Virus record (IMG/VR): IMGVR_UViG_3300028024_000105
Coordinates: 32,811-96,810 of that record
Reading direction: 5' to 3' (one strand)
Origin: a virus
DNA length: 64,000 nucleotides
Shown here: positions 1 through 64,000 of the stretch, piece by piece
Position numbering within the stretch: position 1 is the first letter of the stretch
How the letters are laid out: the number at the start of each line of letters is the position of its first letter
Notes under the pieces: model-generated
Database searches by the model: none
What the model was told of the DNA's origin: nothing
The model's input: the letters and a program-made list of their open reading frames with translations, nothing else
Translations under genes and position numbers: made by a program

Positions 1-1
1 G

Positions 2-385
2 ACGAACTACTTCTTCACCGCCTGCAAGAACTGGGGCATCAACTACCTGAACAAGGAGCTGAAGACCATCGACCGGATGATGCCCATCGACGACCTGAAG
101 CTGGAGCCGGTCTACGAGGCGCGGTCGCACAAGGAGCAGCTCATTCAGGAGATCCGCGAGGAGTGCCTGGAGTTCATCCGCAGGCGCTTCACGAAGAAGC
201 ACGCCCAGCACGTGGCCGAGCGGTTCATGGAGGCCATTCTGCGCGGCGAGCGCCCCAGTTTCAACACGGGCAAGGTCGAGCGGTTCGCGCGCAGCCAGCG
301 ACAGCCAGCGAAAGACACTTACAGCATCGTCTTAATCAAGCTCCGCGAGCTGGTCTCCGAGCACATAGAAGAATTGACCGACTAG
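2..385 (+). CDS. 5'-truncated putative phage sigma-70-family / sigma-like transcription factor
   Basis: The frame is open from nt 2: TNYFFTACKNWGINYLNKE resembles sigma region 2.3-2.4 (F..Y....N...YL); C-terminal helical segment. The start lies outside the window. Confidence 0.45.
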   Translation, partial: TNYFFTACKNWGINYLNKELKTIDRMMPIDDLKLEPVYEARSHKEQLIQEIREECLEFIRRRFTKKHAQHVAERFMEAILRGERPSFNTGKVERFARSQRQPAKDTYSIVLIKLRELVSEHIEELTD

Positions 386-886
386 ATGTCTCGTACGACA
401 CACGGCCTGACCAAAGATCCGCTTGTACAGCAGCTTTATAGAGTGATTTACCGGGAAGCCAAACGCGACCTGATCAATGCCGCTGCACGCAAAAACTACC
501 ATCGTCGCCGACCTAAGTTTCTGCGCAAGAACAAACTGTACCGACAAAAGCACCCCGTCGAAGTGTTCAATAGACACCGCACACCACGTAATAGATACGT
601 CCGATTTCTGCGAAACGCCGGTCTCAGAGGTCACGTTGTCTCGATATCCTTCGAACACTTCAGAATTCTGATTCAAGAGCCTTGCTTCTATTGTGGTGGC
701 GACCTTCCTCCAACTGGCTGTGGCCTTGATCGCACAAACAGTAATTTGGGCTATACAAAATCCAACGTCGTGCCATGTTGCACAACCTGCAATATCGCGA
801 AACATACCATGAGCCCCGCCCAATACGTTGTGCACTGTCGTCGCGTCGTTTCCAAGAATGTTTCGCTTCAGCGTCTTACGAAGTAA
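386..886 (+). CDS. HNH endonuclease (putative homing endonuclease)
   Basis: PCFYCG...GLDRTNSNLGYTKSNVVPCCTTCNIAKH, a phage HNH/Zn signature; visibly more AT-rich than its neighbours. Confidence 0.85.
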   Translation: MSRTTHGLTKDPLVQQLYRVIYREAKRDLINAAARKNYHRRRPKFLRKNKLYRQKHPVEVFNRHRTPRNRYVRFLRNAGLRGHVVSISFEHFRILIQEPCFYCGGDLPPTGCGLDRTNSNLGYTKSNVVPCCTTCNIAKHTMSPAQYVVHCRRVVSKNVSLQRLTK

Positions 887-1314
887 TGGATAGCATCTTC
901 AGTCAGTATGCACGCCAGCACATCGAGCCCGCCGACTTCCTCGACCTGGTGTCGTATCGGAATCAACAACACAATATTACGAACCTTCGCGCCGTCGTCG
1001 GCGACGAGAAGTACATCCTGCTGCTGGACAAATTCAGTGGTTCATATACCCGCTTTCCTACCCCTCGCAATTCAATGCAGGCCGTGGACGACATCATGCT
1101 TGCCCAGCTCTGGGCAGACCTGAAGGACAAGGCCGGTCAGAAGGGCCTGGTCGAGTGGAACGAAGCGGAGACACGCTTCATCCGGCAGGCCGCCAAGATG
1201 GGCATGGAGTACCAGCAGGCCCATCGCCGCGCCGCGACCGTTCTGAAGGAGCTGATCAAGGCCCGCCAGTGGGCCAACATGCATGACGTCAACCGGGGCG
1301 GCACGCGCCCGTGA
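886..1314 (+). CDS. Mor-like transcription regulator (putative)
   Basis: ATG overlaps the upstream stop (TAATG). VVGDEKYILLLDKFSGSYTRFP resembles the Mor/C family motif 'G.e.a..L...fGG..iyfP'. Confidence 0.4.
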   Translation: MDSIFSQYARQHIEPADFLDLVSYRNQQHNITNLRAVVGDEKYILLLDKFSGSYTRFPTPRNSMQAVDDIMLAQLWADLKDKAGQKGLVEWNEAETRFIRQAAKMGMEYQQAHRRAATVLKELIKARQWANMHDVNRGGTRP

Positions 1315-1868
1315 AGACCCCGCTCCGATCCTTTCTCCGTCCGGACGCCTACGCGCCGTTCTTCAGCTTCGGACGCCGGATAGCATCGCCCGAAGCCTTC
1401 TTCCATGGTCTCAAGTTCCGGCACGGATCGCCATTGCAGAGCGCGGTCATGATGGAGCGCGAGTTGGCGCAGTACCGTGGCCGCCCGTTCGCTCGCCGGA
1501 CCTATATCTTCGCGGGCTTCCACTTCGGCGTCGACACCCTAGAGCACTATCTCCTGCTCAAGACCGTGATGCGCAGCAAGTTGACCCAGCACAAGCAAGA
1601 GCTGCTGTGGTTGATGGACGACACGGTCCTGGAGGACTACGGCCGCCTAGGCGGCTGGCACGGAGACGGCTTCGGAGGTCCCGAGTACGCTCGGATCATC
1701 CGCGAGCTGCGACAGGAGTTCCAGTGCCGTCTCGAGGAGACCGGCTCCATCAACTTCACATCCGCCAGCGAATTCAGCGCCATGACGAACAGGCAGTTCT
1801 TGTTCGGCGACACCCACGGCGTGCGTCCGCACCACAAGAGGCGAGCCCATGAGTCAGTTCAAGGTTGA
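1311..1868 (+). CDS. hypothetical protein
   Basis: 185 aa ORF, GTGA overlap with the upstream gene, phage-like codon bias. Confidence 0.7.
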   Translation: MKTPLRSFLRPDAYAPFFSFGRRIASPEAFFHGLKFRHGSPLQSAVMMERELAQYRGRPFARRTYIFAGFHFGVDTLEHYLLLKTVMRSKLTQHKQELLWLMDDTVLEDYGRLGGWHGDGFGGPEYARIIRELRQEFQCRLEETGSINFTSASEFSAMTNRQFLFGDTHGVRPHHKRRAHESVQG

Positions 1869-2862
1869 GATCGTCCGCGTCGGCAAGATCGGCAAGCACC
1901 CCAACGCCGACACTCTGTCGGTCACGCACGTGTTCGATTTCCCCGTGGTGTTCCGGACCGGAGACTTCATCGAAGGCCAGAAGGCTGTCTACGTGCCCGT
2001 GGACTCGCTCGTGCCCACTGATCGGCCGGAGTTCGAATTCCTGAAGGAAGAAGGCAAGACGCACGCGCGGATCAAGGCCAAGAAGCTGCGCGGCATCTTC
2101 TCGATGGGCATGATCGTCCCGATCTGCGTTGCGACGTTCGGCGAGCGTTGCGCGGAGCTGGGTGACAACGTCGCCGAGCTGCTGGGCGTCACCAAGTACG
2201 AACCCGAAGTCCCGATGCACTGGGGCGGCCAGAACGAGCGCGACCCCGGCTTCATCCCGGTCTACACCGACATCGACCATTACCGCCGGTATCCCGACAT
2301 CCTGCAACCCGGAGAAAACGTCATCGTGACGGAGAAGCTGCACGGCGCCAACGCCCGCTTCACCTTCCACGAGGGACGGCTGTGGGTCGGCTCGCACAAC
2401 TGCATCAAGCGAGACGCGCCCGAAAGCATGTGGTGGAACATGGCCCGGAAGTACCAGCTCGCCGAGCGACTGGCCAAGTTCCCCGGCCATGTCTTCTACG
2501 GCGAGGTCTACGGCCACGTGCAGGACCTGAAGTACGGCTCGAAGGGGCCTGTCGACACCTGGTTGCGGTTCTTCGACGTCTTCAAGTGGAGCACCGGCAG
2601 CTACGCCGACCAAGACGAGACGGCCAACATCATCCTGGGGCTGGGCCTGAACATGGTGCCGCTGCTCTACGTCGGCGGCTGGCAGCCCGAGTTCATCCTC
2701 CCTCTGGCCGACGGATCGACGACGCTCGGAGGCCAGTGCATTCGTGAAGGCATCGTGATCAAGCCCGCCAAAGAGCGGCGAGACGACCGGCTCGGCCGCG
2801 TCATCCTGAAGCACGTCAGCGAAGGATACCTCACGCGGAAATCCGGAACCGAATACCACTAG
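1849..2862 (+). CDS. RNA ligase, DRB0094-like family (N-terminal OB-like domain + nucleotidyltransferase)
   Basis: N-terminal KHPNADTL; motif I TEKLHGAN; FYGEVYG; FFDV; EGIVIKP; ILKHVSEGYL. Confidence 0.9.
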   Translation: MSQFKVEIVRVGKIGKHPNADTLSVTHVFDFPVVFRTGDFIEGQKAVYVPVDSLVPTDRPEFEFLKEEGKTHARIKAKKLRGIFSMGMIVPICVATFGERCAELGDNVAELLGVTKYEPEVPMHWGGQNERDPGFIPVYTDIDHYRRYPDILQPGENVIVTEKLHGANARFTFHEGRLWVGSHNCIKRDAPESMWWNMARKYQLAERLAKFPGHVFYGEVYGHVQDLKYGSKGPVDTWLRFFDVFKWSTGSYADQDETANIILGLGLNMVPLLYVGGWQPEFILPLADGSTTLGGQCIREGIVIKPAKERRDDRLGRVILKHVSEGYLTRKSGTEYH

Positions 2863-2886
2863 ACGCGAGCGTCCTACGGAGAAGAG

Positions 2887-3114
2887 ATGAAGTTGCTGGC
2901 CGTTCTTCTTGCTGTTTTGTTCTGCTTCACGTGCTGGGCCGTCCTCTCGTTCGTGATGGCTGTGCCTTTCATGCTGATCTGGAACTACGCCATCACGCAC
3001 GCGTTTCATGCGCCGGAGCTGGGGTACTGGCACGCCTACTGGCTCTTGATCTTCGGCTCTCTGTTCGTCATCAGGCCCAACACGGAACTCAATCGAGATG
3101 TACGCAAGACTTAA
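2887..3114 (+). CDS. small membrane protein
   Basis: Two hydrophobic segments; CGTCCTAC motif upstream at 2870. Confidence 0.65.
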   Translation: MKLLAVLLAVLFCFTCWAVLSFVMAVPFMLIWNYAITHAFHAPELGYWHAYWLLIFGSLFVIRPNTELNRDVRKT

Positions 3115-3361
3115 GACCTGGGACGGCTTCGAGAAGATCGAGCCGCTCAGTGGAGCACCGCCCCTCACCATTCGGATCAGCAGAAGTCATCGGGAATGCG
3201 GACGTCACCCGAAGTGGACGGTCAAGACCTACACCGAGGAGATCGCGGAGCAGAAGGCGTGCTGCTTCAACGACACGTTCGGTCGCCTGCCCGACCGGGT
3301 CTTCAAGCTGAAGAAGGTCGAGGGCCTGCTCGCCGAATACGAGGAAGAGACCAGAATATGA
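3098..3361 (+). CDS. hypothetical protein
   Basis: ORF in a tightly overlapping gene string. Confidence 0.6.
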   Translation: MYARLKTWDGFEKIEPLSGAPPLTIRISRSHRECGRHPKWTVKTYTEEIAEQKACCFNDTFGRLPDRVFKLKKVEGLLAEYEEETRI

Positions 3362-3615
3362 GACCCCTGATCGAGCTGCCGTCCACGAGCACCATCGCCG
3401 GGCCGAAGATTTACATCAACCCCGATCACATCAGCGCGGTCGAGATCAACGAGCCCAACGTGATCATCCGGCTGTTCGGATACAGCTACGACTACTACGA
3501 CCAGAACAAAGCCAAAGCGCTGGCGGCCCTGATCGAGGCGCGAGTGATCCCCGGCAAGCCCGATGATCTGCCGGAGCCCACCGAGAAACCCATCACCCTG
3601 GAGCTGCGGAAATGA
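3358..3615 (+). CDS. hypothetical protein
   Basis: ATGA overlaps at both ends; start reassigned to MRPLIELP. Confidence 0.6.
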   Translation: MRPLIELPSTSTIAGPKIYINPDHISAVEINEPNVIIRLFGYSYDYYDQNKAKALAALIEARVIPGKPDDLPEPTEKPITLELRK

Positions 3616-4400
3616 AGAAGCTCGACGACGATGTGGTTGGCGTCCTTTCGCGCCTGAGCTACGACGAGAACGACGGAGCGACCGTCGCCTTCATCACGGA
3701 CGGCCAGCTCGACCCCAAGCTCTACAAGAAGCTCAACGAGGTCCTAGTCTCCTTCGGCGGGAAGTGGAACCGGAAGGTCAAGGGCCACATCTTCGCCGAG
3801 AACCCGCACGACAAGATCGACGGTGTCATCCTGTCGGGCGAGTTCGTCGACTCCCACGCGTTCGACTTCTTCGAGACGCCGTTCTCCCTCGCCCAGCGCA
3901 TGGTCGGAGAGGCGGGCATCGCGAACCTGAAGGACGGCGGCCGAGTCCTGGAGCCGTCGGCCGGTCGCGGCTCCATCGCCGACGCCATCATGGCGGTCAT
4001 CCCGGTCCTGAACTCGTGGACGTTCACGATGTGCGAGCTGCGAGAGGACAACCGGAAGGTGCTCGAGGAGAAGGGCTACAAGGTCGGCCCCTACGACTTC
4101 ATGGGGGTATCAGGTCCCGACGACCTGGACAGAGGCGGCTACGACGCCATCGTGATGAATCCCCCGTTCTCGAAGCAGCAGGACATCGAGCACGTGCTGC
4201 ACGCCTACCAGATGCTCCGGCCCGGCGGCAAGCTCGTCGCCATCATGTCGGCCGGAGTCAAGTGGCGCGAGAACAAGCGGGCGCAGGCGTTCCGCGACCG
4301 GCTCAACGAGTGCGGGTACTTCAGCGACCTGCCCCAAGGCACCTTCAAATCGAGCGGCACCATGGTCAACGCGGTCATGGTGACCATGAACAAGGAGTAG
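3612..4400 (+). CDS. N6-adenine (amino) DNA methyltransferase-like protein
   Basis: DFFETP, VLEPSAGRG (motif I), IVMNPPF (motif IV), TFKSSGTMV. Confidence 0.85.
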   Translation: MKKLDDDVVGVLSRLSYDENDGATVAFITDGQLDPKLYKKLNEVLVSFGGKWNRKVKGHIFAENPHDKIDGVILSGEFVDSHAFDFFETPFSLAQRMVGEAGIANLKDGGRVLEPSAGRGSIADAIMAVIPVLNSWTFTMCELREDNRKVLEEKGYKVGPYDFMGVSGPDDLDRGGYDAIVMNPPFSKQQDIEHVLHAYQMLRPGGKLVAIMSAGVKWRENKRAQAFRDRLNECGYFSDLPQGTFKSSGTMVNAVMVTMNKE

Positions 4401-4403
4401 ACG

Positions 4404-4688
4404 ATGTCCGCAGTGAATCATCCCTCCCACTACGGCGGCGACACCACCTACGAAGTCATCAAGGTCATCCGGGCCTGGGGCCTGATGAACAACGCCTGCC
4501 GCTTCAACGCCATCAAGTACATGGCGCGCGCCGGAAAGAAGAACGACGACGTGCTGCAGGAGCTGGAGAAGGCGCGCTTCTACCTGGACTACGAGATCAA
4601 GATGCTCAAGGAAGCACGCGACGCGCAGGCCAAGAAGATCGAGGTCGCGGTCGAGCAGTCGCTGCCCGCGAGCAACGACAATGCGTAG
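4404..4688 (+). CDS. DUF3310-like protein
   Basis: VNHPSHYG...NAIKYMARAGKK...ELEKARFYL. Confidence 0.85.
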   Translation: MSAVNHPSHYGGDTTYEVIKVIRAWGLMNNACRFNAIKYMARAGKKNDDVLQELEKARFYLDYEIKMLKEARDAQAKKIEVAVEQSLPASNDNA

Positions 4689-5130
4689 GCCCAGCGTCTT
4701 CCCGGCCGACATCGGCTGGCGAGTCTGGAAGCCCCATGAGAAGACCCTGCGCTGCTTCCAACTGGAGCACGCACTCTGGTCCCATCGCAACTTCCCGGGC
4801 AGCCGGAAGAATCCGATGCACGGCTTCATGGGGATGGTCGAGGAGCTGGGCGAACTCTCGCACGCCCTACTTAAGAGCGCGCAGGGAATCCGAGGCAGCA
4901 AGGCCGAGCACGAAGCGGCAGCCAAGGACGCGGTCGGCGACATCCTGATCTACATGATGGACTTCTGCACCAAGAAGGGCTGGAGTCTGCAGGACATCCT
5001 CACGGAGACCTGGGCCGAGGTCGGCCAGCGCGACTGGACCAAGCACAAGAAGACCGGCAAAAAGGTCGGCAGGAAAACACCAGCCAAGCGCGCAAAGCGC
5101 CAGTACCCACGGACAAGCATCTGTAGGTGA
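4681..5130 (+). CDS. MazG-like NTP pyrophosphohydrolase
   Basis: GMVEELGELSH...KDAVGDILIY (EExGE / DxxGD). Confidence 0.8.
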   Translation: MRRPSVFPADIGWRVWKPHEKTLRCFQLEHALWSHRNFPGSRKNPMHGFMGMVEELGELSHALLKSAQGIRGSKAEHEAAAKDAVGDILIYMMDFCTKKGWSLQDILTETWAEVGQRDWTKHKKTGKKVGRKTPAKRAKRQYPRTSICR

Positions 5131-5281
5131 TCGGCAATCCAACATACCTGCGCCCCAGCGTCCTACTGGGCATGCACTTCTGAGTGGACGAACTCCGGCA
5201 GGCGGCGCCTGTCGTGGTTGCGATGATCGCGGCGGCCCGCGTGTGCTACTGCTGGCTCCGCGACAAGATCAAGGGGAAGCC

Positions 5282-5497
5282 GTGACCGATCTGTGCTGGC
5301 GCGATGACCTGCAGCTCCTAGAGCTGGCTGCGAAGGCGGTCTGCCTTCCCTGCAGGCAGTTGATGCCACTCAAGAATCAGAACGTCCACGAGGTCGCGCC
5401 CAACGGCATCAGCGTCTTTTGCTCGGCCGCACCGATCAACGAGCTGATGGAGATCCGTATGATCACGGGAGTTCCCGGGGCCTGGTGGTCGTGCTGA
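5282..5497 (+). CDS. hypothetical protein with Cys/His ligands
   Basis: CLPC...H...C; GTGA overlap. Confidence 0.5.
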   Translation: MTDLCWRDDLQLLELAAKAVCLPCRQLMPLKNQNVHEVAPNGISVFCSAAPINELMEIRMITGVPGAWWSC

Positions 5498-5799
5498 ACA
5501 GAATTCGCGCCAGCCAATCCATCCGACAGCCTGCCCTGATCGTGCTGGAGGCTCTGTTGATGGGCATGCCCATCAAGATCGGCAAGGACGAGTACCATCT
5601 CAACGACGGCGTCTTCGGAGTCCGTCGAACCCGCCACACCATCGGCAGGCCCGAGCTGGACGAGGAAGTCTTGCTCCGCGTCGATGTCACCATCCCCGGA
5701 TTCATCCACATGTGTGAGAAGCTCTCGCCGCAGGAGCTGCTCGAGATCGCCGCGAACATCGGCCTGAATCGGGTGAAATCGAATAGGCGCCGAATCTAG
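5491..5799 (+). CDS. hypothetical protein
   Basis: GTG start, phage codon bias. Confidence 0.6.
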   Translation: MLNRIRASQSIRQPALIVLEALLMGMPIKIGKDEYHLNDGVFGVRRTRHTIGRPELDEEVLLRVDVTIPGFIHMCEKLSPQELLEIAANIGLNRVKSNRRRI

Positions 5800-5828
5800 G
5801 AAACGGATAGGCGGCAGGGACGTCTTAT
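5800..5828 (+). promoter_or_regulatory. class I (ECF-type) promoter GAAAC-N16-CGTCTTA
   Basis: Member of a recurring GTAAC-N16-CGTC motif family; overlapped by the palindrome TATCTGC-aca-GCAGATA. Confidence 0.65.
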
Positions 5829-5864
5829 CTGCACAGCAGATACGATCAGAAAGGAAGGCCGCAG

Positions 5865-6041
5865 ATGAATCCGAATCAGAGCGAGAACCTGAAGCAGCAG
5901 CACGAGCGGAACGAGGCCGAGATCGCGCGTGGCGAAGCGGAGTATCGGCGTTCCATCGAGGCCCAGTACGAAGGCGGCGACGGCTTCGCCCCGGCGCATG
6001 ATCCTGAGTGTTGCGACTGCGAAGAGTGCCGTTTTTCGTAA
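5865..6041 (+). CDS. small hypothetical protein (58 aa, C-terminal HDPECCDCEEC)
   Basis: Strong SD (AGAAAGGAAGG); below the ORF-track cutoff, translated by hand. Confidence 0.6.
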   Translation: MNPNQSENLKQQHERNEAEIARGEAEYRRSIEAQYEGGDGFAPAHDPECCDCEECRFS

Positions 6042-6056
6042 GACGGCAAGAACCAT

Positions 6057-6273
6057 GACTCCACTGAGTGGGGAGCCTCTGGTGCTGGGATCGCATCCCA
6101 CCTAGGCCACGGCCGGACTCTGGGTAGCCAATCCTGGGTCCAGATCGCGAGTGGACTGGGCGACAGAGAATAAGCGCCCCCGGGATTGCACGAGTTCTAG
6201 ACTCCCGTGCAAGAGCAAGGGTGACGAAACCCCGCCTGATGGCGGGCGAAAAGGCTCCCCACTCAGTGGATTC
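6057..6273 (+). ncRNA. candidate structured ncRNA, multi-branch with a perfect 19-bp closing stem
   Basis: 6060-6078 TCCACTGAGTGGGGAGCCT is the exact reverse complement of 6252-6270; at least 5 internal hairpins; intergenic. Confidence 0.65.
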
Positions 6274-6301
6274 GACAAGGTAAAGAGAAGGAATACGATC
6301 T

Positions 6302-6478
6302 ATGCCGAAACGCGATGGATTGGTCGATGCCGCCAAAGCTGCGATTGACGAGGTCTTCGGCGACACCAGCGTCAGCAAGGAGCAGACCCTGGATCGGATG
6401 AACGAACTCAGCAACCACATCGAGTCGTCGATTAGCTGCCTGGAGGAAGACATCAAGCGCGAGGCCCGGGACGAGTAG
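6302..6478 (+). CDS. small hypothetical protein (58 aa)
   Basis: SD GAAGGA; MPKRDGLVDAAKAAIDEVFGDTSVSKEQTL... Confidence 0.65.
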   Translation: MPKRDGLVDAAKAAIDEVFGDTSVSKEQTLDRMNELSNHIESSISCLEEDIKREARDE

Positions 6479-6497
6479 ACGTGCGAAGGAGGAGTCG

Positions 6498-6794
6498 ATG
6501 AAGAAGCCCATTATCCGGACCGTCCAAGGCATGCGGATCATCACGTGGCCGCAGACCGACGGCGGCACGCACATCGAGGTCTGCCCGTTCAAGGACGAGG
6601 ACCTGCATTCGGTCACGATCTACCAGCACGCGAGCGTCACGCTGTGGGGCCGCAAGAAGGTCGACAAGGCCGAGGTCAACTGGGGCACCTGGGGCCCGGA
6701 AACGCCCCGGCGCGCTCGGCAGTTCGCGCGGGCCGTGCGGCTGGCCAGCACCATGGCAGACGAGATCAACGCCAAGATGGTGGTGACGACGTGA
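6498..6794 (+). CDS. hypothetical protein
   Basis: SD AAGGAGGAG. Confidence 0.7.
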   Translation: MKKPIIRTVQGMRIITWPQTDGGTHIEVCPFKDEDLHSVTIYQHASVTLWGRKKVDKAEVNWGTWGPETPRRARQFARAVRLASTMADEINAKMVVTT

Positions 6795-7000
6795 ACCGCG
6801 AGCCGGTCCAGTCGTCGAACGTCGTCTCCGTGGGCTACGACGCCCTGGGCGAGATCCTCGAGATCGAGTTCAAAGGCGGCGCCGTCTACCAGTACAAGCA
6901 GGTTCCGCTGCACATGTACGAGCAGCTCAAGGCGTCCGAGTCGGTCGGCTCGTTCATCGCCGGGCAGATCAAGCCGAACTACAACTGCGTGCGGATGTGA
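6791..7000 (+). CDS. KTSC domain protein
   Basis: VQSSNVVSVGYD...LEIEFKGGAVYQYKQVP...Y..L..SESVGSF. Confidence 0.9.
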   Translation: MNREPVQSSNVVSVGYDALGEILEIEFKGGAVYQYKQVPLHMYEQLKASESVGSFIAGQIKPNYNCVRM

Positions 7001-7233
7001 GGAAGCGCCACATCACCGTCACTGTCAGCGGCCCGCCGAGATCGGGCAAGAGCACGGTGGCGGTCACCATCGCGGCCTACCTCAACGCCGTGCCCGGCTG
7101 TCGCGTGAAGTTGGAGGACTCCGACTCGACCGCCGCGCTGGCCACGAAGTACGAGCACGCCCGGCAGATCCTGCGCAACAGCAGCGTGACGATCAAGACC
7201 AAGAACTGGGAGCCCATGCCGGGAGAACGATGA
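6997..7233 (+). CDS. small P-loop-containing protein
   Basis: VSGPPRSGKST Walker A in a 78 aa ORF. Confidence 0.55.
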   Translation: MRKRHITVTVSGPPRSGKSTVAVTIAAYLNAVPGCRVKLEDSDSTAALATKYEHARQILRNSSVTIKTKNWEPMPGER

Positions 7234-7586
7234 AGACCTGCGTCGAGATGCTCTGCGAGAACTACGGCACCTACATGCCGTACACGCACGAGCACGAGCT
7301 GCGCCTGGACCGGCCCAAGCGGATGGAATTCACGGGCCTGTTCGACAGCCAAGGCGCGCCGCTCTATGAGGGCGACATCCTGCTGGAGTACATCAACGAT
7401 TACTTCGGGAACGCTCCGGCCGTGGTACACTGGGCCCCGGACAAGGGAGCCTGGATCAGCTTCGGCGCCTACGACGGGGGCGGCGCCCATTCCAGCCTGA
7501 ATGGAGAGCACTTCAGGCGGCACGAGAAGATCGGGAGCATCGAGACCACCCCGCACTGGTACTTCCCGGCCAAGAAGCGCGCCTAG
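7230..7586 (+). CDS. YopX-family protein
   Basis: FTGLFDSQGAPLYEGDIL...EKIGSIE. Confidence 0.75.
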   Translation: MKTCVEMLCENYGTYMPYTHEHELRLDRPKRMEFTGLFDSQGAPLYEGDILLEYINDYFGNAPAVVHWAPDKGAWISFGAYDGGGAHSSLNGEHFRRHEKIGSIETTPHWYFPAKKRA

Positions 7587-7599
7587 GCATCGGATTCCT

Positions 7600-7628
7600 G
7601 TAACGGGAGAGCAGATAGGCCGTCTCAT
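7600..7628 (+). promoter_or_regulatory. class I promoter GTAAC-N16-CGTCTCA
   Basis: Exact motif with a 16-nt spacer; GCAGATA box inside the spacer. Confidence 0.65.
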
Positions 7629-7653
7629 GAGTATGAACGGAAAGGGATTGACG

Positions 7654-7791
7654 ATGAAGACGACCTTCAAGACCCTGCGGCAGTGGATCGAGTCGAAGTA
7701 CGGCCGGGGCGTGGTGACCGACATCCGGAAGCTGCCGCGCCAGACCCAGCGCTACCTTCGCTCGCAGTGGCAGGAAGAGGGCAACGCATGA
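7654..7791 (+). CDS. small hypothetical protein
   Basis: SD GAAAGGGA; alternative in-frame ATG at 7633. Confidence 0.55.
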   Translation: MKTTFKTLRQWIESKYGRGVVTDIRKLPRQTQRYLRSQWQEEGNA

Positions 7792-8135
7792 GCCACACCC
7801 CCGGCCCCTGGAAGGTCATCAACACGAACGGCTGCAAGGGCATCGGCTACAAGCCGGGCCGGAACCCCAATCCACAGACGCAGTACCGGGAACTCTTCAC
7901 CACGGTGGGGCTCTGCGCGACCGACGAGGCAGAGGCCGAAGACCTGGCCAACGCCCGCCTCTGCGCCGCCGCCCCCGAGCTGCTGCAGTACCTCAAGGGC
8001 ATGATCGAGCGCTTCGAGGAGAAGGCCGGGGAACGCCCGCACAAGTTCTGCGGCTGCACCTACTGCTTCGCCATCGCGGCGGTCGTCAAGGCCGAGAAAG
8101 GCACCCCCATGCCGAAGGTCGAGCGGCCCACATGA
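7788..8135 (+). CDS. conserved phage hypothetical protein
   Basis: MSHTPGPW...ANARLCAAAPELL, a widespread phage early-protein motif. Confidence 0.75.
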   Translation: MSHTPGPWKVINTNGCKGIGYKPGRNPNPQTQYRELFTTVGLCATDEAEAEDLANARLCAAAPELLQYLKGMIERFEEKAGERPHKFCGCTYCFAIAAVVKAEKGTPMPKVERPT

Positions 8136-8479
8136 AGCGCACCGAGACGGACAAGGGACTCTGCAGCCATTACCGGTTCACCGTCGGCGCCTACAAGAAG
8201 TGGTGCACCCGCAAGTCCGTCGTGACCGAGGACGGCCGGGAATGGTGCCGCCAACACGCCCCCAGCAGCTACAAGAAGCGCCGGGACGCCAGCAGTGCGG
8301 AGATCAAGCGGAGGATCATCGGGTACGGACGGGTCGACGAGATCCACCGCGCGCAGGACGCTGTCGTCGAGGCCGCCAAGGCATGGAGGAAGGCGGGAGA
8401 GGAGACCCTAGCCGACGCCGTGGCCAACCTAGTGGAGGCTGTCGAGGTCCTGGAGAAGCTCGAGGACCCGAAGCCGTGA
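8132..8479 (+). CDS. hypothetical protein
   Basis: ATGA overlap; C..C..WCRQH. Confidence 0.65.
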   Translation: MKRTETDKGLCSHYRFTVGAYKKWCTRKSVVTEDGREWCRQHAPSSYKKRRDASSAEIKRRIIGYGRVDEIHRAQDAVVEAAKAWRKAGEETLADAVANLVEAVEVLEKLEDPKP

Positions 8480-8661
8480 ACCGCCGCCGCTTCCTGACCC
8501 TCGCCGCCGGGGCAGCAGCTCTCCCGCTAGTGCCCCTGCCCGCCATCCTACCCACCCCCAACATCTGGATCTGGTCTGGCCTGCAGATCCTCGCACAGCG
8601 GGAACGCGCGATGCGGGAGAACAGAGTGATCATCACGGCCAACCAGCAGCCGAGAGGATAA
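8476..8661 (+). CDS. small protein with a twin-arginine signal-like N-terminus
   Basis: (M)NRRRFLTLAAGAAALPL; GTGA overlap. Confidence 0.55.
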   Translation: MNRRRFLTLAAGAAALPLVPLPAILPTPNIWIWSGLQILAQRERAMRENRVIITANQQPRG

Positions 8662-8844
8662 CCCCTGCCAGCCGGTAAACCCGCAATCCCGAAAACGCCG
8701 TTAGACGCATTGCAGATAGCGGGTATGACCCGGAAGTCATCCCACTAGAATGCGCGCGTCCTAGACCCCTTTGCGGCCTTCCTGGTGCAGATTACGGGGC
8801 GGGGTGCTGGTCGTGCCAAGCCGTTCCGCCCTGTCCAAGAGTGC

Positions 8845-9567
8845 ATGGAAGACGAGAAGGCCGACCAGACGCCCACCGATCCACGGAAGCCCGTCAAGGC
8901 GAAAGACCTTGATTTCGAGGCGCTTGCAGACGAATTGACCCGCACGCCGGAGAAGGTGACCAAGCGCAAGCCCCTAGCGCAGCCCCTTGAAGGTCAGACA
9001 GTTGCAAAGGCCGACACTGGAGAAAAGAAGGGGGAAAAGGAGAGCTTGCCCACAGAGGGGACGCCGGGACGCGGGCAGGCGCCACCTAGGGCGCCCGGCG
9101 CGGACGTTCCCGCCCCCGCCGACCCCCCGCGAGCCCCGATCTTTCACAGCCTGGAGCCGATCCCCGACCATCCCGGGCAGATGCTCGCTGCCTCCGACCG
9201 GCTCACCGAGAAGATCGTCTTCCGGCTCAAGCAGCGCATGATGCAGCTCCTCGACCGCCTGGACGAGCTGTCCCCCTACGACCAGATCAAGCTGGCCCCC
9301 GAGATCCTCGAGATGCTGGCGCAGGCGCAGGACATGGCCCTCACGGCCCACTGGACCAAGAAGCTCGAGAAGGCCATCGCCGAGAAGGCTGCCCTGCTGA
9401 ACCAAGGCAGGGGCGGCCCCATGCTCAAGAAGCTGGGCGCCGTAGCAGCGCAGGTGCAGAAGGCCCAGCACGTGGATGGGCGTACGGTGCAGGGGCGCAA
9501 CAAAGCCCGTGCCCTGGGGCGCCTGGCCCCCGACGACCTACCCGCAGCAGAGGCGTCAGAGGGGTAG
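8845..9567 (+). CDS. late-motif hypothetical protein, possible terminase small subunit
   Basis: GTCCAAG-N5-ATG start; disordered N-terminus plus helical core; the TerS role is inference only. Confidence 0.4.
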   Translation: MEDEKADQTPTDPRKPVKAKDLDFEALADELTRTPEKVTKRKPLAQPLEGQTVAKADTGEKKGEKESLPTEGTPGRGQAPPRAPGADVPAPADPPRAPIFHSLEPIPDHPGQMLAASDRLTEKIVFRLKQRMMQLLDRLDELSPYDQIKLAPEILEMLAQAQDMALTAHWTKKLEKAIAEKAALLNQGRGGPMLKKLGAVAAQVQKAQHVDGRTVQGRNKARALGRLAPDDLPAAEASEG

Positions 9568-9697
9568 GCCCAACTGTCCCTATTCCCCTAGAATGCGGGA
9601 CAGTTCAGCTATCTGCAGAGCTGAAAAGCGCAGGGAAGCAGGACAGTTCACTACCTGCATTGTGCGACGTCCTACCTGCTTCGTCGTATAGCAGGAC

Positions 9698-9817
9698 ATG
9701 AAGCAGGCCACGTGCCCACGATGCGGCAGCACACACACCACGGAGCAGCAGGGCGGGATCATGCACTGCCTCGATTGCGGGGCGCATTGGATTCCGTCCT
9801 GGTCACTGTCCTGGTGA
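9698..9817 (+). CDS. 39 aa Zn-ribbon peptide
   Basis: MKQATCPRCGS...HCLDCGAHW; SD AGGA; CGTCCTAC at 9668. Confidence 0.5.
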   Translation: MKQATCPRCGSTHTTEQQGGIMHCLDCGAHWIPSWSLSW

Positions 9818-9826
9818 CCGGCGCCG

Positions 9827-9863
9827 TGGCACGGGAATTGCCCTAAAGCAAACGGCGTGCCAA
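9827..9863. promoter_or_regulatory. two convergent sigma54 (-24/-12) consensus sites
   Basis: + strand TGGCAC-GGGAA-TTGC (9827-9841); - strand TTGGCAC-GCCGT-TTGCT (9863-9847). Confidence 0.7.
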
Positions 9864-10030
9864 TCGAATCTCGAATCGCGCGAGGGGACGTGGGGGTGGC
9901 TCCGAAACAGCGCGCGGACCCCGGCCGCCACTAGGTGGCGCCCCCAAAAATCGGCCACAACATTCGAGGGGCCCTCTCCGCCCCCCGCCTGCCCGCTATC
10001 TGCATTTCTGACTGTCTATCTGCATTACCG

Positions 10031-10060
10031 GTAACGAATGGCTCTATGCCCCCGTCTTAC
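10031..10060 (+). promoter_or_regulatory. class I promoter GTAAC-N17-CGTCTTAC
   Basis: Motif followed by N4-ATG; two TATCTGCA boxes upstream (9997, 10017). Confidence 0.65.
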
Positions 10061-10064
10061 AGGC

Positions 10065-10268
10065 ATGATGAACACCAAGCCGCCGGTCGGATCGCCCGAG
10101 TGGGACCAGCAGTACACCTTGGGCTGGTCCGCCGGGCTCGATATCCTGCGCCTGGACCGCCGCGCCGCCTTCAACTGGGAGTTCGAGGTCTACCGCGCCA
10201 ACCGGGACCCGTCGGCCTTCGACATGGGCAAAGCTGACGTGATCTCGGAACATCGGGTTGGATTCTAG
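10065..10268 (+). CDS. hypothetical protein
   Basis: ATG 4 nt after the promoter motif. Confidence 0.55.
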   Translation: MMNTKPPVGSPEWDQQYTLGWSAGLDILRLDRRAAFNWEFEVYRANRDPSAFDMGKADVISEHRVGF

Positions 10269-10286
10269 GACAGAAAGGACACGACG

Positions 10287-10709
10287 ATGACGACCGAACA
10301 GGAAGTGACCGACATGATCGCGCGGCAGGTGATCGGCCTGCTGGACTCCACGATGGCGAACCTGCAGACCGCCCGGGAGAGGATCGCGGGCCTGGGCCCA
10401 GTGCTCGCGGTGCATGCACCCGGTGGAGGTCCCGGCCGCCCGTGCTTCTGCAACACCTTCGTCCGGCCGGAGCGCCAAGTCACCAAGCTGGCGGGCATCG
10501 TCGCCGCCAATTACGCGCGCACGGCCGTGCCCCTGGAAGGCACCCTGGAAAGCCTGCACCTGCAGCACCCGGTATATGTTCGCGAGGCCATCCGCAAGGC
10601 GTTCTTCGACGGCGTCCGGGCCGCTTCGGATCTGAGCGCCGCGCGCCAGAAGTGGCCGGACGATCCGCGCCATGGCAAGGGCGGCTATCACGACAACCGG
10701 AGGAAATGA
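10287..10709 (+). CDS. hypothetical protein
   Basis: SD AGAAAGGA. Confidence 0.7.
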   Translation: MTTEQEVTDMIARQVIGLLDSTMANLQTARERIAGLGPVLAVHAPGGGPGRPCFCNTFVRPERQVTKLAGIVAANYARTAVPLEGTLESLHLQHPVYVREAIRKAFFDGVRAASDLSAARQKWPDDPRHGKGGYHDNRRK

Positions 10710-10757
10710 TGTTCGAGAGATCGCGGGTCACGTCACGTACGAAGATGGGAGGATGAA

Positions 10758-11012
10758 GTGAGCGCAGGCTGCATTCCGAACAAGGCCGACCGCAAGGCGG
10801 TGATCTCGCGGGCCGTCGAGCACCTGGAGAAGGCTCTGAAGATCCTCCGCAAGTGTACGGAACCCGACAAGGCCAAGCGCGACGTCGAGGAAGCGTCCGG
10901 GCATGTCTCGCGCGCCCTGGGCGACTTCTACGACGACGGCACGGTCCATGACGACCCGGAGGCGCCCAAGCAGCCGGGCCTGCGCCGTCTCACCGAGCAC
11001 TACTTCAGCTAG
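10758..11012 (+). CDS. hypothetical protein
   Basis: SD GGAGG, GTG start. Confidence 0.6.
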   Translation: MSAGCIPNKADRKAVISRAVEHLEKALKILRKCTEPDKAKRDVEEASGHVSRALGDFYDDGTVHDDPEAPKQPGLRRLTEHYFS

Positions 11013-11245
11013 ACGAGCGCGTAGTGCCCGCCCCCGAGCGCCCGCACGTGCGCGCGAGCGACGAGGAAGACCTTGGGGTTCCGGGGCTTCTCCGGCGTGT
11101 ACTCGGTCTGGCACGGCACGCGGATCTCGACCGAGCGGGCCGGGATGCACGCCTGGGCGGTGTGGATGGTCCACGGCATGCCCGCCGCACCCTTGGAGAT
11201 TTCCCGCTTGTTCACATGAAGCCTGATCTTGCGTCTACGTTCCAT
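11009..11245 (-). CDS. small hypothetical protein (possible paralogue of 13718-13951)
   Basis: CGTCCTAC-N5-ATG start; IRLHVNK...PWTIHT...SVEIRVP..TEYTPEKP. Confidence 0.65.
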   Translation of the reverse strand: MERRRKIRLHVNKREISKGAAGMPWTIHTAQACIPARSVEIRVPCQTEYTPEKPRNPKVFLVARAHVRALGGGHYALV

Positions 11246-11278
11246 GTCCCGTAGGACGCTCGAGAAAATCGCAATTCT

Positions 11279-11307
11279 GTAACAATCATGCAGGTAGAGC
11301 GTCTTAC
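11279..11307 (+). promoter_or_regulatory. class I promoter GTAAC-N16-CGTCTTAC
   Basis: Near-copy of 18687-18715. Confidence 0.7.
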
Positions 11308-11311
11308 CTAC

Positions 11312-11530
11312 ATGAACAGAATGGAGACCAAGATGACGGAGGCCCAAGCCCTCAAGGAAGCCCAGCGGCAGGTCCACGGAGTGCTTGCGATCAAGAAGTA
11401 TTTCCGCCTGCGCTACGACGGCCGGAGCGCCGACCGCCTGAACCCCACGCACCACGTCCGGGTGTTGTCCACCCGCAGCGGGTTCCGACCCTTCACCCTG
11501 TTCATCACGGACACGAAGGTGGCCCGGTGA
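11312..11530 (+). CDS. hypothetical protein
   Basis: ATG 4 nt after the promoter; alternative start 11333. Confidence 0.55.
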   Translation: MNRMETKMTEAQALKEAQRQVHGVLAIKKYFRLRYDGRSADRLNPTHHVRVLSTRSGFRPFTLFITDTKVAR

Positions 11531-11709
11531 TGGCCCGCGAGGACCGCCGGAAGCTGGCGTTCGCCATCCTGTACACGCTGGTTCCCGTCATGCGCCGAGA
11601 CCCGGCCAACTGGGTGAACGCGGCCTACCGCGCACTGCACGAGATCAACTACACGATGGCCGAGACGGAGATCATGGTCCGCGAGTGGAAGAAGTCCTGG
11701 AGGTAGCCA

Positions 11710-11904
11710 ATGACCGACGCCGCCTACACGCGCACTGCCATCGAGGCGATGGCCAACAGCCTGGGCGTGACGCTGACTCCTCCGCAGCACCGCTCGGCCG
11801 CCAAGAAGCTGGGCATCTGGCTGCGGATGCGGCAGGAGCACACGACGGCCGACGTGTTGATCAAGTCCGAGGAGCTGGTCCGTGATCTGCAGGTGAAGTT
11901 GTGA
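11710..11904 (+). CDS. hypothetical protein
   Basis: SD GGAGG. Confidence 0.6.
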   Translation: MTDAAYTRTAIEAMANSLGVTLTPPQHRSAAKKLGIWLRMRQEHTTADVLIKSEELVRDLQVKL

Positions 11905-12225
11905 GCGATTGCAAGCACGAGTACGAGCGCTCGGTCTCGCTGGCGTGGGCCGGTGGGATGATCTGCGTCGTCTACCGATGCATCCACCGCTGCGGCTGGT
12001 GGATTTACGCGCGCTAGAGCGCGGATCGGCGATGCTTCGGCACGTACTCCCAGCCACGAAAGAAGCCGTGGGTGCAGGGTCCACCGAACATGGCCTGGAA
12101 AATCTCGCACATCACCGCCTGGGCGACGCGCTTGCGGGCCTCGTCGGTGATCAGCTCGTCGGCCAGCCCGCCCTCGAGAATCGGCACGCCGTGCAGCTTG
12201 GTGAGGCCGTGTCGCCTAGGTAGCT

Positions 12226-13137
12226 TCACGCCGGAGTCCTCATTCGCCGAGCAAGGCTGACAAACGCGTACGCTGACTGGAGAGGTACGACTCCGTTTCC
12301 GGCGCATCGAATCCGGTCCAGCCAATCGGCCATCCCATCATCCACTCCCAGAACAACGGGTTCTGTCCCAACTGGGAATAGAGAGAGGTCGGAATCGGGT
12401 CGAGGGGGGAATAGGGGTCCGTAGTCTCCCACTCCTCTATCGGAGGGCACGGACAGTCCGCCACATGATCCCCCCGATGGAGCGTGCACAGGAAATCCTC
12501 GCACATCTCGCAGCGCGTCCAAGGCGCGAAGCGCTTGCGGAACGCCCACGCGGCCCTGTCGAGCTGATCGAATTGCGGAACCCCCTCGCGCATGATCGTC
12601 GCCGGGGAGCCCTTCCAGTCGCGTGCGGCCGGAGTCGGCCAGAATGAACAGCCTTTCTCTTCGGTGCGGCGCGCCGACTTCGCGCGCGCTGAAGATTCCC
12701 GCTTCAACTCGGTAACCCAGCTCTCGAAGGTCTCGCCAGACGACGTCGAGCCCGAGGTTGACGTGTCCTGGGACGTTCTCGAAGAAGCACCGGGGGGGGC
12801 GAATCTCCGCGATGATGCGCTTGATGAAGGGCCAGAGATGTCGCTCGTCGTCGGTTCCTTTTCGGTCGCCGATGAGGCTGAACGGCTGGCAGGGGTAGCC
12901 GCCAGAGAGGAGATCCACTCGGTCGCGGTACGGGCGGCCGTCGAAGGTTGAGACATCGTCCCAAACAGGAGCATGATCCAAGACCTGGTCTGCCATCCGG
13001 GCCACGAGAGTGGCTGCAGCGTAGGCTTCCCGCTCAACGTAACCCACGCACCGGTATCGCTCTCCAAGAGCGACTTTGAGTCCGAGTTCGAGGCCACCAA
13101 CCCCGGCACATAGAGCCAGCCCATTCAACATCTCCAC
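12226..13137 (-). CDS. DNA cytosine-C5 methyltransferase (alpha-type chain)
   Basis: LCAGVGG (I), GGYPCQPFS (IV), FFENVPG (VI), GAPHRRERLFI (VIII), RIRCAGNGVVP (X); no motif IX in this frame. Confidence 0.92.
   Translation of the reverse strand: MEMLNGLALCAGVGGLELGLKVALGERYRCVGYVEREAYAAATLVARMADQVLDHAPVWDDVSTFDGRPYRDRVDLLSGGYPCQPFSLIGDRKGTDDERHLWPFIKRIIAEIRPPRCFFENVPGHVNLGLDVVWRDLRELGYRVEAGIFSAREVGAPHRRERLFILADSGRTRLEGLPGDDHARGGSAIRSARQGRVGVPQALRALDALRDVRGFPVHAPSGGSCGGLSVPSDRGVGDYGPLFPPRPDSDLSLFPVGTEPVVLGVDDGMADWLDRIRCAGNGVVPLQSAYAFVSLARRMRTPA
12240..13124 (-). CDS. alternative-frame ORF nested in the C5-MTase gene; probable beta chain carrying TRD/motif IX
   Basis: WPTPAARDWKGS...DQL...QNPLFWEWMMGWPIGWT; the true start is uncertain. 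Confidence 0.65.
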   Translation of the reverse strand: MGWLYVPGLVASNSDSKSLLESDTGAWVTLSGKPTLQPLSWPGWQTRSWIMLLFGTMSQPSTAARTATEWISSLAATPASRSASSATEKEPTTSDISGPSSSASSRRFAPPGASSRTSQDTSTSGSTSSGETFESWVTELKRESSARAKSARRTEEKGCSFWPTPAARDWKGSPATIMREGVPQFDQLDRAAWAFRKRFAPWTRCEMCEDFLCTLHRGDHVADCPCPPIEEWETTDPYSPLDPIPTSLYSQLGQNPLFWEWMMGWPIGWTGFDAPETESYLSSQRTRLSALLGE

Positions 13138-13149
13138 GGCAGCGCCGCT

Positions 13150-13668
13150 CTAGGTCTCGAGGTCGAAGGCGTTGCCGGAGAAGAAGCCCTGGATCTTGCC
13201 GATCAGCGGGCCTTCGTAGGTTCGCAGGTCGACGCCGGACTCCATGAACATCACACGGACTCGCTTCGCCTGCTCGGCCCACTTCGTGTCGGCGCCGACG
13301 TAGCGCTCGTCCCAGCGCTTGTCGACGACCACTTCGTAGATTCCGGCTTGGATGATGGCGCGAGCGCAGTCGGCGCACGGCGTGCCGATGGTGTACATCG
13401 TGCGTCCGCGCGTCTTGATGCCGTTCCGCGCGGCCTGATAGATCGCGTTCCGCTCGGCGTGCTCGTACCAGAGGTACTTCTCCGGCCGCTCGTTCCGCTC
13501 GGGGACGTCGTCGTTGACGTGGACCGGCATGCCGTTGTAGCCGGTCGAGATGATCTCGTGCTCGTAACCGATCAGCACTGCGCCGATGTGCGTGCTCGGG
13601 TCCTTGCTCTTCTGAGCAACGAAGTACGCCAGCGACATCAGGTAGGAGTCCCAGTCGATCTTGTTCAT
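13150..13668 (-). CDS. dCMP deaminase
   Basis: WDSYLM..A...A.KSKDPSTHIGAV, TGYNG, HAERNAI, PCADCARAIIQAGI; start fixed by CGTCCTAC-N5-ATG. Confidence 0.93.
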   Translation of the reverse strand: MNKIDWDSYLMSLAYFVAQKSKDPSTHIGAVLIGYEHEIISTGYNGMPVHVNDDVPERNERPEKYLWYEHAERNAIYQAARNGIKTRGRTMYTIGTPCADCARAIIQAGIYEVVVDKRWDERYVGADTKWAEQAKRVRVMFMESGVDLRTYEGPLIGKIQGFFSGNAFDLET

Positions 13669-13717
13669 GTTCCGTAGGACGCCTGGTCGCGGGAATGTCG
13701 AATCGGTCCAAGCCGGT

Positions 13718-13951
13718 GTGAAGAAGTTCATCGACGTCGATCAGCAGGCCATCGCGCGGCGGGACCCGTGCCCGATCAACGTGCGCGTGGGCGCGCTACA
13801 CCTGCGCGCGTCGTTCGTGGACGTCCTGGGCGCAGTGCAGGCCCGGTGCGACTACGAGCGGCCCTGCTCGTTCGGCGCTCGCGTGTGGGTGGAGACCGAA
13901 GGGCCGGTTGTGTTCTGGGATTCGTCAGGAGAGCCGACGCTTCTTTCCTGA
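13718..13951 (+). CDS. small conserved phage protein
   Basis: GTCCAAG-N5-GTG start; ...PCSFGARVWVETEGPV. Confidence 0.65.
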   Translation: MKKFIDVDQQAIARRDPCPINVRVGALHLRASFVDVLGAVQARCDYERPCSFGARVWVETEGPVVFWDSSGEPTLLS

Positions 13952-13980
13952 AATGCTCGGGACGGCGCGTCCTACGAAAC

Positions 13981-14210
13981 GAGCGAGAAGCCGACGTAAC
14001 CCGGGGCTGCACCTGTACGTAGCTGCGCACCGTACAGCAGGGCCTGCCAATACCGGGGTACATCGCTCAAAGACAGCTCGTCGGGCGCGAACGCGGGCGA
14101 AAACGGCCGTAGCGTGACAGCCGGAGAGACGGCAAAAATTCGCCCTGGTGGTGGCTTTCTGCTGCTTCACCACCTTCGCCGCGTTGGAAGCCGAGCAGCG
14201 TCACGACGCG
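13981..14210 (+). ncRNA. candidate structured ncRNA or long structured leader
   Basis: Starts exactly at the +1 predicted from CGTCCTAC (13968-13975); nested helices GAGCGA/TCGCTC, CTGTACG/CGTACAG, AACGCGG/CCGCGTT, GGTGGTG/CACCACC. Confidence 0.6.
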
Positions 14211-14245
14211 GACAGGGTTGGAATCGTGGAAACGGAGTAGTGGTC

Positions 14246-14440
14246 ATGGGCGTCCCATCAACCGATGCCAAACCACCGTGCAGCGAATGCGGGAAGCCCT
14301 CCATTTCGATGTGTCCGTACTGCAAGCTCTACGTCCATCAGGGTTTCGGCCTACACAACGGCAACTGCAGCGGAAAGCACGAGGCCAAGTGCTCCGGGGC
14401 TCGATGGTCCCGCGATTCCGACCAGTCCAAGCAGGTGTGA
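14246..14440 (+). CDS. small Zn-finger protein
   Basis: CSECG..CPYC...H...C..HE.KC; SD GGAG. Confidence 0.6.
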   Translation: MGVPSTDAKPPCSECGKPSISMCPYCKLYVHQGFGLHNGNCSGKHEAKCSGARWSRDSDQSKQV

Positions 14441-15363
14441 TCCATCTCCAGCGTCCGGACGACTTTCTGAAGGACTACGACGAGTCCAAGCACCCGCGCG
14501 ACGAGCGCGGACGTTGGGCATCGGGCGGCAGCGGAGGGGCATCGAGTCCGGACATCTCGCCTGGCTCGCGCACCCTCCCTTCCGTCATGCGGGAGGCGAG
14601 CGGACACCCCAACAAGGTGGACATCGAGCGCCTGGGCGACGAGACCACGAGCGTCGGCACGGTCTACAAGGCCACCTTCAAGGACGGCAGCAAGGCCGTC
14701 TACAAACCCGAGAAGGGGAACGGCTACACGACCACGGGCTTGGACGAGCAGGACAACGAAGTTCAGGTCAAGCTCCGGCGCGACATGGACACCAGCGTGC
14801 CCCAGTACAAGAAGGAGCTGGCCACGATGGAGATTGACCGGGAACTCGGATTCAACCGAGTGCCGCACGTTGAGGTCGTGGATTACGGCCACGGGCTCGG
14901 GCATGCGCAGGCGTTCATCGAGGGCGAGGTCGCGGCCAATGTCGACTACAACACGGTGTCCAACGACGTGTTGACGGGCGCGAGCATGCAGCAGGTCGCA
15001 GCCCTAGACATGATCACCGGGAACACGGACCGGCACTTCGGAAACTTCATGCTGGGCCGGGACGACGATCAGTGGTACGCCATCGACAACGGTCTGACGT
15101 TCCCCGACAAGAACGGCCAGTTCAACAGCGTGCCGGTCCGGACGTTGGGCAAGGGCGGTGTCTCGATCCACGAGAGCGTGAAGGCGTCGCTCGCGAAGTT
15201 CACGCCGGAGAAGCTCGACGTCATCATGTCGCGCAACGGTATCGGCAAAGCCGCGCGCGAGCAGGCGAAGGCTCGCCTGAACATATTGAAGACCAAGAGT
15301 ACCTGGACGGGCGTGGCGCATGAGATGATCGCCTACAACCCCTCAAATGGAATTGAGTTCTGA
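14437..15363 (+). CDS. PI3/4-kinase-like (HipA-related fold) kinase with N-terminal HPR peptide
   Basis: AVYKP, KKELA, LGFNRVP, AQAFIEG, LDMITGNTDRHFGNFM, AIDNGLTFP; GTCCAAG-N5-GTG start. Confidence 0.85.
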   Translation: MIHLQRPDDFLKDYDESKHPRDERGRWASGGSGGASSPDISPGSRTLPSVMREASGHPNKVDIERLGDETTSVGTVYKATFKDGSKAVYKPEKGNGYTTTGLDEQDNEVQVKLRRDMDTSVPQYKKELATMEIDRELGFNRVPHVEVVDYGHGLGHAQAFIEGEVAANVDYNTVSNDVLTGASMQQVAALDMITGNTDRHFGNFMLGRDDDQWYAIDNGLTFPDKNGQFNSVPVRTLGKGGVSIHESVKASLAKFTPEKLDVIMSRNGIGKAAREQAKARLNILKTKSTWTGVAHEMIAYNPSNGIEF

Positions 15364-15370
15364 GGGCACA

Positions 15371-15625
15371 ATGCTTCGAGGCGTTCGAGTCAAGGTCCTG
15401 GAGTCACGGGGGCAGCGCACCCTCTCCGAGTACATGCTCGCGGGAGACCGCGCAGTCCTGACGTCCGGCAAGCCCATCCCGACCCTTTCGATCTCCGCTG
15501 CCGATGCCGCCCTAGCCCCCGGCCTGGTCGCCCGCGTCTACACGCCCGACGACGGCAAGTGGTTCCTCCGTGCGCTGCTCGTCACCTTCAAATCCGGCTC
15601 TCGGATGCTGGCCGAGCGCTTCTAG
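15371..15625 (+). CDS. hypothetical protein downstream of the kinase
   Basis: SD GAGGG; 84 aa. Confidence 0.6.
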   Translation: MLRGVRVKVLESRGQRTLSEYMLAGDRAVLTSGKPIPTLSISAADAALAPGLVARVYTPDDGKWFLRALLVTFKSGSRMLAERF

Positions 15626-15645
15626 CCCGACCGGTCCAAGGGTAC

Positions 15646-16461
15646 GTGATCCATTTCACGTATCCGGACGGCTACTTCGAGAAGCGGCGCGACCTGACCA
15701 TCGGAAAGGTCGGTTACTGGGACGAACAGCAGCATCCGCGCGCCGAGGACGGCAAGTTCACGGACGGATCTGGCGGCGCCACGTCGAGCGACGGTCCGGG
15801 TATCCCGAGTTCGGCCGCAGGTGCGGCGCTCGTGAGTCGGGCCGGACAGATGCCCAACTACGAGAGCGTCGCCGACTTTGCGGCGGCTCGAGAGTACATG
15901 GGCAAGCTGGGCACGAACCTGCTGGTGCTGAACGGTGCGAATCCCTCAGACGTTCGTGTCGCGATGCAGTCGACACGTGACTTCATTGAGAAGACCGGCC
16001 TGTCGCCCGAGCGTCTGTACGTGACAACCGACCAATTTATGGTCGACCGCTTCGGCGCACCCACGGCAGACTTGGCTCAGGCTCTGTACGATCCGCAGAC
16101 CCGTGCTGTCATGTCGTCGAAGCTGACCGCACTTTCGGCGAAGCCTACTCAGCCCGGCGGATTCACCATCGGCGAGGACGGATTCAACGAGGCGCAGACG
16201 GCTCTGTGGCACGAGTTCGGTCACTCCGTGCACTTCACGGCCCACGTGGGTTCGCCTGGTCGAGTCCCGCCCAATTTCCGAGGGGCGGTAGAATCGCATT
16301 TGGTTGGAACGTTCAAGGCTCAGGGCATGTCAGACTACGGAGTGACCATGCGAGCCGAGTTCGTGGCCGAGTACGTGTCCGGCCGCATGATGGGCCGCAA
16401 GTTCGGACCGGCGGTCCACGAGGCGTATATCCGATACGGTGGCCCGAAGTTGGGAGACTAA
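15646..16461 (+). CDS. zincin-like metallopeptidase with N-terminal HPR peptide
   Basis: WHEFGHSVH (HExxH), then SDYGVTMRAEFVAE; GTCCAAG-N5-GTG start. Confidence 0.8.
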   Translation: MIHFTYPDGYFEKRRDLTIGKVGYWDEQQHPRAEDGKFTDGSGGATSSDGPGIPSSAAGAALVSRAGQMPNYESVADFAAAREYMGKLGTNLLVLNGANPSDVRVAMQSTRDFIEKTGLSPERLYVTTDQFMVDRFGAPTADLAQALYDPQTRAVMSSKLTALSAKPTQPGGFTIGEDGFNEAQTALWHEFGHSVHFTAHVGSPGRVPPNFRGAVESHLVGTFKAQGMSDYGVTMRAEFVAEYVSGRMMGRKFGPAVHEAYIRYGGPKLGD

Positions 16462-16462
16462 G

Positions 16463-16582
16463 ATGACGCCGAACAAGCCGTTGACCCCCGAGCAGGTCCA
16501 GCAGGTCTGGGACAAGATCGAGCAGGCCAAGCCCGATCTGCCCGAGAACTCCAAGGACAAGCCGGACCAGCCCAAGCCATAG
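16463..16582 (+). CDS. 39 aa peptide downstream of the peptidase
   Basis: MTPNKPLTPEQVQQVWDKIEQAKPDLPENSKDKPDQPKP; SD GGAG. Confidence 0.5.
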   Translation: MTPNKPLTPEQVQQVWDKIEQAKPDLPENSKDKPDQPKP

Positions 16583-16604
16583 TCAGCAGACCTTTCTGTT
16601 CTAA

Positions 16605-16642
16605 CCCCGCCGGGAACTTATCGAGACCCGGCGGGGTTTTTT
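16605..16642 (+). terminator. intrinsic terminator with a 12-nt conserved loop
   Basis: CCCCGCCGGG-aacttatcgaga-CCCGGCGGGG-TTTTTT. Confidence 0.85.
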
Positions 16643-16719
16643 ATTTTCTATATTCCGAATCATTCAAGATCCCTTCGACCGCGCGTCCTACGGGACATGA
16701 CGGTAGAAAGGAAAGAGGA

Positions 16720-17571
16720 ATGACCATCGAAGTTCGAACCAAGGCACAATTCGAGGCCGCGCTCAAGATTCCCAACTCCATCATCGACATCCTGGAGGGC
16801 ATCTACGAGCTGGTGACGTACGGAAGCGAGGCTCCGTTCATCCGGCTGTTCGGCAAGGCCGAACTGACCGTCGAGGCGCGGGGATCGTCCCAGCCGCGCG
16901 TCGAGGCGTGGGGATCGTCCCAGCCGCGCGTCGAGGCGTGGGGATCGTCCCAGCCGCGCGTCGTGGCGTGGGAATCGTCCCAGCCGCGCGTCGAGGCGTG
17001 GGGATCGTCCCAGCCGCGCGTCGAGGCGTGGGAATCGTCCCAGCCGCGCGTCGTGGCGTGGGAATCGTCCCAGCCGCGCGTCGAGGCGTCCGGTTTCGTG
17101 CAGCTTTCGCTTCTCGGCAAGATCGTCGCGAAAGCTGCAGCGAAGGTCGCCGTGCTGATCGAGGGTGACGGCCCGAAGGTCACGGGCGGGAAGCAGATCC
17201 GCCGCCAGCTCTTCAAGAACGGGAAGGGATGGTGCGAGTATTACGGAGTCCCGGTCAAGGCAGGGAAGGCCATCGTGTTCAAGGCCCTCGACAAGGACCT
17301 TCGGAGCAGTCACGGTCTCGTCTATCCGGTCGGCGCGACCGTCAAGAGCGACGGCTGGAACAAGAACGAGTGCGATCAGGGACTCCACTTCATCCCTACG
17401 CCCAAGATGGGATACGAGTTCGCGCCGGAGGCCGAGCGGTTCGTCGCGTGTGAAGTCGCCGTGAAGGACATGCTCGTCTTCTCCACCGGCTCGTACCCGA
17501 ACAAGGCGAAGGCTCCGGAGTGCAAGGTCCTCTACGAGTGCAACGACGACGGCGAGGAGATCAAGAAGTAG
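16720..17571 (+). CDS. decapeptide-repeat protein with a C-terminal conserved phage domain
   Basis: 7 copies of V[EV]A[WR][GE]SSQPR; C-terminal VFKA...YPVG...ECDQGLHF. Confidence 0.8.
   Translation: MTIEVRTKAQFEAALKIPNSIIDILEGIYELVTYGSEAPFIRLFGKAELTVEARGSSQPRVEAWGSSQPRVEAWGSSQPRVVAWESSQPRVEAWGSSQPRVEAWESSQPRVVAWESSQPRVEASGFVQLSLLGKIVAKAAAKVAVLIEGDGPKVTGGKQIRRQLFKNGKGWCEYYGVPVKAGKAIVFKALDKDLRSSHGLVYPVGATVKSDGWNKNECDQGLHFIPTPKMGYEFAPEAERFVACEVAVKDMLVFSTGSYPNKAKAPECKVLYECNDDGEEIKK
16870..17088 (+). repeat. 30-bp coding tandem repeat, about 7.3 copies
   Basis: Unit gtcgaggcgtggggatcgtcccagccgcgc with minor variants. Confidence 0.95.
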
Positions 17572-17592
17572 ATCAACGCCCTTTTCTTTCAA

Positions 17593-17630
17593 CCCCGGCG
17601 ATGCATCCAAGTGTCGCCGGGGTTTTTCTT
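17593..17630 (+). terminator. intrinsic terminator
   Basis: CCCCGGCGA...TCGCCGGGG-TTTTTCTT. Confidence 0.85.
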
Positions 17631-17674
17631 TTCCCACCGTTCGAATTGTGTTTCGTCACCGCGTCTGACGGAGC

Positions 17675-18160
17675 ATGCAAGCGACCCTGGACGCGCGGCG
17701 CATCCGGCTGACGGCGCCGCCGAGCCATTCGTCCGAGGGTACACCGCCGGTTCTCCTAGACGGCGTCGTGATTGGTCGAGCCCGGCGAAGCACCAGCCGA
17801 CTGGTGTTCGGGTACGGCCGGTACATCGTGAAGGTCGGCCACCAGAGCAGGAACGAAGTCGAAGTCTGGGATGGGCTTCCCGATGTAGACCGGCCGTACT
17901 TCGCGGCCCCAGTGGCGTGGGGGACCGTTGAAGGCGACGTCGAGCGCCGTTGGTGGGTCGCCCAGCGCGTGCTCCCGATCAAGCGTGCCCTTCAGTGCTA
18001 CAGCCTGGCCGAGTGGCAGACCGCCTGGGAGGAACTCTATCCCGTGCTTCTGCGCAACGACATCCGCGACGTGCTGTTCGACGAGGTCATCGGCATGCCG
18101 CGTCCGCACAACTGGACCATCGTCGATGACGCTCCTGTCGTGTTCGATTACGCTTCGTAG
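17675..18160 (+). CDS. small protein-kinase-like fold protein (putative)
   Basis: SRLVF, IVKV, NEVEVW, WVAQ, DIRDV...HNW...VVFDY; CGTCTGAC-N5-ATG start. Confidence 0.55.
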   Translation: MQATLDARRIRLTAPPSHSSEGTPPVLLDGVVIGRARRSTSRLVFGYGRYIVKVGHQSRNEVEVWDGLPDVDRPYFAAPVAWGTVEGDVERRWWVAQRVLPIKRALQCYSLAEWQTAWEELYPVLLRNDIRDVLFDEVIGMPRPHNWTIVDDAPVVFDYAS

Positions 18161-18172
18161 CCGGAGACCGAA

Positions 18173-18385
18173 ATGATCCACAGCGTGCAGATGCGTCCGT
18201 TGCTGAAAGGCGAAGCCTATCCGCCGGAAACCCGGGACATGAACCGGACGCCGCCGAAGCCCGCGCGATGCGAGGGATGCAAGGCGGTCCACACGCCGCG
18301 CGACCCGCTCTTCAAGGCGACGCCGATGATGGCGCCAGAGTTCATCACGTGCTGGTACTGCTTCCAGATGGGGAAGTCGGGCTAG
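18173..18385 (+). CDS. small Zn-binding protein
   Basis: CEGC...CWYC; SD GGAG. Confidence 0.55.
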   Translation: MIHSVQMRPLLKGEAYPPETRDMNRTPPKPARCEGCKAVHTPRDPLFKATPMMAPEFITCWYCFQMGKSG

Positions 18386-18606
18386 CTGTACTGCTCCGCG
18401 TAGGGCTGCAGAGCCTGGATCACGGTAGGTGGGATGTCGATCTCTTCGGTACCGCTGGTCGTGCCCACTTCGAGGGCGAAGGCGAGGGACGCCGACTCTC
18501 GTCCGCCCGGTGCGAAGACGAACCCCTGGTACTCGCCGGGCTCGCGAGTCGATCCGTCCAGTTCCATCCACCACCCCAAGGGCAGCCTGATCTTCTTGTT
18601 GGCCAT
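18382..18606 (-). CDS. hypothetical protein
   Basis: SD AGAAAGGA; class I promoter on the - strand at 18632-18660. Confidence 0.7.
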   Translation of the reverse strand: MANKKIRLPLGWWMELDGSTREPGEYQGFVFAPGGRESASLAFALEVGTTSGTEEIDIPPTVIQALQPYAEQYS

Positions 18607-18631
18607 CGTCGTGTCCTTTCTGTTCATGTAG

Positions 18632-18715
18632 GTAAGACGCCGAGGGCTCTCGTTCGTTACCGGGAATGCAGATAATCGCATTCCGTGTAACAGTCATGCA
18701 GGTTTGGCGTCTCAC
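18632..18715. promoter_or_regulatory. divergent pair of class I promoters with a central TGCAGATA box
   Basis: - strand GTAAC(18660-18656)-N16-CGTCTTAC; + strand GTAAC(18687)-N16-CGTCTCAC(18708). Confidence 0.7.
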
Positions 18716-18739
18716 TCATGTGAACAGAAAGGAGATCGG

Positions 18740-20188
18740 ATGAACTGGTTCGAGGTCGACAAGAAGGGCCTAGCCAATCTGCTGGGACGCCGGGGCAAGG
18801 CGTTCCTCGTGCACGAGCTGGTCCAGAACGCCTGGGACACGAACGCGACGCGCGTCGACGTGAACCTCGTGTCGCTGCCCGGCCGCAAGCTGGCCCGGCT
18901 GACCGTGGAAGACGACGACCCGGAGGGCTTCAAGGACATCTCGCACGCCTTCACGCTCTTCGCGGAGTCCGCCAAGAAAGGCGACGCCGAGAAGCGTGGG
19001 CGCTTCAACCTTGGCGAGAAGCTCGTCCTCGCGCTCTGCAAAGAGGCGAAGATCACGACGACGACCGGAGGGGTCAAGTTCAGCGACAAGGGGCGCCAAG
19101 TGATCGGCGCCACGACCATGTCCGGTTCCATCTTCGAAGCCCTGATCCCGCTGACCGACGCCGAGTTGGGCGAGATGACCAAGTCGGTCGCGTGTCTGAT
19201 CCCGCCCGCCGGGATCGCCACGTTCTACAACGGCGACGCGCTCCTGGAGCGCATGCCGCTCCACGAGTTCGAGATCACGCTCCCGACGGAGATCGCCAAC
19301 GCCGAGGGCCAGCTCCGGCGGACCGAGCGCAAGACCAAGGTGCAGGTCTTCGATCCGCAGGATGGAGAGCAGGCCAGCATCTACGAGATGGGCATCCCCA
19401 TCGTCGAGACCGAGGACAAGTGGCACTACAACGTGCTGCAGAAGGTCCCGCTCAACATGGATCGGGACAACGTGACGCCGCACTACCTCAAGACGGTGCG
19501 CGCGGCCGTGCTGAACGCCATGCACGAGAAGCTCACGCCCGAGGACGCCAGCACCCCGTGGGTGCGCGAGGGCGCGGCCGACGAGAACGCCACCAAGGAA
19601 GCCACCGAGAAGGTGATGGACCTTCGCTTCGGGAAGAAGCGCGTCATCTTCGACCCCTCCGACCTGGAGGGCAACAAGCTCGCCGTGTCCGAAGGCTACA
19701 CCGTGATTCCGCCCCGGTCCCTGAACAAGGACGAGTGGGACAACGTCCGCAAGCACGACCTAGCAAAGCCCGCCGGGCAGGTCACGCCGTCGCCCAAGCC
19801 CTACTCGCCCGAGGGCGACCCGCTCAAGATCCTGCCCGAGCTGGAGTGGACCGACCCCATGAAGCGGGTGGCCGAGTACGCGCGCTGGCTCGCGCAGGAG
19901 CTGCTGGGGAACAACCGCCTGCACGTGATCATCGCGCGCGAGGCAACGTGGCCTTACGGCGCGACCTACGGCATGGATCAGTTGACCCTCAACCTGGGCC
20001 GACTGGGGCACGACTGGTTCAAGTCGGTCGGCCAGCACACGGATCGCTTGCTGATCCATGAGTTCGGGCACCACTACGCGGCGGACCACCTGTCGAAGGA
20101 ATACTACGATGCCCTGTGCAAGCTCGGCGCGAAGATGACGGCCTTGGCCCTGCAGTACCCGGAGGTCTTCAAGGGTTTCCGGATCTGA
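18740..20188 (+). CDS. GHKL (HSP90/MutL-like) ATPase fused to a C-terminal zincin motif
   Basis: VHELVQNAWD, VEDDDPEG, RGRFNLGEK, GSIF; C-terminal LLIHEFGHH...DHL. Confidence 0.8.
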   Translation: MNWFEVDKKGLANLLGRRGKAFLVHELVQNAWDTNATRVDVNLVSLPGRKLARLTVEDDDPEGFKDISHAFTLFAESAKKGDAEKRGRFNLGEKLVLALCKEAKITTTTGGVKFSDKGRQVIGATTMSGSIFEALIPLTDAELGEMTKSVACLIPPAGIATFYNGDALLERMPLHEFEITLPTEIANAEGQLRRTERKTKVQVFDPQDGEQASIYEMGIPIVETEDKWHYNVLQKVPLNMDRDNVTPHYLKTVRAAVLNAMHEKLTPEDASTPWVREGAADENATKEATEKVMDLRFGKKRVIFDPSDLEGNKLAVSEGYTVIPPRSLNKDEWDNVRKHDLAKPAGQVTPSPKPYSPEGDPLKILPELEWTDPMKRVAEYARWLAQELLGNNRLHVIIAREATWPYGATYGMDQLTLNLGRLGHDWFKSVGQHTDRLLIHEFGHHYAADHLSKEYYDALCKLGAKMTALALQYPEVFKGFRI

Positions 20189-20207
20189 ACTAGCCTTTCT
20201 GTTCTGA

Positions 20208-20250
20208 CCCCCGGCAGGAATTTATCGAGACCTGCCGGGGGTTCTTTTTT
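20208..20250 (+). terminator. intrinsic terminator with a 12-nt conserved loop
   Basis: CCCCCGGCAGG-aatttatcgaga-CCTGCCGGGGG-TTCTTTTTT. Confidence 0.85.
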
Positions 20251-20282
20251 CGACATTCCTGCATCGGCGCGTCCTACGGAGC

Positions 20283-20951
20283 ATGAGGTATCTGCTCGCG
20301 CTGCTGCCCCTGCTGATGCAGGACTGGGGCCATCAGGAACGCAGCGGCCTGGACACGGGGGACCTGGCGGCGGCTCTCGAGGAAGCCGACAAGGAAGTGG
20401 TCGAGGTTCAAAAAGAGGCTCGAGAGCTTCGCATCGAGAACAGAGCGACGTTCGAGCAGCTCGAGATCCTCGTCGCCGAGAACGGCACCCTGAAATGGGA
20501 GCTGGAGCGCGCTGGTAGGCATCGGGTGATCAACGCCCTCGAGCGAGTGCTGCTTCAGAGGCTGATGGAGCCCGTGGATCGGTGGCTCGCGGCCCCCATG
20601 ATCTCGAATGAGCCGCTACCCCTAGTCAAAGAGGGCCAGCGCTGGTACGTGCTGGTCATCCAACCACGGAACGCCCTTCGTTCCGGTCCTCTGTGGGTGA
20701 AGTTCTATCTCGACGCGGCGGAAACCGACGCCCGGTGGTACGCCGAACGTGAATCCCAGTTCATGGCGATGTCCATCCACGCGAAGAGCAAGCGTCGCGG
20801 GCTGATCGACGTCCTCGAGCGCCACCTGGTCCTGTCTCTCGGCGACCCAGAGGCCGTCGAGACCATGATCGACGGCACGCCGCATCTGTATCGACTCGTG
20901 ACCAAGGACAGCGACGTCGACAAGCTGCGGAAAGAAGACCTGATCTACTGA
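20283..20951 (+). CDS. hypothetical protein with a signal-like N-terminus and coiled coil
   Basis: MRYLLALLPLL; CGTCCTAC-N5-ATG. Confidence 0.7.
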   Translation: MRYLLALLPLLMQDWGHQERSGLDTGDLAAALEEADKEVVEVQKEARELRIENRATFEQLEILVAENGTLKWELERAGRHRVINALERVLLQRLMEPVDRWLAAPMISNEPLPLVKEGQRWYVLVIQPRNALRSGPLWVKFYLDAAETDARWYAERESQFMAMSIHAKSKRRGLIDVLERHLVLSLGDPEAVETMIDGTPHLYRLVTKDSDVDKLRKEDLIY

Positions 20952-21081
20952 TGCCTCCACGCCGCCGCAAGACACCGCGCCGGAAGCGGCAGCACTGGGT
21001 GACCGGGTCCGCAATGAACATCGACCGACGGCAGCGCGCTCCGCGCCGCCTGAATGAAATCGACGGAAGACAGAGGTAGTT

Positions 21082-21702
21082 ATGAGTCACGCCTGGTTCG
21101 TCGGCGCCCACGGTGTCGAAGGTGTCTTCGAGGCCATGGACATCATGAAGTGCGATCCCGCCGAGTGCGACGACGAGGGCAAGGATCGCTGGGTTGAGTT
21201 CCTCAAGAAGAATGGCCGCTGGGATGATGCCAAGTGCTCGGCGGAAAAGACGGACTCGGTGTTTCTCGACGGTGGCGGCATGGTCATGATCAAAGAGGCC
21301 AAGGTCGCGTGGGAGGCCAACGGCTGCAAGTTCGAGACATACGCCCGGCAGATCCCGATCCTACTGGGCACGTTCAAGCGGATTCTCGGGCGCCCGGTGC
21401 CCGAGTTCCCGAGCTGCACAGGCTTCGGAGGGTTCTGCCGGAAATATTTCTTCTCCCTGAAGACCGTCACAGACTCCATCCCGATCCTGGAACGGCTCGC
21501 CGTCGAGACGGACGAAGATCGTCTGAAGACCGAGGGCGAGCTGCAGGACGCGCTGAACCGCACGCCGAACGCGACGAGCGTCCGGACATGCAGTTGCGAT
21601 TCCGGACGCCAGTACGCCGACTGCTGCGGCAAGGGCACGGAGTCGCCGGAGCAGAACTCGCTTCGGCGCGGCATCACGATGAATCAGGTGGAGAAGAACT
21701 AG
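21082..21702 (+). CDS. SEC-C motif protein
   Basis: CSCDSGRQYADCCG. Confidence 0.65.
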   Translation: MSHAWFVGAHGVEGVFEAMDIMKCDPAECDDEGKDRWVEFLKKNGRWDDAKCSAEKTDSVFLDGGGMVMIKEAKVAWEANGCKFETYARQIPILLGTFKRILGRPVPEFPSCTGFGGFCRKYFFSLKTVTDSIPILERLAVETDEDRLKTEGELQDALNRTPNATSVRTCSCDSGRQYADCCGKGTESPEQNSLRRGITMNQVEKN

Positions 21703-22073
21703 TGAACGACGCGCAGCAGCTCCTCTCCGATCTCGCAGCCAGTCCGTGCGTGTGCTCGGGTCACGCGGCTCTATGCTTCCCGTGTCGAGCGCGCGCCGCA
21801 GGCATGCCGCTGCGGCCGAGCGTGACCGACATGTACCACAAGGTCGCCCAGCTTCGCGTCCAGCAGAAGCTGAAGGAGCGCCTGGAGAAGCGGGGCAAGC
21901 ACGCGTTCATCTCCACGCATGAAATCTACGGCATCGTCGCCGAGGAGTTCAAGGAGCTGGGCGACGCGCTGCAGGCCAACGACCGGGAGGCGTTCGTGTC
22001 GGAACTGGTCGACATCTGTGTCGGCGCCCTGCACGGGATCGCCAGTCACTACTCGGGGGCCCTGGAGTGGTGA
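21702..22073 (+). CDS. MazG-like protein
   Basis: FISTHEIYGIVAEEFKEL...SELVDIC. Confidence 0.65.
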   Translation: MNDAQQLLSDLAASPCVCSGHAALCFPCRARAAGMPLRPSVTDMYHKVAQLRVQQKLKERLEKRGKHAFISTHEIYGIVAEEFKELGDALQANDREAFVSELVDICVGALHGIASHYSGALEW

Positions 22074-22288
22074 GACGGATACCTCCGGCCGCCTTCGACA
22101 TCATCCGGTGCCCGTCTTGCGGCTGCATGGTCGACTTCACGTTCGCCCTGCGCCCGTGCGCGGACTGCGACAAGAAGCTCTGCCACAACTGTGCGTATCG
22201 GACCAACGACATCGCGGATAAGTCCCGCTGCAAGAAATGCTTCCGTAAACGAATTGCGGTAACGAATCCCGTTAAGCGTCGTCCTTGA
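22067..22288 (+). CDS. Zn-finger protein
   Basis: Four CxxC pairs. Confidence 0.55.
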   Translation: MVRRIPPAAFDIIRCPSCGCMVDFTFALRPCADCDKKLCHNCAYRTNDIADKSRCKKCFRKRIAVTNPVKRRP

Positions 22289-22313
22289 CACCATCTAAGG
22301 GAGGGGGCATTCT
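22285..22313 (+). promoter_or_regulatory. sigma70-like promoter for the lipoprotein-integrase unit
   Basis: TTGACA-N17-CATTCT, next to a class I motif at 22259-22283. Confidence 0.5.
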
Positions 22314-22340
22314 TAGGTAGTGTCAAAGAGGGTCACAGCC

Positions 22341-22700
22341 ATGAAGCGTGCTCTGTTGATTCTGTGCCTGGCCGGATGCGTGCCCCAGCCCGCCGAGCTG
22401 CCGCAGGAAGCTCCCACGATCCGCGCGTCTCACCCCGAGTGGAGCGCGAAGGTCTGCGAGGCTGTCGAGCGCGGCCTGATGTGGGAGGGGATGAACATCG
22501 ACCAGTTCCAGTGCTCGGCCCTGTACGGACAGGGCAACGCTCTGGTCTATCCCGACGGCCCCCATCACCATCGGGCCGCCGACACCGCGAGCGAATCCAA
22601 GAACGGCTACATGCTTAGGTACGAGAAGTCGTACGTCTGGATCACCGGCTTCTTCGACAAGGGCGGCATGATGGTCGACTACCGGAAGACGGCTCGCTGA
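22341..22700 (+). CDS. lipoprotein
   Basis: MKRALLILCLAG-C lipobox. Confidence 0.75.
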   Translation: MKRALLILCLAGCVPQPAELPQEAPTIRASHPEWSAKVCEAVERGLMWEGMNIDQFQCSALYGQGNALVYPDGPHHHRAADTASESKNGYMLRYEKSYVWITGFFDKGGMMVDYRKTAR

Positions 22701-23791
22701 TGGGCTACGTCTACCGGCGCGTCTGGCCGAGTGGCAAGGTCCGTTTCATCATCGCCTACACCGACGTCGACGGCCGCACCAAGCGCCGAGTGACGAAGGC
22801 CGAGTCGAAGCTGGTGGCCAAGCGTCTGCTGTCGGCCGCCGAGAACGACGTCGAGCGCGCGAAGCTGCAGGGCATGCAGTCCCGAGACACCATCGTGACC
22901 CGGCCCGAGGTCGTGACGTTCCGCGCCGCAACGGCCGAGTACGTGAAGCACCACGCGTCTAAGCTGAAGGCGAGCACCAAGGACTCGTACGAGCTGATCC
23001 TGGAGAAGCACCTTCTGCCCTCGTTCGGCTCCAGCGCGCTCCGCGACATCACCATCCGCGACGTCGAGAGGTACATGACGGCGCGCCTGGGCGCCGACAA
23101 CGGGGACGGTGGGAAGATCCAGCCCGCCACCGTCCGCAACGAAGTCCACTGCCTGTCGAGCGTGTTCCGGTACGCCGTCCGCTCGGCCATGGTCCAGCAC
23201 AATCCCGTCCGAGATTCCCAGAAGCCGAGGACCGAGCAGAAGATCCTGCGCTTCCTGGACCCGGCCGAGGAGAAGGAGATCCTCTCGCGCGCGTACTCGC
23301 CCCTGCGCGAGGCCATCGTGACCGCCATCCACTCCGGCATGCGCGAGGGGGAACAGGCCGCGCTGCTCTGGTCTGACGTCCGCATGGACGAACGCAAGAT
23401 CATCGTCCGGCACACCAAGAACGGCCGGGACCGGGCCATCGACATGAGCGACACGCTGTACGAGACGCTCAAGAGCCTGATCCGGTACACCGACTGCCCG
23501 TACGTCTTCGTGAACCCGCGCGCGCACGAGCGGTACGAGCGGTTCAACAACACGGCCTGGAGGAAGGTCTTGCGGGACGCCGACGTGAAGAGCCTGCGCT
23601 GGCACGATCTTCGGCACACGTTCTGCTCGCGGCTCGCGCAGCGCGGCGTCCACCCCAAGACGATCATGGAGCTGTCCGGCCACAGCAGCCTGAGCCAAGT
23701 GGAGCGGTATGCCCACATGACGCCGGACCATCGGGCGGCGGCCGTCAAGGTCCTGGACCAGAAGCCCAAGAGGAAGGCCAAGGCGCAGTGA
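22700..23791 (+). CDS. int: tyrosine integrase
   Basis: HSGMREGE (R), TKNG (K), WHDLRHTF (HxxR), LSGHSS...VERYAH (H,Y); arm-binding and SAM-like N-terminal regions. Confidence 0.95.
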   Translation: MGYVYRRVWPSGKVRFIIAYTDVDGRTKRRVTKAESKLVAKRLLSAAENDVERAKLQGMQSRDTIVTRPEVVTFRAATAEYVKHHASKLKASTKDSYELILEKHLLPSFGSSALRDITIRDVERYMTARLGADNGDGGKIQPATVRNEVHCLSSVFRYAVRSAMVQHNPVRDSQKPRTEQKILRFLDPAEEKEILSRAYSPLREAIVTAIHSGMREGEQAALLWSDVRMDERKIIVRHTKNGRDRAIDMSDTLYETLKSLIRYTDCPYVFVNPRAHERYERFNNTAWRKVLRDADVKSLRWHDLRHTFCSRLAQRGVHPKTIMELSGHSSLSQVERYAHMTPDHRAAAVKVLDQKPKRKAKAQ

Positions 23792-23982
23792 TGGACCGAG
23801 TCGACACCTGGCTTGTGCTTCTCGTGGGCCTGCTGCTCTTCGAGATCCTAGCGGTCCCACCCAACGATCAATCATGGAACTCGGATCGCGTCATCATCGG
23901 GATTGTCATCCTGGGGATGACCATGCTCTGCGCGCTGATGCGGTGGTGGGCGTGGCGCGAAAGAAAGCGCAGGGTACCATGA
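23788..23982 (+). CDS. small two-TM membrane protein
   Basis: Two hydrophobic helices, basic C-terminus. Confidence 0.55.
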   Translation: MMDRVDTWLVLLVGLLLFEILAVPPNDQSWNSDRVIIGIVILGMTMLCALMRWWAWRERKRRVP

Positions 23983-24149
23983 AGAGGCTGAAGAATCGGA
24001 CCTGTCCCTACCACTGCAGGTTCTGCGGTGCCCGGCTACGCCGGGACACGAACGGCCACTATTGCCCATCCCGCAACTGCCAGTGGTCTCTGAACGGCTC
24101 CGGCTGTCCGTGCACGTGCACCTAAGATCCCGTCTCGGTCCAAGAGGAC

Positions 24150-24566
24150 ATGAGCGGTCACATCCTTGGCGACATCTCTTCCCAGAAACTCCCCGAGCGA
24201 TTCAGCGCGAGCTACTTCTTCGAGCGCGACTGTTGGATCGACTGCCGGGTTCCTGAGATGATCACCATCGACCCCACGGCCGAGATCGGCTGGGAGGTCA
24301 AGATGGTCTGCATGTCGCACGACATCAACCCCGGTATGTTCGGCCGCCTGGTCGGACGCCCCATCAAGATCGGCGCAAAAGCCTTCATCGCGGGGTTCGC
24401 GCTGTTGTACAATTGCGAGATCGGCGAAGGTGCCGTCGTCGCCGTGGGCTCGGTGGTGAGAAGCCAGAAGGTCGAGCCCTGGACGGTTGTGGCCGGGAAT
24501 CCGGCCGTGCCCGTGAAGCGCTACGACTGGGGCCTGAAGAAGTGGGTCCCGATCCCGCCCCCGTAG
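24150..24566 (+). CDS. hexapeptide-repeat (LbH) acyl/acetyltransferase
   Basis: CMSHD...PIKIGAKAFIA...EIGEGAVVAVGSVV...VVAGNPA; GTCCAAG-N5-ATG. Confidence 0.88.
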   Translation: MSGHILGDISSQKLPERFSASYFFERDCWIDCRVPEMITIDPTAEIGWEVKMVCMSHDINPGMFGRLVGRPIKIGAKAFIAGFALLYNCEIGEGAVVAVGSVVRSQKVEPWTVVAGNPAVPVKRYDWGLKKWVPIPPP

Positions 24567-24633
24567 GTCAATTGGATAGACCATCCGGTTTCTACCCGGA
24601 TAGTTGCAGGTTCGAGTCCTGCCGGGGGTACCA
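24557..24633 (+). tRNA. tRNA-Arg(UCU)
   Basis: Acceptor GCCCCCG/CGGGGGT, D arm, anticodon stem TCCGG-ttTCTac-CCGGA, T arm GCAGG-TTCGAGT-CCTGC, encoded CCA. Confidence 0.92.
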
Positions 24634-25182
24634 TCAGCTCCTGGGCAGGACCTTCCAATGTGAGAACGGCGGCAGCTCCGCGTCGTCCGGCACGATCACA
24701 CCGTAGGCCGCGACCGGCCGGGGCATCGAGTAGTCCGGCACGATCACTCGGCCGTAATGCTGCAGCTCGGCGGGCTTCGTGAGGTTCTGCCCCAGCGACC
24801 CGGGCATGTCGAGGTTGTTCACGAACACGATGGCTTCGGGCCAGCGCTGCTTGACGATCTCCATCTGCTGGTGGAGCAGACGATCCGCCACCCACACGGT
24901 ATCCATGTAGAACATCGAGGGGCGCGGAGGGTCGATCCTGCGCAGCCACTCCACGGCGTTGGCGGTCTCGAGATGGATGCGCGGGTACCTCTGCTGTCCG
25001 ATCTTCACCGCCTGGTCGTTCAGATCGCAGCCCAAGCCGAAGCTGTCTGGCACGAACTGTGAGAAGTAGCCGACCGTCTCGCCTTCGAGGACGCCGCACT
25101 CGACCCAGCTCTTGATGCCGAACCGGCCGATCAGCCAACCGGCGAGGCACATGCGATGGAAATTTTCTTGATGCGTGGCCAT
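24634..25182 (-). CDS. class I SAM-dependent methyltransferase-like protein
   Basis: WVECGVLEGET...GCDLN...NAVEWL...MFYMD. Confidence 0.65.
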   Translation of the reverse strand: MATHQENFHRMCLAGWLIGRFGIKSWVECGVLEGETVGYFSQFVPDSFGLGCDLNDQAVKIGQQRYPRIHLETANAVEWLRRIDPPRPSMFYMDTVWVADRLLHQQMEIVKQRWPEAIVFVNNLDMPGSLGQNLTKPAELQHYGRVIVPDYSMPRPVAAYGVIVPDDAELPPFSHWKVLPRS

Positions 25183-25190
25183 TTTTGCCT

Positions 25191-26081
25191 TCAACTGTAG
25201 GATGGGAGCTTGCACAGATCCTTGCACATCTGGTTCAGGTCACCGGCAAGGTGGCGCCGCCGAGCGGCCCGGTACTTCTCTCCGTTCCAGACTTCGGCCA
25301 GCGTGTTCTCGTGGATGTTGCCCATGACCATCGCCGCGTTGTAGTCGTAGCAGCACGTGACGACGTCTCCGTTGGGGTTGACGTACACGGTCTCCCAGAA
25401 CTCGCGACATCCCAGCTTGTCGGCCTTCAGGACCGGCGTGCCTTCCGCATCGAAAGAGTAGCGGTGGTAGCTCTTGTTCTTCGGCAGCATCTCTCGCTGG
25501 GCCCGCTCGTCGACCAAGTACGGAGGCTTGAAGCCGATGCGGATGCCGAGGGAGTCGGCCATCGCCTGGGCAGCAGGCATCTGGTGTTCGTTGTGGGCGA
25601 AGACGATGAAGGTCCAGATCGTCTTCTTGGGCGCGAGCTTGGCCAGCAACCGCAGGCCGTTCATCGCCTTCTCGATGTCGCCGCGCACCCGGTACTTCTC
25701 GTAGGTGGCCTGATCCATGCCGTCGATGGAGACCGCGATGTCGTCGCAGAGCGCGATGTCCTGGGCCAGCTCTTCGGTCACGAACATGCCGTGCGTAGTG
25801 AACTGCACGGCCGAGAACTCCTTCACCTTCCGGATGATCTGCCCGATCTCCTTGTGGAGCGTCGGCTCGCCCCAGTTGTGGACGTAGGTGTAGCGCACCG
25901 AGTCCTTGGCTTCGCGGCAGACCTTGTCGACCAGATCCATCGGCATGAAGGGGACCTTGGTGGTCTTGGCGCGCGTGACCTGGCCCGCGCCCGTGCGGCA
26001 CGAGGGGCAGCGCAGGTTGCAGACGGACACGGTCTCCAGCACGAGCTGGCGCGGGGCCGGGGCGACTTCCGAGTATTCCAT
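25191..26081 (-). CDS. radical SAM protein with SPASM/twitch domain
   Basis: CNLRCPSC, NWGEPTLH, VSIDG, C..FW...VNPNGDVVTCCYD...MGNI...CKDLC; start fixed by GTCCAAG-N5-ATG. Confidence 0.92.
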   Translation of the reverse strand: MEYSEVAPAPRQLVLETVSVCNLRCPSCRTGAGQVTRAKTTKVPFMPMDLVDKVCREAKDSVRYTYVHNWGEPTLHKEIGQIIRKVKEFSAVQFTTHGMFVTEELAQDIALCDDIAVSIDGMDQATYEKYRVRGDIEKAMNGLRLLAKLAPKKTIWTFIVFAHNEHQMPAAQAMADSLGIRIGFKPPYLVDERAQREMLPKNKSYHRYSFDAEGTPVLKADKLGCREFWETVYVNPNGDVVTCCYDYNAAMVMGNIHENTLAEVWNGEKYRAARRRHLAGDLNQMCKDLCKLPSYS

Positions 26082-26117
26082 ACCACCTTGGACCCTGCGC
26101 CGCTCGGCGGCGCGAAT

Positions 26118-26356
26118 CACTACACCCAGCACTACACCTGGAATCGCGGTTGATGGAGCCGCGCGAAACACTTAGGGAATCAGTGCATTGTGGGCGACAA
26201 CGTCGTCAAGCACTCAATTTCTAATCTTGGCCGACGCCCAGTGTATCGCGTTTTGATCTGTCTTTTCCCAGTGGACGGATGGTACATGGTGGGTCGCTGT
26301 GGGTCCTGAAAGGACGCATTCACTACACCCAGCACTACACCCAGCACTACACCTGG
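26118..26356. repeat. 12-bp direct repeats (2+3 copies) flanking a non-coding core; candidate attP
   Basis: CACTACACCCAG/CACTACACCTGG at 26118, 26130, 26321, 26333, 26345; IHF-consensus AATCAGTGCATTG at 26178. Confidence 0.7.
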
Positions 26357-26369
26357 GCGTCTTTGTAGG

Positions 26370-26576
26370 TCACGGCCTTGCTCCGTATTCGATCTCCGCG
26401 CCGTCCTTCTTCAGCCGAGCCACGAGCGCGTCGGCATCTTTCTTCGACAGGTGCGAGTGGATCTCGTAGACCACGACGGTGATCTTCTTCGAGGACGCCT
26501 GATTCTCTTCTTCTGGAATGCTGATGCCGAGATTGTAGGTGCCGCGCCCGTCGTACAGGTAGGCAACGCTCTTCAT
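26370..26576 (-). CDS. hypothetical protein
   Basis: ATGA overlap within the minus-strand operon. Confidence 0.55.
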   Translation of the reverse strand: MKSVAYLYDGRGTYNLGISIPEEENQASSKKITVVVYEIHSHLSKKDADALVARLKKDGAEIEYGARP

Positions 26577-26791
26577 TTGTGCACCTGCATCATGAGGTTG
26601 TACCGCTCGATGTCCTTGGCTTTCTTGATACTCCAGTTCCGGCCGTACGCCAGAGCAAGGACCCGTTCGCGCTCCTTCAACGACATCCAGAACCAGACCG
26701 CGTTCGTGTTGACTTCGCGCTGCGCCGTCACAAGGATCTCGTCGAACTTCTTCCCGAAGTCGGTACGACGTTTGGAACCGTAAGTGCTCAC
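26573..26791 (-). CDS. hypothetical protein
   Basis: GTG start, overlap-coupled. Confidence 0.55.
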   Translation of the reverse strand: MSTYGSKRRTDFGKKFDEILVTAQREVNTNAVWFWMSLKERERVLALAYGRNWSIKKAKDIERYNLMMQVHK

Positions 26792-26987
26792 GCTCCCACC
26801 GCCTTCTTCGTCTTCTTCCACCACACCTTCAGCCTGGTCTCGTGGCGCCTGCCGTCGCCGTGCTCCCAGCCCGGGATCTCGTCGCTGCAGAGCCCGGTGT
26901 GGCCCGTCTTGCGGCTGCACTGGAGCGAGTTGCCCGCTTCGCCTGGTAGGCCGCCGACCCTGATCTCGGCGTAGCTGCCGCAGCGGG

Positions 26988-27425
26988 TCATTTCTCGTTC
27001 TCCTCGAGCGGCAGCAAGCCCGAAGACATCTGCTCGGGCGTGACTCCGTAGGCTGCGTCGGCGTTGAAGCCGCAGCCCTTCATGATCCCCGGGTTGGTTG
27101 GACGCTCGATCTCCGGCGTGGCGTAGAAGGGGTAGCCGCTGCACATCTTCGGCTTGTCGGCCTGGATCGTGCAGCCCTGCTTGCCGTCGGCCATCACTCC
27201 GAGCATCTTGCACGGGCCGTAGTAGAACCTCATGCCGTAGCCGACGTCGCGTTTGCCGAGGCATCGACCCTCGAGCATCGGGAACAGCATCCAGATATCT
27301 TGCATGATCGTGATTCCCGGCGCTTGGTCGCGCCAAGCGCGGAAGTTGTCTCTCAGCTCGCGCGGACTCGGCGGGATGTGAAGGACCTTGCAGCACATTC
27401 CGCTGCGCTGGCATCCGATGCTCAC
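26988..27425 (-). CDS. YkgJ-like cysteine-cluster protein
   Basis: CQRSGMCC...CKML...CTIQADKPKMCSGYPF. Confidence 0.75.
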   Translation of the reverse strand: MSIGCQRSGMCCKVLHIPPSPRELRDNFRAWRDQAPGITIMQDIWMLFPMLEGRCLGKRDVGYGMRFYYGPCKMLGVMADGKQGCTIQADKPKMCSGYPFYATPEIERPTNPGIMKGCGFNADAAYGVTPEQMSSGLLPLEENEK

Positions 27426-27428
27426 GAC

Positions 27429-27638
27429 CTACTCCTTCTTTGCCGGACTCTGCGCCCATCCGCAGCGCGGGCAATACTGGCGGCCGTTGTCCCAGTCCGC
27501 CCCTTCGACCTTGATGTCGGACTGGCGGATCGCGGACTTGTCGAGGCTGCGGCAGGTGTCGGACGCGTCGATGAAGACGTTGATCTTCATCCGCAGCTTG
27601 CGCTCGCCGCACCTGGGACACCTGGGCTGCACGATCAT
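27429..27638 (-). CDS. Zn-ribbon protein
   Basis: CPRCG...YCPRCGW. Confidence 0.6.
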   Translation of the reverse strand: MIVQPRCPRCGERKLRMKINVFIDASDTCRSLDKSAIRQSDIKVEGADWDNGRQYCPRCGWAQSPAKKE

Positions 27639-28228
27639 GGATTGTCCAGCTTGTCGTACTTGTTCCACGCGACCCATCCGGTCTTCGCGTAGAAGCCCCA
27701 GATCCTCCGCACCGGCCCGCAGATGACGAGCGTCCAGACCGGGCTGCGGCTCACCCACTTGATGGTGTGGCTGTCCTCCGCGCGCTTCCAGTTGAACCAG
27801 CGCCTGCGCTCGGGCTCGGGATCGCCGATGAACGGGCAGGACTGGTGCCCGCAGTGATGCGGCACGTCCTCGACATAGTGGCCGCGCAGGATGATCGACA
27901 GGAAGCTCCACGGGTGATCGTGGAGATCCCGCTGCTGGTCCGGCCGGAAGATCCGGTGGAACTTGACGGAGAACCACGGCGTCGTGATCAGCGACACCCG
28001 GTCGATGTAGACCGTCTTGCCGTCGCTGATCTTCGTCCGGTTCATGAGGCCCCAGCGGCGGCCCTGCCGCTCGGTCTCCAGAGTGAGTTCGTCGCCTTCG
28101 AGCGGACTGCGCGTCACGCTCGCTTTCTGGTATTGGGACAACAGTGTGATCAGAAACGCGATGAGGGTGCCGACGACGACGAATCCTACGCCGAACGCGC
28201 GGGGGTCAATGTCGTAGATACTGAACAT
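27635..28228 (-). CDS. cupin-fold protein with an N-terminal TM helix
   Basis: LHDHPWSFLSIILRGHYVE...DSHTI...WTLVICGP..RIWGF. Confidence 0.75.
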   Translation of the reverse strand: MFSIYDIDPRAFGVGFVVVGTLIAFLITLLSQYQKASVTRSPLEGDELTLETERQGRRWGLMNRTKISDGKTVYIDRVSLITTPWFSVKFHRIFRPDQQRDLHDHPWSFLSIILRGHYVEDVPHHCGHQSCPFIGDPEPERRRWFNWKRAEDSHTIKWVSRSPVWTLVICGPVRRIWGFYAKTGWVAWNKYDKLDNP

Positions 28229-28231
28229 GCT

Positions 28232-28462
28232 CTACTCCTGTGTCCTCAACCACTCCAGCAGGTCGGGCTTGCGGAACATCACGCGGCGCCGACCGATGCG
28301 GACCTTGATCTCGAGAAGTGCGGCACCCAGCGGATCAGTGATTCCGCTCTTGGCGCGCTTCATGGTCTGGCGGACTGCGGCGGGAGAGCGGCCGACGTAC
28401 CTGGCGACTTCGTCGACGGTGATCAGGGGTGCGTCAGCCGGGCTCGTACGCTCTTGTCCCAT
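28232..28462 (-). CDS. excisionase-like winged HTH
   Basis: LITVDEVARYVGRSPAAVRQ...VRIGRRRVMFRKPDLLEWL; CGTCTGAC-N5-ATG. Confidence 0.75.
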   Translation of the reverse strand: MGQERTSPADAPLITVDEVARYVGRSPAAVRQTMKRAKSGITDPLGAALLEIKVRIGRRRVMFRKPDLLEWLRTQE

Positions 28463-29023
28463 GCTCCGTCAGACGCGCGGTCGCAGGAATTATCGACGCC
28501 TGGTGCGGATCAACGTCTTGGTTCGACCCTGCTTCTTGCAGTCGACGCAGGCGAAGCCCACGAGGACGTAGTCGAACGGCTTGGGCTGATGTGTGGTGAC
28601 GAGGAAGTGACAGCAGGAGAAAGGGTGATCGGGATTGCAGCGGTGACGTTCTGGGATCAGCACGAGTAGCGCCACGCTCGCGCGGCACCCGTCCACTCGA
28701 AGCCCATCTTCTCCATCGTCATGCGGTCCGGCAGCGAGAGCCGGTCCGGCCGGATGTCCGTGCCGATGTAGACGCTGTCGTCGGCGACGAAGAGACCGAG
28801 ATCCTGGGAGACGGGGATGTACTTCTGCAGGAGCTGCAGGGCCTGGAGGAAATGGCGGCCTTTCATTCGTCGCTCGCTTTCTCTTTGCGCTTCTCGGTGT
28901 TGTGGGTCCGGTCGTCGCGACACCATCCGCAGGAGCCGCCGGTCCGACAGGCCCGGCAGAACCGCCCGGCCCGCCGGTACGGTTTCCGCTTGTCCTTCCG
29001 CTTGGGGTAATTCTTGTCGAAGC

Positions 29024-29431
29024 TCACGTCGTCTTGGACTCGGTGTCGATGCGCCAGATGGTCTGGATGCCGCCCGAGCCCGGCTTGGTGATGTCCACCT
29101 GGCTGGACCGCACGTGCATGTGGGTCTGGACCGGGAAGTACATGCTCCCGATCTTGCCCTTGCGCGCGGCTGCGTAGAGCAGGCCCTGGGGGCTGTACTC
29201 CACGTGCAGCGCGACTTCCGGCGTGACGGCGGGCTCGGCTGCCCGCATGATGGTCTCGAGGCTGCTCGTCAGCTCGGCCGCGAAGGCGTCGAGCTGCCCC
29301 TCGGTCAGAAGCGGCTTGATCGCGCAGAACGATGCGCGGTAGTAGCTCCCCGCCGAATCCGAGATGTCCTGCTTCGCATTCTTGAGGACGTCTCGCCACC
29401 ACGCAACGGCCGCGCTGATCGCATCGTTCAT
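29024..29431 (-). CDS. hypothetical protein
   Basis: AAVAWW...LHVEYSPQGLL..AA...FP; SD GAGG. Confidence 0.7.
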   Translation of the reverse strand: MNDAISAAVAWWRDVLKNAKQDISDSAGSYYRASFCAIKPLLTEGQLDAFAAELTSSLETIMRAAEPAVTPEVALHVEYSPQGLLYAAARKGKIGSMYFPVQTHMHVRSSQVDITKPGSGGIQTIWRIDTESKTT

Positions 29432-29684
29432 CGCTCTTTCCTCTCCAAAAGATGAATGATCAGGGCAGCGAGAGCGATGCCCGTTGCGAGCACTAGCCAG
29501 AGTTCAAAGCCCAAACGGGCCAATAGCTCCGGCAGGGGAACTGCCCTGACCATGTTCCGTAGGACGTGTTCACGAATGATTTCTGAAACGATTGCCCATT
29601 ACCAACCGTCTATGCATTGGGAGCAGTGCGACCGGGAGAGCAGTTAGGAGTACCGAGCGGCTATCGAGCAAAGCCGTTATGAGG

Positions 29685-29712
29685 TTGCTTCCCGGGCGCG
29701 AGCTGCTATACT
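29685..29712 (+). promoter_or_regulatory. sigma70-like promoter with extended -10
   Basis: TTGCTT-N16-TATACT with TG at -15/-14. Confidence 0.5.
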
Positions 29713-29739
29713 CTCGGAGGGGTAATAGGAGACCGTACC

Positions 29740-30408
29740 ATGGAGCAACGCCTGAAGCAGTGCGTCAAGGTCGAGAAGCCGCTGGTCGGAGGCAAGCTCC
29801 GAGCCAAGAAGGGGTACATCTACTTCTGGACCGAAGACGGGATGCGCTGGTTCCGCCACAACGAGCGGGCCTACCGTAGCATGCGCCAGATCCGGTCTCT
29901 CGAGAACAAGCTGGCCAGACACTTCCCTGAAGTGAAGATCAAGAACCACGTCGACAAGCACGGGGAGCTGCCGGACGGTCTGGACAAGGGCGGCCTGCCG
30001 ATCAAGACCTTCCCCCTGGTGTTCGGTGACGGGCGGCGCCGAGATCACCCCCGCCTGGAGCACCTGCAGAAGAAGATCGGCCAGCTAGAGCGTGAGAAGA
30101 AGGAGCTGCAGGCCATCGTCGCGCTGACCGGCGATGCCGATTTCGTGCCCACCGATTTCGTCACCAATCTAGGCTCCAACCTGGTGCAGGAGTACACTCG
30201 GCCGGACGGGACCAAGACGCTCGGCATGCAGATAGCGGGCGAGCCCGAGATCCGCCTGACCCGAGCACAGTGGCAGAACATGGTCGAGTTTCAAGAGGTC
30301 ATCGTCGACGCGCTCCGGAAGTACGGAGAGCACGTCAAGCGCCGGACCTTGGGATACGACCGGAGCGCGCAGGACGCGCCGTCGGACGTCCACATGCCGA
30401 AGAACTGA
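29740..30408 (+). CDS. hypothetical protein
   Basis: SD AGGAG; 222 aa with a central coiled coil. Confidence 0.7.
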   Translation: MEQRLKQCVKVEKPLVGGKLRAKKGYIYFWTEDGMRWFRHNERAYRSMRQIRSLENKLARHFPEVKIKNHVDKHGELPDGLDKGGLPIKTFPLVFGDGRRRDHPRLEHLQKKIGQLEREKKELQAIVALTGDADFVPTDFVTNLGSNLVQEYTRPDGTKTLGMQIAGEPEIRLTRAQWQNMVEFQEVIVDALRKYGEHVKRRTLGYDRSAQDAPSDVHMPKN

Positions 30409-30493
30409 CCACTATCTGCAGGGCAGTTACAGATTGCCTGTCACACCGATAGGCCACTGCCGTCCTATTCCCGTCACCGAAACGGAGGATGGG

Positions 30494-31165
30494 ATGAAGA
30501 CCTGGGCGCTGCACCGCGAAGACCTGATGACCCGCGAGGAGTGGCTGAAGCTCCGTTCCCACCTGCAGGCCAAGTACGACCTGGCCGTCGCCCGCGACAC
30601 CTGGACGGCGGTTCAGGATCTGGTCATCTGCTTCACCGCCATCTACACGGGCCTGCGCCGGATGGAGCTGGCCGGACTTCGGCTCGGTGACCTGCACCTG
30701 ACGAATGAGAATCCCTTCATCGTGGTCCGCCACGGTAAGGGTGACAAATTCCGCGAGGTCGTGATCTCCCCGAGCACGCGCGCGATGCTGAAGTCCTTCC
30801 TGCGCTCGCAGCACGTGACGCCCGAGGACGCGCCGGATCGCTTCCTGTTCGTCCCGCAGCGCGGCGAGCACTACACCCCGGACGGGATCTACCGGGTCTG
30901 GAAGACGGCCTGCCGCGAAGCGGGCATCCGCGAGGTCTCCATCCACAAGGCCCGGCACCTGTACTGCACCACCCTCTACGCGGTGAAGAAGGACGCCCGG
31001 TTCGTGCAGCGGCAGGCCGGACACACGCGCCTGACCACGACGCAGGTGTACATCGACATCACCGACGTGGACGCCAACGAGAATCTGGTCCTTCTCGATA
31101 AGGCTTTGACGCAGCGTCCTACGGTGCATGAATCTGTCGGAGGCGCTGGCTGCCGCACAGCGTAA
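30494..31165 (+). CDS. tyrosine recombinase, catalytic domain only
   Basis: YTGLRRMEL, HGKGDK, IHKARHLY, AGHTRLTTTQVY; class I-like promoter GTCAC-N16-CGTC at 30440. Confidence 0.9.
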   Translation: MKTWALHREDLMTREEWLKLRSHLQAKYDLAVARDTWTAVQDLVICFTAIYTGLRRMELAGLRLGDLHLTNENPFIVVRHGKGDKFREVVISPSTRAMLKSFLRSQHVTPEDAPDRFLFVPQRGEHYTPDGIYRVWKTACREAGIREVSIHKARHLYCTTLYAVKKDARFVQRQAGHTRLTTTQVYIDITDVDANENLVLLDKALTQRPTVHESVGGAGCRTA

Positions 31166-31862
31166 GTGCTCCTGCGGCAACCGCGTCCACCGTTGTCAAA
31201 CCCGCTGTAGGGCCTGCGCCCAGACTCACGCCAGAAGGCAGGCCCGCCACACCGCGAATCTGATGGCTCGAGGTCTCTGCGGCCGGGGCTGCGGTCGTAC
31301 CTACTACCCTGGGAAGCCCTACTGCGCCGTGTGCATCGACGCCTACATCGCCCGGAACAAGCGCAACCGTCTCCTGGCGCGCGACGCGGGCGTCTGCCGC
31401 GACTGCAGGAAGCCCGCCGAGACCGGCCATCGCAGATGCTCAGTGTGCGCGGAGAAGCATCGGCAGTACAACCTGGATCGCTCCGAGCACCTGAAACTCA
31501 AGGGGCGATGCCGTAGTTGCGGCAAGCCGCGCCACCTGTATTCGAGCAATTTCTGCCTCTCCTGCCATCTTCGGAAGCTGTGCGGCGACCGCCTGGGCAA
31601 CCCGCAGTACGCGCGTCTCATGGCCGCCCGGATGGACGAGCAGAACGGCGTGTGCTACCTCTGCCGCATCACGCCCATCGCCATCGGGGTGAACGCCGAG
31701 CTGGAGCACATGTACCCGATCTCGCGGACCGAGTTCGGGGCCGACAGCCAGAATCCCGAATACTGGCGCTGGGCCTGCCAGCCCTGCAACAGCCGGAAGA
31801 GCGACCTGACGGCCTACGAATTCTGGGCGCTGTACCCGGCCCGCAATCCGGCCATCGCCTAA
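31128..31862 (+). CDS. Cys-rich multi-Zn-finger HNH endonuclease
   Basis: Many CxxC pairs, then CYLC...ELEHMYPISR...WACQPCNSRKSD. Confidence 0.8.
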   Translation: MNLSEALAAAQRKCSCGNRVHRCQTRCRACAQTHARRQARHTANLMARGLCGRGCGRTYYPGKPYCAVCIDAYIARNKRNRLLARDAGVCRDCRKPAETGHRRCSVCAEKHRQYNLDRSEHLKLKGRCRSCGKPRHLYSSNFCLSCHLRKLCGDRLGNPQYARLMAARMDEQNGVCYLCRITPIAIGVNAELEHMYPISRTEFGADSQNPEYWRWACQPCNSRKSDLTAYEFWALYPARNPAIA

Positions 31863-32213
31863 AGGTCGTGGCGCCGCGTCCTACAGAGCGTCGGAGGAAA
31901 TCATGAGCAATCGGCATCCGAGGCGTCGCAACAAGATCAAGCCCTTCCCGATGACGTCGCGCGACGTGATCTGCGCACAGTGCGGTAAGGCCACCAATCG
32001 CAAGAAGACCAAGGCCATCGACCGGGGCGAGGGCAAGGCCACCCCGAGTCGCGTCTGCAGACCCGCCTGCGAGAAGTCATAGAACATGACATTCTTCCAA
32101 CGGGTCTGGTGCCGCCTGTTCGGCCATCGCCTGAACTACTTCGCGTGGCGGTTCCACAACGACACAGTCTGTTGGCGGTGCGGGGTCGATACTACCAGCG
32201 AAAAGGGCAAGAC

Positions 32214-32429
32214 CTAGAGCTTCGGCAGCACCGGCACACCCGACAGTGCCACCACCACCTTCCGGATCGTGTCCTGGGCCGGGACGAACATCTCGCGCTC
32301 CCAGTGCGAGATCGTAGACACCGACACATCGGCTTTCCTGGCGAGCCCGCGCATCGACAGCCCCCGGCGGGTCCTCTCTCGCCGCAGTCTCTTCCCCGTC
32401 ATTCCTTCTGAGTGTATCGGCACAGCCAT
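32214..32429 (-). CDS. XRE/Cro-like HTH regulator
   Basis: GKRLRRERTRRGLSMRGLARKADVSVSTISHWER...P. Confidence 0.88.
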   Translation of the reverse strand: MAVPIHSEGMTGKRLRRERTRRGLSMRGLARKADVSVSTISHWEREMFVPAQDTIRKVVVALSGVPVLPKL

Positions 32430-32457
32430 GGTCGGCCATTATTTATAACGAATCACT

Positions 32458-32486
32458 TTTGAACGACATTGAACACGTGCTATAAT
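32458..32486 (+). promoter_or_regulatory. sigma70-like promoter divergent from the HTH gene
   Basis: TTTGAA-N17-TATAAT with extended TGn. Confidence 0.6.
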
Positions 32487-32696
32487 CCACCGAACGACCG
32501 GGGTGGGAGAAGGCGCTGGGGCAGTTTGGATACATACGACCTTGGATGTCACACGTCACCTGTACTATTTTCAGGCAGACAATAGTGAACGTCGGTCGTC
32601 ATATTTAATGTGGAATGGGTATGGGGCAAGAAACGAGCGTTCGGACCTGGAGGCATCCGGCGTCGTTGATCCGAGGGAGTAAGAGAAGGGTGAGCC

Positions 32697-33074
32697 ATGA
32701 CGGAGAATAGGATTGAACGTCTGCAGAGCATACAACTTCTCCGTGGAGTTCCTGCGCCGGACACGCAGGCCGCGCTGTTCAACGAGATCCACTTCGGCCG
32801 GGGCATCCTGATGCGGACGGATTCCAAGAGGGTCTCGGTTTGGGCCGTAAGGTTCGCGGGAGTCCTGTTCAAGATCGTTGTCGACGCGCAGCGCCATGAG
32901 CTGGCGTCGGTGATCGAGATCGAGGACGAGGATTTGCGCGCGTGCGACTGCGGGCACAAGCATTGTCACAAGTCCTGCAAGGCCGTCACGGTCCTGGACG
33001 AGTCGGCAACGCCGTGCTGCTGTCAGAAGTGCGAGTGTCCGTTGTGCCAGAAGTACGATGCGGTGAAGCTGTAG
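32697..33074 (+). CDS. hypothetical protein with a Cys-rich C-terminus
   Basis: CDCGHKHCHKSC...CCCQKCECPLC. Confidence 0.6.
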   Translation: MTENRIERLQSIQLLRGVPAPDTQAALFNEIHFGRGILMRTDSKRVSVWAVRFAGVLFKIVVDAQRHELASVIEIEDEDLRACDCGHKHCHKSCKAVTVLDESATPCCCQKCECPLCQKYDAVKL

Positions 33075-33148
33075 GGTTCGTGCGACCGGGGTTCTAATCT
33101 TTCGTTCTCTGAACTGCTCGACGGGCGCGCTGTACACGCGCCCGCCTT

Positions 33149-33406
33149 CTATCCCTTCGGCGCCCTTGCGGCGCGGATCTTGGCAATCTCGAGAGACTCT
33201 CTCACGCACTCCGGCACCGGCCGCTCGGACTTGATGCGGTCGATGACCGCCTGAATCGGCGGCGCCTGGGCGCCCAGCACGATGGAGTTGGCCGCGTGCT
33301 CGAACGCCACCTGCAACATGCGCCCGCGCCCGAGGTCCGTGGCGAGGCACAGCTCGGTCAGCGTGTCGTCCGCTTCGTCCTGCACCTGGATGATGCGCTG
33401 TTCCAT
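33149..33406 (-). CDS. hypothetical protein
   Basis: CGTCCTAC-N5-ATG start. Confidence 0.55.
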   Translation of the reverse strand: MEQRIIQVQDEADDTLTELCLATDLGRGRMLQVAFEHAANSIVLGAQAPPIQAVIDRIKSERPVPECVRESLEIAKIRAARAPKG

Positions 33407-33457
33407 GCCTCGTAGGACGTGCACACAAAAAGGTTTTCCCCACACGTCTGACGGATC

Positions 33458-33805
33458 ATGAGCGACGAATACTTCCGCGACTTCACCCGGAAGACGCTGG
33501 AGCGGATGCGCCCGGAGCAAGCACAGCGGGCGAAGAACAAGCCTCTGTGCCTCTGGGGCGGCTACGTCGAGCTGGACAAGTCGTGCTGCTGCCCCTTCGG
33601 CGAGGGGCTCGGGATCGACCCCACCAAGATCGTGGACGACGAGCGCGACCGCATCGACTTCGCCATGTACTCGGCCGCAACCGAGGCCGGATTCCTGGAC
33701 GTGACCGACGAGCAGAAGAACCCTATCTTCGTGAGCGGCCTGTCGCTTCTCAGCGAGCACGAGGTCCGGAAGGCGCTCGAGGTCGCCGCCGCAAGACAAG
33801 AGTGA
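33458..33805 (+). CDS. hypothetical protein
   Basis: CGTCTGAC-N5-ATG start. Confidence 0.65.
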   Translation: MSDEYFRDFTRKTLERMRPEQAQRAKNKPLCLWGGYVELDKSCCCPFGEGLGIDPTKIVDDERDRIDFAMYSAATEAGFLDVTDEQKNPIFVSGLSLLSEHEVRKALEVAAARQE

Positions 33806-33882
33806 ATATCCGGAGCCCCGGAACACAGCTTCGGCTGGCGCTTCCGGGTGCTCCGGACGCGCGATATGAAATGGAGAAGGCC

Positions 33883-34143
33883 ATGAAACTGCGACCCCTG
33901 AACAGCACCGTCATCGTCTGCCGCGAGAAGGAAGAGACCAAGTCGCCCGGCGGCATCCTGCTCCCCGAGCAGGCGCGCGAGGTCCCGAACCGGGGCCGGA
34001 TCGAGGCCGCGCCCAAGGACTGCGAAGTCAAGAAGGGCGACCGGGTCCTCTTCGGGAACTACACGGGCAGCGAGATCAAGGTCGACGGCAAGTCGTACCT
34101 TGTCCTGAACGTGAAGGACCTGCTGGCAGTGGTCGAGGAGTGA
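33883..34143 (+). CDS. groES: co-chaperonin GroES
   Basis: MKLRPL...EETKSPGGILLPEQARE...VKKGDRVLFGNYTGSEIKVDGKSYLVL...DLLAVVE. Confidence 0.93.
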   Translation: MKLRPLNSTVIVCREKEETKSPGGILLPEQAREVPNRGRIEAAPKDCEVKKGDRVLFGNYTGSEIKVDGKSYLVLNVKDLLAVVEE

Positions 34144-34489
34144 GACGCACCGTCTTCATCCAGCGCAGCATCGACGGCAAGATCCTCTACTTCCGGCCCG
34201 CTCCTGACAAGCGCTGGGACTTGATGGTCGACGAGCCCGGCGGCTCGCGGTACACGTTCCAAGAGCTGCAGCCTGGTGAGGGCCGCTTCTTCCACATCAC
34301 ACCGGCCCGCCCGCCGAAGCGCTGACGCGTCCCCTGTCCAAGGGGGTGCATGGATCATCGAATTCGGGCCGCTCTTCGGCTGATCGGCATCATCCTGGCC
34401 ACGTCTCTCCTAGCCGCCCTTGCAGCCACCGCTCTGATCGCATTCTTCTACGAGTGCGCACGCGCGAAGGGCGCTCTGCAGGTGCCCTG

Positions 34490-36229
34490 ATGACGGACAA
34501 GATCCTCACGCCCGAGGAAGAAGACTTCAAGACCGTCTCGTTCTACTTGCAGAACCCGCCGCGCAACAAGCAGGAGCTGTACGCCTTCCTCAAGGCGCTG
34601 ACCGGCGAGGCGATGCCGCACACTGCCTGCTGCCCGAACCACGCCGCCCCGTTCGACTACATCTGGAACTCGTACCGGATGGACCTGCCGGAGTATCGGG
34701 GCAAGGGCTCGCGCAACCTGATCTACGTCGGCCCGCGCGGCGGTCACAAGTCTCTGTCCGTCGCCAAGCTGATCGCCGCCGAGCTGCTCACCAAGCCCCA
34801 GTGCTGGACCGTCGGCATGGGCGCCATCGAGACGCACGCCAAGGACACGTACCAGAACGTCATGCGGTACCTGTCTCACCCGGCCGTCGCGCTGGCCGGG
34901 ATGGTCATGAAGCAGCTCATGGAAGAGACCCTACTGTCGAACGGCTCGAAGTACAATCAGGTCTGCGCCACCTGGGCGGGCACGAACGGGAAGCACCCGC
35001 AGAAGCTCCGCACCGAAGAGAACGACCTGGTCTCCGACCCCGGCGTCATTGATCAGGCCAAGATGATGCCCTCCACCCACCACGGCCTGCGCGCGCACAT
35101 GACCTTCGTGTCCACGCGCAAGTGGGAAGACGGGATCATGGACGGCCTGGTGGAGAACGCCGAGGCGCGCAAGAACGAGGTTCTGGTCTCCTGCTACAAG
35201 GACAGCGCCGAACGCTGCTCCGAGGAACGCCACGGCCCGGCGTCCGACAAGCTCTACGAGGTCGAGGACATCTTCAACGAGGGCAAGACCGTCCAGTTCA
35301 AGGCGTACGCCAACTGCGAGACCTGCCCGCTTCTCCCGTCCTGTCGCGGCGACCTGGCCAAGGCCCACAAGTCCGGAGTCGTCTCCATCGACGACCTGAT
35401 CGCCGAGTGGGTGGACATGGACCGCGAAGTCTGGAAGTGGGAGAAGGAATGCGTCCGGGGGCGCGGCACCGGCAAATACTTCAGCTTCTGGGACAGCGTC
35501 CTGAACTCCGGTCACCACCCCTACCGTCCCGACATCGAGTGGGTCGATCTCTCCTTCGACTTCACGGGCGGCGGTGAGGACCCGACGGCCATCGGATTCT
35601 GGCAGACCGACGGCCTGGTCCCCGGGCGCCCCATGGAGGGCGACGGACCCAACGACTACCAGATCGCGGAGAAGATGTACGACGGTGCCAAGACCGACGA
35701 CTACGTCGCCAAGGACCTGTACGAGTTCATCAACGACAACGGCTACAAGCGCATCCGCTACATGTTCGGCGACTCGGCCGCCATGACTTGGATCAACCAG
35801 TTGAACAACACCGAGCCGCACGGCCACAAGAACTTCTTCAAGATCCGTCCGGTCCGCAAGATCGAGCGCACCGAGGGCTGGAAGCTGTTCCGGCAGCGCA
35901 TTCGAGACAACAGCGGTTGGCGCCACTGCTTCATCGACGCGGCCTGCACCCACACCAAGCGGGAGATCAAGAACGCCCGGCCGAAGAAGTCGGACCCCAA
36001 CGACATCGCCGACGCCTGCTCGGATCACTTCCTGGATCAGGCGCGGTATCGGTTCGTCGAGCTGCGCTACCACGGGATGCGCCAGCCGAACATCCGGATC
36101 ATCGGCGGGAGCCCCGAGGGGACCATCCTCCAGCCCGGCGGCAATTCCGGGGTGGAGCGGTCCAAGAGTAAAGACAGCCTGTATCTCCCGCGCTATCTTC
36201 GCACGGGGGACGACGAAGACGACGACTAG
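34490..36229 (+). CDS. terL: terminase large subunit
   Basis: GPRGGHKS (Walker A variant), FVST coupling motif, SFDFTGGGEDPTAIG, GDSAA, DHFLDQARY; directly upstream of the portal gene. Confidence 0.85.
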   Translation: MTDKILTPEEEDFKTVSFYLQNPPRNKQELYAFLKALTGEAMPHTACCPNHAAPFDYIWNSYRMDLPEYRGKGSRNLIYVGPRGGHKSLSVAKLIAAELLTKPQCWTVGMGAIETHAKDTYQNVMRYLSHPAVALAGMVMKQLMEETLLSNGSKYNQVCATWAGTNGKHPQKLRTEENDLVSDPGVIDQAKMMPSTHHGLRAHMTFVSTRKWEDGIMDGLVENAEARKNEVLVSCYKDSAERCSEERHGPASDKLYEVEDIFNEGKTVQFKAYANCETCPLLPSCRGDLAKAHKSGVVSIDDLIAEWVDMDREVWKWEKECVRGRGTGKYFSFWDSVLNSGHHPYRPDIEWVDLSFDFTGGGEDPTAIGFWQTDGLVPGRPMEGDGPNDYQIAEKMYDGAKTDDYVAKDLYEFINDNGYKRIRYMFGDSAAMTWINQLNNTEPHGHKNFFKIRPVRKIERTEGWKLFRQRIRDNSGWRHCFIDAACTHTKREIKNARPKKSDPNDIADACSDHFLDQARYRFVELRYHGMRQPNIRIIGGSPEGTILQPGGNSGVERSKSKDSLYLPRYLRTGDDEDDD

Positions 36230-36243
36230 GGGCATCCATCGCC

Positions 36244-39162
36244 ATGCGGTACGTGCAGTTCCTGAAGGACCAGTTCCAGAACTTCGTCAACGGGGTGCCG
36301 CGTGAGCAGGTCGAAGAGACCGTCATCGCCCTTCGAACCCCCGTCGCGAAAGCGAAGAAATCCCAGCCGCAGGCTTCCGACGATCCGATCTTCGACGATC
36401 TGCGCACGCCCATGGTGGCAGAGCGCTACACCGAGGCGGACCTTCGGGACTTCCTGAACCTCTACTCCTCGCACACCTGGACGTTCCGCTGTGCCAACAC
36501 CATCGCCACGGCAGCGGCGACGGTCGATTTCGTCTTCAAGAAGGGCAAGGACGAGATCGAGGAAGAGGACCGGAGCGGCTTCCTGAAGCAGCCCAACTTC
36601 TTCCAGACCTGGTACGATCTGTTCGAGACCACCTTCCTGCATCTCGAGCTGGCGGGCAACTCGTTCTGGGAGATCCAGCGGCAGGACAAGGAGATCGTCA
36701 ACATCTTCCCGCTGCGCCCGGACCGTATCACCATCGTGCCGGATGCCAAGAAGCGCGTCCTGCAGTACGAGTACAACGTCAACGGCGAGATCATCCGCTA
36801 CGAGCCCGAAGAGATCCTGCACCTGAAGTACGCTGACGCGAAGGCCGAGTTCTGGGGCATCGCGCCCGCGTCGGCCGCGCGCAATACGATCACGCTGGAT
36901 TTCTACGCCATCGCCTGGAACAAGGACTTCTTCAACCACGGCGCCGAGCCCGGCTTCGTTCTCGAGACCGAGAACACGCTGACGGACATGGCGTTCAACC
37001 GGCTCCAGAAGCTCTGGGGCAAACGCCATCGCGGCAAGCCGCACGAGTTCGCGCTGCTCGAAGAGGGCCTGAAGTACAAGGCCGTCACGTCGAATCACGC
37101 GGACATGCAGTATCTGGAGGGCCGAGACAAGAACGCCGAGGAGATCGGTGGCGCCTACAACGTGCCCCCGTTCTTCCTGGGTCGGGACGGTGGCGGCCCG
37201 CCCAACGAGCAGAAGAAGCGACTCTACCAGACGAACGTCATCCCGAAGCTGACGAAGCTCGGCAAGTTCCTGAACGCCTTCCTGTTCTCGTCTCAGGGTG
37301 TGCGCATCGACTTCCTCACGAAGTCGCTGCCCATGATCATCGAAGACGAGGAGATCAAGGCGCGCATCGCCCAGTCGAACGTCAACCACGGCATCTGGAC
37401 CCAGAACGAGGCGCGCCACATCGAGTGGGGCATGAAGCCCGTGGCCTGGGGCGACACGTGGTGGCAGTCGGTTGGTCTGTTCGACACTCAGAAGCCCGAG
37501 ACCCGTCCGGTGCAGGGTGGCATCGCCGGGGATTTGCCCGGCAATGCAGGTTCCGGCGCTGGCAAGTCGTCCGGATTCAATCATCCTTCGCAGATTCCGG
37601 CTCCTACTTCGAAGGGCTGCACCTTCGAGTCCGATGGAGTGGACTTCGAGAAGGCCGACGAGATCGGCATGGTCCCCATCCTCAAGATGGAGGTCCGTGA
37701 GCCCGACTGGGCCGACAAGCAGGAAGTCGAGGACTGGCAGCAGTTCATGTTCTGGAAGCAGCTCGTCGGACCGGACGAGCTGGAGCTGCGGCGTCAGTTC
37801 CGTGGCTTCTTCAAGGGACAGGGCGAACGCATCCTGCCGCGCATCGCGCATCTGTGGCCGATGCACAAGGCCGAGGAGAGCGGCGACGCCCGCAAGATCG
37901 CCATCGTGGAGATCCTGAAGCTGCTCTTCGACGAACAGCTCGAGGAGAACGTCCTGCGCTCGTTCATGGTTCCCATCGCCGAGAACTCGGTCCGCAAGTA
38001 CGGCCAGAATCTGCTCACCACCAAGAACATCCCGATCCCCTTCCGCATGAGCGACCCGAACGTGCGGAAGTTCATGGAGAAGTACACCGCGTCGCAGGTC
38101 CGCCACATCAGCGAGACCACCCGGCAGATCCTGAAGGACCAGCTCCTGAAGGCAGCCGACGCGGGCGAGCCCATCAAGGCCGTCCTCGCGCGCGTGCGCG
38201 ATGCGTTCGACGGCAATGTCTCGGTGGCCCGCGCCCAGCGCATCGCGCGGACGGAGCTGGTCACCATGTCCAACAACGCCCGCCTGCTCGCGGCCCAGCA
38301 GTCCGGCGTCCTGACCCAGAAGCGGTGGATCTCCGAGAAGCTCCCCACGACCCGGCAGGAGAAGACCGGCGCCAACCACATCAATATGCACGGCATCCAG
38401 ATGGCCATCAACCAGCCGTTCGAGGTCCCCAACCGCAAGGGCGGCGTCGACCTGATGGACGTCCCTGGCGCCAACTCCGGATCGGCCGAGAACGTCTGCA
38501 ACTGCGTCTGCGTCGCCAGCTTCTCCGGCAATCGCGACGCCTTCGCCGACCTGATCGCGCCCCCCGACGAGGTCCCGCCGGACGCCAAAGTGATCGGCAA
38601 GTTGGCCGATCAGATTGCTGCCCTGGAGAAGTGCAACGCCGAGCTGGCCGAGCAGCTTCAGACTCTTCTCGCCGACGCCGAGACGGAGCCGGAACCCGAT
38701 CCCGAACCGCCAGCGCCCCCGGCTCCCCCCGCGCCGAACGTCACGAACGTGACCGTGAACGTGGCGCCGTCGCCCGCGCCCAACATCACCAACCAGATCG
38801 ACGTCAAGCCCTCCGATGTGAAGGCGCCGGACGTGAACGTGGAAGTCGACGTGAATCCGACCCCGATCAACGTGGAGGTCGAGGCACCCGACGTGCACAT
38901 CGACAACCACAATCAGATCGACGTCGAGCCCGCTCCCGTGCAGGTCGACAAGGCCGCCCCGCAGCCGGTGATCGTCAACGTGCCCGCGCCCATCGTCACC
39001 GTTGAGGTCCACCCCGAGATCAAGGCTCCGGACGTGCACGTGGAGGTCAATCCCGAGATCAAGATCCCGGCAACGACCGAGAAGACCACGATCATCCGCG
39101 ACCCGAAGACCCGCGAGATCAAGGGTAGCATCAAGGAAATCACTCCGGAGAACCCGGCGTGA
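36244..39162 (+). CDS. HK97-family portal fused to a MuF-like head morphogenesis domain and a Pro/Val-rich tail
   Basis: Portal: LKQPN, LELAGNSF, PLRPD, EILHLK, GIAP, FFNHGAEPG, LEEGLKY, YNVPP. MuF: RAQRIARTE, KRWIS, NCVC. Confidence 0.9.
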   Translation: MRYVQFLKDQFQNFVNGVPREQVEETVIALRTPVAKAKKSQPQASDDPIFDDLRTPMVAERYTEADLRDFLNLYSSHTWTFRCANTIATAAATVDFVFKKGKDEIEEEDRSGFLKQPNFFQTWYDLFETTFLHLELAGNSFWEIQRQDKEIVNIFPLRPDRITIVPDAKKRVLQYEYNVNGEIIRYEPEEILHLKYADAKAEFWGIAPASAARNTITLDFYAIAWNKDFFNHGAEPGFVLETENTLTDMAFNRLQKLWGKRHRGKPHEFALLEEGLKYKAVTSNHADMQYLEGRDKNAEEIGGAYNVPPFFLGRDGGGPPNEQKKRLYQTNVIPKLTKLGKFLNAFLFSSQGVRIDFLTKSLPMIIEDEEIKARIAQSNVNHGIWTQNEARHIEWGMKPVAWGDTWWQSVGLFDTQKPETRPVQGGIAGDLPGNAGSGAGKSSGFNHPSQIPAPTSKGCTFESDGVDFEKADEIGMVPILKMEVREPDWADKQEVEDWQQFMFWKQLVGPDELELRRQFRGFFKGQGERILPRIAHLWPMHKAEESGDARKIAIVEILKLLFDEQLEENVLRSFMVPIAENSVRKYGQNLLTTKNIPIPFRMSDPNVRKFMEKYTASQVRHISETTRQILKDQLLKAADAGEPIKAVLARVRDAFDGNVSVARAQRIARTELVTMSNNARLLAAQQSGVLTQKRWISEKLPTTRQEKTGANHINMHGIQMAINQPFEVPNRKGGVDLMDVPGANSGSAENVCNCVCVASFSGNRDAFADLIAPPDEVPPDAKVIGKLADQIAALEKCNAELAEQLQTLLADAETEPEPDPEPPAPPAPPAPNVTNVTVNVAPSPAPNITNQIDVKPSDVKAPDVNVEVDVNPTPINVEVEAPDVHIDNHNQIDVEPAPVQVDKAAPQPVIVNVPAPIVTVEVHPEIKAPDVHVEVNPEIKIPATTEKTTIIRDPKTREIKGSIKEITPENPA

Positions 39163-40238
39163 GATCCATCTCCGGCCCGCGTCCTGCCCGCAAGATCCGT
39201 GAGACCAGCGGTCCTACCATCCTGACGCTGGACGACATTCCGGACGGCTACCTGCTCGCCCGCGACGGCTCGCTGGTGGCGGGCGTCGACCCCAGCGGCT
39301 TCGCGCCGGTCGCAGTCATGGCCTGGAAGGAACACGTCCGGGCGGCGACCACCGCCAACGGGACGCTGGCCACCGCCTTCGAGAACGGCGACACCATCGA
39401 CGGAGTCGCCCTCGCCACGGGCGACCGCATTCTGATCAAGAATCAGACGTCTCAGGACGAGAACGGCATCTACGTCGTCGCCGCTTCGGGCGCGCCCACA
39501 CGCGCTACGGACGCCAACACGGCCGCCGAACTGGAGAGCGCCGCCGTCTTCGTCGACGAGGGCACGATCAACAAGAACACGGCCTGGGTGCAGACGACCG
39601 ACAACTTCACCCTGGGCAGCGGCAACGTCGTCTTCGCACAGTTCGACGGCGGTCAGCTCACGGCCGGGGCCGGACTCACTCGCTCGGGCGACACCATCGA
39701 CGTGGGTGCCGGAGACGGCATTCAGGTCAACGCGAACGATGTCACGGTCAAGCTCGACGGGGCTACGCTCACCAAAGGCGCGGGCGGTCTGAAGGTCACC
39801 AACCCCGCCATCGGGGACATCGGATGCGTGGCCGCGCGAGTGGCGAACTTCTCCATTCCCAACAACACCGATACGTCCCTGATCTTCGATACTTCCAAGT
39901 ATGACACCGACTCCATGCTGGATATCGGTGGAGCCCACCCCGAGCGCATCAAGTTTACGACGGCCGGGAAGTATTATTTGCTGGCGCACATGGAAACCCT
40001 GTTCAGCGTCGGCACCGATCTGTGGTGCGACGTCGCACTGAACGGCACCAAGATCAAGCGGTTCACGGCCTACTTTGGCCATGCTGGGATGGCGCTTCTT
40101 TGCGTTTTCGAGCGACAGTTCGCCGCAAACGATTACATCGAGTTCATCTTCTACCAGATCGCGGGCGGCGCGGCCGATCTCGGCGACGAGATGGGAACTG
40201 GCGAAGGTCTCACTGTAGCCGCGAGACGGGTGGCATGA
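39159..40238 (+). CDS. virion fibre/decoration protein
   Basis: VRAATT...IDGV.L..GDRILIKNQ...ENGIYVV...RATDA domain; AGAGL/AGDGI repeats; C1q-like C-terminus. Confidence 0.7.
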   Translation: MRSISGPRPARKIRETSGPTILTLDDIPDGYLLARDGSLVAGVDPSGFAPVAVMAWKEHVRAATTANGTLATAFENGDTIDGVALATGDRILIKNQTSQDENGIYVVAASGAPTRATDANTAAELESAAVFVDEGTINKNTAWVQTTDNFTLGSGNVVFAQFDGGQLTAGAGLTRSGDTIDVGAGDGIQVNANDVTVKLDGATLTKGAGGLKVTNPAIGDIGCVAARVANFSIPNNTDTSLIFDTSKYDTDSMLDIGGAHPERIKFTTAGKYYLLAHMETLFSVGTDLWCDVALNGTKIKRFTAYFGHAGMALLCVFERQFAANDYIEFIFYQIAGGAADLGDEMGTGEGLTVAARRVA

Positions 40239-40612
40239 TGAAACAGCTCGGCCCCATCGACCCGAAGACCTTCGACGGCGCGCAGTTCGGAGCGATTCAT
40301 TCTCTCGTCAGAGGAGAGTTCTTCGCCAAGGAAGTGCAGGGCGAGATGTTCATCTTCGCGCCGGACTCTGTGCCTGACGATGCCCAGCTCGTCTTCGTGC
40401 TGCCAAAGACGGAGCCGAAGAAGCTCGCGGCCGCCATCATCGCCGACAACCTGAACAACGACGTCGAATGGGCGAAGCTGTCGACGGACCAGAAGCTCGA
40501 CCGCCTACGTGCCTCGCTTCTCAAGAGCGCGGCGCTGCAGATCAGCGGGAAAGCGGACCCTGCGGAAATCCAGAAAGCCTTGGTAGCTGAAGCGGAGGTC
40601 GCATCCCCGTGA
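40235..40612 (+). CDS. hypothetical protein
   Basis: ATGA overlap after the fibre gene. Confidence 0.6.
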   Translation: MMKQLGPIDPKTFDGAQFGAIHSLVRGEFFAKEVQGEMFIFAPDSVPDDAQLVFVLPKTEPKKLAAAIIADNLNNDVEWAKLSTDQKLDRLRASLLKSAALQISGKADPAEIQKALVAEAEVASP

Positions 40613-41538
40613 TCGAGATTCATCCGACCGAAGTCGTGGAATATGAGTTCACCGTCCTGGACGATGACGGCGTCCCCGTCACTGGCCTGACCGACGGCGA
40701 CTTCACCAAGACGCTGGTTATCGACGGGACTGGCAGCGGCGGCACCGTTACGATCACGGAAGTCTCGGTCGGCATCTACACCTACTCGTTTGCCGCCGGA
40801 GCCACCGGCCGCTACTACCTGCAGATCACCTGCACCGATCCGAACGTCACGACCGTCTGGGACGAGGACTTCCGATGCGTGATCGGCGACGAAGTCTTCG
40901 TCGGCCGGAACAACGTGATCGTCAGCACGGTGGCGCGCTTCGAGTTCCTGATCCTGGACCGCAACAAGCTCCCGGTCACGGGCATCTCGTCCTTCGGCGA
41001 CAAATTCATCTCCAAGAACGGCGCTGACCAGAGCGTGACGGGCCTCGCCGTCTCCGAGATTGGATCGACCGGAAGATACACCGTCACCTACACCCCGGCC
41101 ACCACGGGCGTCTGGGTCATCATCGTGGGCGACCAGATGCGCGGCTACTGGAAGGCCGTCTTCGATGTGGTGGTCAGCTCCACTCTCACCGCATCCGACA
41201 TCCGGATCGAGATGGACAACAACTCCACCAAGCTCGCGCGCGTCGACGTCGCAGTCTCCACCCGTGCCACGCCCGCCGATGTCCTGGCTGCCGTGGCGAC
41301 CGTGGTGCTCGACCCGGCCACGCTCTCGGCCATCGCCGACGCGCTCCTGGATCGTGCCGACGCCATCGACGGCAAGACGCCGCGCGAGGCACTGCAGATC
41401 ATCGGCGCGACCACGTCCGGTGAGTCCAGCGGTGACCCCGGGACTCCGACGTTCAAGGGTCTCGATGAAGTGACCGACCGCGTGGCCGCCATCGTGGACG
41501 GCGACGGGAACAGAACGTCCGTCACCTACCTCCCGTGA
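40609..41538 (+). CDS. virion protein with two Ig-like repeats
   Basis: Duplicated LD...PVTG...TE...G.YT..F/Y.....G.Y/W. Confidence 0.65.
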   Translation: MIEIHPTEVVEYEFTVLDDDGVPVTGLTDGDFTKTLVIDGTGSGGTVTITEVSVGIYTYSFAAGATGRYYLQITCTDPNVTTVWDEDFRCVIGDEVFVGRNNVIVSTVARFEFLILDRNKLPVTGISSFGDKFISKNGADQSVTGLAVSEIGSTGRYTVTYTPATTGVWVIIVGDQMRGYWKAVFDVVVSSTLTASDIRIEMDNNSTKLARVDVAVSTRATPADVLAAVATVVLDPATLSAIADALLDRADAIDGKTPREALQIIGATTSGESSGDPGTPTFKGLDEVTDRVAAIVDGDGNRTSVTYLP

Positions 41539-41876
41539 CGACCTATCCATATCTGGGCAAGCCTGGCGGCGCAGTGCCGCGCGTCGGCCGCGTCGATCCA
41601 CAGCAGATGGTGGTGCGCCGTGGCAATATGCTCGTCGGCGCAGACATCCCGGTCGGTGTGCTGTCGATTCACTGGAACCAAACGCCGGAAGGCGAGATCG
41701 ACGGCGTCAACGACACGTTCATCCTGCCGACCGAGCCGCAGGTCGAGAACTCCATCATGCTCTTCAAGAACGGCCTACTGCTGGTCCAAGGTAGTGACTA
41801 CGCCGCTGTTCTCGACGCGGTGATTTTTGACACTCCTCCGGAAGTGGGGTCTGTCCTGTTGGTGACGTACCAGTAA
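41535..41876 (+). CDS. small virion beta-domain protein
   Basis: TPEGEIDGVNDTF.L...P......LFKNGLL...GSDY, also found at the C-terminus of 41886-42926. Confidence 0.65.
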   Translation: MTTYPYLGKPGGAVPRVGRVDPQQMVVRRGNMLVGADIPVGVLSIHWNQTPEGEIDGVNDTFILPTEPQVENSIMLFKNGLLLVQGSDYAAVLDAVIFDTPPEVGSVLLVTYQ

Positions 41877-41885
41877 GAGGCAATC

Positions 41886-42926
41886 ATGCCCAGCACGCAG
41901 ATCAACGGCGGCACCCAGATTCAGGACGCCACCGTCACCAACGCCAAGCTGGCGGGCTCCATCACTTCGGCCAAGCTCGTCGACGGCGCCAACTTCGTCA
42001 AGAAGGACGGCTCGGTCACGATGACCGCCGATCTCCCGCTGGGCGGGTTCAAGGCGACCGGCGCGGCCGACGGCATCAACCCCGGCGATTACGTCACCAT
42101 GCGCCAGTTGGACGCGGCCAAGCAGGGCCTGGACGTGAAGGCTTCCGCGCGCGCGGCCACGACCGCCGTGCTACCCGCGTGCACGTACGCGAACGGCGCT
42201 TCGGGCGCAGGCGCGACCCTGACCGGGAACGCCAACGGCGCGCTCGCCGCGCAGGACGGGATCACGCTCGTCCTCAACGACCGGCTGCTGGTCAAGAATC
42301 AGGCGGCCCCGGAACAGAACGGCATCTATGCCGTCACGCAGGTGGGCACGGGCGGGACGCCCTTCATCCTGACGCGCGCGGTGGACGCCGACACGACCGC
42401 CAAGACCACGGGCGGGATGCACGTCTTCGTCGAGGAAGGCACGACCCTGGCCGACACCGGCTGGGTGCTGACCACCGACGGCGCGCTGACCATCGGCACC
42501 ACGGCCCAGAACTTCACCCAGTTCTCGAGCGCCGGGACGATCACGGCTTCCACCGGCCTGACCAAGGTCGGAAGCGACATCCGCGCGGTGGCCGGGAACG
42601 GCATCGACGGCGCTTTCCCCGGCGGCGCGCTCGCCGTCAAGGCGGCCGACACGTCGATCACGGTGGCGTCCGGCGGCATCAGCGTTTCCACGGCGTTCGT
42701 GACGTCTCACAAGGTCACGCGCGAGACCCCGAGCGGCACCATCAACGGCTCGACCACGGTGTTCACGCTGGCCAACACCCCGGTGGCCGGGACCGAGGAA
42801 GTCTTCCTGAACGGCATCCTGCAGGAAGCGGGCGCCGGGAACGACTACACGATCTCCGGAACCTCCATCACCATGCTGGCCGCGCCGCTGACCGGGGACC
42901 GTCTCAAGGTCAACTACTGGAAGTAA
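41886..42926 (+). CDS. virion fibre/decoration protein
   Basis: Shares the RAATT/DRLLVKNQ/NGIY domain with 39159; C-terminal ETPSGTING..TVFTLA.TP...VFLNG..Q..G..NDYT. Confidence 0.75.
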   Translation: MPSTQINGGTQIQDATVTNAKLAGSITSAKLVDGANFVKKDGSVTMTADLPLGGFKATGAADGINPGDYVTMRQLDAAKQGLDVKASARAATTAVLPACTYANGASGAGATLTGNANGALAAQDGITLVLNDRLLVKNQAAPEQNGIYAVTQVGTGGTPFILTRAVDADTTAKTTGGMHVFVEEGTTLADTGWVLTTDGALTIGTTAQNFTQFSSAGTITASTGLTKVGSDIRAVAGNGIDGAFPGGALAVKAADTSITVASGGISVSTAFVTSHKVTRETPSGTINGSTTVFTLANTPVAGTEEVFLNGILQEAGAGNDYTISGTSITMLAAPLTGDRLKVNYWK

Positions 42927-42929
42927 ACG

Positions 42930-43616
42930 ATGCCTCCGACCGTCGTCCGCTCCGGGCAGATCCTGGACGGCAGCCTGACGGACGTCGACGTCGCTGCCGC
43001 CAACAAGGACGGTACGGCCGCAACGCCGTCGCTGCGCACCCTTGGCACGGGAGCCCTGCAGGCGGCAGCCGGGAATGACGCACGTCTCGGACTCAACATC
43101 GACTCGGACGCTCGCGTCTTCCAGTCCCCGCTGGTCACGAACGGCACCTTCCTACTGATCAGCGGGACGGCCTACTTCGTCTACCTAGGCCGGACGCTCC
43201 AGTCCTTCACTCCCAAGTTCGTGGAGTTCTTCATGTCTACGGCCGGGGCCGGAGCCCAGACGGCCGAGATCGGCTTCTTCTCGACGCCGAATGCCCCGGG
43301 CAAGGCCGGGCAGACTCTCACGAAGCTCGCGACGTCCAACGCGCTCGACTCGCTCACCGCCACCCTGACGGTCAAGCGCAACACGTCTGCCCTGGCTATC
43401 GCCATCGCGGCCGGTGTTCACCTGTGGGCGGGCATCCGTGTCGCCATGGCCACGACCCAGCCGACGCTGCGCGGGCTGCAGGACGACTGGGGCGAGGCAC
43501 AGATCCTCGCGCTCGCGGGCGCGGGCACGTTCGCGGCGACCGCCACCTTCGCCGGGGCTGTCCTGGCTGCCGCCACCCAGATCACCTGCCCGGCGCTCCG
43601 AGCCACGATGGATTGA
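42930..43616 (+). CDS. putative virion protein
   Basis: Ala/Gly/Thr-rich; SLRTLGTGALQAAAGNDARL fibre-type motif. Confidence 0.65.
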   Translation: MPPTVVRSGQILDGSLTDVDVAAANKDGTAATPSLRTLGTGALQAAAGNDARLGLNIDSDARVFQSPLVTNGTFLLISGTAYFVYLGRTLQSFTPKFVEFFMSTAGAGAQTAEIGFFSTPNAPGKAGQTLTKLATSNALDSLTATLTVKRNTSALAIAIAAGVHLWAGIRVAMATTQPTLRGLQDDWGEAQILALAGAGTFAATATFAGAVLAAATQITCPALRATMD

Positions 43617-43619
43617 GTC

Positions 43620-43895
43620 GTGAACAGATTCTTCTCGGGCTCGTCCTGGTCCAGCACGATGTTCGGCACGACTCTGTTCCACGGAATCGAGTCCTCCGTT
43701 GAAACAGGTGACGGCCACTTCTGGGGAAGCAAGTTCTGGTCGGGCTCCATGTTCTCGACCACCTTCTTCGCCGGTCGCCGCGTGGCCGCTCCCGTGATCG
43801 CGCCCGGCTGCTCGCCCCAGCGCCAGCGCCTGCCCATCATCGACGACGGCGACAGCGACGAAGAGGAATCGCTGTTCGCACTCGGCGAAATCTGA
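43620..43895 (+). CDS. hypothetical protein with a duplicated aromatic repeat
   Basis: FFSGSSWSSTMFGTTLFHG / FWGSKFWSGSMFSTTFFAG. Confidence 0.55.
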   Translation: MNRFFSGSSWSSTMFGTTLFHGIESSVETGDGHFWGSKFWSGSMFSTTFFAGRRVAAPVIAPGCSPQRQRLPIIDDGDSDEEESLFALGEI

Positions 43896-43992
43896 GGTCG
43901 TTTCGTCGACGACCGGTCCAAGCCTATATCAGTGAAGACATCGAACGCACACGGACACATCAACCACTACTTGCACGCACCCTGCGCGCTCC

Positions 43993-44235
43993 ATGTCCAA
44001 GTCTACGGAGACGCAAATGCTGCAGCCTAAGTTCAAGTACCGCATCCAGTACGGCAACCGGGTGAAGTACGCCAACGTGATCGACTTCAACAGGAACAGC
44101 GGCGTGCTCACGGTCGACGGCATCGTGACCATGATCTACCACCCCGAGCATCTCAAGATCACCAGCACCGAAGAATTGAAGACCGAACCGGACGGCCCGC
44201 AGGAGCGTGCTGCCGTGGGCGGACTCGCATTGTAG
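43993..44235 (+). CDS. hypothetical protein
   Basis: Follows the late motif at 43916. Confidence 0.55.
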   Translation: MSKSTETQMLQPKFKYRIQYGNRVKYANVIDFNRNSGVLTVDGIVTMIYHPEHLKITSTEELKTEPDGPQERAAVGGLAL

Positions 44236-44244
44236 GAGCATCGG

Positions 44245-44649
44245 ATGAACACCATCGAAGCACCCAAGGAACTCACGTACGGACCGCACGAGGCGAAGGG
44301 TCGCCCCTTCCTGAAAGAGGGGACCTGGCTGTTCCTCATGGTCGGGGCCGACAAGTTCTACGCGAAGGTCAAACCCGAGGACGTCCAGAAGGCGCTCGCG
44401 GGAGAGATGTTCGAGGCACACCACGTCGTGACGGCCAGCATGCAGGGGCAGGGAATGCTCTTGGCGCCGCTCGTCGCGACGGTGGACCCCTGGTACATCA
44501 ACGGCACGCTGATCAGCGGGCTGTCGTTCATGCACCCGACGTCGGCCGCCAAGATGGACGACACGGTCTCGAAGGCGTTCAATCCGCCCACGATCATCAC
44601 CGCAAGAGCAACGGACATCCCCGTGACGGGCAAGATCCATCTGGGCTAG
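44245..44649 (+). CDS. hypothetical protein
   Basis: SD AGGAG. Confidence 0.65.
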   Translation: MNTIEAPKELTYGPHEAKGRPFLKEGTWLFLMVGADKFYAKVKPEDVQKALAGEMFEAHHVVTASMQGQGMLLAPLVATVDPWYINGTLISGLSFMHPTSAAKMDDTVSKAFNPPTIITARATDIPVTGKIHLG

Positions 44650-44652
44650 GCG

Positions 44653-45006
44653 ATGGTCGCGCCGCATTGGGTGGGTGGTCAAGTGGAGCTATTCCTTCGG
44701 TGGAAGGATCTCGAGTTCCCCGCGACCATCGACGCCGATGGGGATCTGCGGTTCCTTTGTCCGTGGTGCATGAACCGGATCGCTCTGCAGCCGCACGCCT
44801 TCAAGATTGAAGGGCAAGAGGTCCGGTCCACCGGCATTGTGACCTGCCGGGTCGACGAGTGCGGAGTCTGGTACGAGATCGTGCACGGGCGCTTCGTGCT
44901 GTGGGAGCCGCTCGGATGCGACATGTGGCTGCGACATCGCCAGTGGTACGCGCCGCAGCTAATTCACCCTGTTTGGAAAACGCGCAATGAGCGACGCAAA
45001 CGCTGA
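44653..45006 (+). CDS. Zn-binding hypothetical protein
   Basis: CPWC...H...C...C. Confidence 0.55.
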   Translation: MVAPHWVGGQVELFLRWKDLEFPATIDADGDLRFLCPWCMNRIALQPHAFKIEGQEVRSTGIVTCRVDECGVWYEIVHGRFVLWEPLGCDMWLRHRQWYAPQLIHPVWKTRNERRKR

Positions 45007-45271
45007 ACCCATCATCGACTTCACGCTCGAGAACACGGCCAAGCGCCGCATGCTCTACCTGAAGCGGCCGACCGGCGCCCCCATCCCTGTGGGGATGAAG
45101 TGGCACTGCGTCTGCGGCGCCGTGAACGTGATGAACGCGAACGAGAACCAGTATTGCACGCAGTGCGGGAGCCGCCTGCGCAATCAGGTGAACGACAACG
45201 CGCAGAACGGATACTTCACCACGGTGGTCGTCACCCACTTCAACCTGGGCGTCCCGCCCCCGCGTCGCTGA
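44987..45271 (+). CDS. Zn-ribbon protein
   Basis: WHCVCG..N...YCTQCG. Confidence 0.6.
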   Translation: MSDANAEPIIDFTLENTAKRRMLYLKRPTGAPIPVGMKWHCVCGAVNVMNANENQYCTQCGSRLRNQVNDNAQNGYFTTVVVTHFNLGVPPPRR

Positions 45272-45309
45272 CGCGGTGTGTTGTCCAAGTAAGTAGGACG
45301 GGACAACAC

Positions 45310-45909
45310 ATGACGACCCCCAAGAAGCCGATGTCGCACGCAGAGCAGTATTGCGTCGACCACATCATGAAGGACAAAGCCGGGAAGGCTTACCCCTTCG
45401 ACCAGTGCCTGATCGACCGCAAGGCCGACGGCTACTCCGACGAGAGCGCGCAGCGCATCTGCGGCGCCATCAAGGCGGGCACGGTCCACAAGAGCGCAGG
45501 CGGCACATTCACCACGGAGAAGCAGGCCGACGGCAGCCTCAGATGGGCCGCCGACTTCGAGTTCGCCAAGAAGGTCGACGAGGAACACCTGGTCTACGGG
45601 ATCGTCTACGAACCCGACGTCATCGACGCTCAGGATGACTCGGCAGGCGCCGCCGACATCGAGAAGGCCGCCCACAATTTCATGATCAACTCCCAGCGAG
45701 TGAAGATCATGCACAAGGAGAACGCCGGGCCGCGCGTCTCCATCGTCGAGTCGTACATCGCGCACGACACCTTCCGTCTGGGCGACCAGATGATTCGAAA
45801 AGGCTCCTGGGTTCTCGTGGTCAAGATCCACGACGAGGCCCTGTGGCAGCAGGTCAAGAAGGGCGACCTGACCGGATTCAGCATGGGCGGAAGAGCGCGC
45901 GCTGCGTAG
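45310..45909 (+). CDS. XkdF-like prohead serine protease
   Basis: LVYGIVYEPD..DAQDD...IEKAAHNFM...MH...IVESYI...GSW...LWQQVKKGDLTGFSMGG. Confidence 0.88.
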   Translation: MTTPKKPMSHAEQYCVDHIMKDKAGKAYPFDQCLIDRKADGYSDESAQRICGAIKAGTVHKSAGGTFTTEKQADGSLRWAADFEFAKKVDEEHLVYGIVYEPDVIDAQDDSAGAADIEKAAHNFMINSQRVKIMHKENAGPRVSIVESYIAHDTFRLGDQMIRKGSWVLVVKIHDEALWQQVKKGDLTGFSMGGRARAA

Positions 45910-45956
45910 TGCGTTTCGAGTTCCGCTGTCCAAGAGAGTGTACGCGAGAGAAACCT

Positions 45957-46382
45957 ATGCGGCTCACCGACATCGAAGTGGAAGAAGTCAGCCTTGTGGA
46001 CAAGGCGGCGAACAAAAAGAAGTTCGCGTTCTATAAGAGCGACACCGCAGAGGAAAAGAAGGCGGCGGAAGAGAAAGCCGCAGCCGAGGCGAAGGCCAAG
46101 AAGGATGCGGAGGACGCGGCAGCCAAGAAGGCCGCCGACGAAGCCGCAGCCGCGAAAGCGAAGGCGGAAGCCGACGCAAAGGCCAAGGCCGAATCGGAAG
46201 CCAAGGCGAAAGCAGAGGCCGACAAGAAGGCGGCGGAAGAGAAAGCCGCAGCCGAGGCGAAGGCCGTTCAGGAAGACGCCGAGAAGAACCGCAAGGCAGC
46301 GGCCGACGAGGCGGAAGCCAAGGAGCTGGCAGAGCTGATCGCCAGTCAGAAGGAAACACTCGACCTGCTCGCGCAGGTCTAA
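45957..46382 (+). CDS. scaffold-like protein with a protease-type N-terminus
   Basis: MRLTDIEVEEVSLVDKAAN...FYKS, then a low-complexity Ala/Glu/Lys coiled coil. Confidence 0.7.
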   Translation: MRLTDIEVEEVSLVDKAANKKKFAFYKSDTAEEKKAAEEKAAAEAKAKKDAEDAAAKKAADEAAAAKAKAEADAKAKAESEAKAKAEADKKAAEEKAAAEAKAVQEDAEKNRKAAADEAEAKELAELIASQKETLDLLAQV

Positions 46383-46485
46383 CGCGCCCCTTTCATCGAC
46401 ACCACATCGAACTAGCCGACCTATCGCCGCACACGTTGTGCTGCACGGCCTTGGAGTCTTCAGCAAGTACAGAACGAGAATTGCC

Positions 46486-47829
46486 ATGGGCAACACGAAG
46501 CTCCGGGCGGACGCGGCGGCCAACAACGAGGCCATCAAGAAAATGATCGCCGACAAGGCGACGCAGGGCATGACCAAAGACCAGTTCGAGAAGGAGCTGG
46601 ACAAGCGCATGGCCGACGAGCGTCAGCGCACGCTCGGCGAGATGCGGAAGGGCCAGTACCACCCCGACCTGGTCCGCAACCCGGACAAGTTCGAGAACCT
46701 CGAGATCCTGATGGAGAAGTCGGATCGGGGCGACGTGGTCGAGTTCCAGAAGTGGAACGACGACATCGTCATCCTGTCCAGCCTCCTGAAGGTGCATCCG
46801 CAGGAGCTGAAGCACTTCAAGAAGTACGCCCCGAAGTTCAAGGGCAACGGCTCGTCCGAGATGGCGAAGGCCATGGCGGCGCAGACCGCGTCGCAGGGCC
46901 TGGAGTGGATTCCGACGGACTTCTCCACCGACCTGTTCGACCAGTACCACCTTCTGACGAAGGTGGCCGACCTGTTCGACGAGGTCAACATGCCGTCGAA
47001 CCCCTACAAGCTGCCGTTCGAAGGCGACGACCCCGACACGGTCCTGGGGCACGAGTACAACGACGGCGACACGTCCGAGATCGCGTCCGATGACGCGGGC
47101 ACGGGCAACAACACGATGACCGCCGTGAAGCTGACGACCCGCGTCAACTTCTCGGAGGAGCTGACGGAGGATTCGATCATCCCCGTCCTGCCCATCATCA
47201 AGAAGAAGATGGTCCGCTCCATGGCCATGGGCGTCGAGAGCGCGCTCCTGAACGGCGACACCACGTCGCCCCATCAGGACGTCGACACCACGTCCGCGAC
47301 CGACGTGCGGAAGGCGTGGAAGGGGCTGCGCAAGCTGTCCCAGACCGCCAACGACACGACCCTGACGGCGGTCCCGGCCATCACGGAGATCCGCGCCATG
47401 CTCGCCAAGATGGGCAAGTACGGCGTGAACCCCTCCGACCTGGTCTGGATCTGCGGCGTGAAGGGCTACCAGAAGCTGAAGGGCATGACCGAGGTCCTGA
47501 CGCAGGACAAGTACGGCCCCAAGGCCACCATCTTCAGCGGCCAGCTCGCGAGCCTCGACGGCATCCCCATCGTGGTCTCGGAGAAGCTCCGCGAAGACCT
47601 GAACGCGTCCGGCGTGCGGGACCTGACGACCCAGACGAAGGGCGTCCTGCTCCTGGCCCACCGGGGCTCGTTCCTGCGCGGCCTGCGCCGCCAGCTCACC
47701 GTCAAGCCCTGGATCGACCCGCGCACCGACGCGCAGTCGCTGATCCAGACGTGGCGCGGCTGCTTCATCGCGATGCGCGACGTCACGGCCGAGCCCATCG
47801 TGGTCAAGGGAGTCAACTGGGCGGTGTAA
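46486..47829 (+). CDS. major capsid protein (HK97 fold)
   Basis: GLEWIPTDFS, FSEELTEDS, ESALLNGD, GLRK, LDGIPIVVS; position after the protease/scaffold; followed by a terminator. Confidence 0.9.
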   Translation: MGNTKLRADAAANNEAIKKMIADKATQGMTKDQFEKELDKRMADERQRTLGEMRKGQYHPDLVRNPDKFENLEILMEKSDRGDVVEFQKWNDDIVILSSLLKVHPQELKHFKKYAPKFKGNGSSEMAKAMAAQTASQGLEWIPTDFSTDLFDQYHLLTKVADLFDEVNMPSNPYKLPFEGDDPDTVLGHEYNDGDTSEIASDDAGTGNNTMTAVKLTTRVNFSEELTEDSIIPVLPIIKKKMVRSMAMGVESALLNGDTTSPHQDVDTTSATDVRKAWKGLRKLSQTANDTTLTAVPAITEIRAMLAKMGKYGVNPSDLVWICGVKGYQKLKGMTEVLTQDKYGPKATIFSGQLASLDGIPIVVSEKLREDLNASGVRDLTTQTKGVLLLAHRGSFLRGLRRQLTVKPWIDPRTDAQSLIQTWRGCFIAMRDVTAEPIVVKGVNWAV

Positions 47830-47857
47830 TCGCCGCCTGACCAGTACACGGCATCCA

Positions 47858-47899
47858 AGGGGTCCGGGGCAGAAGTTGCTCCGGACCCCTTTTCTTTTC
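47858..47899 (+). terminator. intrinsic terminator after the capsid gene
   Basis: GGGGTCCGGGGCA-gaagt-TGCTCCGGACCCC-TTTTCTTTT. Confidence 0.85.
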
Positions 47900-47916
47900 A
47901 TCGAAGGACATCGAGC

Positions 47917-48714
47917 ATGGGAAAGCTCTACGCCTGCCTCAACGTTTATCAGGAAGAGCACCTTCTCCCTGACTGCCTGCGCTCCGTTCGCGAGAACCTC
48001 CCCGAAGCCGAGATCATCCTGATCGACGGCGCCTACGAATCCTGGATTCTGCAGGTCAAGGTTCAGGCCGCCATGGAGTACGCCGAGGGCCACGTCGAGC
48101 TGGCCGAGAGCATGCTCCGGTTCGTCTCCCCGATCTCGACCGACGCCACCATCCAGATCGCCAAGGACTTCAAGGTCGAGCACATCGTGATGCCGCAGAC
48201 GCAGTGCATGTGCGGCGGGAAGAAGACGCCGACCGGCTACTACGAGAAGGGCGCCTACCTGCCCTGGCCGTCGGAATGGCAGAAGCGCGCCCGCTTCTTC
48301 GACTTCGGACGGAACGGGGACTACTACTTCATCGTCGACGCCGACGAGCGGCTGCGTGGCAAGCCCGCGCCCCTGGTCGCCGACCACTACGCCGTGGTCC
48401 TGAAGCGCGACGACGACATCAGCCCCTACCCGGTGCACCGCGTCTTCAAGCACCGGCCCGGGATCAAGATGGAAGGCGCTCACATGGCGGTCTGGGCCAA
48501 CGAGCTGGTGCAGGACCCGGCGACCAAGGCCGACGTGATCAAGCCGGTCCTGATGCGGAAGGACGAGGCACCGATCCTGCAGGGCTGCCACTTCGACCAT
48601 CTCTTCGTCGGCCGCTACAAAGCCGATCAGGTCCGGACCCAAGCCAAGGGGGCGTACTACCGCAGGGGTCTGTCCAAGGAAGAGGAGAAGTTCCGCGCGG
48701 AACACGACATCTAA
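47917..48714 (+). CDS. glycosyltransferase family 2-like protein
   Basis: CLNVYQEEHLLPDCLRSV...IILIDG...STDAT...YFIVDADER (DxD). Confidence 0.85.
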   Translation: MGKLYACLNVYQEEHLLPDCLRSVRENLPEAEIILIDGAYESWILQVKVQAAMEYAEGHVELAESMLRFVSPISTDATIQIAKDFKVEHIVMPQTQCMCGGKKTPTGYYEKGAYLPWPSEWQKRARFFDFGRNGDYYFIVDADERLRGKPAPLVADHYAVVLKRDDDISPYPVHRVFKHRPGIKMEGAHMAVWANELVQDPATKADVIKPVLMRKDEAPILQGCHFDHLFVGRYKADQVRTQAKGAYYRRGLSKEEEKFRAEHDI

Positions 48715-49247
48715 TGCCGCAGATCGAGATCAAGGTATTCGGGACTGAGGACCTGATCGCCAAGATCATGAAGCTGAAAGGCTTCACGGCGAGCCCGGGG
48801 TTTCAGGCACTGATGCATGAGGCAGGCGACGCGTACGTGATGCTCGCGATGCGCGACGTCCCCAAGCAGTCGCGCCTGCTCAAGAAGTCCATCGGCTACA
48901 CCGTCACGGGCGGCGCGCAGAACCCGACCCTTACCGTCGGCGTCGGCAACAACGACGTGAAGTACGCGTCCTACGTGGAGTACGGCACGAACCCGAGCGT
49001 CCGCACCGCGCGCATGAAGCGGTTCATGCACTGGTTTCAGGACGGCAGCGGGAAGACGATCCAGATCCCGACCGGTCTGAAAGGCGTCCCGCAGGGCGCC
49101 ATGTCGGTCTTCGCCCGGTCGGTGAACCACCCCGGCACGCCGCCGCGCCCGTTCTTCTTCAAGCACTTCCCCGTCATCCGCGCCCGCTTCATGCTGGAGC
49201 TGCAGAGGCTCCTGGAGGCGGAACTCAACAGCGGGCCGAAGGCGTAG
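48714..49247 (+). CDS. HK97 gp10-like neck/tail-completion protein
   Basis: P..S..LKKSI...YASYVEYGT...VNHPGTPPRPFF. Confidence 0.8.
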   Translation: MPQIEIKVFGTEDLIAKIMKLKGFTASPGFQALMHEAGDAYVMLAMRDVPKQSRLLKKSIGYTVTGGAQNPTLTVGVGNNDVKYASYVEYGTNPSVRTARMKRFMHWFQDGSGKTIQIPTGLKGVPQGAMSVFARSVNHPGTPPRPFFFKHFPVIRARFMLELQRLLEAELNSGPKA

Positions 49248-49377
49248 GCTCTCGAGAAATCTACCCATCTGACGTGCATGTTCTCGTTTGGAACGGTCCA
49301 AGAGAGTCCAAGCCCAAATTCTAGCCCCGCCTGGTTTCGAGTTTCACTGTCCAAGGTGTTGTAACGAGAGTGATACC

Positions 49378-49965
49378 ATGCCCTTGGATGAAGCCCTTGC
49401 CTGGACCAGCCGCGACGCGGTCAAGGCACACCTGAAGATCACGGCCACGGACCTGGACGACGAGATCGACACCAAGATCAACGAGGCGTCCCGGCTGCTG
49501 CAGAGCTTCATCGGGCATTCGCTCAAGACCGACACCTACACGGAATACTTTGATGGCGACTGCACGAACACACTTCTGGTGAGCAACTACCCCGTCCAGT
49601 CGGTCACGAGCATCCACGACGACACCGCACGGGTCTTCGGCGACGACAAGCTGATCGACTCCGGCGACTACGTGTTCGACTCCAACGAGAACGAGAACGT
49701 CGGCACGATTCGTCTGTTCAAGGGCCACGGCATCTTCTATCGCGGGGTCCAGAACATCAAGGTCGTCTACGTCGCAGGCTTCGACGAGGTTCCGGAAGAT
49801 GCCGAGCTGTCGTGCAAGCAGCTCGTCGCCTGGCTGATGAACCGCGCCGGGACCGAGGGCCAGACGTCGGCGTCGCTCGGCGGCAAGAGCGAGACCTACG
49901 AGATGGACGACATCCCCGAGTACATCAAGCGCGGCGTCCGGCGCTACAGAAAGATCGCCGCATAG
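49378..49965 (+). CDS. head-tail connector (gp6-like)
   Basis: VKAHLKI...PVQSVTSI...NIKVVYVAGF..VPED. Confidence 0.8.
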   Translation: MPLDEALAWTSRDAVKAHLKITATDLDDEIDTKINEASRLLQSFIGHSLKTDTYTEYFDGDCTNTLLVSNYPVQSVTSIHDDTARVFGDDKLIDSGDYVFDSNENENVGTIRLFKGHGIFYRGVQNIKVVYVAGFDEVPEDAELSCKQLVAWLMNRAGTEGQTSASLGGKSETYEMDDIPEYIKRGVRRYRKIAA

Positions 49966-49973
49966 GATACCCA

Positions 49974-50288
49974 ATGGAAGAGTACAGGCTAATTCGGCTT
50001 GCGAAGTTGGGCGCCAATCTCACCCCCGAAGAATGGTCCCAGTGGCGAGTTGTAGTAGAGAAATCGGTAAATGGAATTACGGCCGAGGCTTTGAAACTGC
50101 ATGGTACGGCTCGCCTACCACTGGCAGAGTTCCATAAAGATGGCGTACGACACCCCAATGCCTCAATCGAGTTTTACCCGACTCACGGAGAAATCAGGAA
50201 ATATCGACTTTTCTTGGGTGCGGACTTCACCAACACGATCATCACGCACGCCGAATTTGTAGAAGGCATCCGTCTGACTTTTTTATGA
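49974..50288 (+). CDS. AT-richer hypothetical protein inserted in the neck genes
   Basis: SD AGGA; ATGA overlap with the next gene; deviant codon usage. Confidence 0.6.
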   Translation: MEEYRLIRLAKLGANLTPEEWSQWRVVVEKSVNGITAEALKLHGTARLPLAEFHKDGVRHPNASIEFYPTHGEIRKYRLFLGADFTNTIITHAEFVEGIRLTFL

Positions 50289-50638
50289 GTTTCCGCTCGC
50301 TGCACTTCATGAATCAGAAGGCCACGATCCTCCGGCCCAACCTGTCGGTGGACGTGACAACGATTCGCGACCGCATCCTGGACGGATACGGGACCGTGAA
50401 GGTCAACGTCCCGATCTACCTCGAGCCCGAGGGGAGCGACGTGGTCTTCCACGAGCAGCTTGGCCACCTGGGCGTGAACACCTTCGTCGGCTATCTGCCC
50501 GGCCAGACGAACGTGCTGGTCAACGACGTCCTGCTGATCGAGAGCGAATACTACGAAGTGCGCGGCGTATTGGACTACGGCCGACAGGGATTCCACGTCC
50601 GGGTCGACACCGTCAAGAAGAACTTCCATCGAGCATAA
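50285..50638 (+). CDS. head closure protein (putative)
   Basis: Size, position and beta-rich sequence. Confidence 0.6.
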   Translation: MSFRSLHFMNQKATILRPNLSVDVTTIRDRILDGYGTVKVNVPIYLEPEGSDVVFHEQLGHLGVNTFVGYLPGQTNVLVNDVLLIESEYYEVRGVLDYGRQGFHVRVDTVKKNFHRA

Positions 50639-50641
50639 GCT

Positions 50642-51130
50642 ATGTCGGACATCATCCACCTTCAGGAAATCTGGGACGAGCTGGCGCGTCTGGCCGAGAC
50701 ACTGAAGGTCTCGCTCAGTCTCAAGGGCGTGTATCAGGGCGACTACGCCTTCCAGCCCACGGCCGGGATCTCGAACATGGTCAACGGCCTGTGGATTCAC
50801 CCCACGCCGGAGATGACCAGCGAGCCCGACGACCTACCCCGGCGCCTGATCCAGCGCTACCGCTTCCGCTTCGTCTACGTCCGGCGGATCAACCTGAACG
50901 AGAACCCCACCAAGCAGATCGTGGCCGAGATCAAGGCCCTGATCAACATGTACACGTCCAAGTTCGACCTGCCCGACATCACGAACATGCCCGCGCACGC
51001 GCAGGTCCTCTGGTGCAACATCGCGTCGGTCGACTTCCAGCCGCAGGAAGACGACTTCACCGCCGGGGTGGCGGCCGACCTGAAGGCGGTCGCCTTCCAG
51101 ATGGACTGCTTCGTCCGCACCCGCCGATAA
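50642..51130 (+). CDS. tail terminator (putative)
   Basis: Position immediately before the tail tube gene. Confidence 0.55.
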   Translation: MSDIIHLQEIWDELARLAETLKVSLSLKGVYQGDYAFQPTAGISNMVNGLWIHPTPEMTSEPDDLPRRLIQRYRFRFVYVRRINLNENPTKQIVAEIKALINMYTSKFDLPDITNMPAHAQVLWCNIASVDFQPQEDDFTAGVAADLKAVAFQMDCFVRTRR

Positions 51131-51209
51131 CCCGCCCTGCAGGCTGCAGGCGTTTCGGGGTCGACCGGTCCAAGGGGATGTCTAGACACACTTTGGACCG
51201 GAGTACCAC

Positions 51210-52190
51210 ATGGCGCAGAACGTCGGCCTTGGAATGCGGAGCTTCATCGGATTCGGCAAAGAATCCACGTGGGGCGTCCCCGTCACCCGCACCAACTTCA
51301 TCGAACTGATCTCGGAGAGCATTTCCAAGCAGGTCGGCCGGATCGAGTCCAACAGCATCCTCCGGCGCGGCGTTCGCAACACCCACGTGATCGCCGGGCA
51401 GATCGACGTCGCGGGCGACCTGGTCTTCGACGCCACCTACGGCGGCTGGCTCAAGCTGGCCGAGCAGGCGTTCGGCACCAAGGTCACGTCCCAGCCGGAC
51501 ATCACCAACGCGCCGTCGGCCTACCAGCACGTGTTCACCATCGCCGACACTCCTCCGGCCGGTCTGACGGTCGAGGTCTTCCGCGACTCCTCGCAGTTCG
51601 TCACGGAGCCCAACAAGAGCTTCGTCTATCGTGGCATGAAGGTCTCCAGCCTGGAGCTTTCGTGCGGCACGGACGAAATCCTGCGCGTCGCGTGCAACAT
51701 GATCGGCACCGACGAGACGCGCCAGTCCAAGTCGAGCGAGTCCTACTCCTCGAGTCGCGTGGCGGTCTACCATCAGGGCGTCGTGAAGTGGAACACGACC
51801 GACATCGAGGTCGGCCAGTTCTCCATCCGGATCGACAACGGCCTGGGCGCGCGGCCCAAGCTGGGGAGCCAGTACAGCCGCGAGCCGGTGCCCGAGAACA
51901 AGCTGGCCGTCACCGGGTCGTTCGAGATGGAGTTCGCGTCGTGGGAGCAGTACGACGACTTCTCGAACACGACCGAGCGGCAGTTCGAGGTCGAGTTCCT
52001 GGGCTCGCTGCTGGGCGGCACGATCTACGAGCAGATCAAGCTCGTGTGCCCGGTCTCCCTGCTCGACAACGTCCGCGTGCTCCTCGACAAGCCCGGCCGC
52101 GTCATGATCGGCGCCGACTTCAAGGCGTACCGGACCGACGTGGCCAACGAGGTCACGATGACCGTGCGCAACGCGGAATCCAGCGTGTAA
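51210..52190 (+). CDS. major tail tube protein
   Basis: GKESTWG.P...IELISESI...AYQHVFT...YRGMKVSSLELS...VTGSFE; followed by a terminator-like hairpin. Confidence 0.85.
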   Translation: MAQNVGLGMRSFIGFGKESTWGVPVTRTNFIELISESISKQVGRIESNSILRRGVRNTHVIAGQIDVAGDLVFDATYGGWLKLAEQAFGTKVTSQPDITNAPSAYQHVFTIADTPPAGLTVEVFRDSSQFVTEPNKSFVYRGMKVSSLELSCGTDEILRVACNMIGTDETRQSKSSESYSSSRVAVYHQGVVKWNTTDIEVGQFSIRIDNGLGARPKLGSQYSREPVPENKLAVTGSFEMEFASWEQYDDFSNTTERQFEVEFLGSLLGGTIYEQIKLVCPVSLLDNVRVLLDKPGRVMIGADFKAYRTDVANEVTMTVRNAESSV

Positions 52191-52199
52191 TCCCGCCAG

Positions 52200-52238
52200 C
52201 CCCTAGCGCTCACCCGGGCGCTAGGGGCTTGTGCTTTT
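52200..52238 (+). terminator. terminator-like hairpin after the tail tube gene
   Basis: GCCCCTAGCGCTC-accc-GGGCGCTAGGGGC-TTGTGCTTTT. Confidence 0.65.
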
Positions 52239-52256
52239 GATGTGTGTGAGGATGCG

Positions 52257-52673
52257 ATGACCGAGACCAAGAAAGAAACCCCCACTTCCGAGCTTGCCGA
52301 AATGAGCGGCAAGTCCCTCGACAAAGTCACCGTCGAAGACGCCACCGGCAAGAAATGGGATCTCCTCCCCCTGGACATGACCGACATCATGGACTACGAG
52401 CGCCTGGTCGGGCAGTCCCTCTTCGACGCGGACATGCGCACCGTGAAGATCCGCGAAATCCTCTGCCTGCTCTACCTCTCGCTCCGCAAGACCGGCCTGT
52501 CCAAGGCCGACATCGAGGCCGAGAAGTGGGTCTGGCCGAACGAGCGCGCCTGCATGCGGCTTTTCAGCGGCGAAGTGATCATGAAGACGCCGGAAATCTT
52601 CGCGGCGCTGCTGCGGATCTCCGGTCTGAGCAAGGAGAAGAACGAGAAGGACCCTCACCCGGCGGACCAGTAA
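52257..52673 (+). CDS. tail assembly chaperone (G-like)
   Basis: Between the tail tube and tape measure genes. Confidence 0.75.
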   Translation: MTETKKETPTSELAEMSGKSLDKVTVEDATGKKWDLLPLDMTDIMDYERLVGQSLFDADMRTVKIREILCLLYLSLRKTGLSKADIEAEKWVWPNERACMRLFSGEVIMKTPEIFAALLRISGLSKEKNEKDPHPADQ

Positions 52674-52891
52674 GGCACGGCCGCCGCTCCCTGCGCGGCA
52701 GCCAAATCGACTGGTTCGCCTTGTACACCGCCATGCGGAAGCTGGGCGTCTGCAGCACCCTCAACGAATTCAAGCACTTGACCATCGGACAGATGCGCTT
52801 CTTCCTGCGCAAGCAGGACGAGGCAGAAGCGCGCACCGCTAAGTCCAAGGAATTGAACGACAAGTTGAAGGCACAGCGGAAGCGGATGTAG
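52649..52891 (+). CDS. T-like extension of the tail chaperone in the -1 frame (probable frameshift product)
   Basis: IDWFALYTAMRKLG...EFKHLTIGQMRFF; the -1 frame is open across the G stop. Confidence 0.6.
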   Translation, partial: GPSPGGPVRHGRRSLRGSQIDWFALYTAMRKLGVCSTLNEFKHLTIGQMRFFLRKQDEAEARTAKSKELNDKLKAQRKRM

Positions 52892-52895
52892 GCGA

Positions 52896-55325
52896 ATGCA
52901 GACGGGCAGTGGCGAGACGACCCTGACGGCGGTCCTTCGACTGCGCGACGAGATGTCGCCGCAGCTCGAGAAATCCAAGTCCGCCCTGGCCGGGATGCCC
53001 GTCGGCTTCGACATCCTCAAGAAGGCTGCCACCAAGGCGATGGCCATCATCACCGGCAGCCTGATCCTCATGACCAAGTCGGTCATGAGCACCGCCGACG
53101 AACTCGACAAGATGAACCGCCAGACCGGCGTGTCCGTCGAGACGCTCCAGAAGCTGGCGTTCGTCGCCGCCGAGTCGGGCGCAAGCCTGCAGGACATCGG
53201 ATCGGGCATGAAGTTCCTGGGTCGCAGTCTCGCTGCAGCGAAGAACGGCGGGCAGGAAGCCATCGAAGCATTCCGCCTTCTCGGCGTCGGCATCGAAGAA
53301 CTGAAGGCGCCGGGCATGACCACCGAGAAGCTGTTCATGCGCATCGCCGACTCGATGCAGTTCCTGAGCGACGAGCAGCGGCAGGAAGTCTTCAAGGTCA
53401 TGGGCAGGGGCGCGGCTGATTTGATCCCGCTCCTGTCTCAGGGCTCCGCAGCCATCACGGCCCTGGGCGACGCCGCCAAGGAGACCGGCGCCATCATGTC
53501 CGGCGAGGCCGTGAAGGCGCTCGACTCCTTCGGCGACCAGCTCACTGGCATGGGGATGGCCCTGAAGGGCATGTGGGGCGAGCTGCTCGCATCGCAGACC
53601 GTCTCCCTGCCGAAGATCATCGAGGGCTTCGGCGTCTTCATGGTCGCCATCAGCGACGTGAAGGGCAAGTTCGTGCTGGCGTTCAAGACCGTCCAGAACG
53701 CGCTGACCTTCGCGGCGGTCGTCATCAAAGCCACCTTCAACGCCATCGTCGACACCATCCAGATTTCGATGGCCAAGGCGGTCGACGCAATTCGTACGCC
53801 GCTCATGCTCCTCGCGCGCGGGCTCAACAAGGCCGGTCTCATGGCCGACGAGACGCTCGCCAAGATGCAGGTGGCGTTCGACGGCTTCGGGGCTGTCGCG
53901 CAGAAGAGCCTGAAAGATCCGTTCGCCAACCTGGGCGTCACGATCAAGCAGGAATACGCCGTCGCCATGCAGGCGCAGGGCGAGTTCGTCGACGAGATGA
54001 AGGCCGACTACAAGGCCGCCGTCGACTCCGTGGACATCTTCACCGGCCGCCTGAAACAGGCCGCAGCCCTGCAGACCGACATGGGCCGCGACAAGGCCGT
54101 CAAGCAGGCCAAGACCAAGAGCGACCCTCTCGACGAAATCCTCGCCATGGCCAAGGCGTTGAACATCGTCACCACCGAGCAGAAGAAGCTCAACCAGATG
54201 GCGGACGACTTCGCCAAGAAGAGCGGCATCCGGCTGAACGCCGAGCAGATGAAGATGCTCGCGGACGCGGCGGCCAAGGGCGACGCCGCCGTCCAGCAGC
54301 TCTTCGAGGACATCACCAAGGCGACTGAGGCGGACCCGCTCAAGGGCATGCAGCTCGCGCTGTGGGACCTGACCCAGCGCACCTACAGCTTCCGCGACGC
54401 CTGGGGCAAAATCTTCGAGGATCTGCGCTCGGGCTTCAGCGAGACCTTCGCCAACGCCATCGACGGAACCGAGAAGTTCGGCGACGGCTTCAAGAAGGTC
54501 ATGAAGGACCTGAAGCGGAACCTGATCAAGATGTTCACCGACTTCGCCACCAACCAGCTCTTCGGAGCGGCGGGCGGTCTGTTCGGGAGCGTCTTCGGCG
54601 CGTCCAGCCCTGCCGCCCCCGGGACGGGTGTGGGGCAGCCGGGCACGACTCCGGGCATGAGCGGTATGGGCGGGCAGATCGGCGGCCTGGCCAGCGGCAT
54701 CGGCAGCGCGCTCGGCATGAGCGGAGGCACGTTCGGGGCCGTCGCCGGACTCGGCGCGGCAGGCGCCGCGCTCACCGTGTCGGGCGTCTCGAACGGGAAC
54801 GTCACGCAGGGGACCATGGGGGGAGCCCTAGCGGGCATGGCCACAGGCGCGGTCATTGGATCGGTGATTCCCGGCATCGGCACAGTTATTGGTGGGGTTG
54901 TTGGTGCCATCGTTGGCGGCCTTGCTGGATTCCTGGGCAGCTCCGCGAAGAAGAAAAAGAAGGCGCGCGAAGCGGCGCGGAAAGCGGCAGCAGCGCTGGC
55001 GGCCTACAACGAGGCTCTGTCCAAAGCCCGGGTCGTCCTGAAGGGCGACATTCGGAACAAGCTGGGCGGCGGTCTCGCGACCGAAGAGGCGGCGGCGGAC
55101 ATCGGACATCTTTTCAGCGAGGATCTCAGTGCGGACGAGATCATGAAGTTCGGAGACCCGGCCGCCATCGCAGCCAAGGAAGCCGCCGTCGATCGGCAGA
55201 ACAACATCAATGCCCCGATCACGGTGAATGCCACCATCACGGGATCGTATGACGCGCAGAGACTTGCCGAAGACCTGTCATACCACCTGCAGAATCAGAT
55301 GGGCGGCGCGGCGGGCGGTCTATAA
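52896..55325 (+). CDS. tape measure protein
   Basis: 809 aa Ala/Gly-rich helical protein; ADELDKMNRQTGVSVETLQKL..AA; Gly-rich TM-like segments. Confidence 0.92.
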   Translation: MQTGSGETTLTAVLRLRDEMSPQLEKSKSALAGMPVGFDILKKAATKAMAIITGSLILMTKSVMSTADELDKMNRQTGVSVETLQKLAFVAAESGASLQDIGSGMKFLGRSLAAAKNGGQEAIEAFRLLGVGIEELKAPGMTTEKLFMRIADSMQFLSDEQRQEVFKVMGRGAADLIPLLSQGSAAITALGDAAKETGAIMSGEAVKALDSFGDQLTGMGMALKGMWGELLASQTVSLPKIIEGFGVFMVAISDVKGKFVLAFKTVQNALTFAAVVIKATFNAIVDTIQISMAKAVDAIRTPLMLLARGLNKAGLMADETLAKMQVAFDGFGAVAQKSLKDPFANLGVTIKQEYAVAMQAQGEFVDEMKADYKAAVDSVDIFTGRLKQAAALQTDMGRDKAVKQAKTKSDPLDEILAMAKALNIVTTEQKKLNQMADDFAKKSGIRLNAEQMKMLADAAAKGDAAVQQLFEDITKATEADPLKGMQLALWDLTQRTYSFRDAWGKIFEDLRSGFSETFANAIDGTEKFGDGFKKVMKDLKRNLIKMFTDFATNQLFGAAGGLFGSVFGASSPAAPGTGVGQPGTTPGMSGMGGQIGGLASGIGSALGMSGGTFGAVAGLGAAGAALTVSGVSNGNVTQGTMGGALAGMATGAVIGSVIPGIGTVIGGVVGAIVGGLAGFLGSSAKKKKKAREAARKAAAALAAYNEALSKARVVLKGDIRNKLGGGLATEEAAADIGHLFSEDLSADEIMKFGDPAAIAAKEAAVDRQNNINAPITVNATITGSYDAQRLAEDLSYHLQNQMGGAAGGL

Positions 55326-55352
55326 AGGATTTCTTGGCGCGTCCTACTGGTC

Positions 55353-56204
55353 ATGCGCCAGCATAGGCTCCCACCAAGTCCCCTACCTGAAAACTGGCAA
55401 CACTTTAGTGCTTCCAAGAAGCACAGACTAAGTGTATTGGCCGCAGGTCTCTGCGGCTCCTGCTACAAGAATCCATTCGTAGCTGGTAAAACAAAGTGTC
55501 AACCATGCCTAGACAAACAAAAAGGTGAGCACAAACTATTACTTGAAAGTAGTGTTTGCACCACATGTAAAGAGCCATGGAACGGACCGCAGAATAAGTG
55601 CGACCCTTGTCGAAAGGAAATATCAATTCAAGGCCATCTGGCTCGACGCAAGAATGCCAAAAGGAAATCCTGCCTTAGTTGCGGCGCACCAAGAGATTGT
55701 GAAGGACGCATATGTGCTAAGTGCTTGAACGACTCGAACGACAGAAGGCGGGCAATTCGTGAACGCCGGAAGATCGACGGGTGTTGCGCAGATTGTGATC
55801 GAAAGAGCGTTGGAAACAGCGGCTTCTGCCGCTACCACTTCTTTTATTTCTACGCCGCTAAACTCGGCGATGTCACGAAGGCAGACGACCTAGAGCAGAT
55901 GTGGGAACATCAGGCTGGTAAATGTGAAATCTGTCCTCACCGCATGATTCTGGCAGTCGACATAAATCTTTGCCATTATAAAGATCGTGATCGGTATCCC
56001 GAATTGGCCAATGATCTTACGAATCTCTTTTGGGGTCATGCCTATTGCAACCGAAGTCAAAGTAACAAAACTCTTCCTGAATACTTTCAGCACTGCATCG
56101 AGGTCGTCGAAACAGCTCGCCTGAGAGGTCATTTAGATTCGTCGGGATTGGTCCAAGAGTCTGTATGGCCACTCCCTACATCGCATTTGACGGTGTCCAG
56201 CTAG
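55353..56204 (+). CDS. Cys-rich multi-Zn-finger HNH-like protein
   Basis: Many CxxC pairs; QAGKCEIC...LCH...NL.W.H.YCNRSQ; AT-richer; CGTCCTAC-N5-ATG. Confidence 0.7.
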   Translation: MRQHRLPPSPLPENWQHFSASKKHRLSVLAAGLCGSCYKNPFVAGKTKCQPCLDKQKGEHKLLLESSVCTTCKEPWNGPQNKCDPCRKEISIQGHLARRKNAKRKSCLSCGAPRDCEGRICAKCLNDSNDRRRAIRERRKIDGCCADCDRKSVGNSGFCRYHFFYFYAAKLGDVTKADDLEQMWEHQAGKCEICPHRMILAVDINLCHYKDRDRYPELANDLTNLFWGHAYCNRSQSNKTLPEYFQHCIEVVETARLRGHLDSSGLVQESVWPLPTSHLTVSS

Positions 56205-56941
56205 ACGATTACTTCGCCACCTGGCAGGAGCAGGCGAACTCCCGCATCAACGCGGTGACCGTGCCCCGGCGCCACGGCGCGCTGATCACGGACTCCGTGG
56301 TCGAGGACCCCCGCATCATCGGCGTGACCGGCCGGATGCAGAACGACGATCCGGAGGACCTGCGCGACATCATCGACCAGTTGTCCGAACTGTTCCAGCG
56401 CCGCAACAAGCGGCTCCAGCTCTGGAGTGACCGCTTCATCACGGCCTACAAGTCTCAGTTCGGGTTCGCCTACGTTCCCGGCTCCGGCATGCGTGCCGCA
56501 GACTTCAGCCTGCAGTTCTTCTGTCCCGATCCGTTCTGGTACGACACAACCCCCGACGCCGTCGACTTCGACCTGGCGCAGACGGATCTCGCGCTCGACA
56601 TCACGAACAACAAGTACCGGCGCGAGATCACGGTCACGAACGACGGAGACGTCTACGTCTACCCGACCATCACGGTCACGCCCGGCGGGACGCCGCTGAC
56701 CACCATCGTGGCACGCAACATCACGTCGGGTCGTATGTTCACCTATCTCGGCACCGTCGCGGTGGGCACGGCGCTCGTGGTCAACATGGCCGCCTTCACG
56801 GTGGAGAACAACGGCATCGAGGACCTGCAGAACTTCTCCAACAGCGACTTCTGGGCTCTCCAGCCCGGCGACAATGTGATCCAGATCGAGGGGACGGCGC
56901 CCGCCAACTACGACTTCGCCTTCACGAAGCGGTTCCCGTAA
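56165..56941 (+). CDS. distal tail protein (Dit-like)
   Basis: VPRRHGA...PRII.VTG...F.CPDPFWY...NDGDV..YP...LQPGDN.I. Confidence 0.85.
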   Translation: MATPYIAFDGVQLDDYFATWQEQANSRINAVTVPRRHGALITDSVVEDPRIIGVTGRMQNDDPEDLRDIIDQLSELFQRRNKRLQLWSDRFITAYKSQFGFAYVPGSGMRAADFSLQFFCPDPFWYDTTPDAVDFDLAQTDLALDITNNKYRREITVTNDGDVYVYPTITVTPGGTPLTTIVARNITSGRMFTYLGTVAVGTALVVNMAAFTVENNGIEDLQNFSNSDFWALQPGDNVIQIEGTAPANYDFAFTKRFP

Positions 56942-57615
56942 TGATCCGGCAGGAGCTGGATTTTCCCAAGGGGCTCATTCCCGCACGCCCACGCCTGCGC
57001 GGGCAGGCGCGCATGATGGTCGTCGACCGCAAGACCGGCGCCCGGCAGCACCGCAGCATCCTGGAGCTGCCCGAGTTCCTCCTGGGAGACGAGGTCTGGG
57101 CCAACCGTTCGCTGGCCGAGGGGTTCGATCCGGAGCTGCAACCGGTCTATGCTTCCGCACCCGGTTCCCACGCCAGCCCTACCGCCGGGCTTCCGATCCC
57201 GCGCGAGCTGGTCGACCGGCTCAACGTTCGCACGCTGACTCTGCACATCGGCAGTCCAAGAGAGCAGGACGACATTCTCAAGGGATACCAGACCGGTCTG
57301 GGTTGGCGGGAGTGGTACCAAATCCCCCAAGCCCCGGCCGGTCGAATTGCAGCCATCGGGACGACGGTGGTGAAAGCCTTCGAGACCTGGGCGCGGACCG
57401 GAGAGCTGACCGGCTGGAGCCGACTCTTCATCCAGCCCCCGTTCGAGTTCAAAGTGATCGGGAAGATGTTGACGAACTGGCACTTCCCGGGCGAGCCGCT
57501 GCTCGCGCTGACCTGTGCATTCGGTGGTGTTGATGTGATTCGTGAGGCGTACGAGGCGGCCGTCGCGGAAGGATACCTCTTCTCCGACTACGGCGACCGG
57601 CTCCTGATCATCTAA
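56941..57615 (+). CDS. queA: truncated QueA-like protein (SAM:tRNA ribosyltransferase-isomerase family)
   Basis: ARMMVVDR, QPVYA..PGS.ASPTAGL, LTLHIG, EWY, AIGTTVV.A.E, LFI.P, LTNWH.P, AF.G, AY..AV..GY.F..YGD. Confidence 0.85.
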   Translation: MIRQELDFPKGLIPARPRLRGQARMMVVDRKTGARQHRSILELPEFLLGDEVWANRSLAEGFDPELQPVYASAPGSHASPTAGLPIPRELVDRLNVRTLTLHIGSPREQDDILKGYQTGLGWREWYQIPQAPAGRIAAIGTTVVKAFETWARTGELTGWSRLFIQPPFEFKVIGKMLTNWHFPGEPLLALTCAFGGVDVIREAYEAAVAEGYLFSDYGDRLLII

Positions 57616-60600
57616 TGAGTTGCGTTGGAAGCGCCCCGACCTTCTCGGACATCTCGTCCTGGACACTGTCGCATGACGGCTCCGGATGCGAGAACACCGC
57701 CACCATCCACGTCGACGCCCCTTGCGGCTCCAGCCTCTACACCATCAAGCTGACCCGCACCCAGAACGCCGTCGACACGGACGTGTACTCGGCCACCATC
57801 CCCGACGGCCCGCTCTCCGCATACCAGTTCCAGTACATCGACACCCCGCCCTGCGGCCGGGGCACGATCACCTACCATTGGACCATTCTGTGCGACGGCG
57901 CGGTCCAGAGCACGAGCTACACCAAGTCCGCCGATCAGGGTGGCCCACCCACGCTGTCGCCCGACACGATGGCGCACGACGGCGGCACCTGCGAGAACAC
58001 GCTCCAGCTTCGCGTCATCATGCCCTGCGGCGAGTGCGGCGGGACGGTCAAGCTGTATCGCACTCAGGGCAGCGAACCGACGATGACGGCGGGTGAGGTC
58101 ATCTACTCGAACACCGTCCCCGACGGTCCGTCCGACACGACCTACAACTACGCCGAGACGCCGCCCTGCATTCGCGGCACGTACTACTACCGGTGGCAGG
58201 TCGTCCTGCCCGCCGGAACCTACAACGGCGGACTGCATCAGGCTGACTCCGGCGGCCCGGCGGTCATCACCTTCCACGATGCGCAGGTCGACGCCGACTG
58301 CAACATCACGGCACGGATGCAGCTCTCGAAGCCCTGCGGCGAGTGCGCGGGCACCTGGAAGCTGTTCCGGAAGCTGAACTCGGCCAGCAGCTTCGACGCC
58401 AGCGAGGAGATCGCGAGCGGTGAAGTCCCGGCCGGGCCGCTGATCGGCTTCACCGTCACGCATACGGAGCACCCGGGCAACGGCCACTGGTACTACGCTT
58501 GGCGCGTCTACAACGACACGGGCGGTATCGACGACGAGTTCAGCAGCGACCTGGCCACCACCGAGTGCATCCCGTTCTACACCCCGACGCCCATCTCCCT
58601 GCCAGAGGATGCGTTCGAAAAGCAGATCGTCCTCGTTCAGGTCACCGGCACCCCCGGGGGCGGACTGGTGTACACCGACAGGAAGATCATGAATCTGGCC
58701 GAGCAGCGGCTGGAGTGGTGGTACCACAAGAACGGTGGGTGCGCCGGGTTCCGCCTGCTCACCCATGAGCTTCTCGACGACGAGTTCTTCGACGACACGC
58801 TCGACGAGTCGTGGGAGATCCACGTCCGTATCAAGCTCGGCGGCGAGGACACCTACACGACCTGGTATCGGGGCGTCATCCGATCCATCAAACATCAGGA
58901 GCAGGGCGTCGACGAGTACGCCGACATTCACGGCTACGGCTACGTCGAGATGCTCAACAACATTCAGGTGCAGCGGATCTACCGGGCCGGGCTCACGGTC
59001 AAGCAGGTAGTCGACGATATCATCGCCCAAGACGTCCGGCCGTATACCCGCATCGTCCGGCCGAACGATCTGGACCCCACCAACGGCGACAGCGGCGTGG
59101 TGGCATCCAACTACATCCTCAAGTCCGACGTGCACTTCGAGTGCTCGGCTCTCCGGGCCATCAAGTTTCTGGCAGAGATTCAGGGCAACCGCGAGTACGG
59201 CGTGGATGCGCAGCGCCGCTTCTACTTCCGCCTGAACTCCAGCACCGTCGGCGCCAACTTCTTCCTGGCCAAGGACGTCGTCGACCGCGTGGCAGGCGGC
59301 AAGTCGTTCGGGCAGACCAACAGCCTGAAGGTGGCTGGCAAGTCGTTCGGTGCTCGCGACTTCCTCAAGATCCGAGAAGACGTCACGGACGTGACCAGCT
59401 TCGGCCGCCGTGAGACCCCCGTCGAAGTCCCCTGGGTGACCGGAGACGGTGACGCGTCCGCGTGGGCCGACAACATCATCGCGGTCAACAAGACCAAGCA
59501 GGACTGGGCGGTCATCACCAAGAAGACCGTCACGTCCCGGCTGGAGAACTCCCACCCGCTCCCGCGCGTCACCGTCTACGGCGGTGACGTGTCGAACGAC
59601 GTCAAGACCTACGACATCGCCAAGATCCAGTACATCGAAGGCGGCACCCGGGCACCGCAGGAGATCCGTGAGAAAGGTGTCCCCAAGCAGCAGATGGACA
59701 CGGACCAGCCCCTGAAGGCGATGTACTATCTGGGCCGATACCCCAACGACCTGATCGACGAGCTGAAGGAGCGCGTCTACGACCAGATCGACGCGCTCAA
59801 GGGCCGCCACAAGCAGTTCCGCTATCCGAACGACATCACCAACGAGCTGATCAACATCTCGGGCAAGATCCCGGGCGAGATCAAGTTCTACCACAAGGTT
59901 CCGGACGTCACGAACATCGACGTCACCAACAGCCCCACCGACCTGTCCGACCCCACCAACCCGCGCGGTGTGCTGGTGGCCTGGATCGGAGGCCAATGGG
60001 TGCAACTCTCTCCCCGCCGCATCTTCCACACTCTGAGCGGCGTGCGCGGACAGTTCATCGGCGAGATCGTCTCGCTGATCACGGACACCACCAACTTCCA
60101 GATCGGAGCAATCTACTGGTGGACCGGCGCATCCTGGTCCCCCGTCGGTTCCGGCTCGGGCGCGGGCAACATCATGGAGGGCGCCCGCGTCCAGAAGACG
60201 TCGAACACCACGATCTCGCCCGGCGGGACGACGCTCTCGTACGACTTCGTGATCGCCAACGACAACGCCGTCTTCTCCTCCGGCACGCCCACGCTCCTGA
60301 CGGCCAAGACGACCGGCTACTACAACATCTCGGCCGACGTGCTCTGGGGCAAGGGACTGAACGGCACCTATCGGGAGATCCGCATCAAACTGACGTCCGG
60401 CGTGAACGTCAAGATCGTCGCGAAGGACCGCAAGGATGACTTCGTCCACAATGTGAAGCGGACCAACCACGTCGAGACCACGCTGCTCATGCTCGCGGGC
60501 GACTACATCGAGCTGATCGCCGACACGGACGCTCTGGACGGTGGCAACGTCGTCGAGTATTCGGAAGAGGTCTCGCCGGTCTTCTCCATGGCGCTCGTGT

Positions 60601-62012
60601 CCGGCGGCGGCATCACGAGCAGCTCCATCGGCACGCCGAGTGGCCCGGCGGGTGGCGACCTGGCAGGCTCCTACCCTGACCCGATCTGCAATAGCAACAT
60701 CGCCCGGACGTCTCAGATCATCGACGTGACGGCCCCGCTCTTCGAGCGTGACGGACACAACACGCTGGCCTACGACCTGTACTTCGACATCACCAACTTC
60801 CGGGGCTCCGGGGCCAACGCCAAGCGTGGCGTGGTTCCCTCGCCCGGAACTCCTGCCCGCATCGGACGCTTCCTTTGTGAAGACGTCACGAACCCATGGC
60901 AGTATCCCACGGCCATCCCGATTGGGTTCTTCGGCGACGGATCGGACGGGGATCTCGACATCTCCGGCAGCGGCGACACCACTCTGTCGTCTGGAGACAG
61001 TTTCAAGAACTACCGCAACGTCAATCTGGGCGCGAACACGCTGTACGTCCACGCCGACGACTTCGCCGCCATGATCTGCATCAGCGGGACGCTGACTTCC
61101 AACGGCGGACGCATCGCGCTCCTGCATCGCAACGGCACGGCTGGAGGCAACGGCCTGTTCGGCGGCGGCAACGGCGGGGCAGGCGGCGGCGACTCCGGCA
61201 TCCTGGTTGTTCGGGCGAAGTACCGCGCGGGGGCCATCACGCTGTTCGCGGCGGGGGCGGCGGGCGGCAACGGCACAAACGCTTCGGCGCGCTCGGGTAA
61301 CGGCGGCGGCGGGAGCGGCTTGCCCGGCGTCATCTCGCAGGCGCGAGTCAAAGGCTACGCCATCACGGTCGTGTCCGCCAAGATCCACGCCGTCAGCCCG
61401 GCAACGAATGGCGGCGACGGCGGCGTCGGAATGACCGCCGCGCAGAAGCGGGTCTTCAAGGATGTGGCTTCCTGGCTGCTCGGAGAGTCCGGTTTCCCGA
61501 CCTTCGCCAGTAGCGACCGCAGCATCTACTGGACCGAAACGGTCTCGGCAGCCTCTGGCGACGGGGGCGGTGGGGACCTGGCAGGCAAGGACGGCATGCC
61601 CGGCGCCGGAGGCGGCGGATGGTTCGTCAACGGCGGGCGGGGCGGTCATGCAGGAGTAGTCGGCACGGGTGGCAACGACGCACAGGGCGGTCCGGGCGGT
61701 GGCGGTGGCTCGGGAGGCGTTGTGGTGTTCGTATCCCTGTCGGATGGCAGTGGCGTCACTATCGACGTGCGCGGAGGCAACGGTGGATCGGCCGGGAACG
61801 CGTCCGGCGGCGGCTGTGGAGGTTCGGGTGGCGGCGGCGGGGGCTCGGGCGGACGGTCCTATTCGATCACTCGCGGCGTGACAGTTCCGACGCATATGGT
61901 GACCGGCGGCACGCCCGGCGCTCCTGGCCTTCCTGCGGGCGACGGCGGCGCAGCGGCTGCAGCAATTGCGGGCACCGATGGTATTGCAAGCAGCCTTCTA
62001 ATGAACGAGTAA
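57615..62012 (+). CDS. large tail tip/hub protein with N-terminal repeats and a Gly-rich C-terminus
   Basis: Hub-like core (GGCAGF, YRGVI, EYGVDAQRRFYF, SFGRRE); FFGDGSDG, then GGGGSGG repeats. Confidence 0.75.
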   Translation: MSCVGSAPTFSDISSWTLSHDGSGCENTATIHVDAPCGSSLYTIKLTRTQNAVDTDVYSATIPDGPLSAYQFQYIDTPPCGRGTITYHWTILCDGAVQSTSYTKSADQGGPPTLSPDTMAHDGGTCENTLQLRVIMPCGECGGTVKLYRTQGSEPTMTAGEVIYSNTVPDGPSDTTYNYAETPPCIRGTYYYRWQVVLPAGTYNGGLHQADSGGPAVITFHDAQVDADCNITARMQLSKPCGECAGTWKLFRKLNSASSFDASEEIASGEVPAGPLIGFTVTHTEHPGNGHWYYAWRVYNDTGGIDDEFSSDLATTECIPFYTPTPISLPEDAFEKQIVLVQVTGTPGGGLVYTDRKIMNLAEQRLEWWYHKNGGCAGFRLLTHELLDDEFFDDTLDESWEIHVRIKLGGEDTYTTWYRGVIRSIKHQEQGVDEYADIHGYGYVEMLNNIQVQRIYRAGLTVKQVVDDIIAQDVRPYTRIVRPNDLDPTNGDSGVVASNYILKSDVHFECSALRAIKFLAEIQGNREYGVDAQRRFYFRLNSSTVGANFFLAKDVVDRVAGGKSFGQTNSLKVAGKSFGARDFLKIREDVTDVTSFGRRETPVEVPWVTGDGDASAWADNIIAVNKTKQDWAVITKKTVTSRLENSHPLPRVTVYGGDVSNDVKTYDIAKIQYIEGGTRAPQEIREKGVPKQQMDTDQPLKAMYYLGRYPNDLIDELKERVYDQIDALKGRHKQFRYPNDITNELINISGKIPGEIKFYHKVPDVTNIDVTNSPTDLSDPTNPRGVLVAWIGGQWVQLSPRRIFHTLSGVRGQFIGEIVSLITDTTNFQIGAIYWWTGASWSPVGSGSGAGNIMEGARVQKTSNTTISPGGTTLSYDFVIANDNAVFSSGTPTLLTAKTTGYYNISADVLWGKGLNGTYREIRIKLTSGVNVKIVAKDRKDDFVHNVKRTNHVETTLLMLAGDYIELIADTDALDGGNVVEYSEEVSPVFSMALVSGGGITSSSIGTPSGPAGGDLAGSYPDPICNSNIARTSQIIDVTAPLFERDGHNTLAYDLYFDITNFRGSGANAKRGVVPSPGTPARIGRFLCEDVTNPWQYPTAIPIGFFGDGSDGDLDISGSGDTTLSSGDSFKNYRNVNLGANTLYVHADDFAAMICISGTLTSNGGRIALLHRNGTAGGNGLFGGGNGGAGGGDSGILVVRAKYRAGAITLFAAGAAGGNGTNASARSGNGGGGSGLPGVISQARVKGYAITVVSAKIHAVSPATNGGDGGVGMTAAQKRVFKDVASWLLGESGFPTFASSDRSIYWTETVSAASGDGGGGDLAGKDGMPGAGGGGWFVNGGRGGHAGVVGTGGNDAQGGPGGGGGSGGVVVFVSLSDGSGVTIDVRGGNGGSAGNASGGGCGGSGGGGGGSGGRSYSITRGVTVPTHMVTGGTPGAPGLPAGDGGAAAAAIAGTDGIASSLLMNE

Positions 62013-62021
62013 GGTGTAGAA

Positions 62022-63674
62022 GTGTATTGGCCGCAGCAAGACATCACGTCGAGTCCGACCACGGTCCTGGATACGGATCGCGTCTTCTGGTGCGACGCGA
62101 CCACGGGTGATCAGGTCCTCAACCTGCCCAGCGTGACTGGGAAGGCCGCACTTTACTTCGTCTTCAAGAAGATCGACGCAACCACTCACACCGTGACGAT
62201 CAACCCGCCAGCCGGGAAGACAATCGACGGCATGTCGAGCTATGTCCTGACGGCTCAGAACCAGATCATCGGCGTGACGGCCGACACCCACGGCAATTAC
62301 AAACTCGTTGACGGCAACAGCTCGGGAACCGCCGTCGGGCGCGGGACGCGGGTCAACGAGAAGACTGACGGCACGACCGGCGCCGGATCGCTCGCGGCTG
62401 TCGCGGGCATGACCGAGGTCGTCGAACTGAGCGTCGCGGGCACAGTTATTGTCAGCGTCAGCGGCTCGTGGCACTACACCGGCCAGCCGACGGCCGCCGT
62501 GATCGGCATGGAGATCGACGGCACGCAGTATTACTGGACGGTCAACAATTCGCTCGTCGGCGCGGGCTCCGACAATTTCCAAGACGCCGCTGGTTCCCAC
62601 ACGATGGGAATCTTCCTGAACGCCGGGTCACACACGATCAAGTTCCTGGCCGCCGCGACGAACATGTATCTGAACGGTAGTCCGGAGACTCCGGCATCCC
62701 TCGTCATCACGTACCCGACCGTGACGACCTTCGGCGGTGGCTCTCCGACCAGTGATCCGACCCACGACCTGTCGGGCGTCTGGTCCGACACTCTGGTCGT
62801 CGGCCTGCAGGGCGACCCGCTACCCACGAAGGTGGCTCGGAAGTACCTGCGGCGGAACGACGCGAACAGCGGCTGGGAGCTGTCCGATCCCACCTTCGCG
62901 GTGTTCAAGAACTCGTCCCTGGTCGGCATCCATCGGCGCATCAACATTCTGGACGCCACGAACATCATCACGTACGTGACGGAGGACATCACCAACGACT
63001 GGGTCAACATCAAGATCGAGTCGTCGGGCGGCGGGGGAGGCGGCTCGGACGATCCTCTTGGGAAAGCCTTCTTCGTCCACAACGGCCTGATGCCCGCCAA
63101 TACCTTCAAGGAAGAACTCTACGACTACCCGGCTACCGACTTCGCGAATCTGAACGGCGGCACCAAATCGGTCTCCATGTCGCGTGCGCGCTTCACCCCC
63201 GGCGGCAGCAACGTCGCAAACTGGGGATGGGACATTGGTTCGTCGAAATCTCAGATTCTGTTCATCATGGGCATGATGCGCGGGAGGCAGAATCAGACGA
63301 GCATGTTCATTACGAACACGCTTCCTGCGGCAGCCCAGATCGAAGATGCCTACAATTTCGATCTGGAACCCGGCGTCCCCGATATCGCCCTGCTCAAACG
63401 CGCGTCGGGCTCCTGGTCTGGACTTGGCAGCGAGGCGAAACTTGTCCCGACCAACAGCGATGCCGGGATGTCGTTTGGGATGGCTCTCTACTACGACGAC
63501 ACCACGAATCACCTGATTTGCTTCCTCCGTCTCGGAGGCGAATGGTTCCCGATCATCGACACCACCGACTCCACCTTCACCACGATGCGATATTGCGGCA
63601 TCTTCAACGATTCCTCCACTGGGGCGGGATCGGTCGTGTGGTCCGGCGTCCCGATGGCTATCTACACCGACTAA
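62022..63674 (+). CDS. tail fibre / receptor-binding protein
   Basis: CDATTG...LNLPS...FKKIDAT.H.VTI.P..G.TIDG; beta-rich C-terminal domain. Confidence 0.7.
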   Translation: MYWPQQDITSSPTTVLDTDRVFWCDATTGDQVLNLPSVTGKAALYFVFKKIDATTHTVTINPPAGKTIDGMSSYVLTAQNQIIGVTADTHGNYKLVDGNSSGTAVGRGTRVNEKTDGTTGAGSLAAVAGMTEVVELSVAGTVIVSVSGSWHYTGQPTAAVIGMEIDGTQYYWTVNNSLVGAGSDNFQDAAGSHTMGIFLNAGSHTIKFLAAATNMYLNGSPETPASLVITYPTVTTFGGGSPTSDPTHDLSGVWSDTLVVGLQGDPLPTKVARKYLRRNDANSGWELSDPTFAVFKNSSLVGIHRRINILDATNIITYVTEDITNDWVNIKIESSGGGGGGSDDPLGKAFFVHNGLMPANTFKEELYDYPATDFANLNGGTKSVSMSRARFTPGGSNVANWGWDIGSSKSQILFIMGMMRGRQNQTSMFITNTLPAAAQIEDAYNFDLEPGVPDIALLKRASGSWSGLGSEAKLVPTNSDAGMSFGMALYYDDTTNHLICFLRLGGEWFPIIDTTDSTFTTMRYCGIFNDSSTGAGSVVWSGVPMAIYTD

Positions 63675-63710
63675 GTTCTGTCCAAGGCAGTGTCATCGAA
63701 AGGCATCGAC

Positions 63711-64000
63711 ATGTCATCTCCCGTTCGACTTCACATCGGCTGCGGCACCGTCTACCTGACGGATTGGATCAACGTGGATCTGCCATCGCCCAACTGCTTC
63801 CTCGCGTCCGAACGGCCGGACCTGGTGGAGCGCTACCGGGCCACGGCGGACGACTACTACGCCCGCCACAAGAAGACCATCGCGGACCTGCGCAAGGGGC
63901 CGCTCGACCAGTCCTACGTCTGCGACCGCTACGGCTCGTACAACTTCCTGCCGGTGGTGCCCGGCACCGTCGACGAGATGTTGGCCCGCCACTCCTTCGA
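63711..64000 (+). CDS. SAM-dependent methyltransferase-like protein, 3'-truncated
   Basis: MSSPVRLHIGCGTVYLTDWINVD...GTVDEMLARHSF; late motif at 63680; translated by hand. Confidence 0.75.
   Translation, partial: MSSPVRLHIGCGTVYLTDWINVDLPSPNCFLASERPDLVERYRATADDYYARHKKTIADLRKGPLDQSYVCDRYGSYNFLPVVPGTVDEMLARHSF

What the first reader, a model, noticed from the sequence alone, without database searches (positions are those of the whole stretch)
56941..57615. Minimal QueA lacking its beta-barrel domain, coupled between Dit and the tail tip gene
Seen: a 224 aa QueA-like ORF joined by TAATG overlaps on both sides. Only about 10 residues separate VWAN from QPVYA, where QueA (about 340-350 aa) has an inserted beta-barrel domain. 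Conserved motifs are altered: AAPTAGLHF to ASPTAGLPI, TNFHLP to TNWHFP, YRFFSYGDA to YLFSDYGDR. Established: QueA transfers and isomerises the ribosyl of SAM onto the amine of preQ1 in tRNA. No tgt/dpdA/queCDEF genes occur in this window. Inference: a repurposed SAM-ribosyl transferase acting on a non-tRNA amine (preQ1 in DNA, or a virion protein/glycan), or a SAM-consuming anti-restriction protein delivered with the tail.
Basis: partly seen in the sequence, partly recalled or inferred. Interest (0 to 1): 0.8.

Follow-up and report, generated by a model that had tools for sequence, protein, structure and literature searches.

The report
Barrel-less QueA in phage tail operon
An uncultured soil phage of about 97 kb and its relatives carry, wedged between two tail-tip genes, a shortened but well-conserved copy of the bacterial tRNA-modifying enzyme QueA that has lost its barrel domain and most of its conserved basic residues but kept its conserved core, pointing to a new, untested job for this SAM-using fold at the phage tail.

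Summary
ORF 56941-57615 (+, 224 aa) is a true QueA homologue (PF02547, E 4.7e-40). A confident model (pLDDT 95.6) matches only QueA structures. The inserted beta-barrel (about 110 residues) is replaced by a 13-residue linker. One-base TAATG overlaps join the gene to Dit upstream and to a 1465-aa baseplate hub (Tal) downstream.

It is not a decayed gene. At least 42 intact barrel-less homologues exist (13 to 14 clusters at 50% identity). The order tube-TMP-Dit-QueA-like-hub holds in five other contigs, down to 33% identity and 44% GC.

All 21 positions invariant in the short family are also invariant in canonical QueA. About 28 of 35 conserved basic positions are gone, as are the AGLHF histidine and the GxGTF motif. 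This is probably no longer a tRNA enzyme.

A DNA-preQ1 role is unlikely. TGT/DpdA, QueC and QueD are absent from this record and from a complete relative.

The gene co-occurs with a clade-specific Cys-rich N-terminal extension of the hub.

My best reading (0.4) is a SAM-using enzyme acting on or with the tail tip. Purely structural reuse is the main rival.

The scan found this family before on another genome. I rate it a new variant of a known kind, interest 0.6.

The parts
52896..55325 (+). Tape measure protein (809 aa), upstream member of the conserved tail-tip gene order
   Evidence: PHROG tape-measure families, E down to 3e-22; homologous and syntenic in L001-L004 and L008
56165..56941 (+). 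Distal tail protein Dit (258 aa, minimal form); its stop overlaps the QueA-like start by one base
   Evidence: PF22768 SPP1_Dit, PF05709 Sipho_tail, phrog_33 at E 2.4e-36; 33-65% identical orthologues directly upstream of the QueA-like gene in five loci
56941..57615 (+). Barrel-less QueA-like protein (224 aa): the alpha/beta domain of QueA only
   Evidence: PF02547 at E 4.7e-40; AlphaFold2 pLDDT 95.6 and pTM 0.93; Foldseek finds only QueA chains 1wdi, 1vky and 1yy3, E 4e-16 to 4e-13, TMq 0.73-0.76; 42 intact barrel-less homologues
57097..57135 (+). Linker (residues 53-65) that stands where canonical QueA has its beta-barrel of about 110 residues
   Evidence: PDB alignments: query 19-52 to 1wdi 23-58 and 66-224 to 169-345; every barrel column is a gap in the short family
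57615..62012 (+). Baseplate hub / Tal-like tail-tip protein (1465 aa); its start overlaps the QueA-like stop by one base
   Evidence: Residues 340 to about 630 match gp27-like hubs (8zdo_s Z 10.9, 9gtr_q 10.5, 9d93 8.3, 1wru 7.9, 6v8i 7.4, 2wzp 7.3, from a model of pLDDT 50); 24 homologues of the hub region
57615..58631 (+). Clade-specific N-terminal extension of the hub: conserved N-terminal motif M-(x)-C-x-G-x-x-P-T-F, then three Cys-containing repeats of about 100 aa (C-x9-13-CG), probably beta-sandwich
   Evidence: Alignment A3; 21 of 24 hub homologues start with the motif, and most of them continue with 1-4 repeats. The more distant hubs without a QueA-like gene (L095, L096, L122) start directly with the first hub strand or carry other inserts. 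ESM Atlas gives an Ig_J/fn3 lead only (score 0.81)

Best explanation
The gene encodes a re-purposed QueA core. It keeps the alpha/beta domain that in QueA is thought to hold S-adenosylmethionine. It has lost the barrel and the basic surface, and so probably tRNA recognition. It is made late, from the same transcript as Dit and the baseplate hub, with tight junctions consistent with translational coupling. I propose that it still binds SAM and uses it on a non-tRNA acceptor at the tail tip. My prime candidate acceptor is the clade-specific Cys-motif/Ig-like N-terminal extension of the hub protein encoded immediately downstream, with the enzyme acting either during tip assembly or as a baseplate-borne accessory. 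Shown: homology, fold, domain loss, the conservation pattern, synteny, and co-occurrence with the hub extension. Inferred: SAM binding, catalysis, the acceptor, and presence in the virion.
For: (1) It is a true QueA-core homologue with a confident fold. (2) It is a stable family. There are 33 barrel-less sequences in the first search, 42 after the exhaustive search, and 13 to 14 clusters at 50% identity. No decayed copies were seen. In a quick (not finished) tree all but one long-branch short form group together, with internal branches up to 0.7 changes per site. (3) All 21 positions at least 93% conserved across the 42 sequences are also invariant in canonical QueA: N55, Y70, P80, G83, L101, E124, G140, T141, T142, E148, P166, T178, N179, H181, A193, F194, G196, A207, G218, D219, L222. 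Nine of them are polar or charged. In the model they lie at the C-terminal ends of strands and at helix starts. That is where the unassigned ligand of 1VKY lies according to PMC1282579, which also says the barrel is unlikely to contact SAM. (4) tRNA features are gone. Of 35 conserved K/R positions, 15 lie in the deleted barrel, and of the 20 in the core only about 6 or 7 stay basic. (5) The order tube-TMP-Dit-QueA-like-hub holds in L001-L004 and L008, at 33-67% identity and 44-63% GC, with overlaps of 1-4 bases or gaps of 1 base. Its identity to the L001 orthologue (67%) is like that of Dit (65%), tube (73%) and hub (75%). (6) Contig lengths tie ten QueA-like proteins to ten hub homologues. 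Nine of those hubs begin with the M-(x)-C-x-G-x-x-P-T motif; the tenth, P0241, starts differently, probably a miscalled start. Three outgroup lineages with related Dit and hub lack the QueA-like gene (profile search, with positive controls) and also lack the Cys extension.
Against: Several canonical invariants are lost or replaced. These are the His and Phe of PTAGLHF, the GxGTF motif, the His before the invariant Glu, the Asp and usually the Gln of the D..YQTVYA motif, and A to R in GDAML. The QueA reaction itself may therefore be impossible. No SAM-bound QueA structure was found in the PDB copy, so which residues bind SAM is an inference. Nothing here shows binding to Dit or hub, presence in the virion, or any activity. 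No fusion to a tail protein was found. In one outgroup (L122) a second Dit paralogue occupies the same gene position, and in others Dit carries large insertions. That fits a purely structural slot.
Confidence: 0.4

Rival explanations
1. Purely structural reuse. The QueA alpha/beta domain serves as a catalytically dead baseplate or tip-assembly accessory, for example decorating the Dit ring or holding the hub's N-terminal extension.
For: The gene sits in a conserved position, with tight junctions, between Dit and hub. Several canonical invariants are lost. In relatives without it the same slot holds extra structural mass: Dit of 488 or 740 aa, or a second Dit paralogue. It diverges at the same rate as its structural neighbours.
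Against: Nine polar or charged residues invariant in QueA stay 95-100% conserved across 42 sequences that are down to about 32% identical. Dead enzymes rarely keep such residues. No fold match to any tail protein was found in the PDB or BFVD.
Confidence: 0.25
2. A SAM-consuming counter-defence protein that rides on the tail tip and enters the cell with the DNA, lowering SAM for SAM-dependent restriction or BREX-type systems.
For: The putative SAM-site residues are retained while tRNA features are lost. The late, tail-linked expression would allow loading onto the virion. From my own knowledge: phage T3 SAM lyase shows that SAM destruction is a working counter-defence.
Against: A tail tip would carry only a few copies. 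From my own knowledge, QueA turns over at only a few reactions per minute, far too slow to deplete cellular SAM. Known virion-delivered anti-restriction proteins travel in the head. The strict co-occurrence with a hub extension is not explained.
Confidence: 0.12
3. A minimal but ordinary QueA that still converts preQ1-tRNA to epoxyqueuosine-tRNA, that is, an auxiliary gene tuning host translation.
For: PF02547 membership and a retained core. The phage has other tRNA-related genes: a Thg1-like gene, an RNA ligase and tRNA-Arg.
Against: It lacks the barrel and about 28 of 35 conserved basic positions. It lacks the AGLHF histidine and GxGTF. It scores far below the equivalog cut-offs. It sits in the late tail operon in every locus. 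Phage-borne forms of 313-336 aa that keep a barrel remnant and the canonical motifs exist separately.
Confidence: 0.07
4. It modifies preQ1 in phage DNA, giving a deoxy-queuosine-like base.
For: Only the chemical analogy with QueA. 7-Deazaguanines do occur in phage DNA (PMC6884629).
Against: TGT/DpdA, QueC and QueD are absent from this record, from the relative with terminal repeats (G001, 93.7 kb) and from four further related records. No dQ was found in any phage tested, and no phage QueA was known (PMC6884629). A tail-operon position is odd for a DNA-modification gene.
Confidence: 0.03

Closest known systems
Bacterial QueA, tRNA preQ1(34) S-adenosylmethionine ribosyltransferase-isomerase (PF02547, TIGR00113, NF001140; PDB 1VKY, 1WDI, 1YY3)
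   Same: Homologous alpha/beta domain (E 4.7e-40; Foldseek E 4e-16, TMq 0.76). It shares 21 invariant core positions, including N55, E124, G140-T141-T142, E148, T178-N179-x-H181 and G218-D219.
   Different: No beta-barrel insert of about 110 aa. About 18 further residues are missing. The AGLHF histidine, GxGTF and other invariants are lost, as are about 28 of 35 conserved basic positions. Scores lie far below the equivalog cut-offs. It is encoded in a phage tail operon with no queuosine pathway genes.
Phage-borne near-full-length QueA forms of 313-336 aa (P0033-P0037; L005 in a 44-kb phage record with terminal repeats, and L009)
   Same: They are the closest full-length relatives: 47-51% identical over the shared core, against 35-40% for bacterial QueA. 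In the quick tree they form a group apart from bacterial QueA; its position relative to the short forms is not resolved.
   Different: They keep a reduced barrel and most canonical motifs, including the AGLHF histidine. Their neighbours differ. In L009 the gene follows a beta-helix, tailspike-like protein. In L005 the neighbours have no family.
Accessory proteins encoded between the distal tail protein and the central tip protein in other siphophages: lambda gpL, gpK and gpI, and the RcGTA hub and peptidase (from my own knowledge; RcGTA gene order as quoted in PMC8265664)
   Same: The same slot in the gene order, similar size, and in part enzyme-derived folds used for tip assembly.
   Different: No sequence or fold similarity. 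Foldseek and VIA found only QueA for this protein.
Phage T3 SAM lyase (SAMase), a counter-defence enzyme (from my own knowledge)
   Same: A phage-encoded protein whose family uses SAM in a non-methyl-transfer reaction.
   Different: An unrelated fold and an early gene, not in a tail operon. The Pfam scan of this protein returned PF02547 only.

Membership tests
QueA (EC 2.4.99.17; PF02547 / TIGR00113 / NF001140) | Pfam PF02547 domain above the gathering score | tested here: met
   138.1 bits against a cut-off of 25, E 4.7e-40, in two stretches
QueA (EC 2.4.99.17; PF02547 / TIGR00113 / NF001140) | Equivalog-level score, as used to name a protein QueA | tested here: not met
   NF001140: 121.9 bits against 324. 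TIGR00113: 99 against 267.45. NF002398: 65.9 against 588
QueA (EC 2.4.99.17; PF02547 / TIGR00113 / NF001140) | Two-domain architecture: an alpha/beta domain with an inserted beta-barrel | tested here: not met
   The barrel (1wdi residues 59-168) is replaced by a 13-residue linker. The architecture is described in PMC1282579
QueA (EC 2.4.99.17; PF02547 / TIGR00113 / NF001140) | Fold of the alpha/beta (semi-barrel) domain | tested here: met
   Model pLDDT 95.6. Foldseek 1wdi E 4.3e-16 with TMq 0.76, 1vky 1.9e-15, 1yy3 4e-13. Nothing else below E 0.2
QueA (EC 2.4.99.17; PF02547 / TIGR00113 / NF001140) | Full set of invariant residues of canonical QueA in the core | tested here: not met
   Most are kept (N55, E124, GTT, E148, TNxH, GD and others). 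Lost are D50, the D and usually the Q of D..YQTVYA, H85 and F86 of AGLHF, G104, G106 and F108 of GxGTF, and H119; A220 has become R
QueA (EC 2.4.99.17; PF02547 / TIGR00113 / NF001140) | Conserved basic positions, presumed to form the tRNA-binding surface | tested here: not met
   Of 35 positions with at least 70% K/R in canonical QueA, 15 are deleted with the barrel and about 13 of the 20 core positions are no longer basic. That these positions bind tRNA is my inference.
QueA (EC 2.4.99.17; PF02547 / TIGR00113 / NF001140) | Pathway context (tgt, queC, queD and related genes) in the same genome | tested here: not met
   PF01702, PF06508 and PF01242 are absent from G000, G001 (terminal repeats) and G002-G005. 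The host could supply them; the host is unknown.
QueA (EC 2.4.99.17; PF02547 / TIGR00113 / NF001140) | SAM-dependent transfer and isomerisation of ribose onto preQ1-tRNA | not testable with these tools
   Needs an enzyme assay or queA complementation
Siphophage baseplate / tail-tip component | Encoded inside the TMP-Dit-hub gene block, tightly packed and conserved among relatives | tested here: met
Siphophage baseplate / tail-tip component | Present in the virion, bound to Dit or hub | not testable with these tools
   Needs virion proteomics or cryo-EM. No cultured phage carries the gene.
Phage SAM lyase / SAMase (T3-type) | Sequence or fold membership | tested here: not met
   The Pfam scan at E up to 1 returned PF02547 only. 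Structure searches returned QueA only.

The most novel reading that the evidence does not exclude
The barrel-less QueA is a protein-modifying enzyme. It would transfer the SAM-derived ribosyl or epoxy-cyclopentanediol unit (expected mass shift about +114.03 Da, C5H6O3, if the chemistry is QueA-like) onto an amine of the hub protein's conserved N-terminal motif or Ig-like extension. That would be a previously unknown post-translational modification, here decorating a phage tail tip.
Probability: 0.1. Interest if true: 0.9.

Novelty: new variant of a known kind. Interest (0 to 1): 0.6.

Why it matters
QueA catalyses one of the most unusual SAM reactions known, and it has been regarded as a single-purpose bacterial tRNA enzyme. 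Published surveys state that no virus encodes QueA (PMC6884629, PMC8265664).

Here a conserved, diversified phage family keeps the QueA core, sheds the parts that probably recognise tRNA, and is locked into the tail-tip operon. That suggests a second use for this fold.

If the protein is active, it would reveal either a new acceptor for SAM-ribosyl chemistry, possibly a protein, or a new kind of tail-borne enzyme. If it is inactive, it is a clear case of a metabolic enzyme fold recruited into a virion machine.

Either way it gives a minimal, barrel-free QueA core of 224 aa. That is useful for finally locating the SAM site of the family.

Tried and rejected
- **Complex prediction.** Dit + hub N-terminal 450 aa + QueA-like scored 0.00; no verdict, so it is not used as evidence.
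The context of most database homologues could not be read. I used matching contig lengths instead.
- **Phage collection.** No close relative. The protein hits are full-length QueA in unannotated or doubtful records, and there is no DNA match for the tail module.
- **BFVD viral structures.** No match.
- **GTDB species genomes.** No barrel-less relative, so no prophage or host lead.
- **Metagenome scan.** Swamped by bacterial QueA. Only L008 added a clear short-form locus.
- **Fused forms.** None with tail proteins among proteins of 413-2000 aa.
- **Hub region.** The profile against PDB sequences found nothing. The hub model has low confidence (pLDDT 50), so only the consistent list of hub folds is used.
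- **Rfam on 50-64 kb.** Nothing.
- **Sequencing runs.** No RNA holder listed. The only full holder is a soil metagenome that may be the source of this DNA.
- **A link to the radical-SAM/SPASM gene (25191-26171, minus strand).** Rejected: it is absent from G001 and other relatives.
- **A link to the sugar genes (GT2, DegT, epimerase).** DegT is shared by G000 and G001 and lies within about 10 kb of the tail genes in G001, but glycosyltransferases also occur in relatives without the QueA-like gene. This is not informative.
- **Neighbours of the 313-336-aa forms (L005, L009).** PHROG and Pfam gave almost nothing.
- **ESM Atlas on the hub extension.** Scores of about 0.81, a lead only.
- **Literature on QueA catalytic residues or QueA-like paralogues.** Nothing usable beyond PMC1282579.
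Full report
**What is there**

The window is the last 64 kb of a 96,810-base IMG/VR virus record (linear, CheckV completeness estimate 73%). The only full holder of this DNA is a soil metagenome that may be its source.

ORF 56941-57615 (+) encodes 224 aa. Its ATG shares one base with the TAA of the upstream gene, and its TAA shares one base with the ATG of the downstream gene, giving TAATG at both junctions.

The protein matches Pfam PF02547 (Queuosine_synth) at E 4.7e-40 in two stretches. It matches the three solved QueA structures at E 1e-28 to 1e-21. It stays far below the NCBIfam QueA equivalog cut-offs: 122 against 324 bits, and 99 against 267.

In the PDB alignments, residues 19-52 pair with 1wdi 23-58 and residues 66-224 with 169-345. 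The inserted barrel of about 110 residues is therefore replaced by a 13-residue linker, and another 18 or so residues are missing further on.

An AlphaFold2 model built on 28 family members is very confident (pLDDT 95.6, pTM 0.93). Foldseek finds only QueA in the PDB (E 4e-16 to 4e-13, TMq 0.73-0.76, next hit E 0.2). It finds nothing in the BFVD library of viral proteins.

**Surroundings**

Upstream lie these genes:
- a tail tube gene (PF18906);
- a tape measure protein of 809 aa;
- a window-specific ORF of 283 aa;
- Dit (PF22768, PF05709, phrog_33).

Downstream is a 1465-aa protein. Residues 340 to about 630 gave a low-confidence model (pLDDT 50). Its best structural matches are nevertheless uniformly gp27-like baseplate hubs or Tal proteins. 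Examples are the mycobacteriophage Douge baseplate (Z 10.9), the Bxb1 tip (8.3), Mu gp44 (7.9), 80alpha (7.4) and lactococcal p2 (7.3).

The rest of the record encodes:
- DnaE-type polymerase fused to UDG, gp32, RecA, Mre11/Rad50, helicases and primase;
- a Thg1-like protein and an RNA ligase;
- a methyltransferase, two integrases and one tRNA-Arg;
- a radical-SAM/SPASM protein;
- portal-MuF and capsid;
- a GT2, DegT aminotransferase and epimerase cluster.

**Is it a real, maintained gene?**

Yes. The large protein database holds about 33 barrel-less relatives of 200-235 aa at 32-74% identity. An exhaustive profile search of 1.84 billion representatives finds 13 to 14 barrel-less clusters at 50% identity. 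All copies examined are intact.

In a quick tree (the careful search did not finish) all but one long-branch short form group together. Internal branches reach 0.7 changes per site. A set of phage-borne forms of 313-336 aa forms a group apart from bacterial QueA.

Five other contigs (L001-L004, L008) share the order tube-TMP-Dit-QueA-like-hub. They span 33-67% identity and 44-63% GC. Their gene junctions are overlaps of 1-4 bases or gaps of 1 base. Divergence from the L001 orthologue (67% identity) matches that of Dit (65%), tube (73%) and hub (75%).

None of 185,579 species genomes carries the short form. No cultured phage does either.

**What was kept and what was lost**

Across 42 barrel-less sequences, 21 positions are at least 93% conserved. 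They are N55, Y70, P80, G83, L101, E124, G140, T141, T142, E148, P166, T178, N179, H181, A193, F194, G196, A207, G218, D219 and L222. Every one is also invariant in canonical QueA. Nine of them are polar or charged.

In the model these positions sit at strand ends and helix starts. That is the usual active-site edge of an alpha/beta fold. It is also where an unassigned ligand lies in 1VKY according to PMC1282579, which judges the barrel unlikely to touch SAM.

Lost or replaced are:
- D50;
- the Asp and usually the Gln of D..YQTVYA;
- the His and Phe of PTAGLHF;
- the GxGTF motif;
- the His before the invariant Glu;
- A220, now Arg.

Of 35 positions where canonical QueA conserves Lys or Arg, 15 went with the barrel. 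Only about 6 or 7 of the remaining 20 stay basic. That these positions bind tRNA is my inference.

The pattern is a retained ligand-site core with a dismantled basic surface, presumably the one that held nucleic acid. It argues against both an ordinary tRNA enzyme and a simple dead scaffold.

**The DNA idea**

PF01702 (TGT/DpdA), PF06508 (QueC) and PF01242 (QueD) give no hit in any of these:
- this record;
- the 93.7-kb relative with direct terminal repeats (G001);
- the records of L002, L003 and L004;
- the 44-kb record of L005.

Published surveys found no QueA in viruses and no dQ in phage DNA (PMC6884629; PMC8265664). A preQ1-DNA acceptor is therefore unlikely.

**A new association**

In this clade the hub protein carries an N-terminal extension in front of its first hub strand. 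The extension has a conserved extreme N-terminus, M-(x)-C-x-G-x-x-P-T-F. This is followed by one to four Cys-containing repeats of about 100 aa (C-x9-13-CG), probably beta-sandwich domains.

Of 24 database homologues of the hub region, 21 begin with this motif. Ten of them sit on contigs whose lengths match the contigs of ten QueA-like proteins. Nine of these ten hubs begin with the motif. The tenth, P0241, starts differently, probably because of a miscalled start.

Three more distant lineages have related Dit and hub proteins. They go from Dit (488 or 740 aa, or two tandem Dit paralogues) straight to a hub that starts with the hub strand. They have neither the QueA-like gene nor the Cys extension. 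This comes from a profile search with positive controls.

The QueA-like gene and the hub extension thus look like one clade-specific package.

**How it most likely works**

My best reading (0.4) is a SAM-using enzyme derived from QueA that no longer recognises tRNA. It would be made together with Dit and hub, which the tight junctions suggest. It would act on, or ride with, the tail tip, with the hub's N-terminal extension as the prime candidate acceptor or docking site.

Homology, fold, domain loss, conservation, synteny and co-occurrence are shown. SAM binding, catalysis, the acceptor and virion location are inferred.

The rivals are:
- **Purely structural reuse (0.25).** The lost invariants favour it, as does the fact that relatives fill the same slot with extra Dit mass.
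- **A tail-delivered SAM consumer against host defence (0.12).** Few copies per virion and the slow turnover of QueA count against it.
- **A minimal true QueA (0.07).**
- **A DNA-preQ1 enzyme (0.03).**

A complex prediction gave no verdict and is not used.

**Comparison and novelty**

The protein is a member of the PF02547 superfamily. It fails the architecture, equivalog-score, invariant-motif and basic-position tests for QueA proper, so it should not be annotated as QueA.

It is a new variant of a known kind: a domain-deleted QueA core in a virion-module context, with unknown chemistry.

The same family was reported twice before by this scan on another genome (e1-6005577, e1-6005589). My tests agree with those reports. 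They add:
- the count of lost basic positions;
- the exhaustive family census;
- the absence of the deazaguanine pathway from a relative with terminal repeats;
- the hub-fold assignment;
- the link to the hub's N-terminal extension.

Noticed in passing
window 55353-56204 (+): A 283-aa ORF sits between the tape measure gene and Dit and overlaps the Dit start by 40 bases. It is absent from L001-L004 and L008, where TMP abuts Dit. It has many CxxC pairs, and its C-terminal part weakly resembles the DraIII nuclease, which I take to be HNH-type (E 0.017). It is preceded by CGTCCTAC-N5-ATG and was left out by my third-position-GC gene filter. It is probably a homing-endonuclease insertion with its own start signal.
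   Followed up: partly
L005 10001-10954 (IMG/VR record of 44,156 b with terminal repeats); L009 7500-8495: Phage-borne QueA forms of 313-336 aa keep a reduced barrel and the canonical motifs (AGLHF, partly GxGTF). They are the closest full-length relatives of the barrel-less family (47-51% identity). In L009 the gene follows a 541-aa beta-helix protein (DUF1565/Pel9A-like) that looks like a tailspike. These forms contradict the published statement that no virus carries QueA.
   Followed up: partly
protein P0116 (252 aa): This barrel-less QueA has fully canonical motifs (PTAGLHF, HVGLGTF, GDAMLII), and the barrel is cleanly excised between NDTKVFPARL and ERYQTIYA. It is either an independent second loss of the barrel or an assembly or gene-call artefact.
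   Followed up: no
G000:C1:394-10154 (before the window) and G001:C1:69881-72026: A cluster of GT2 glycosyltransferase, DegT aminotransferase and NAD-dependent epimerase/dehydratase lies at the start of this record. In the close relative G001, GT2 and DegT lie 8-10 kb downstream of the tail-tip genes. If this genome is circularly permuted, the cluster would follow the tail genes here too. It may serve virion or cell-surface glycosylation.
   Followed up: partly
window 47917-48714 (+): The gene right after the major capsid gene has a weak GT2-like N-terminus (E 5.7e-4, below the cut-off).
   Followed up: no
G000:C1:22172-25798 (+), before the window: A 1208-aa DnaE-type DNA polymerase III alpha subunit (PHP, NTPase, finger and HHH domains) has a uracil-DNA glycosylase superfamily domain fused at its C-terminus.
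   Followed up: no
window 22700-31165: This region looks like an island. It holds a tyrosine integrase (22700-23791), tRNA-Arg(tct) (24557-24633), minus-strand genes including a radical-SAM/SPASM protein (25191-26171), and a second integrase-family gene (30434-31165). The radical-SAM gene is absent from the close relative G001.
   Followed up: partly
L122 3379-6320: A distant relative has two tandem Dit paralogues (279 and 252 aa) between TMP and a 450-aa hub. The second one occupies the slot that the QueA-like gene fills in this clade. Other relatives (L095, L096) instead have Dit proteins enlarged to 488 and 740 aa.
   Followed up: partly
G000:C1:17838-18500 and window 1849-2862: A Thg1-like tRNA-His guanylyltransferase homologue and an RNA ligase (PF09414 with an OB domain) suggest tRNA repair or editing functions in this phage.
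   Followed up: no
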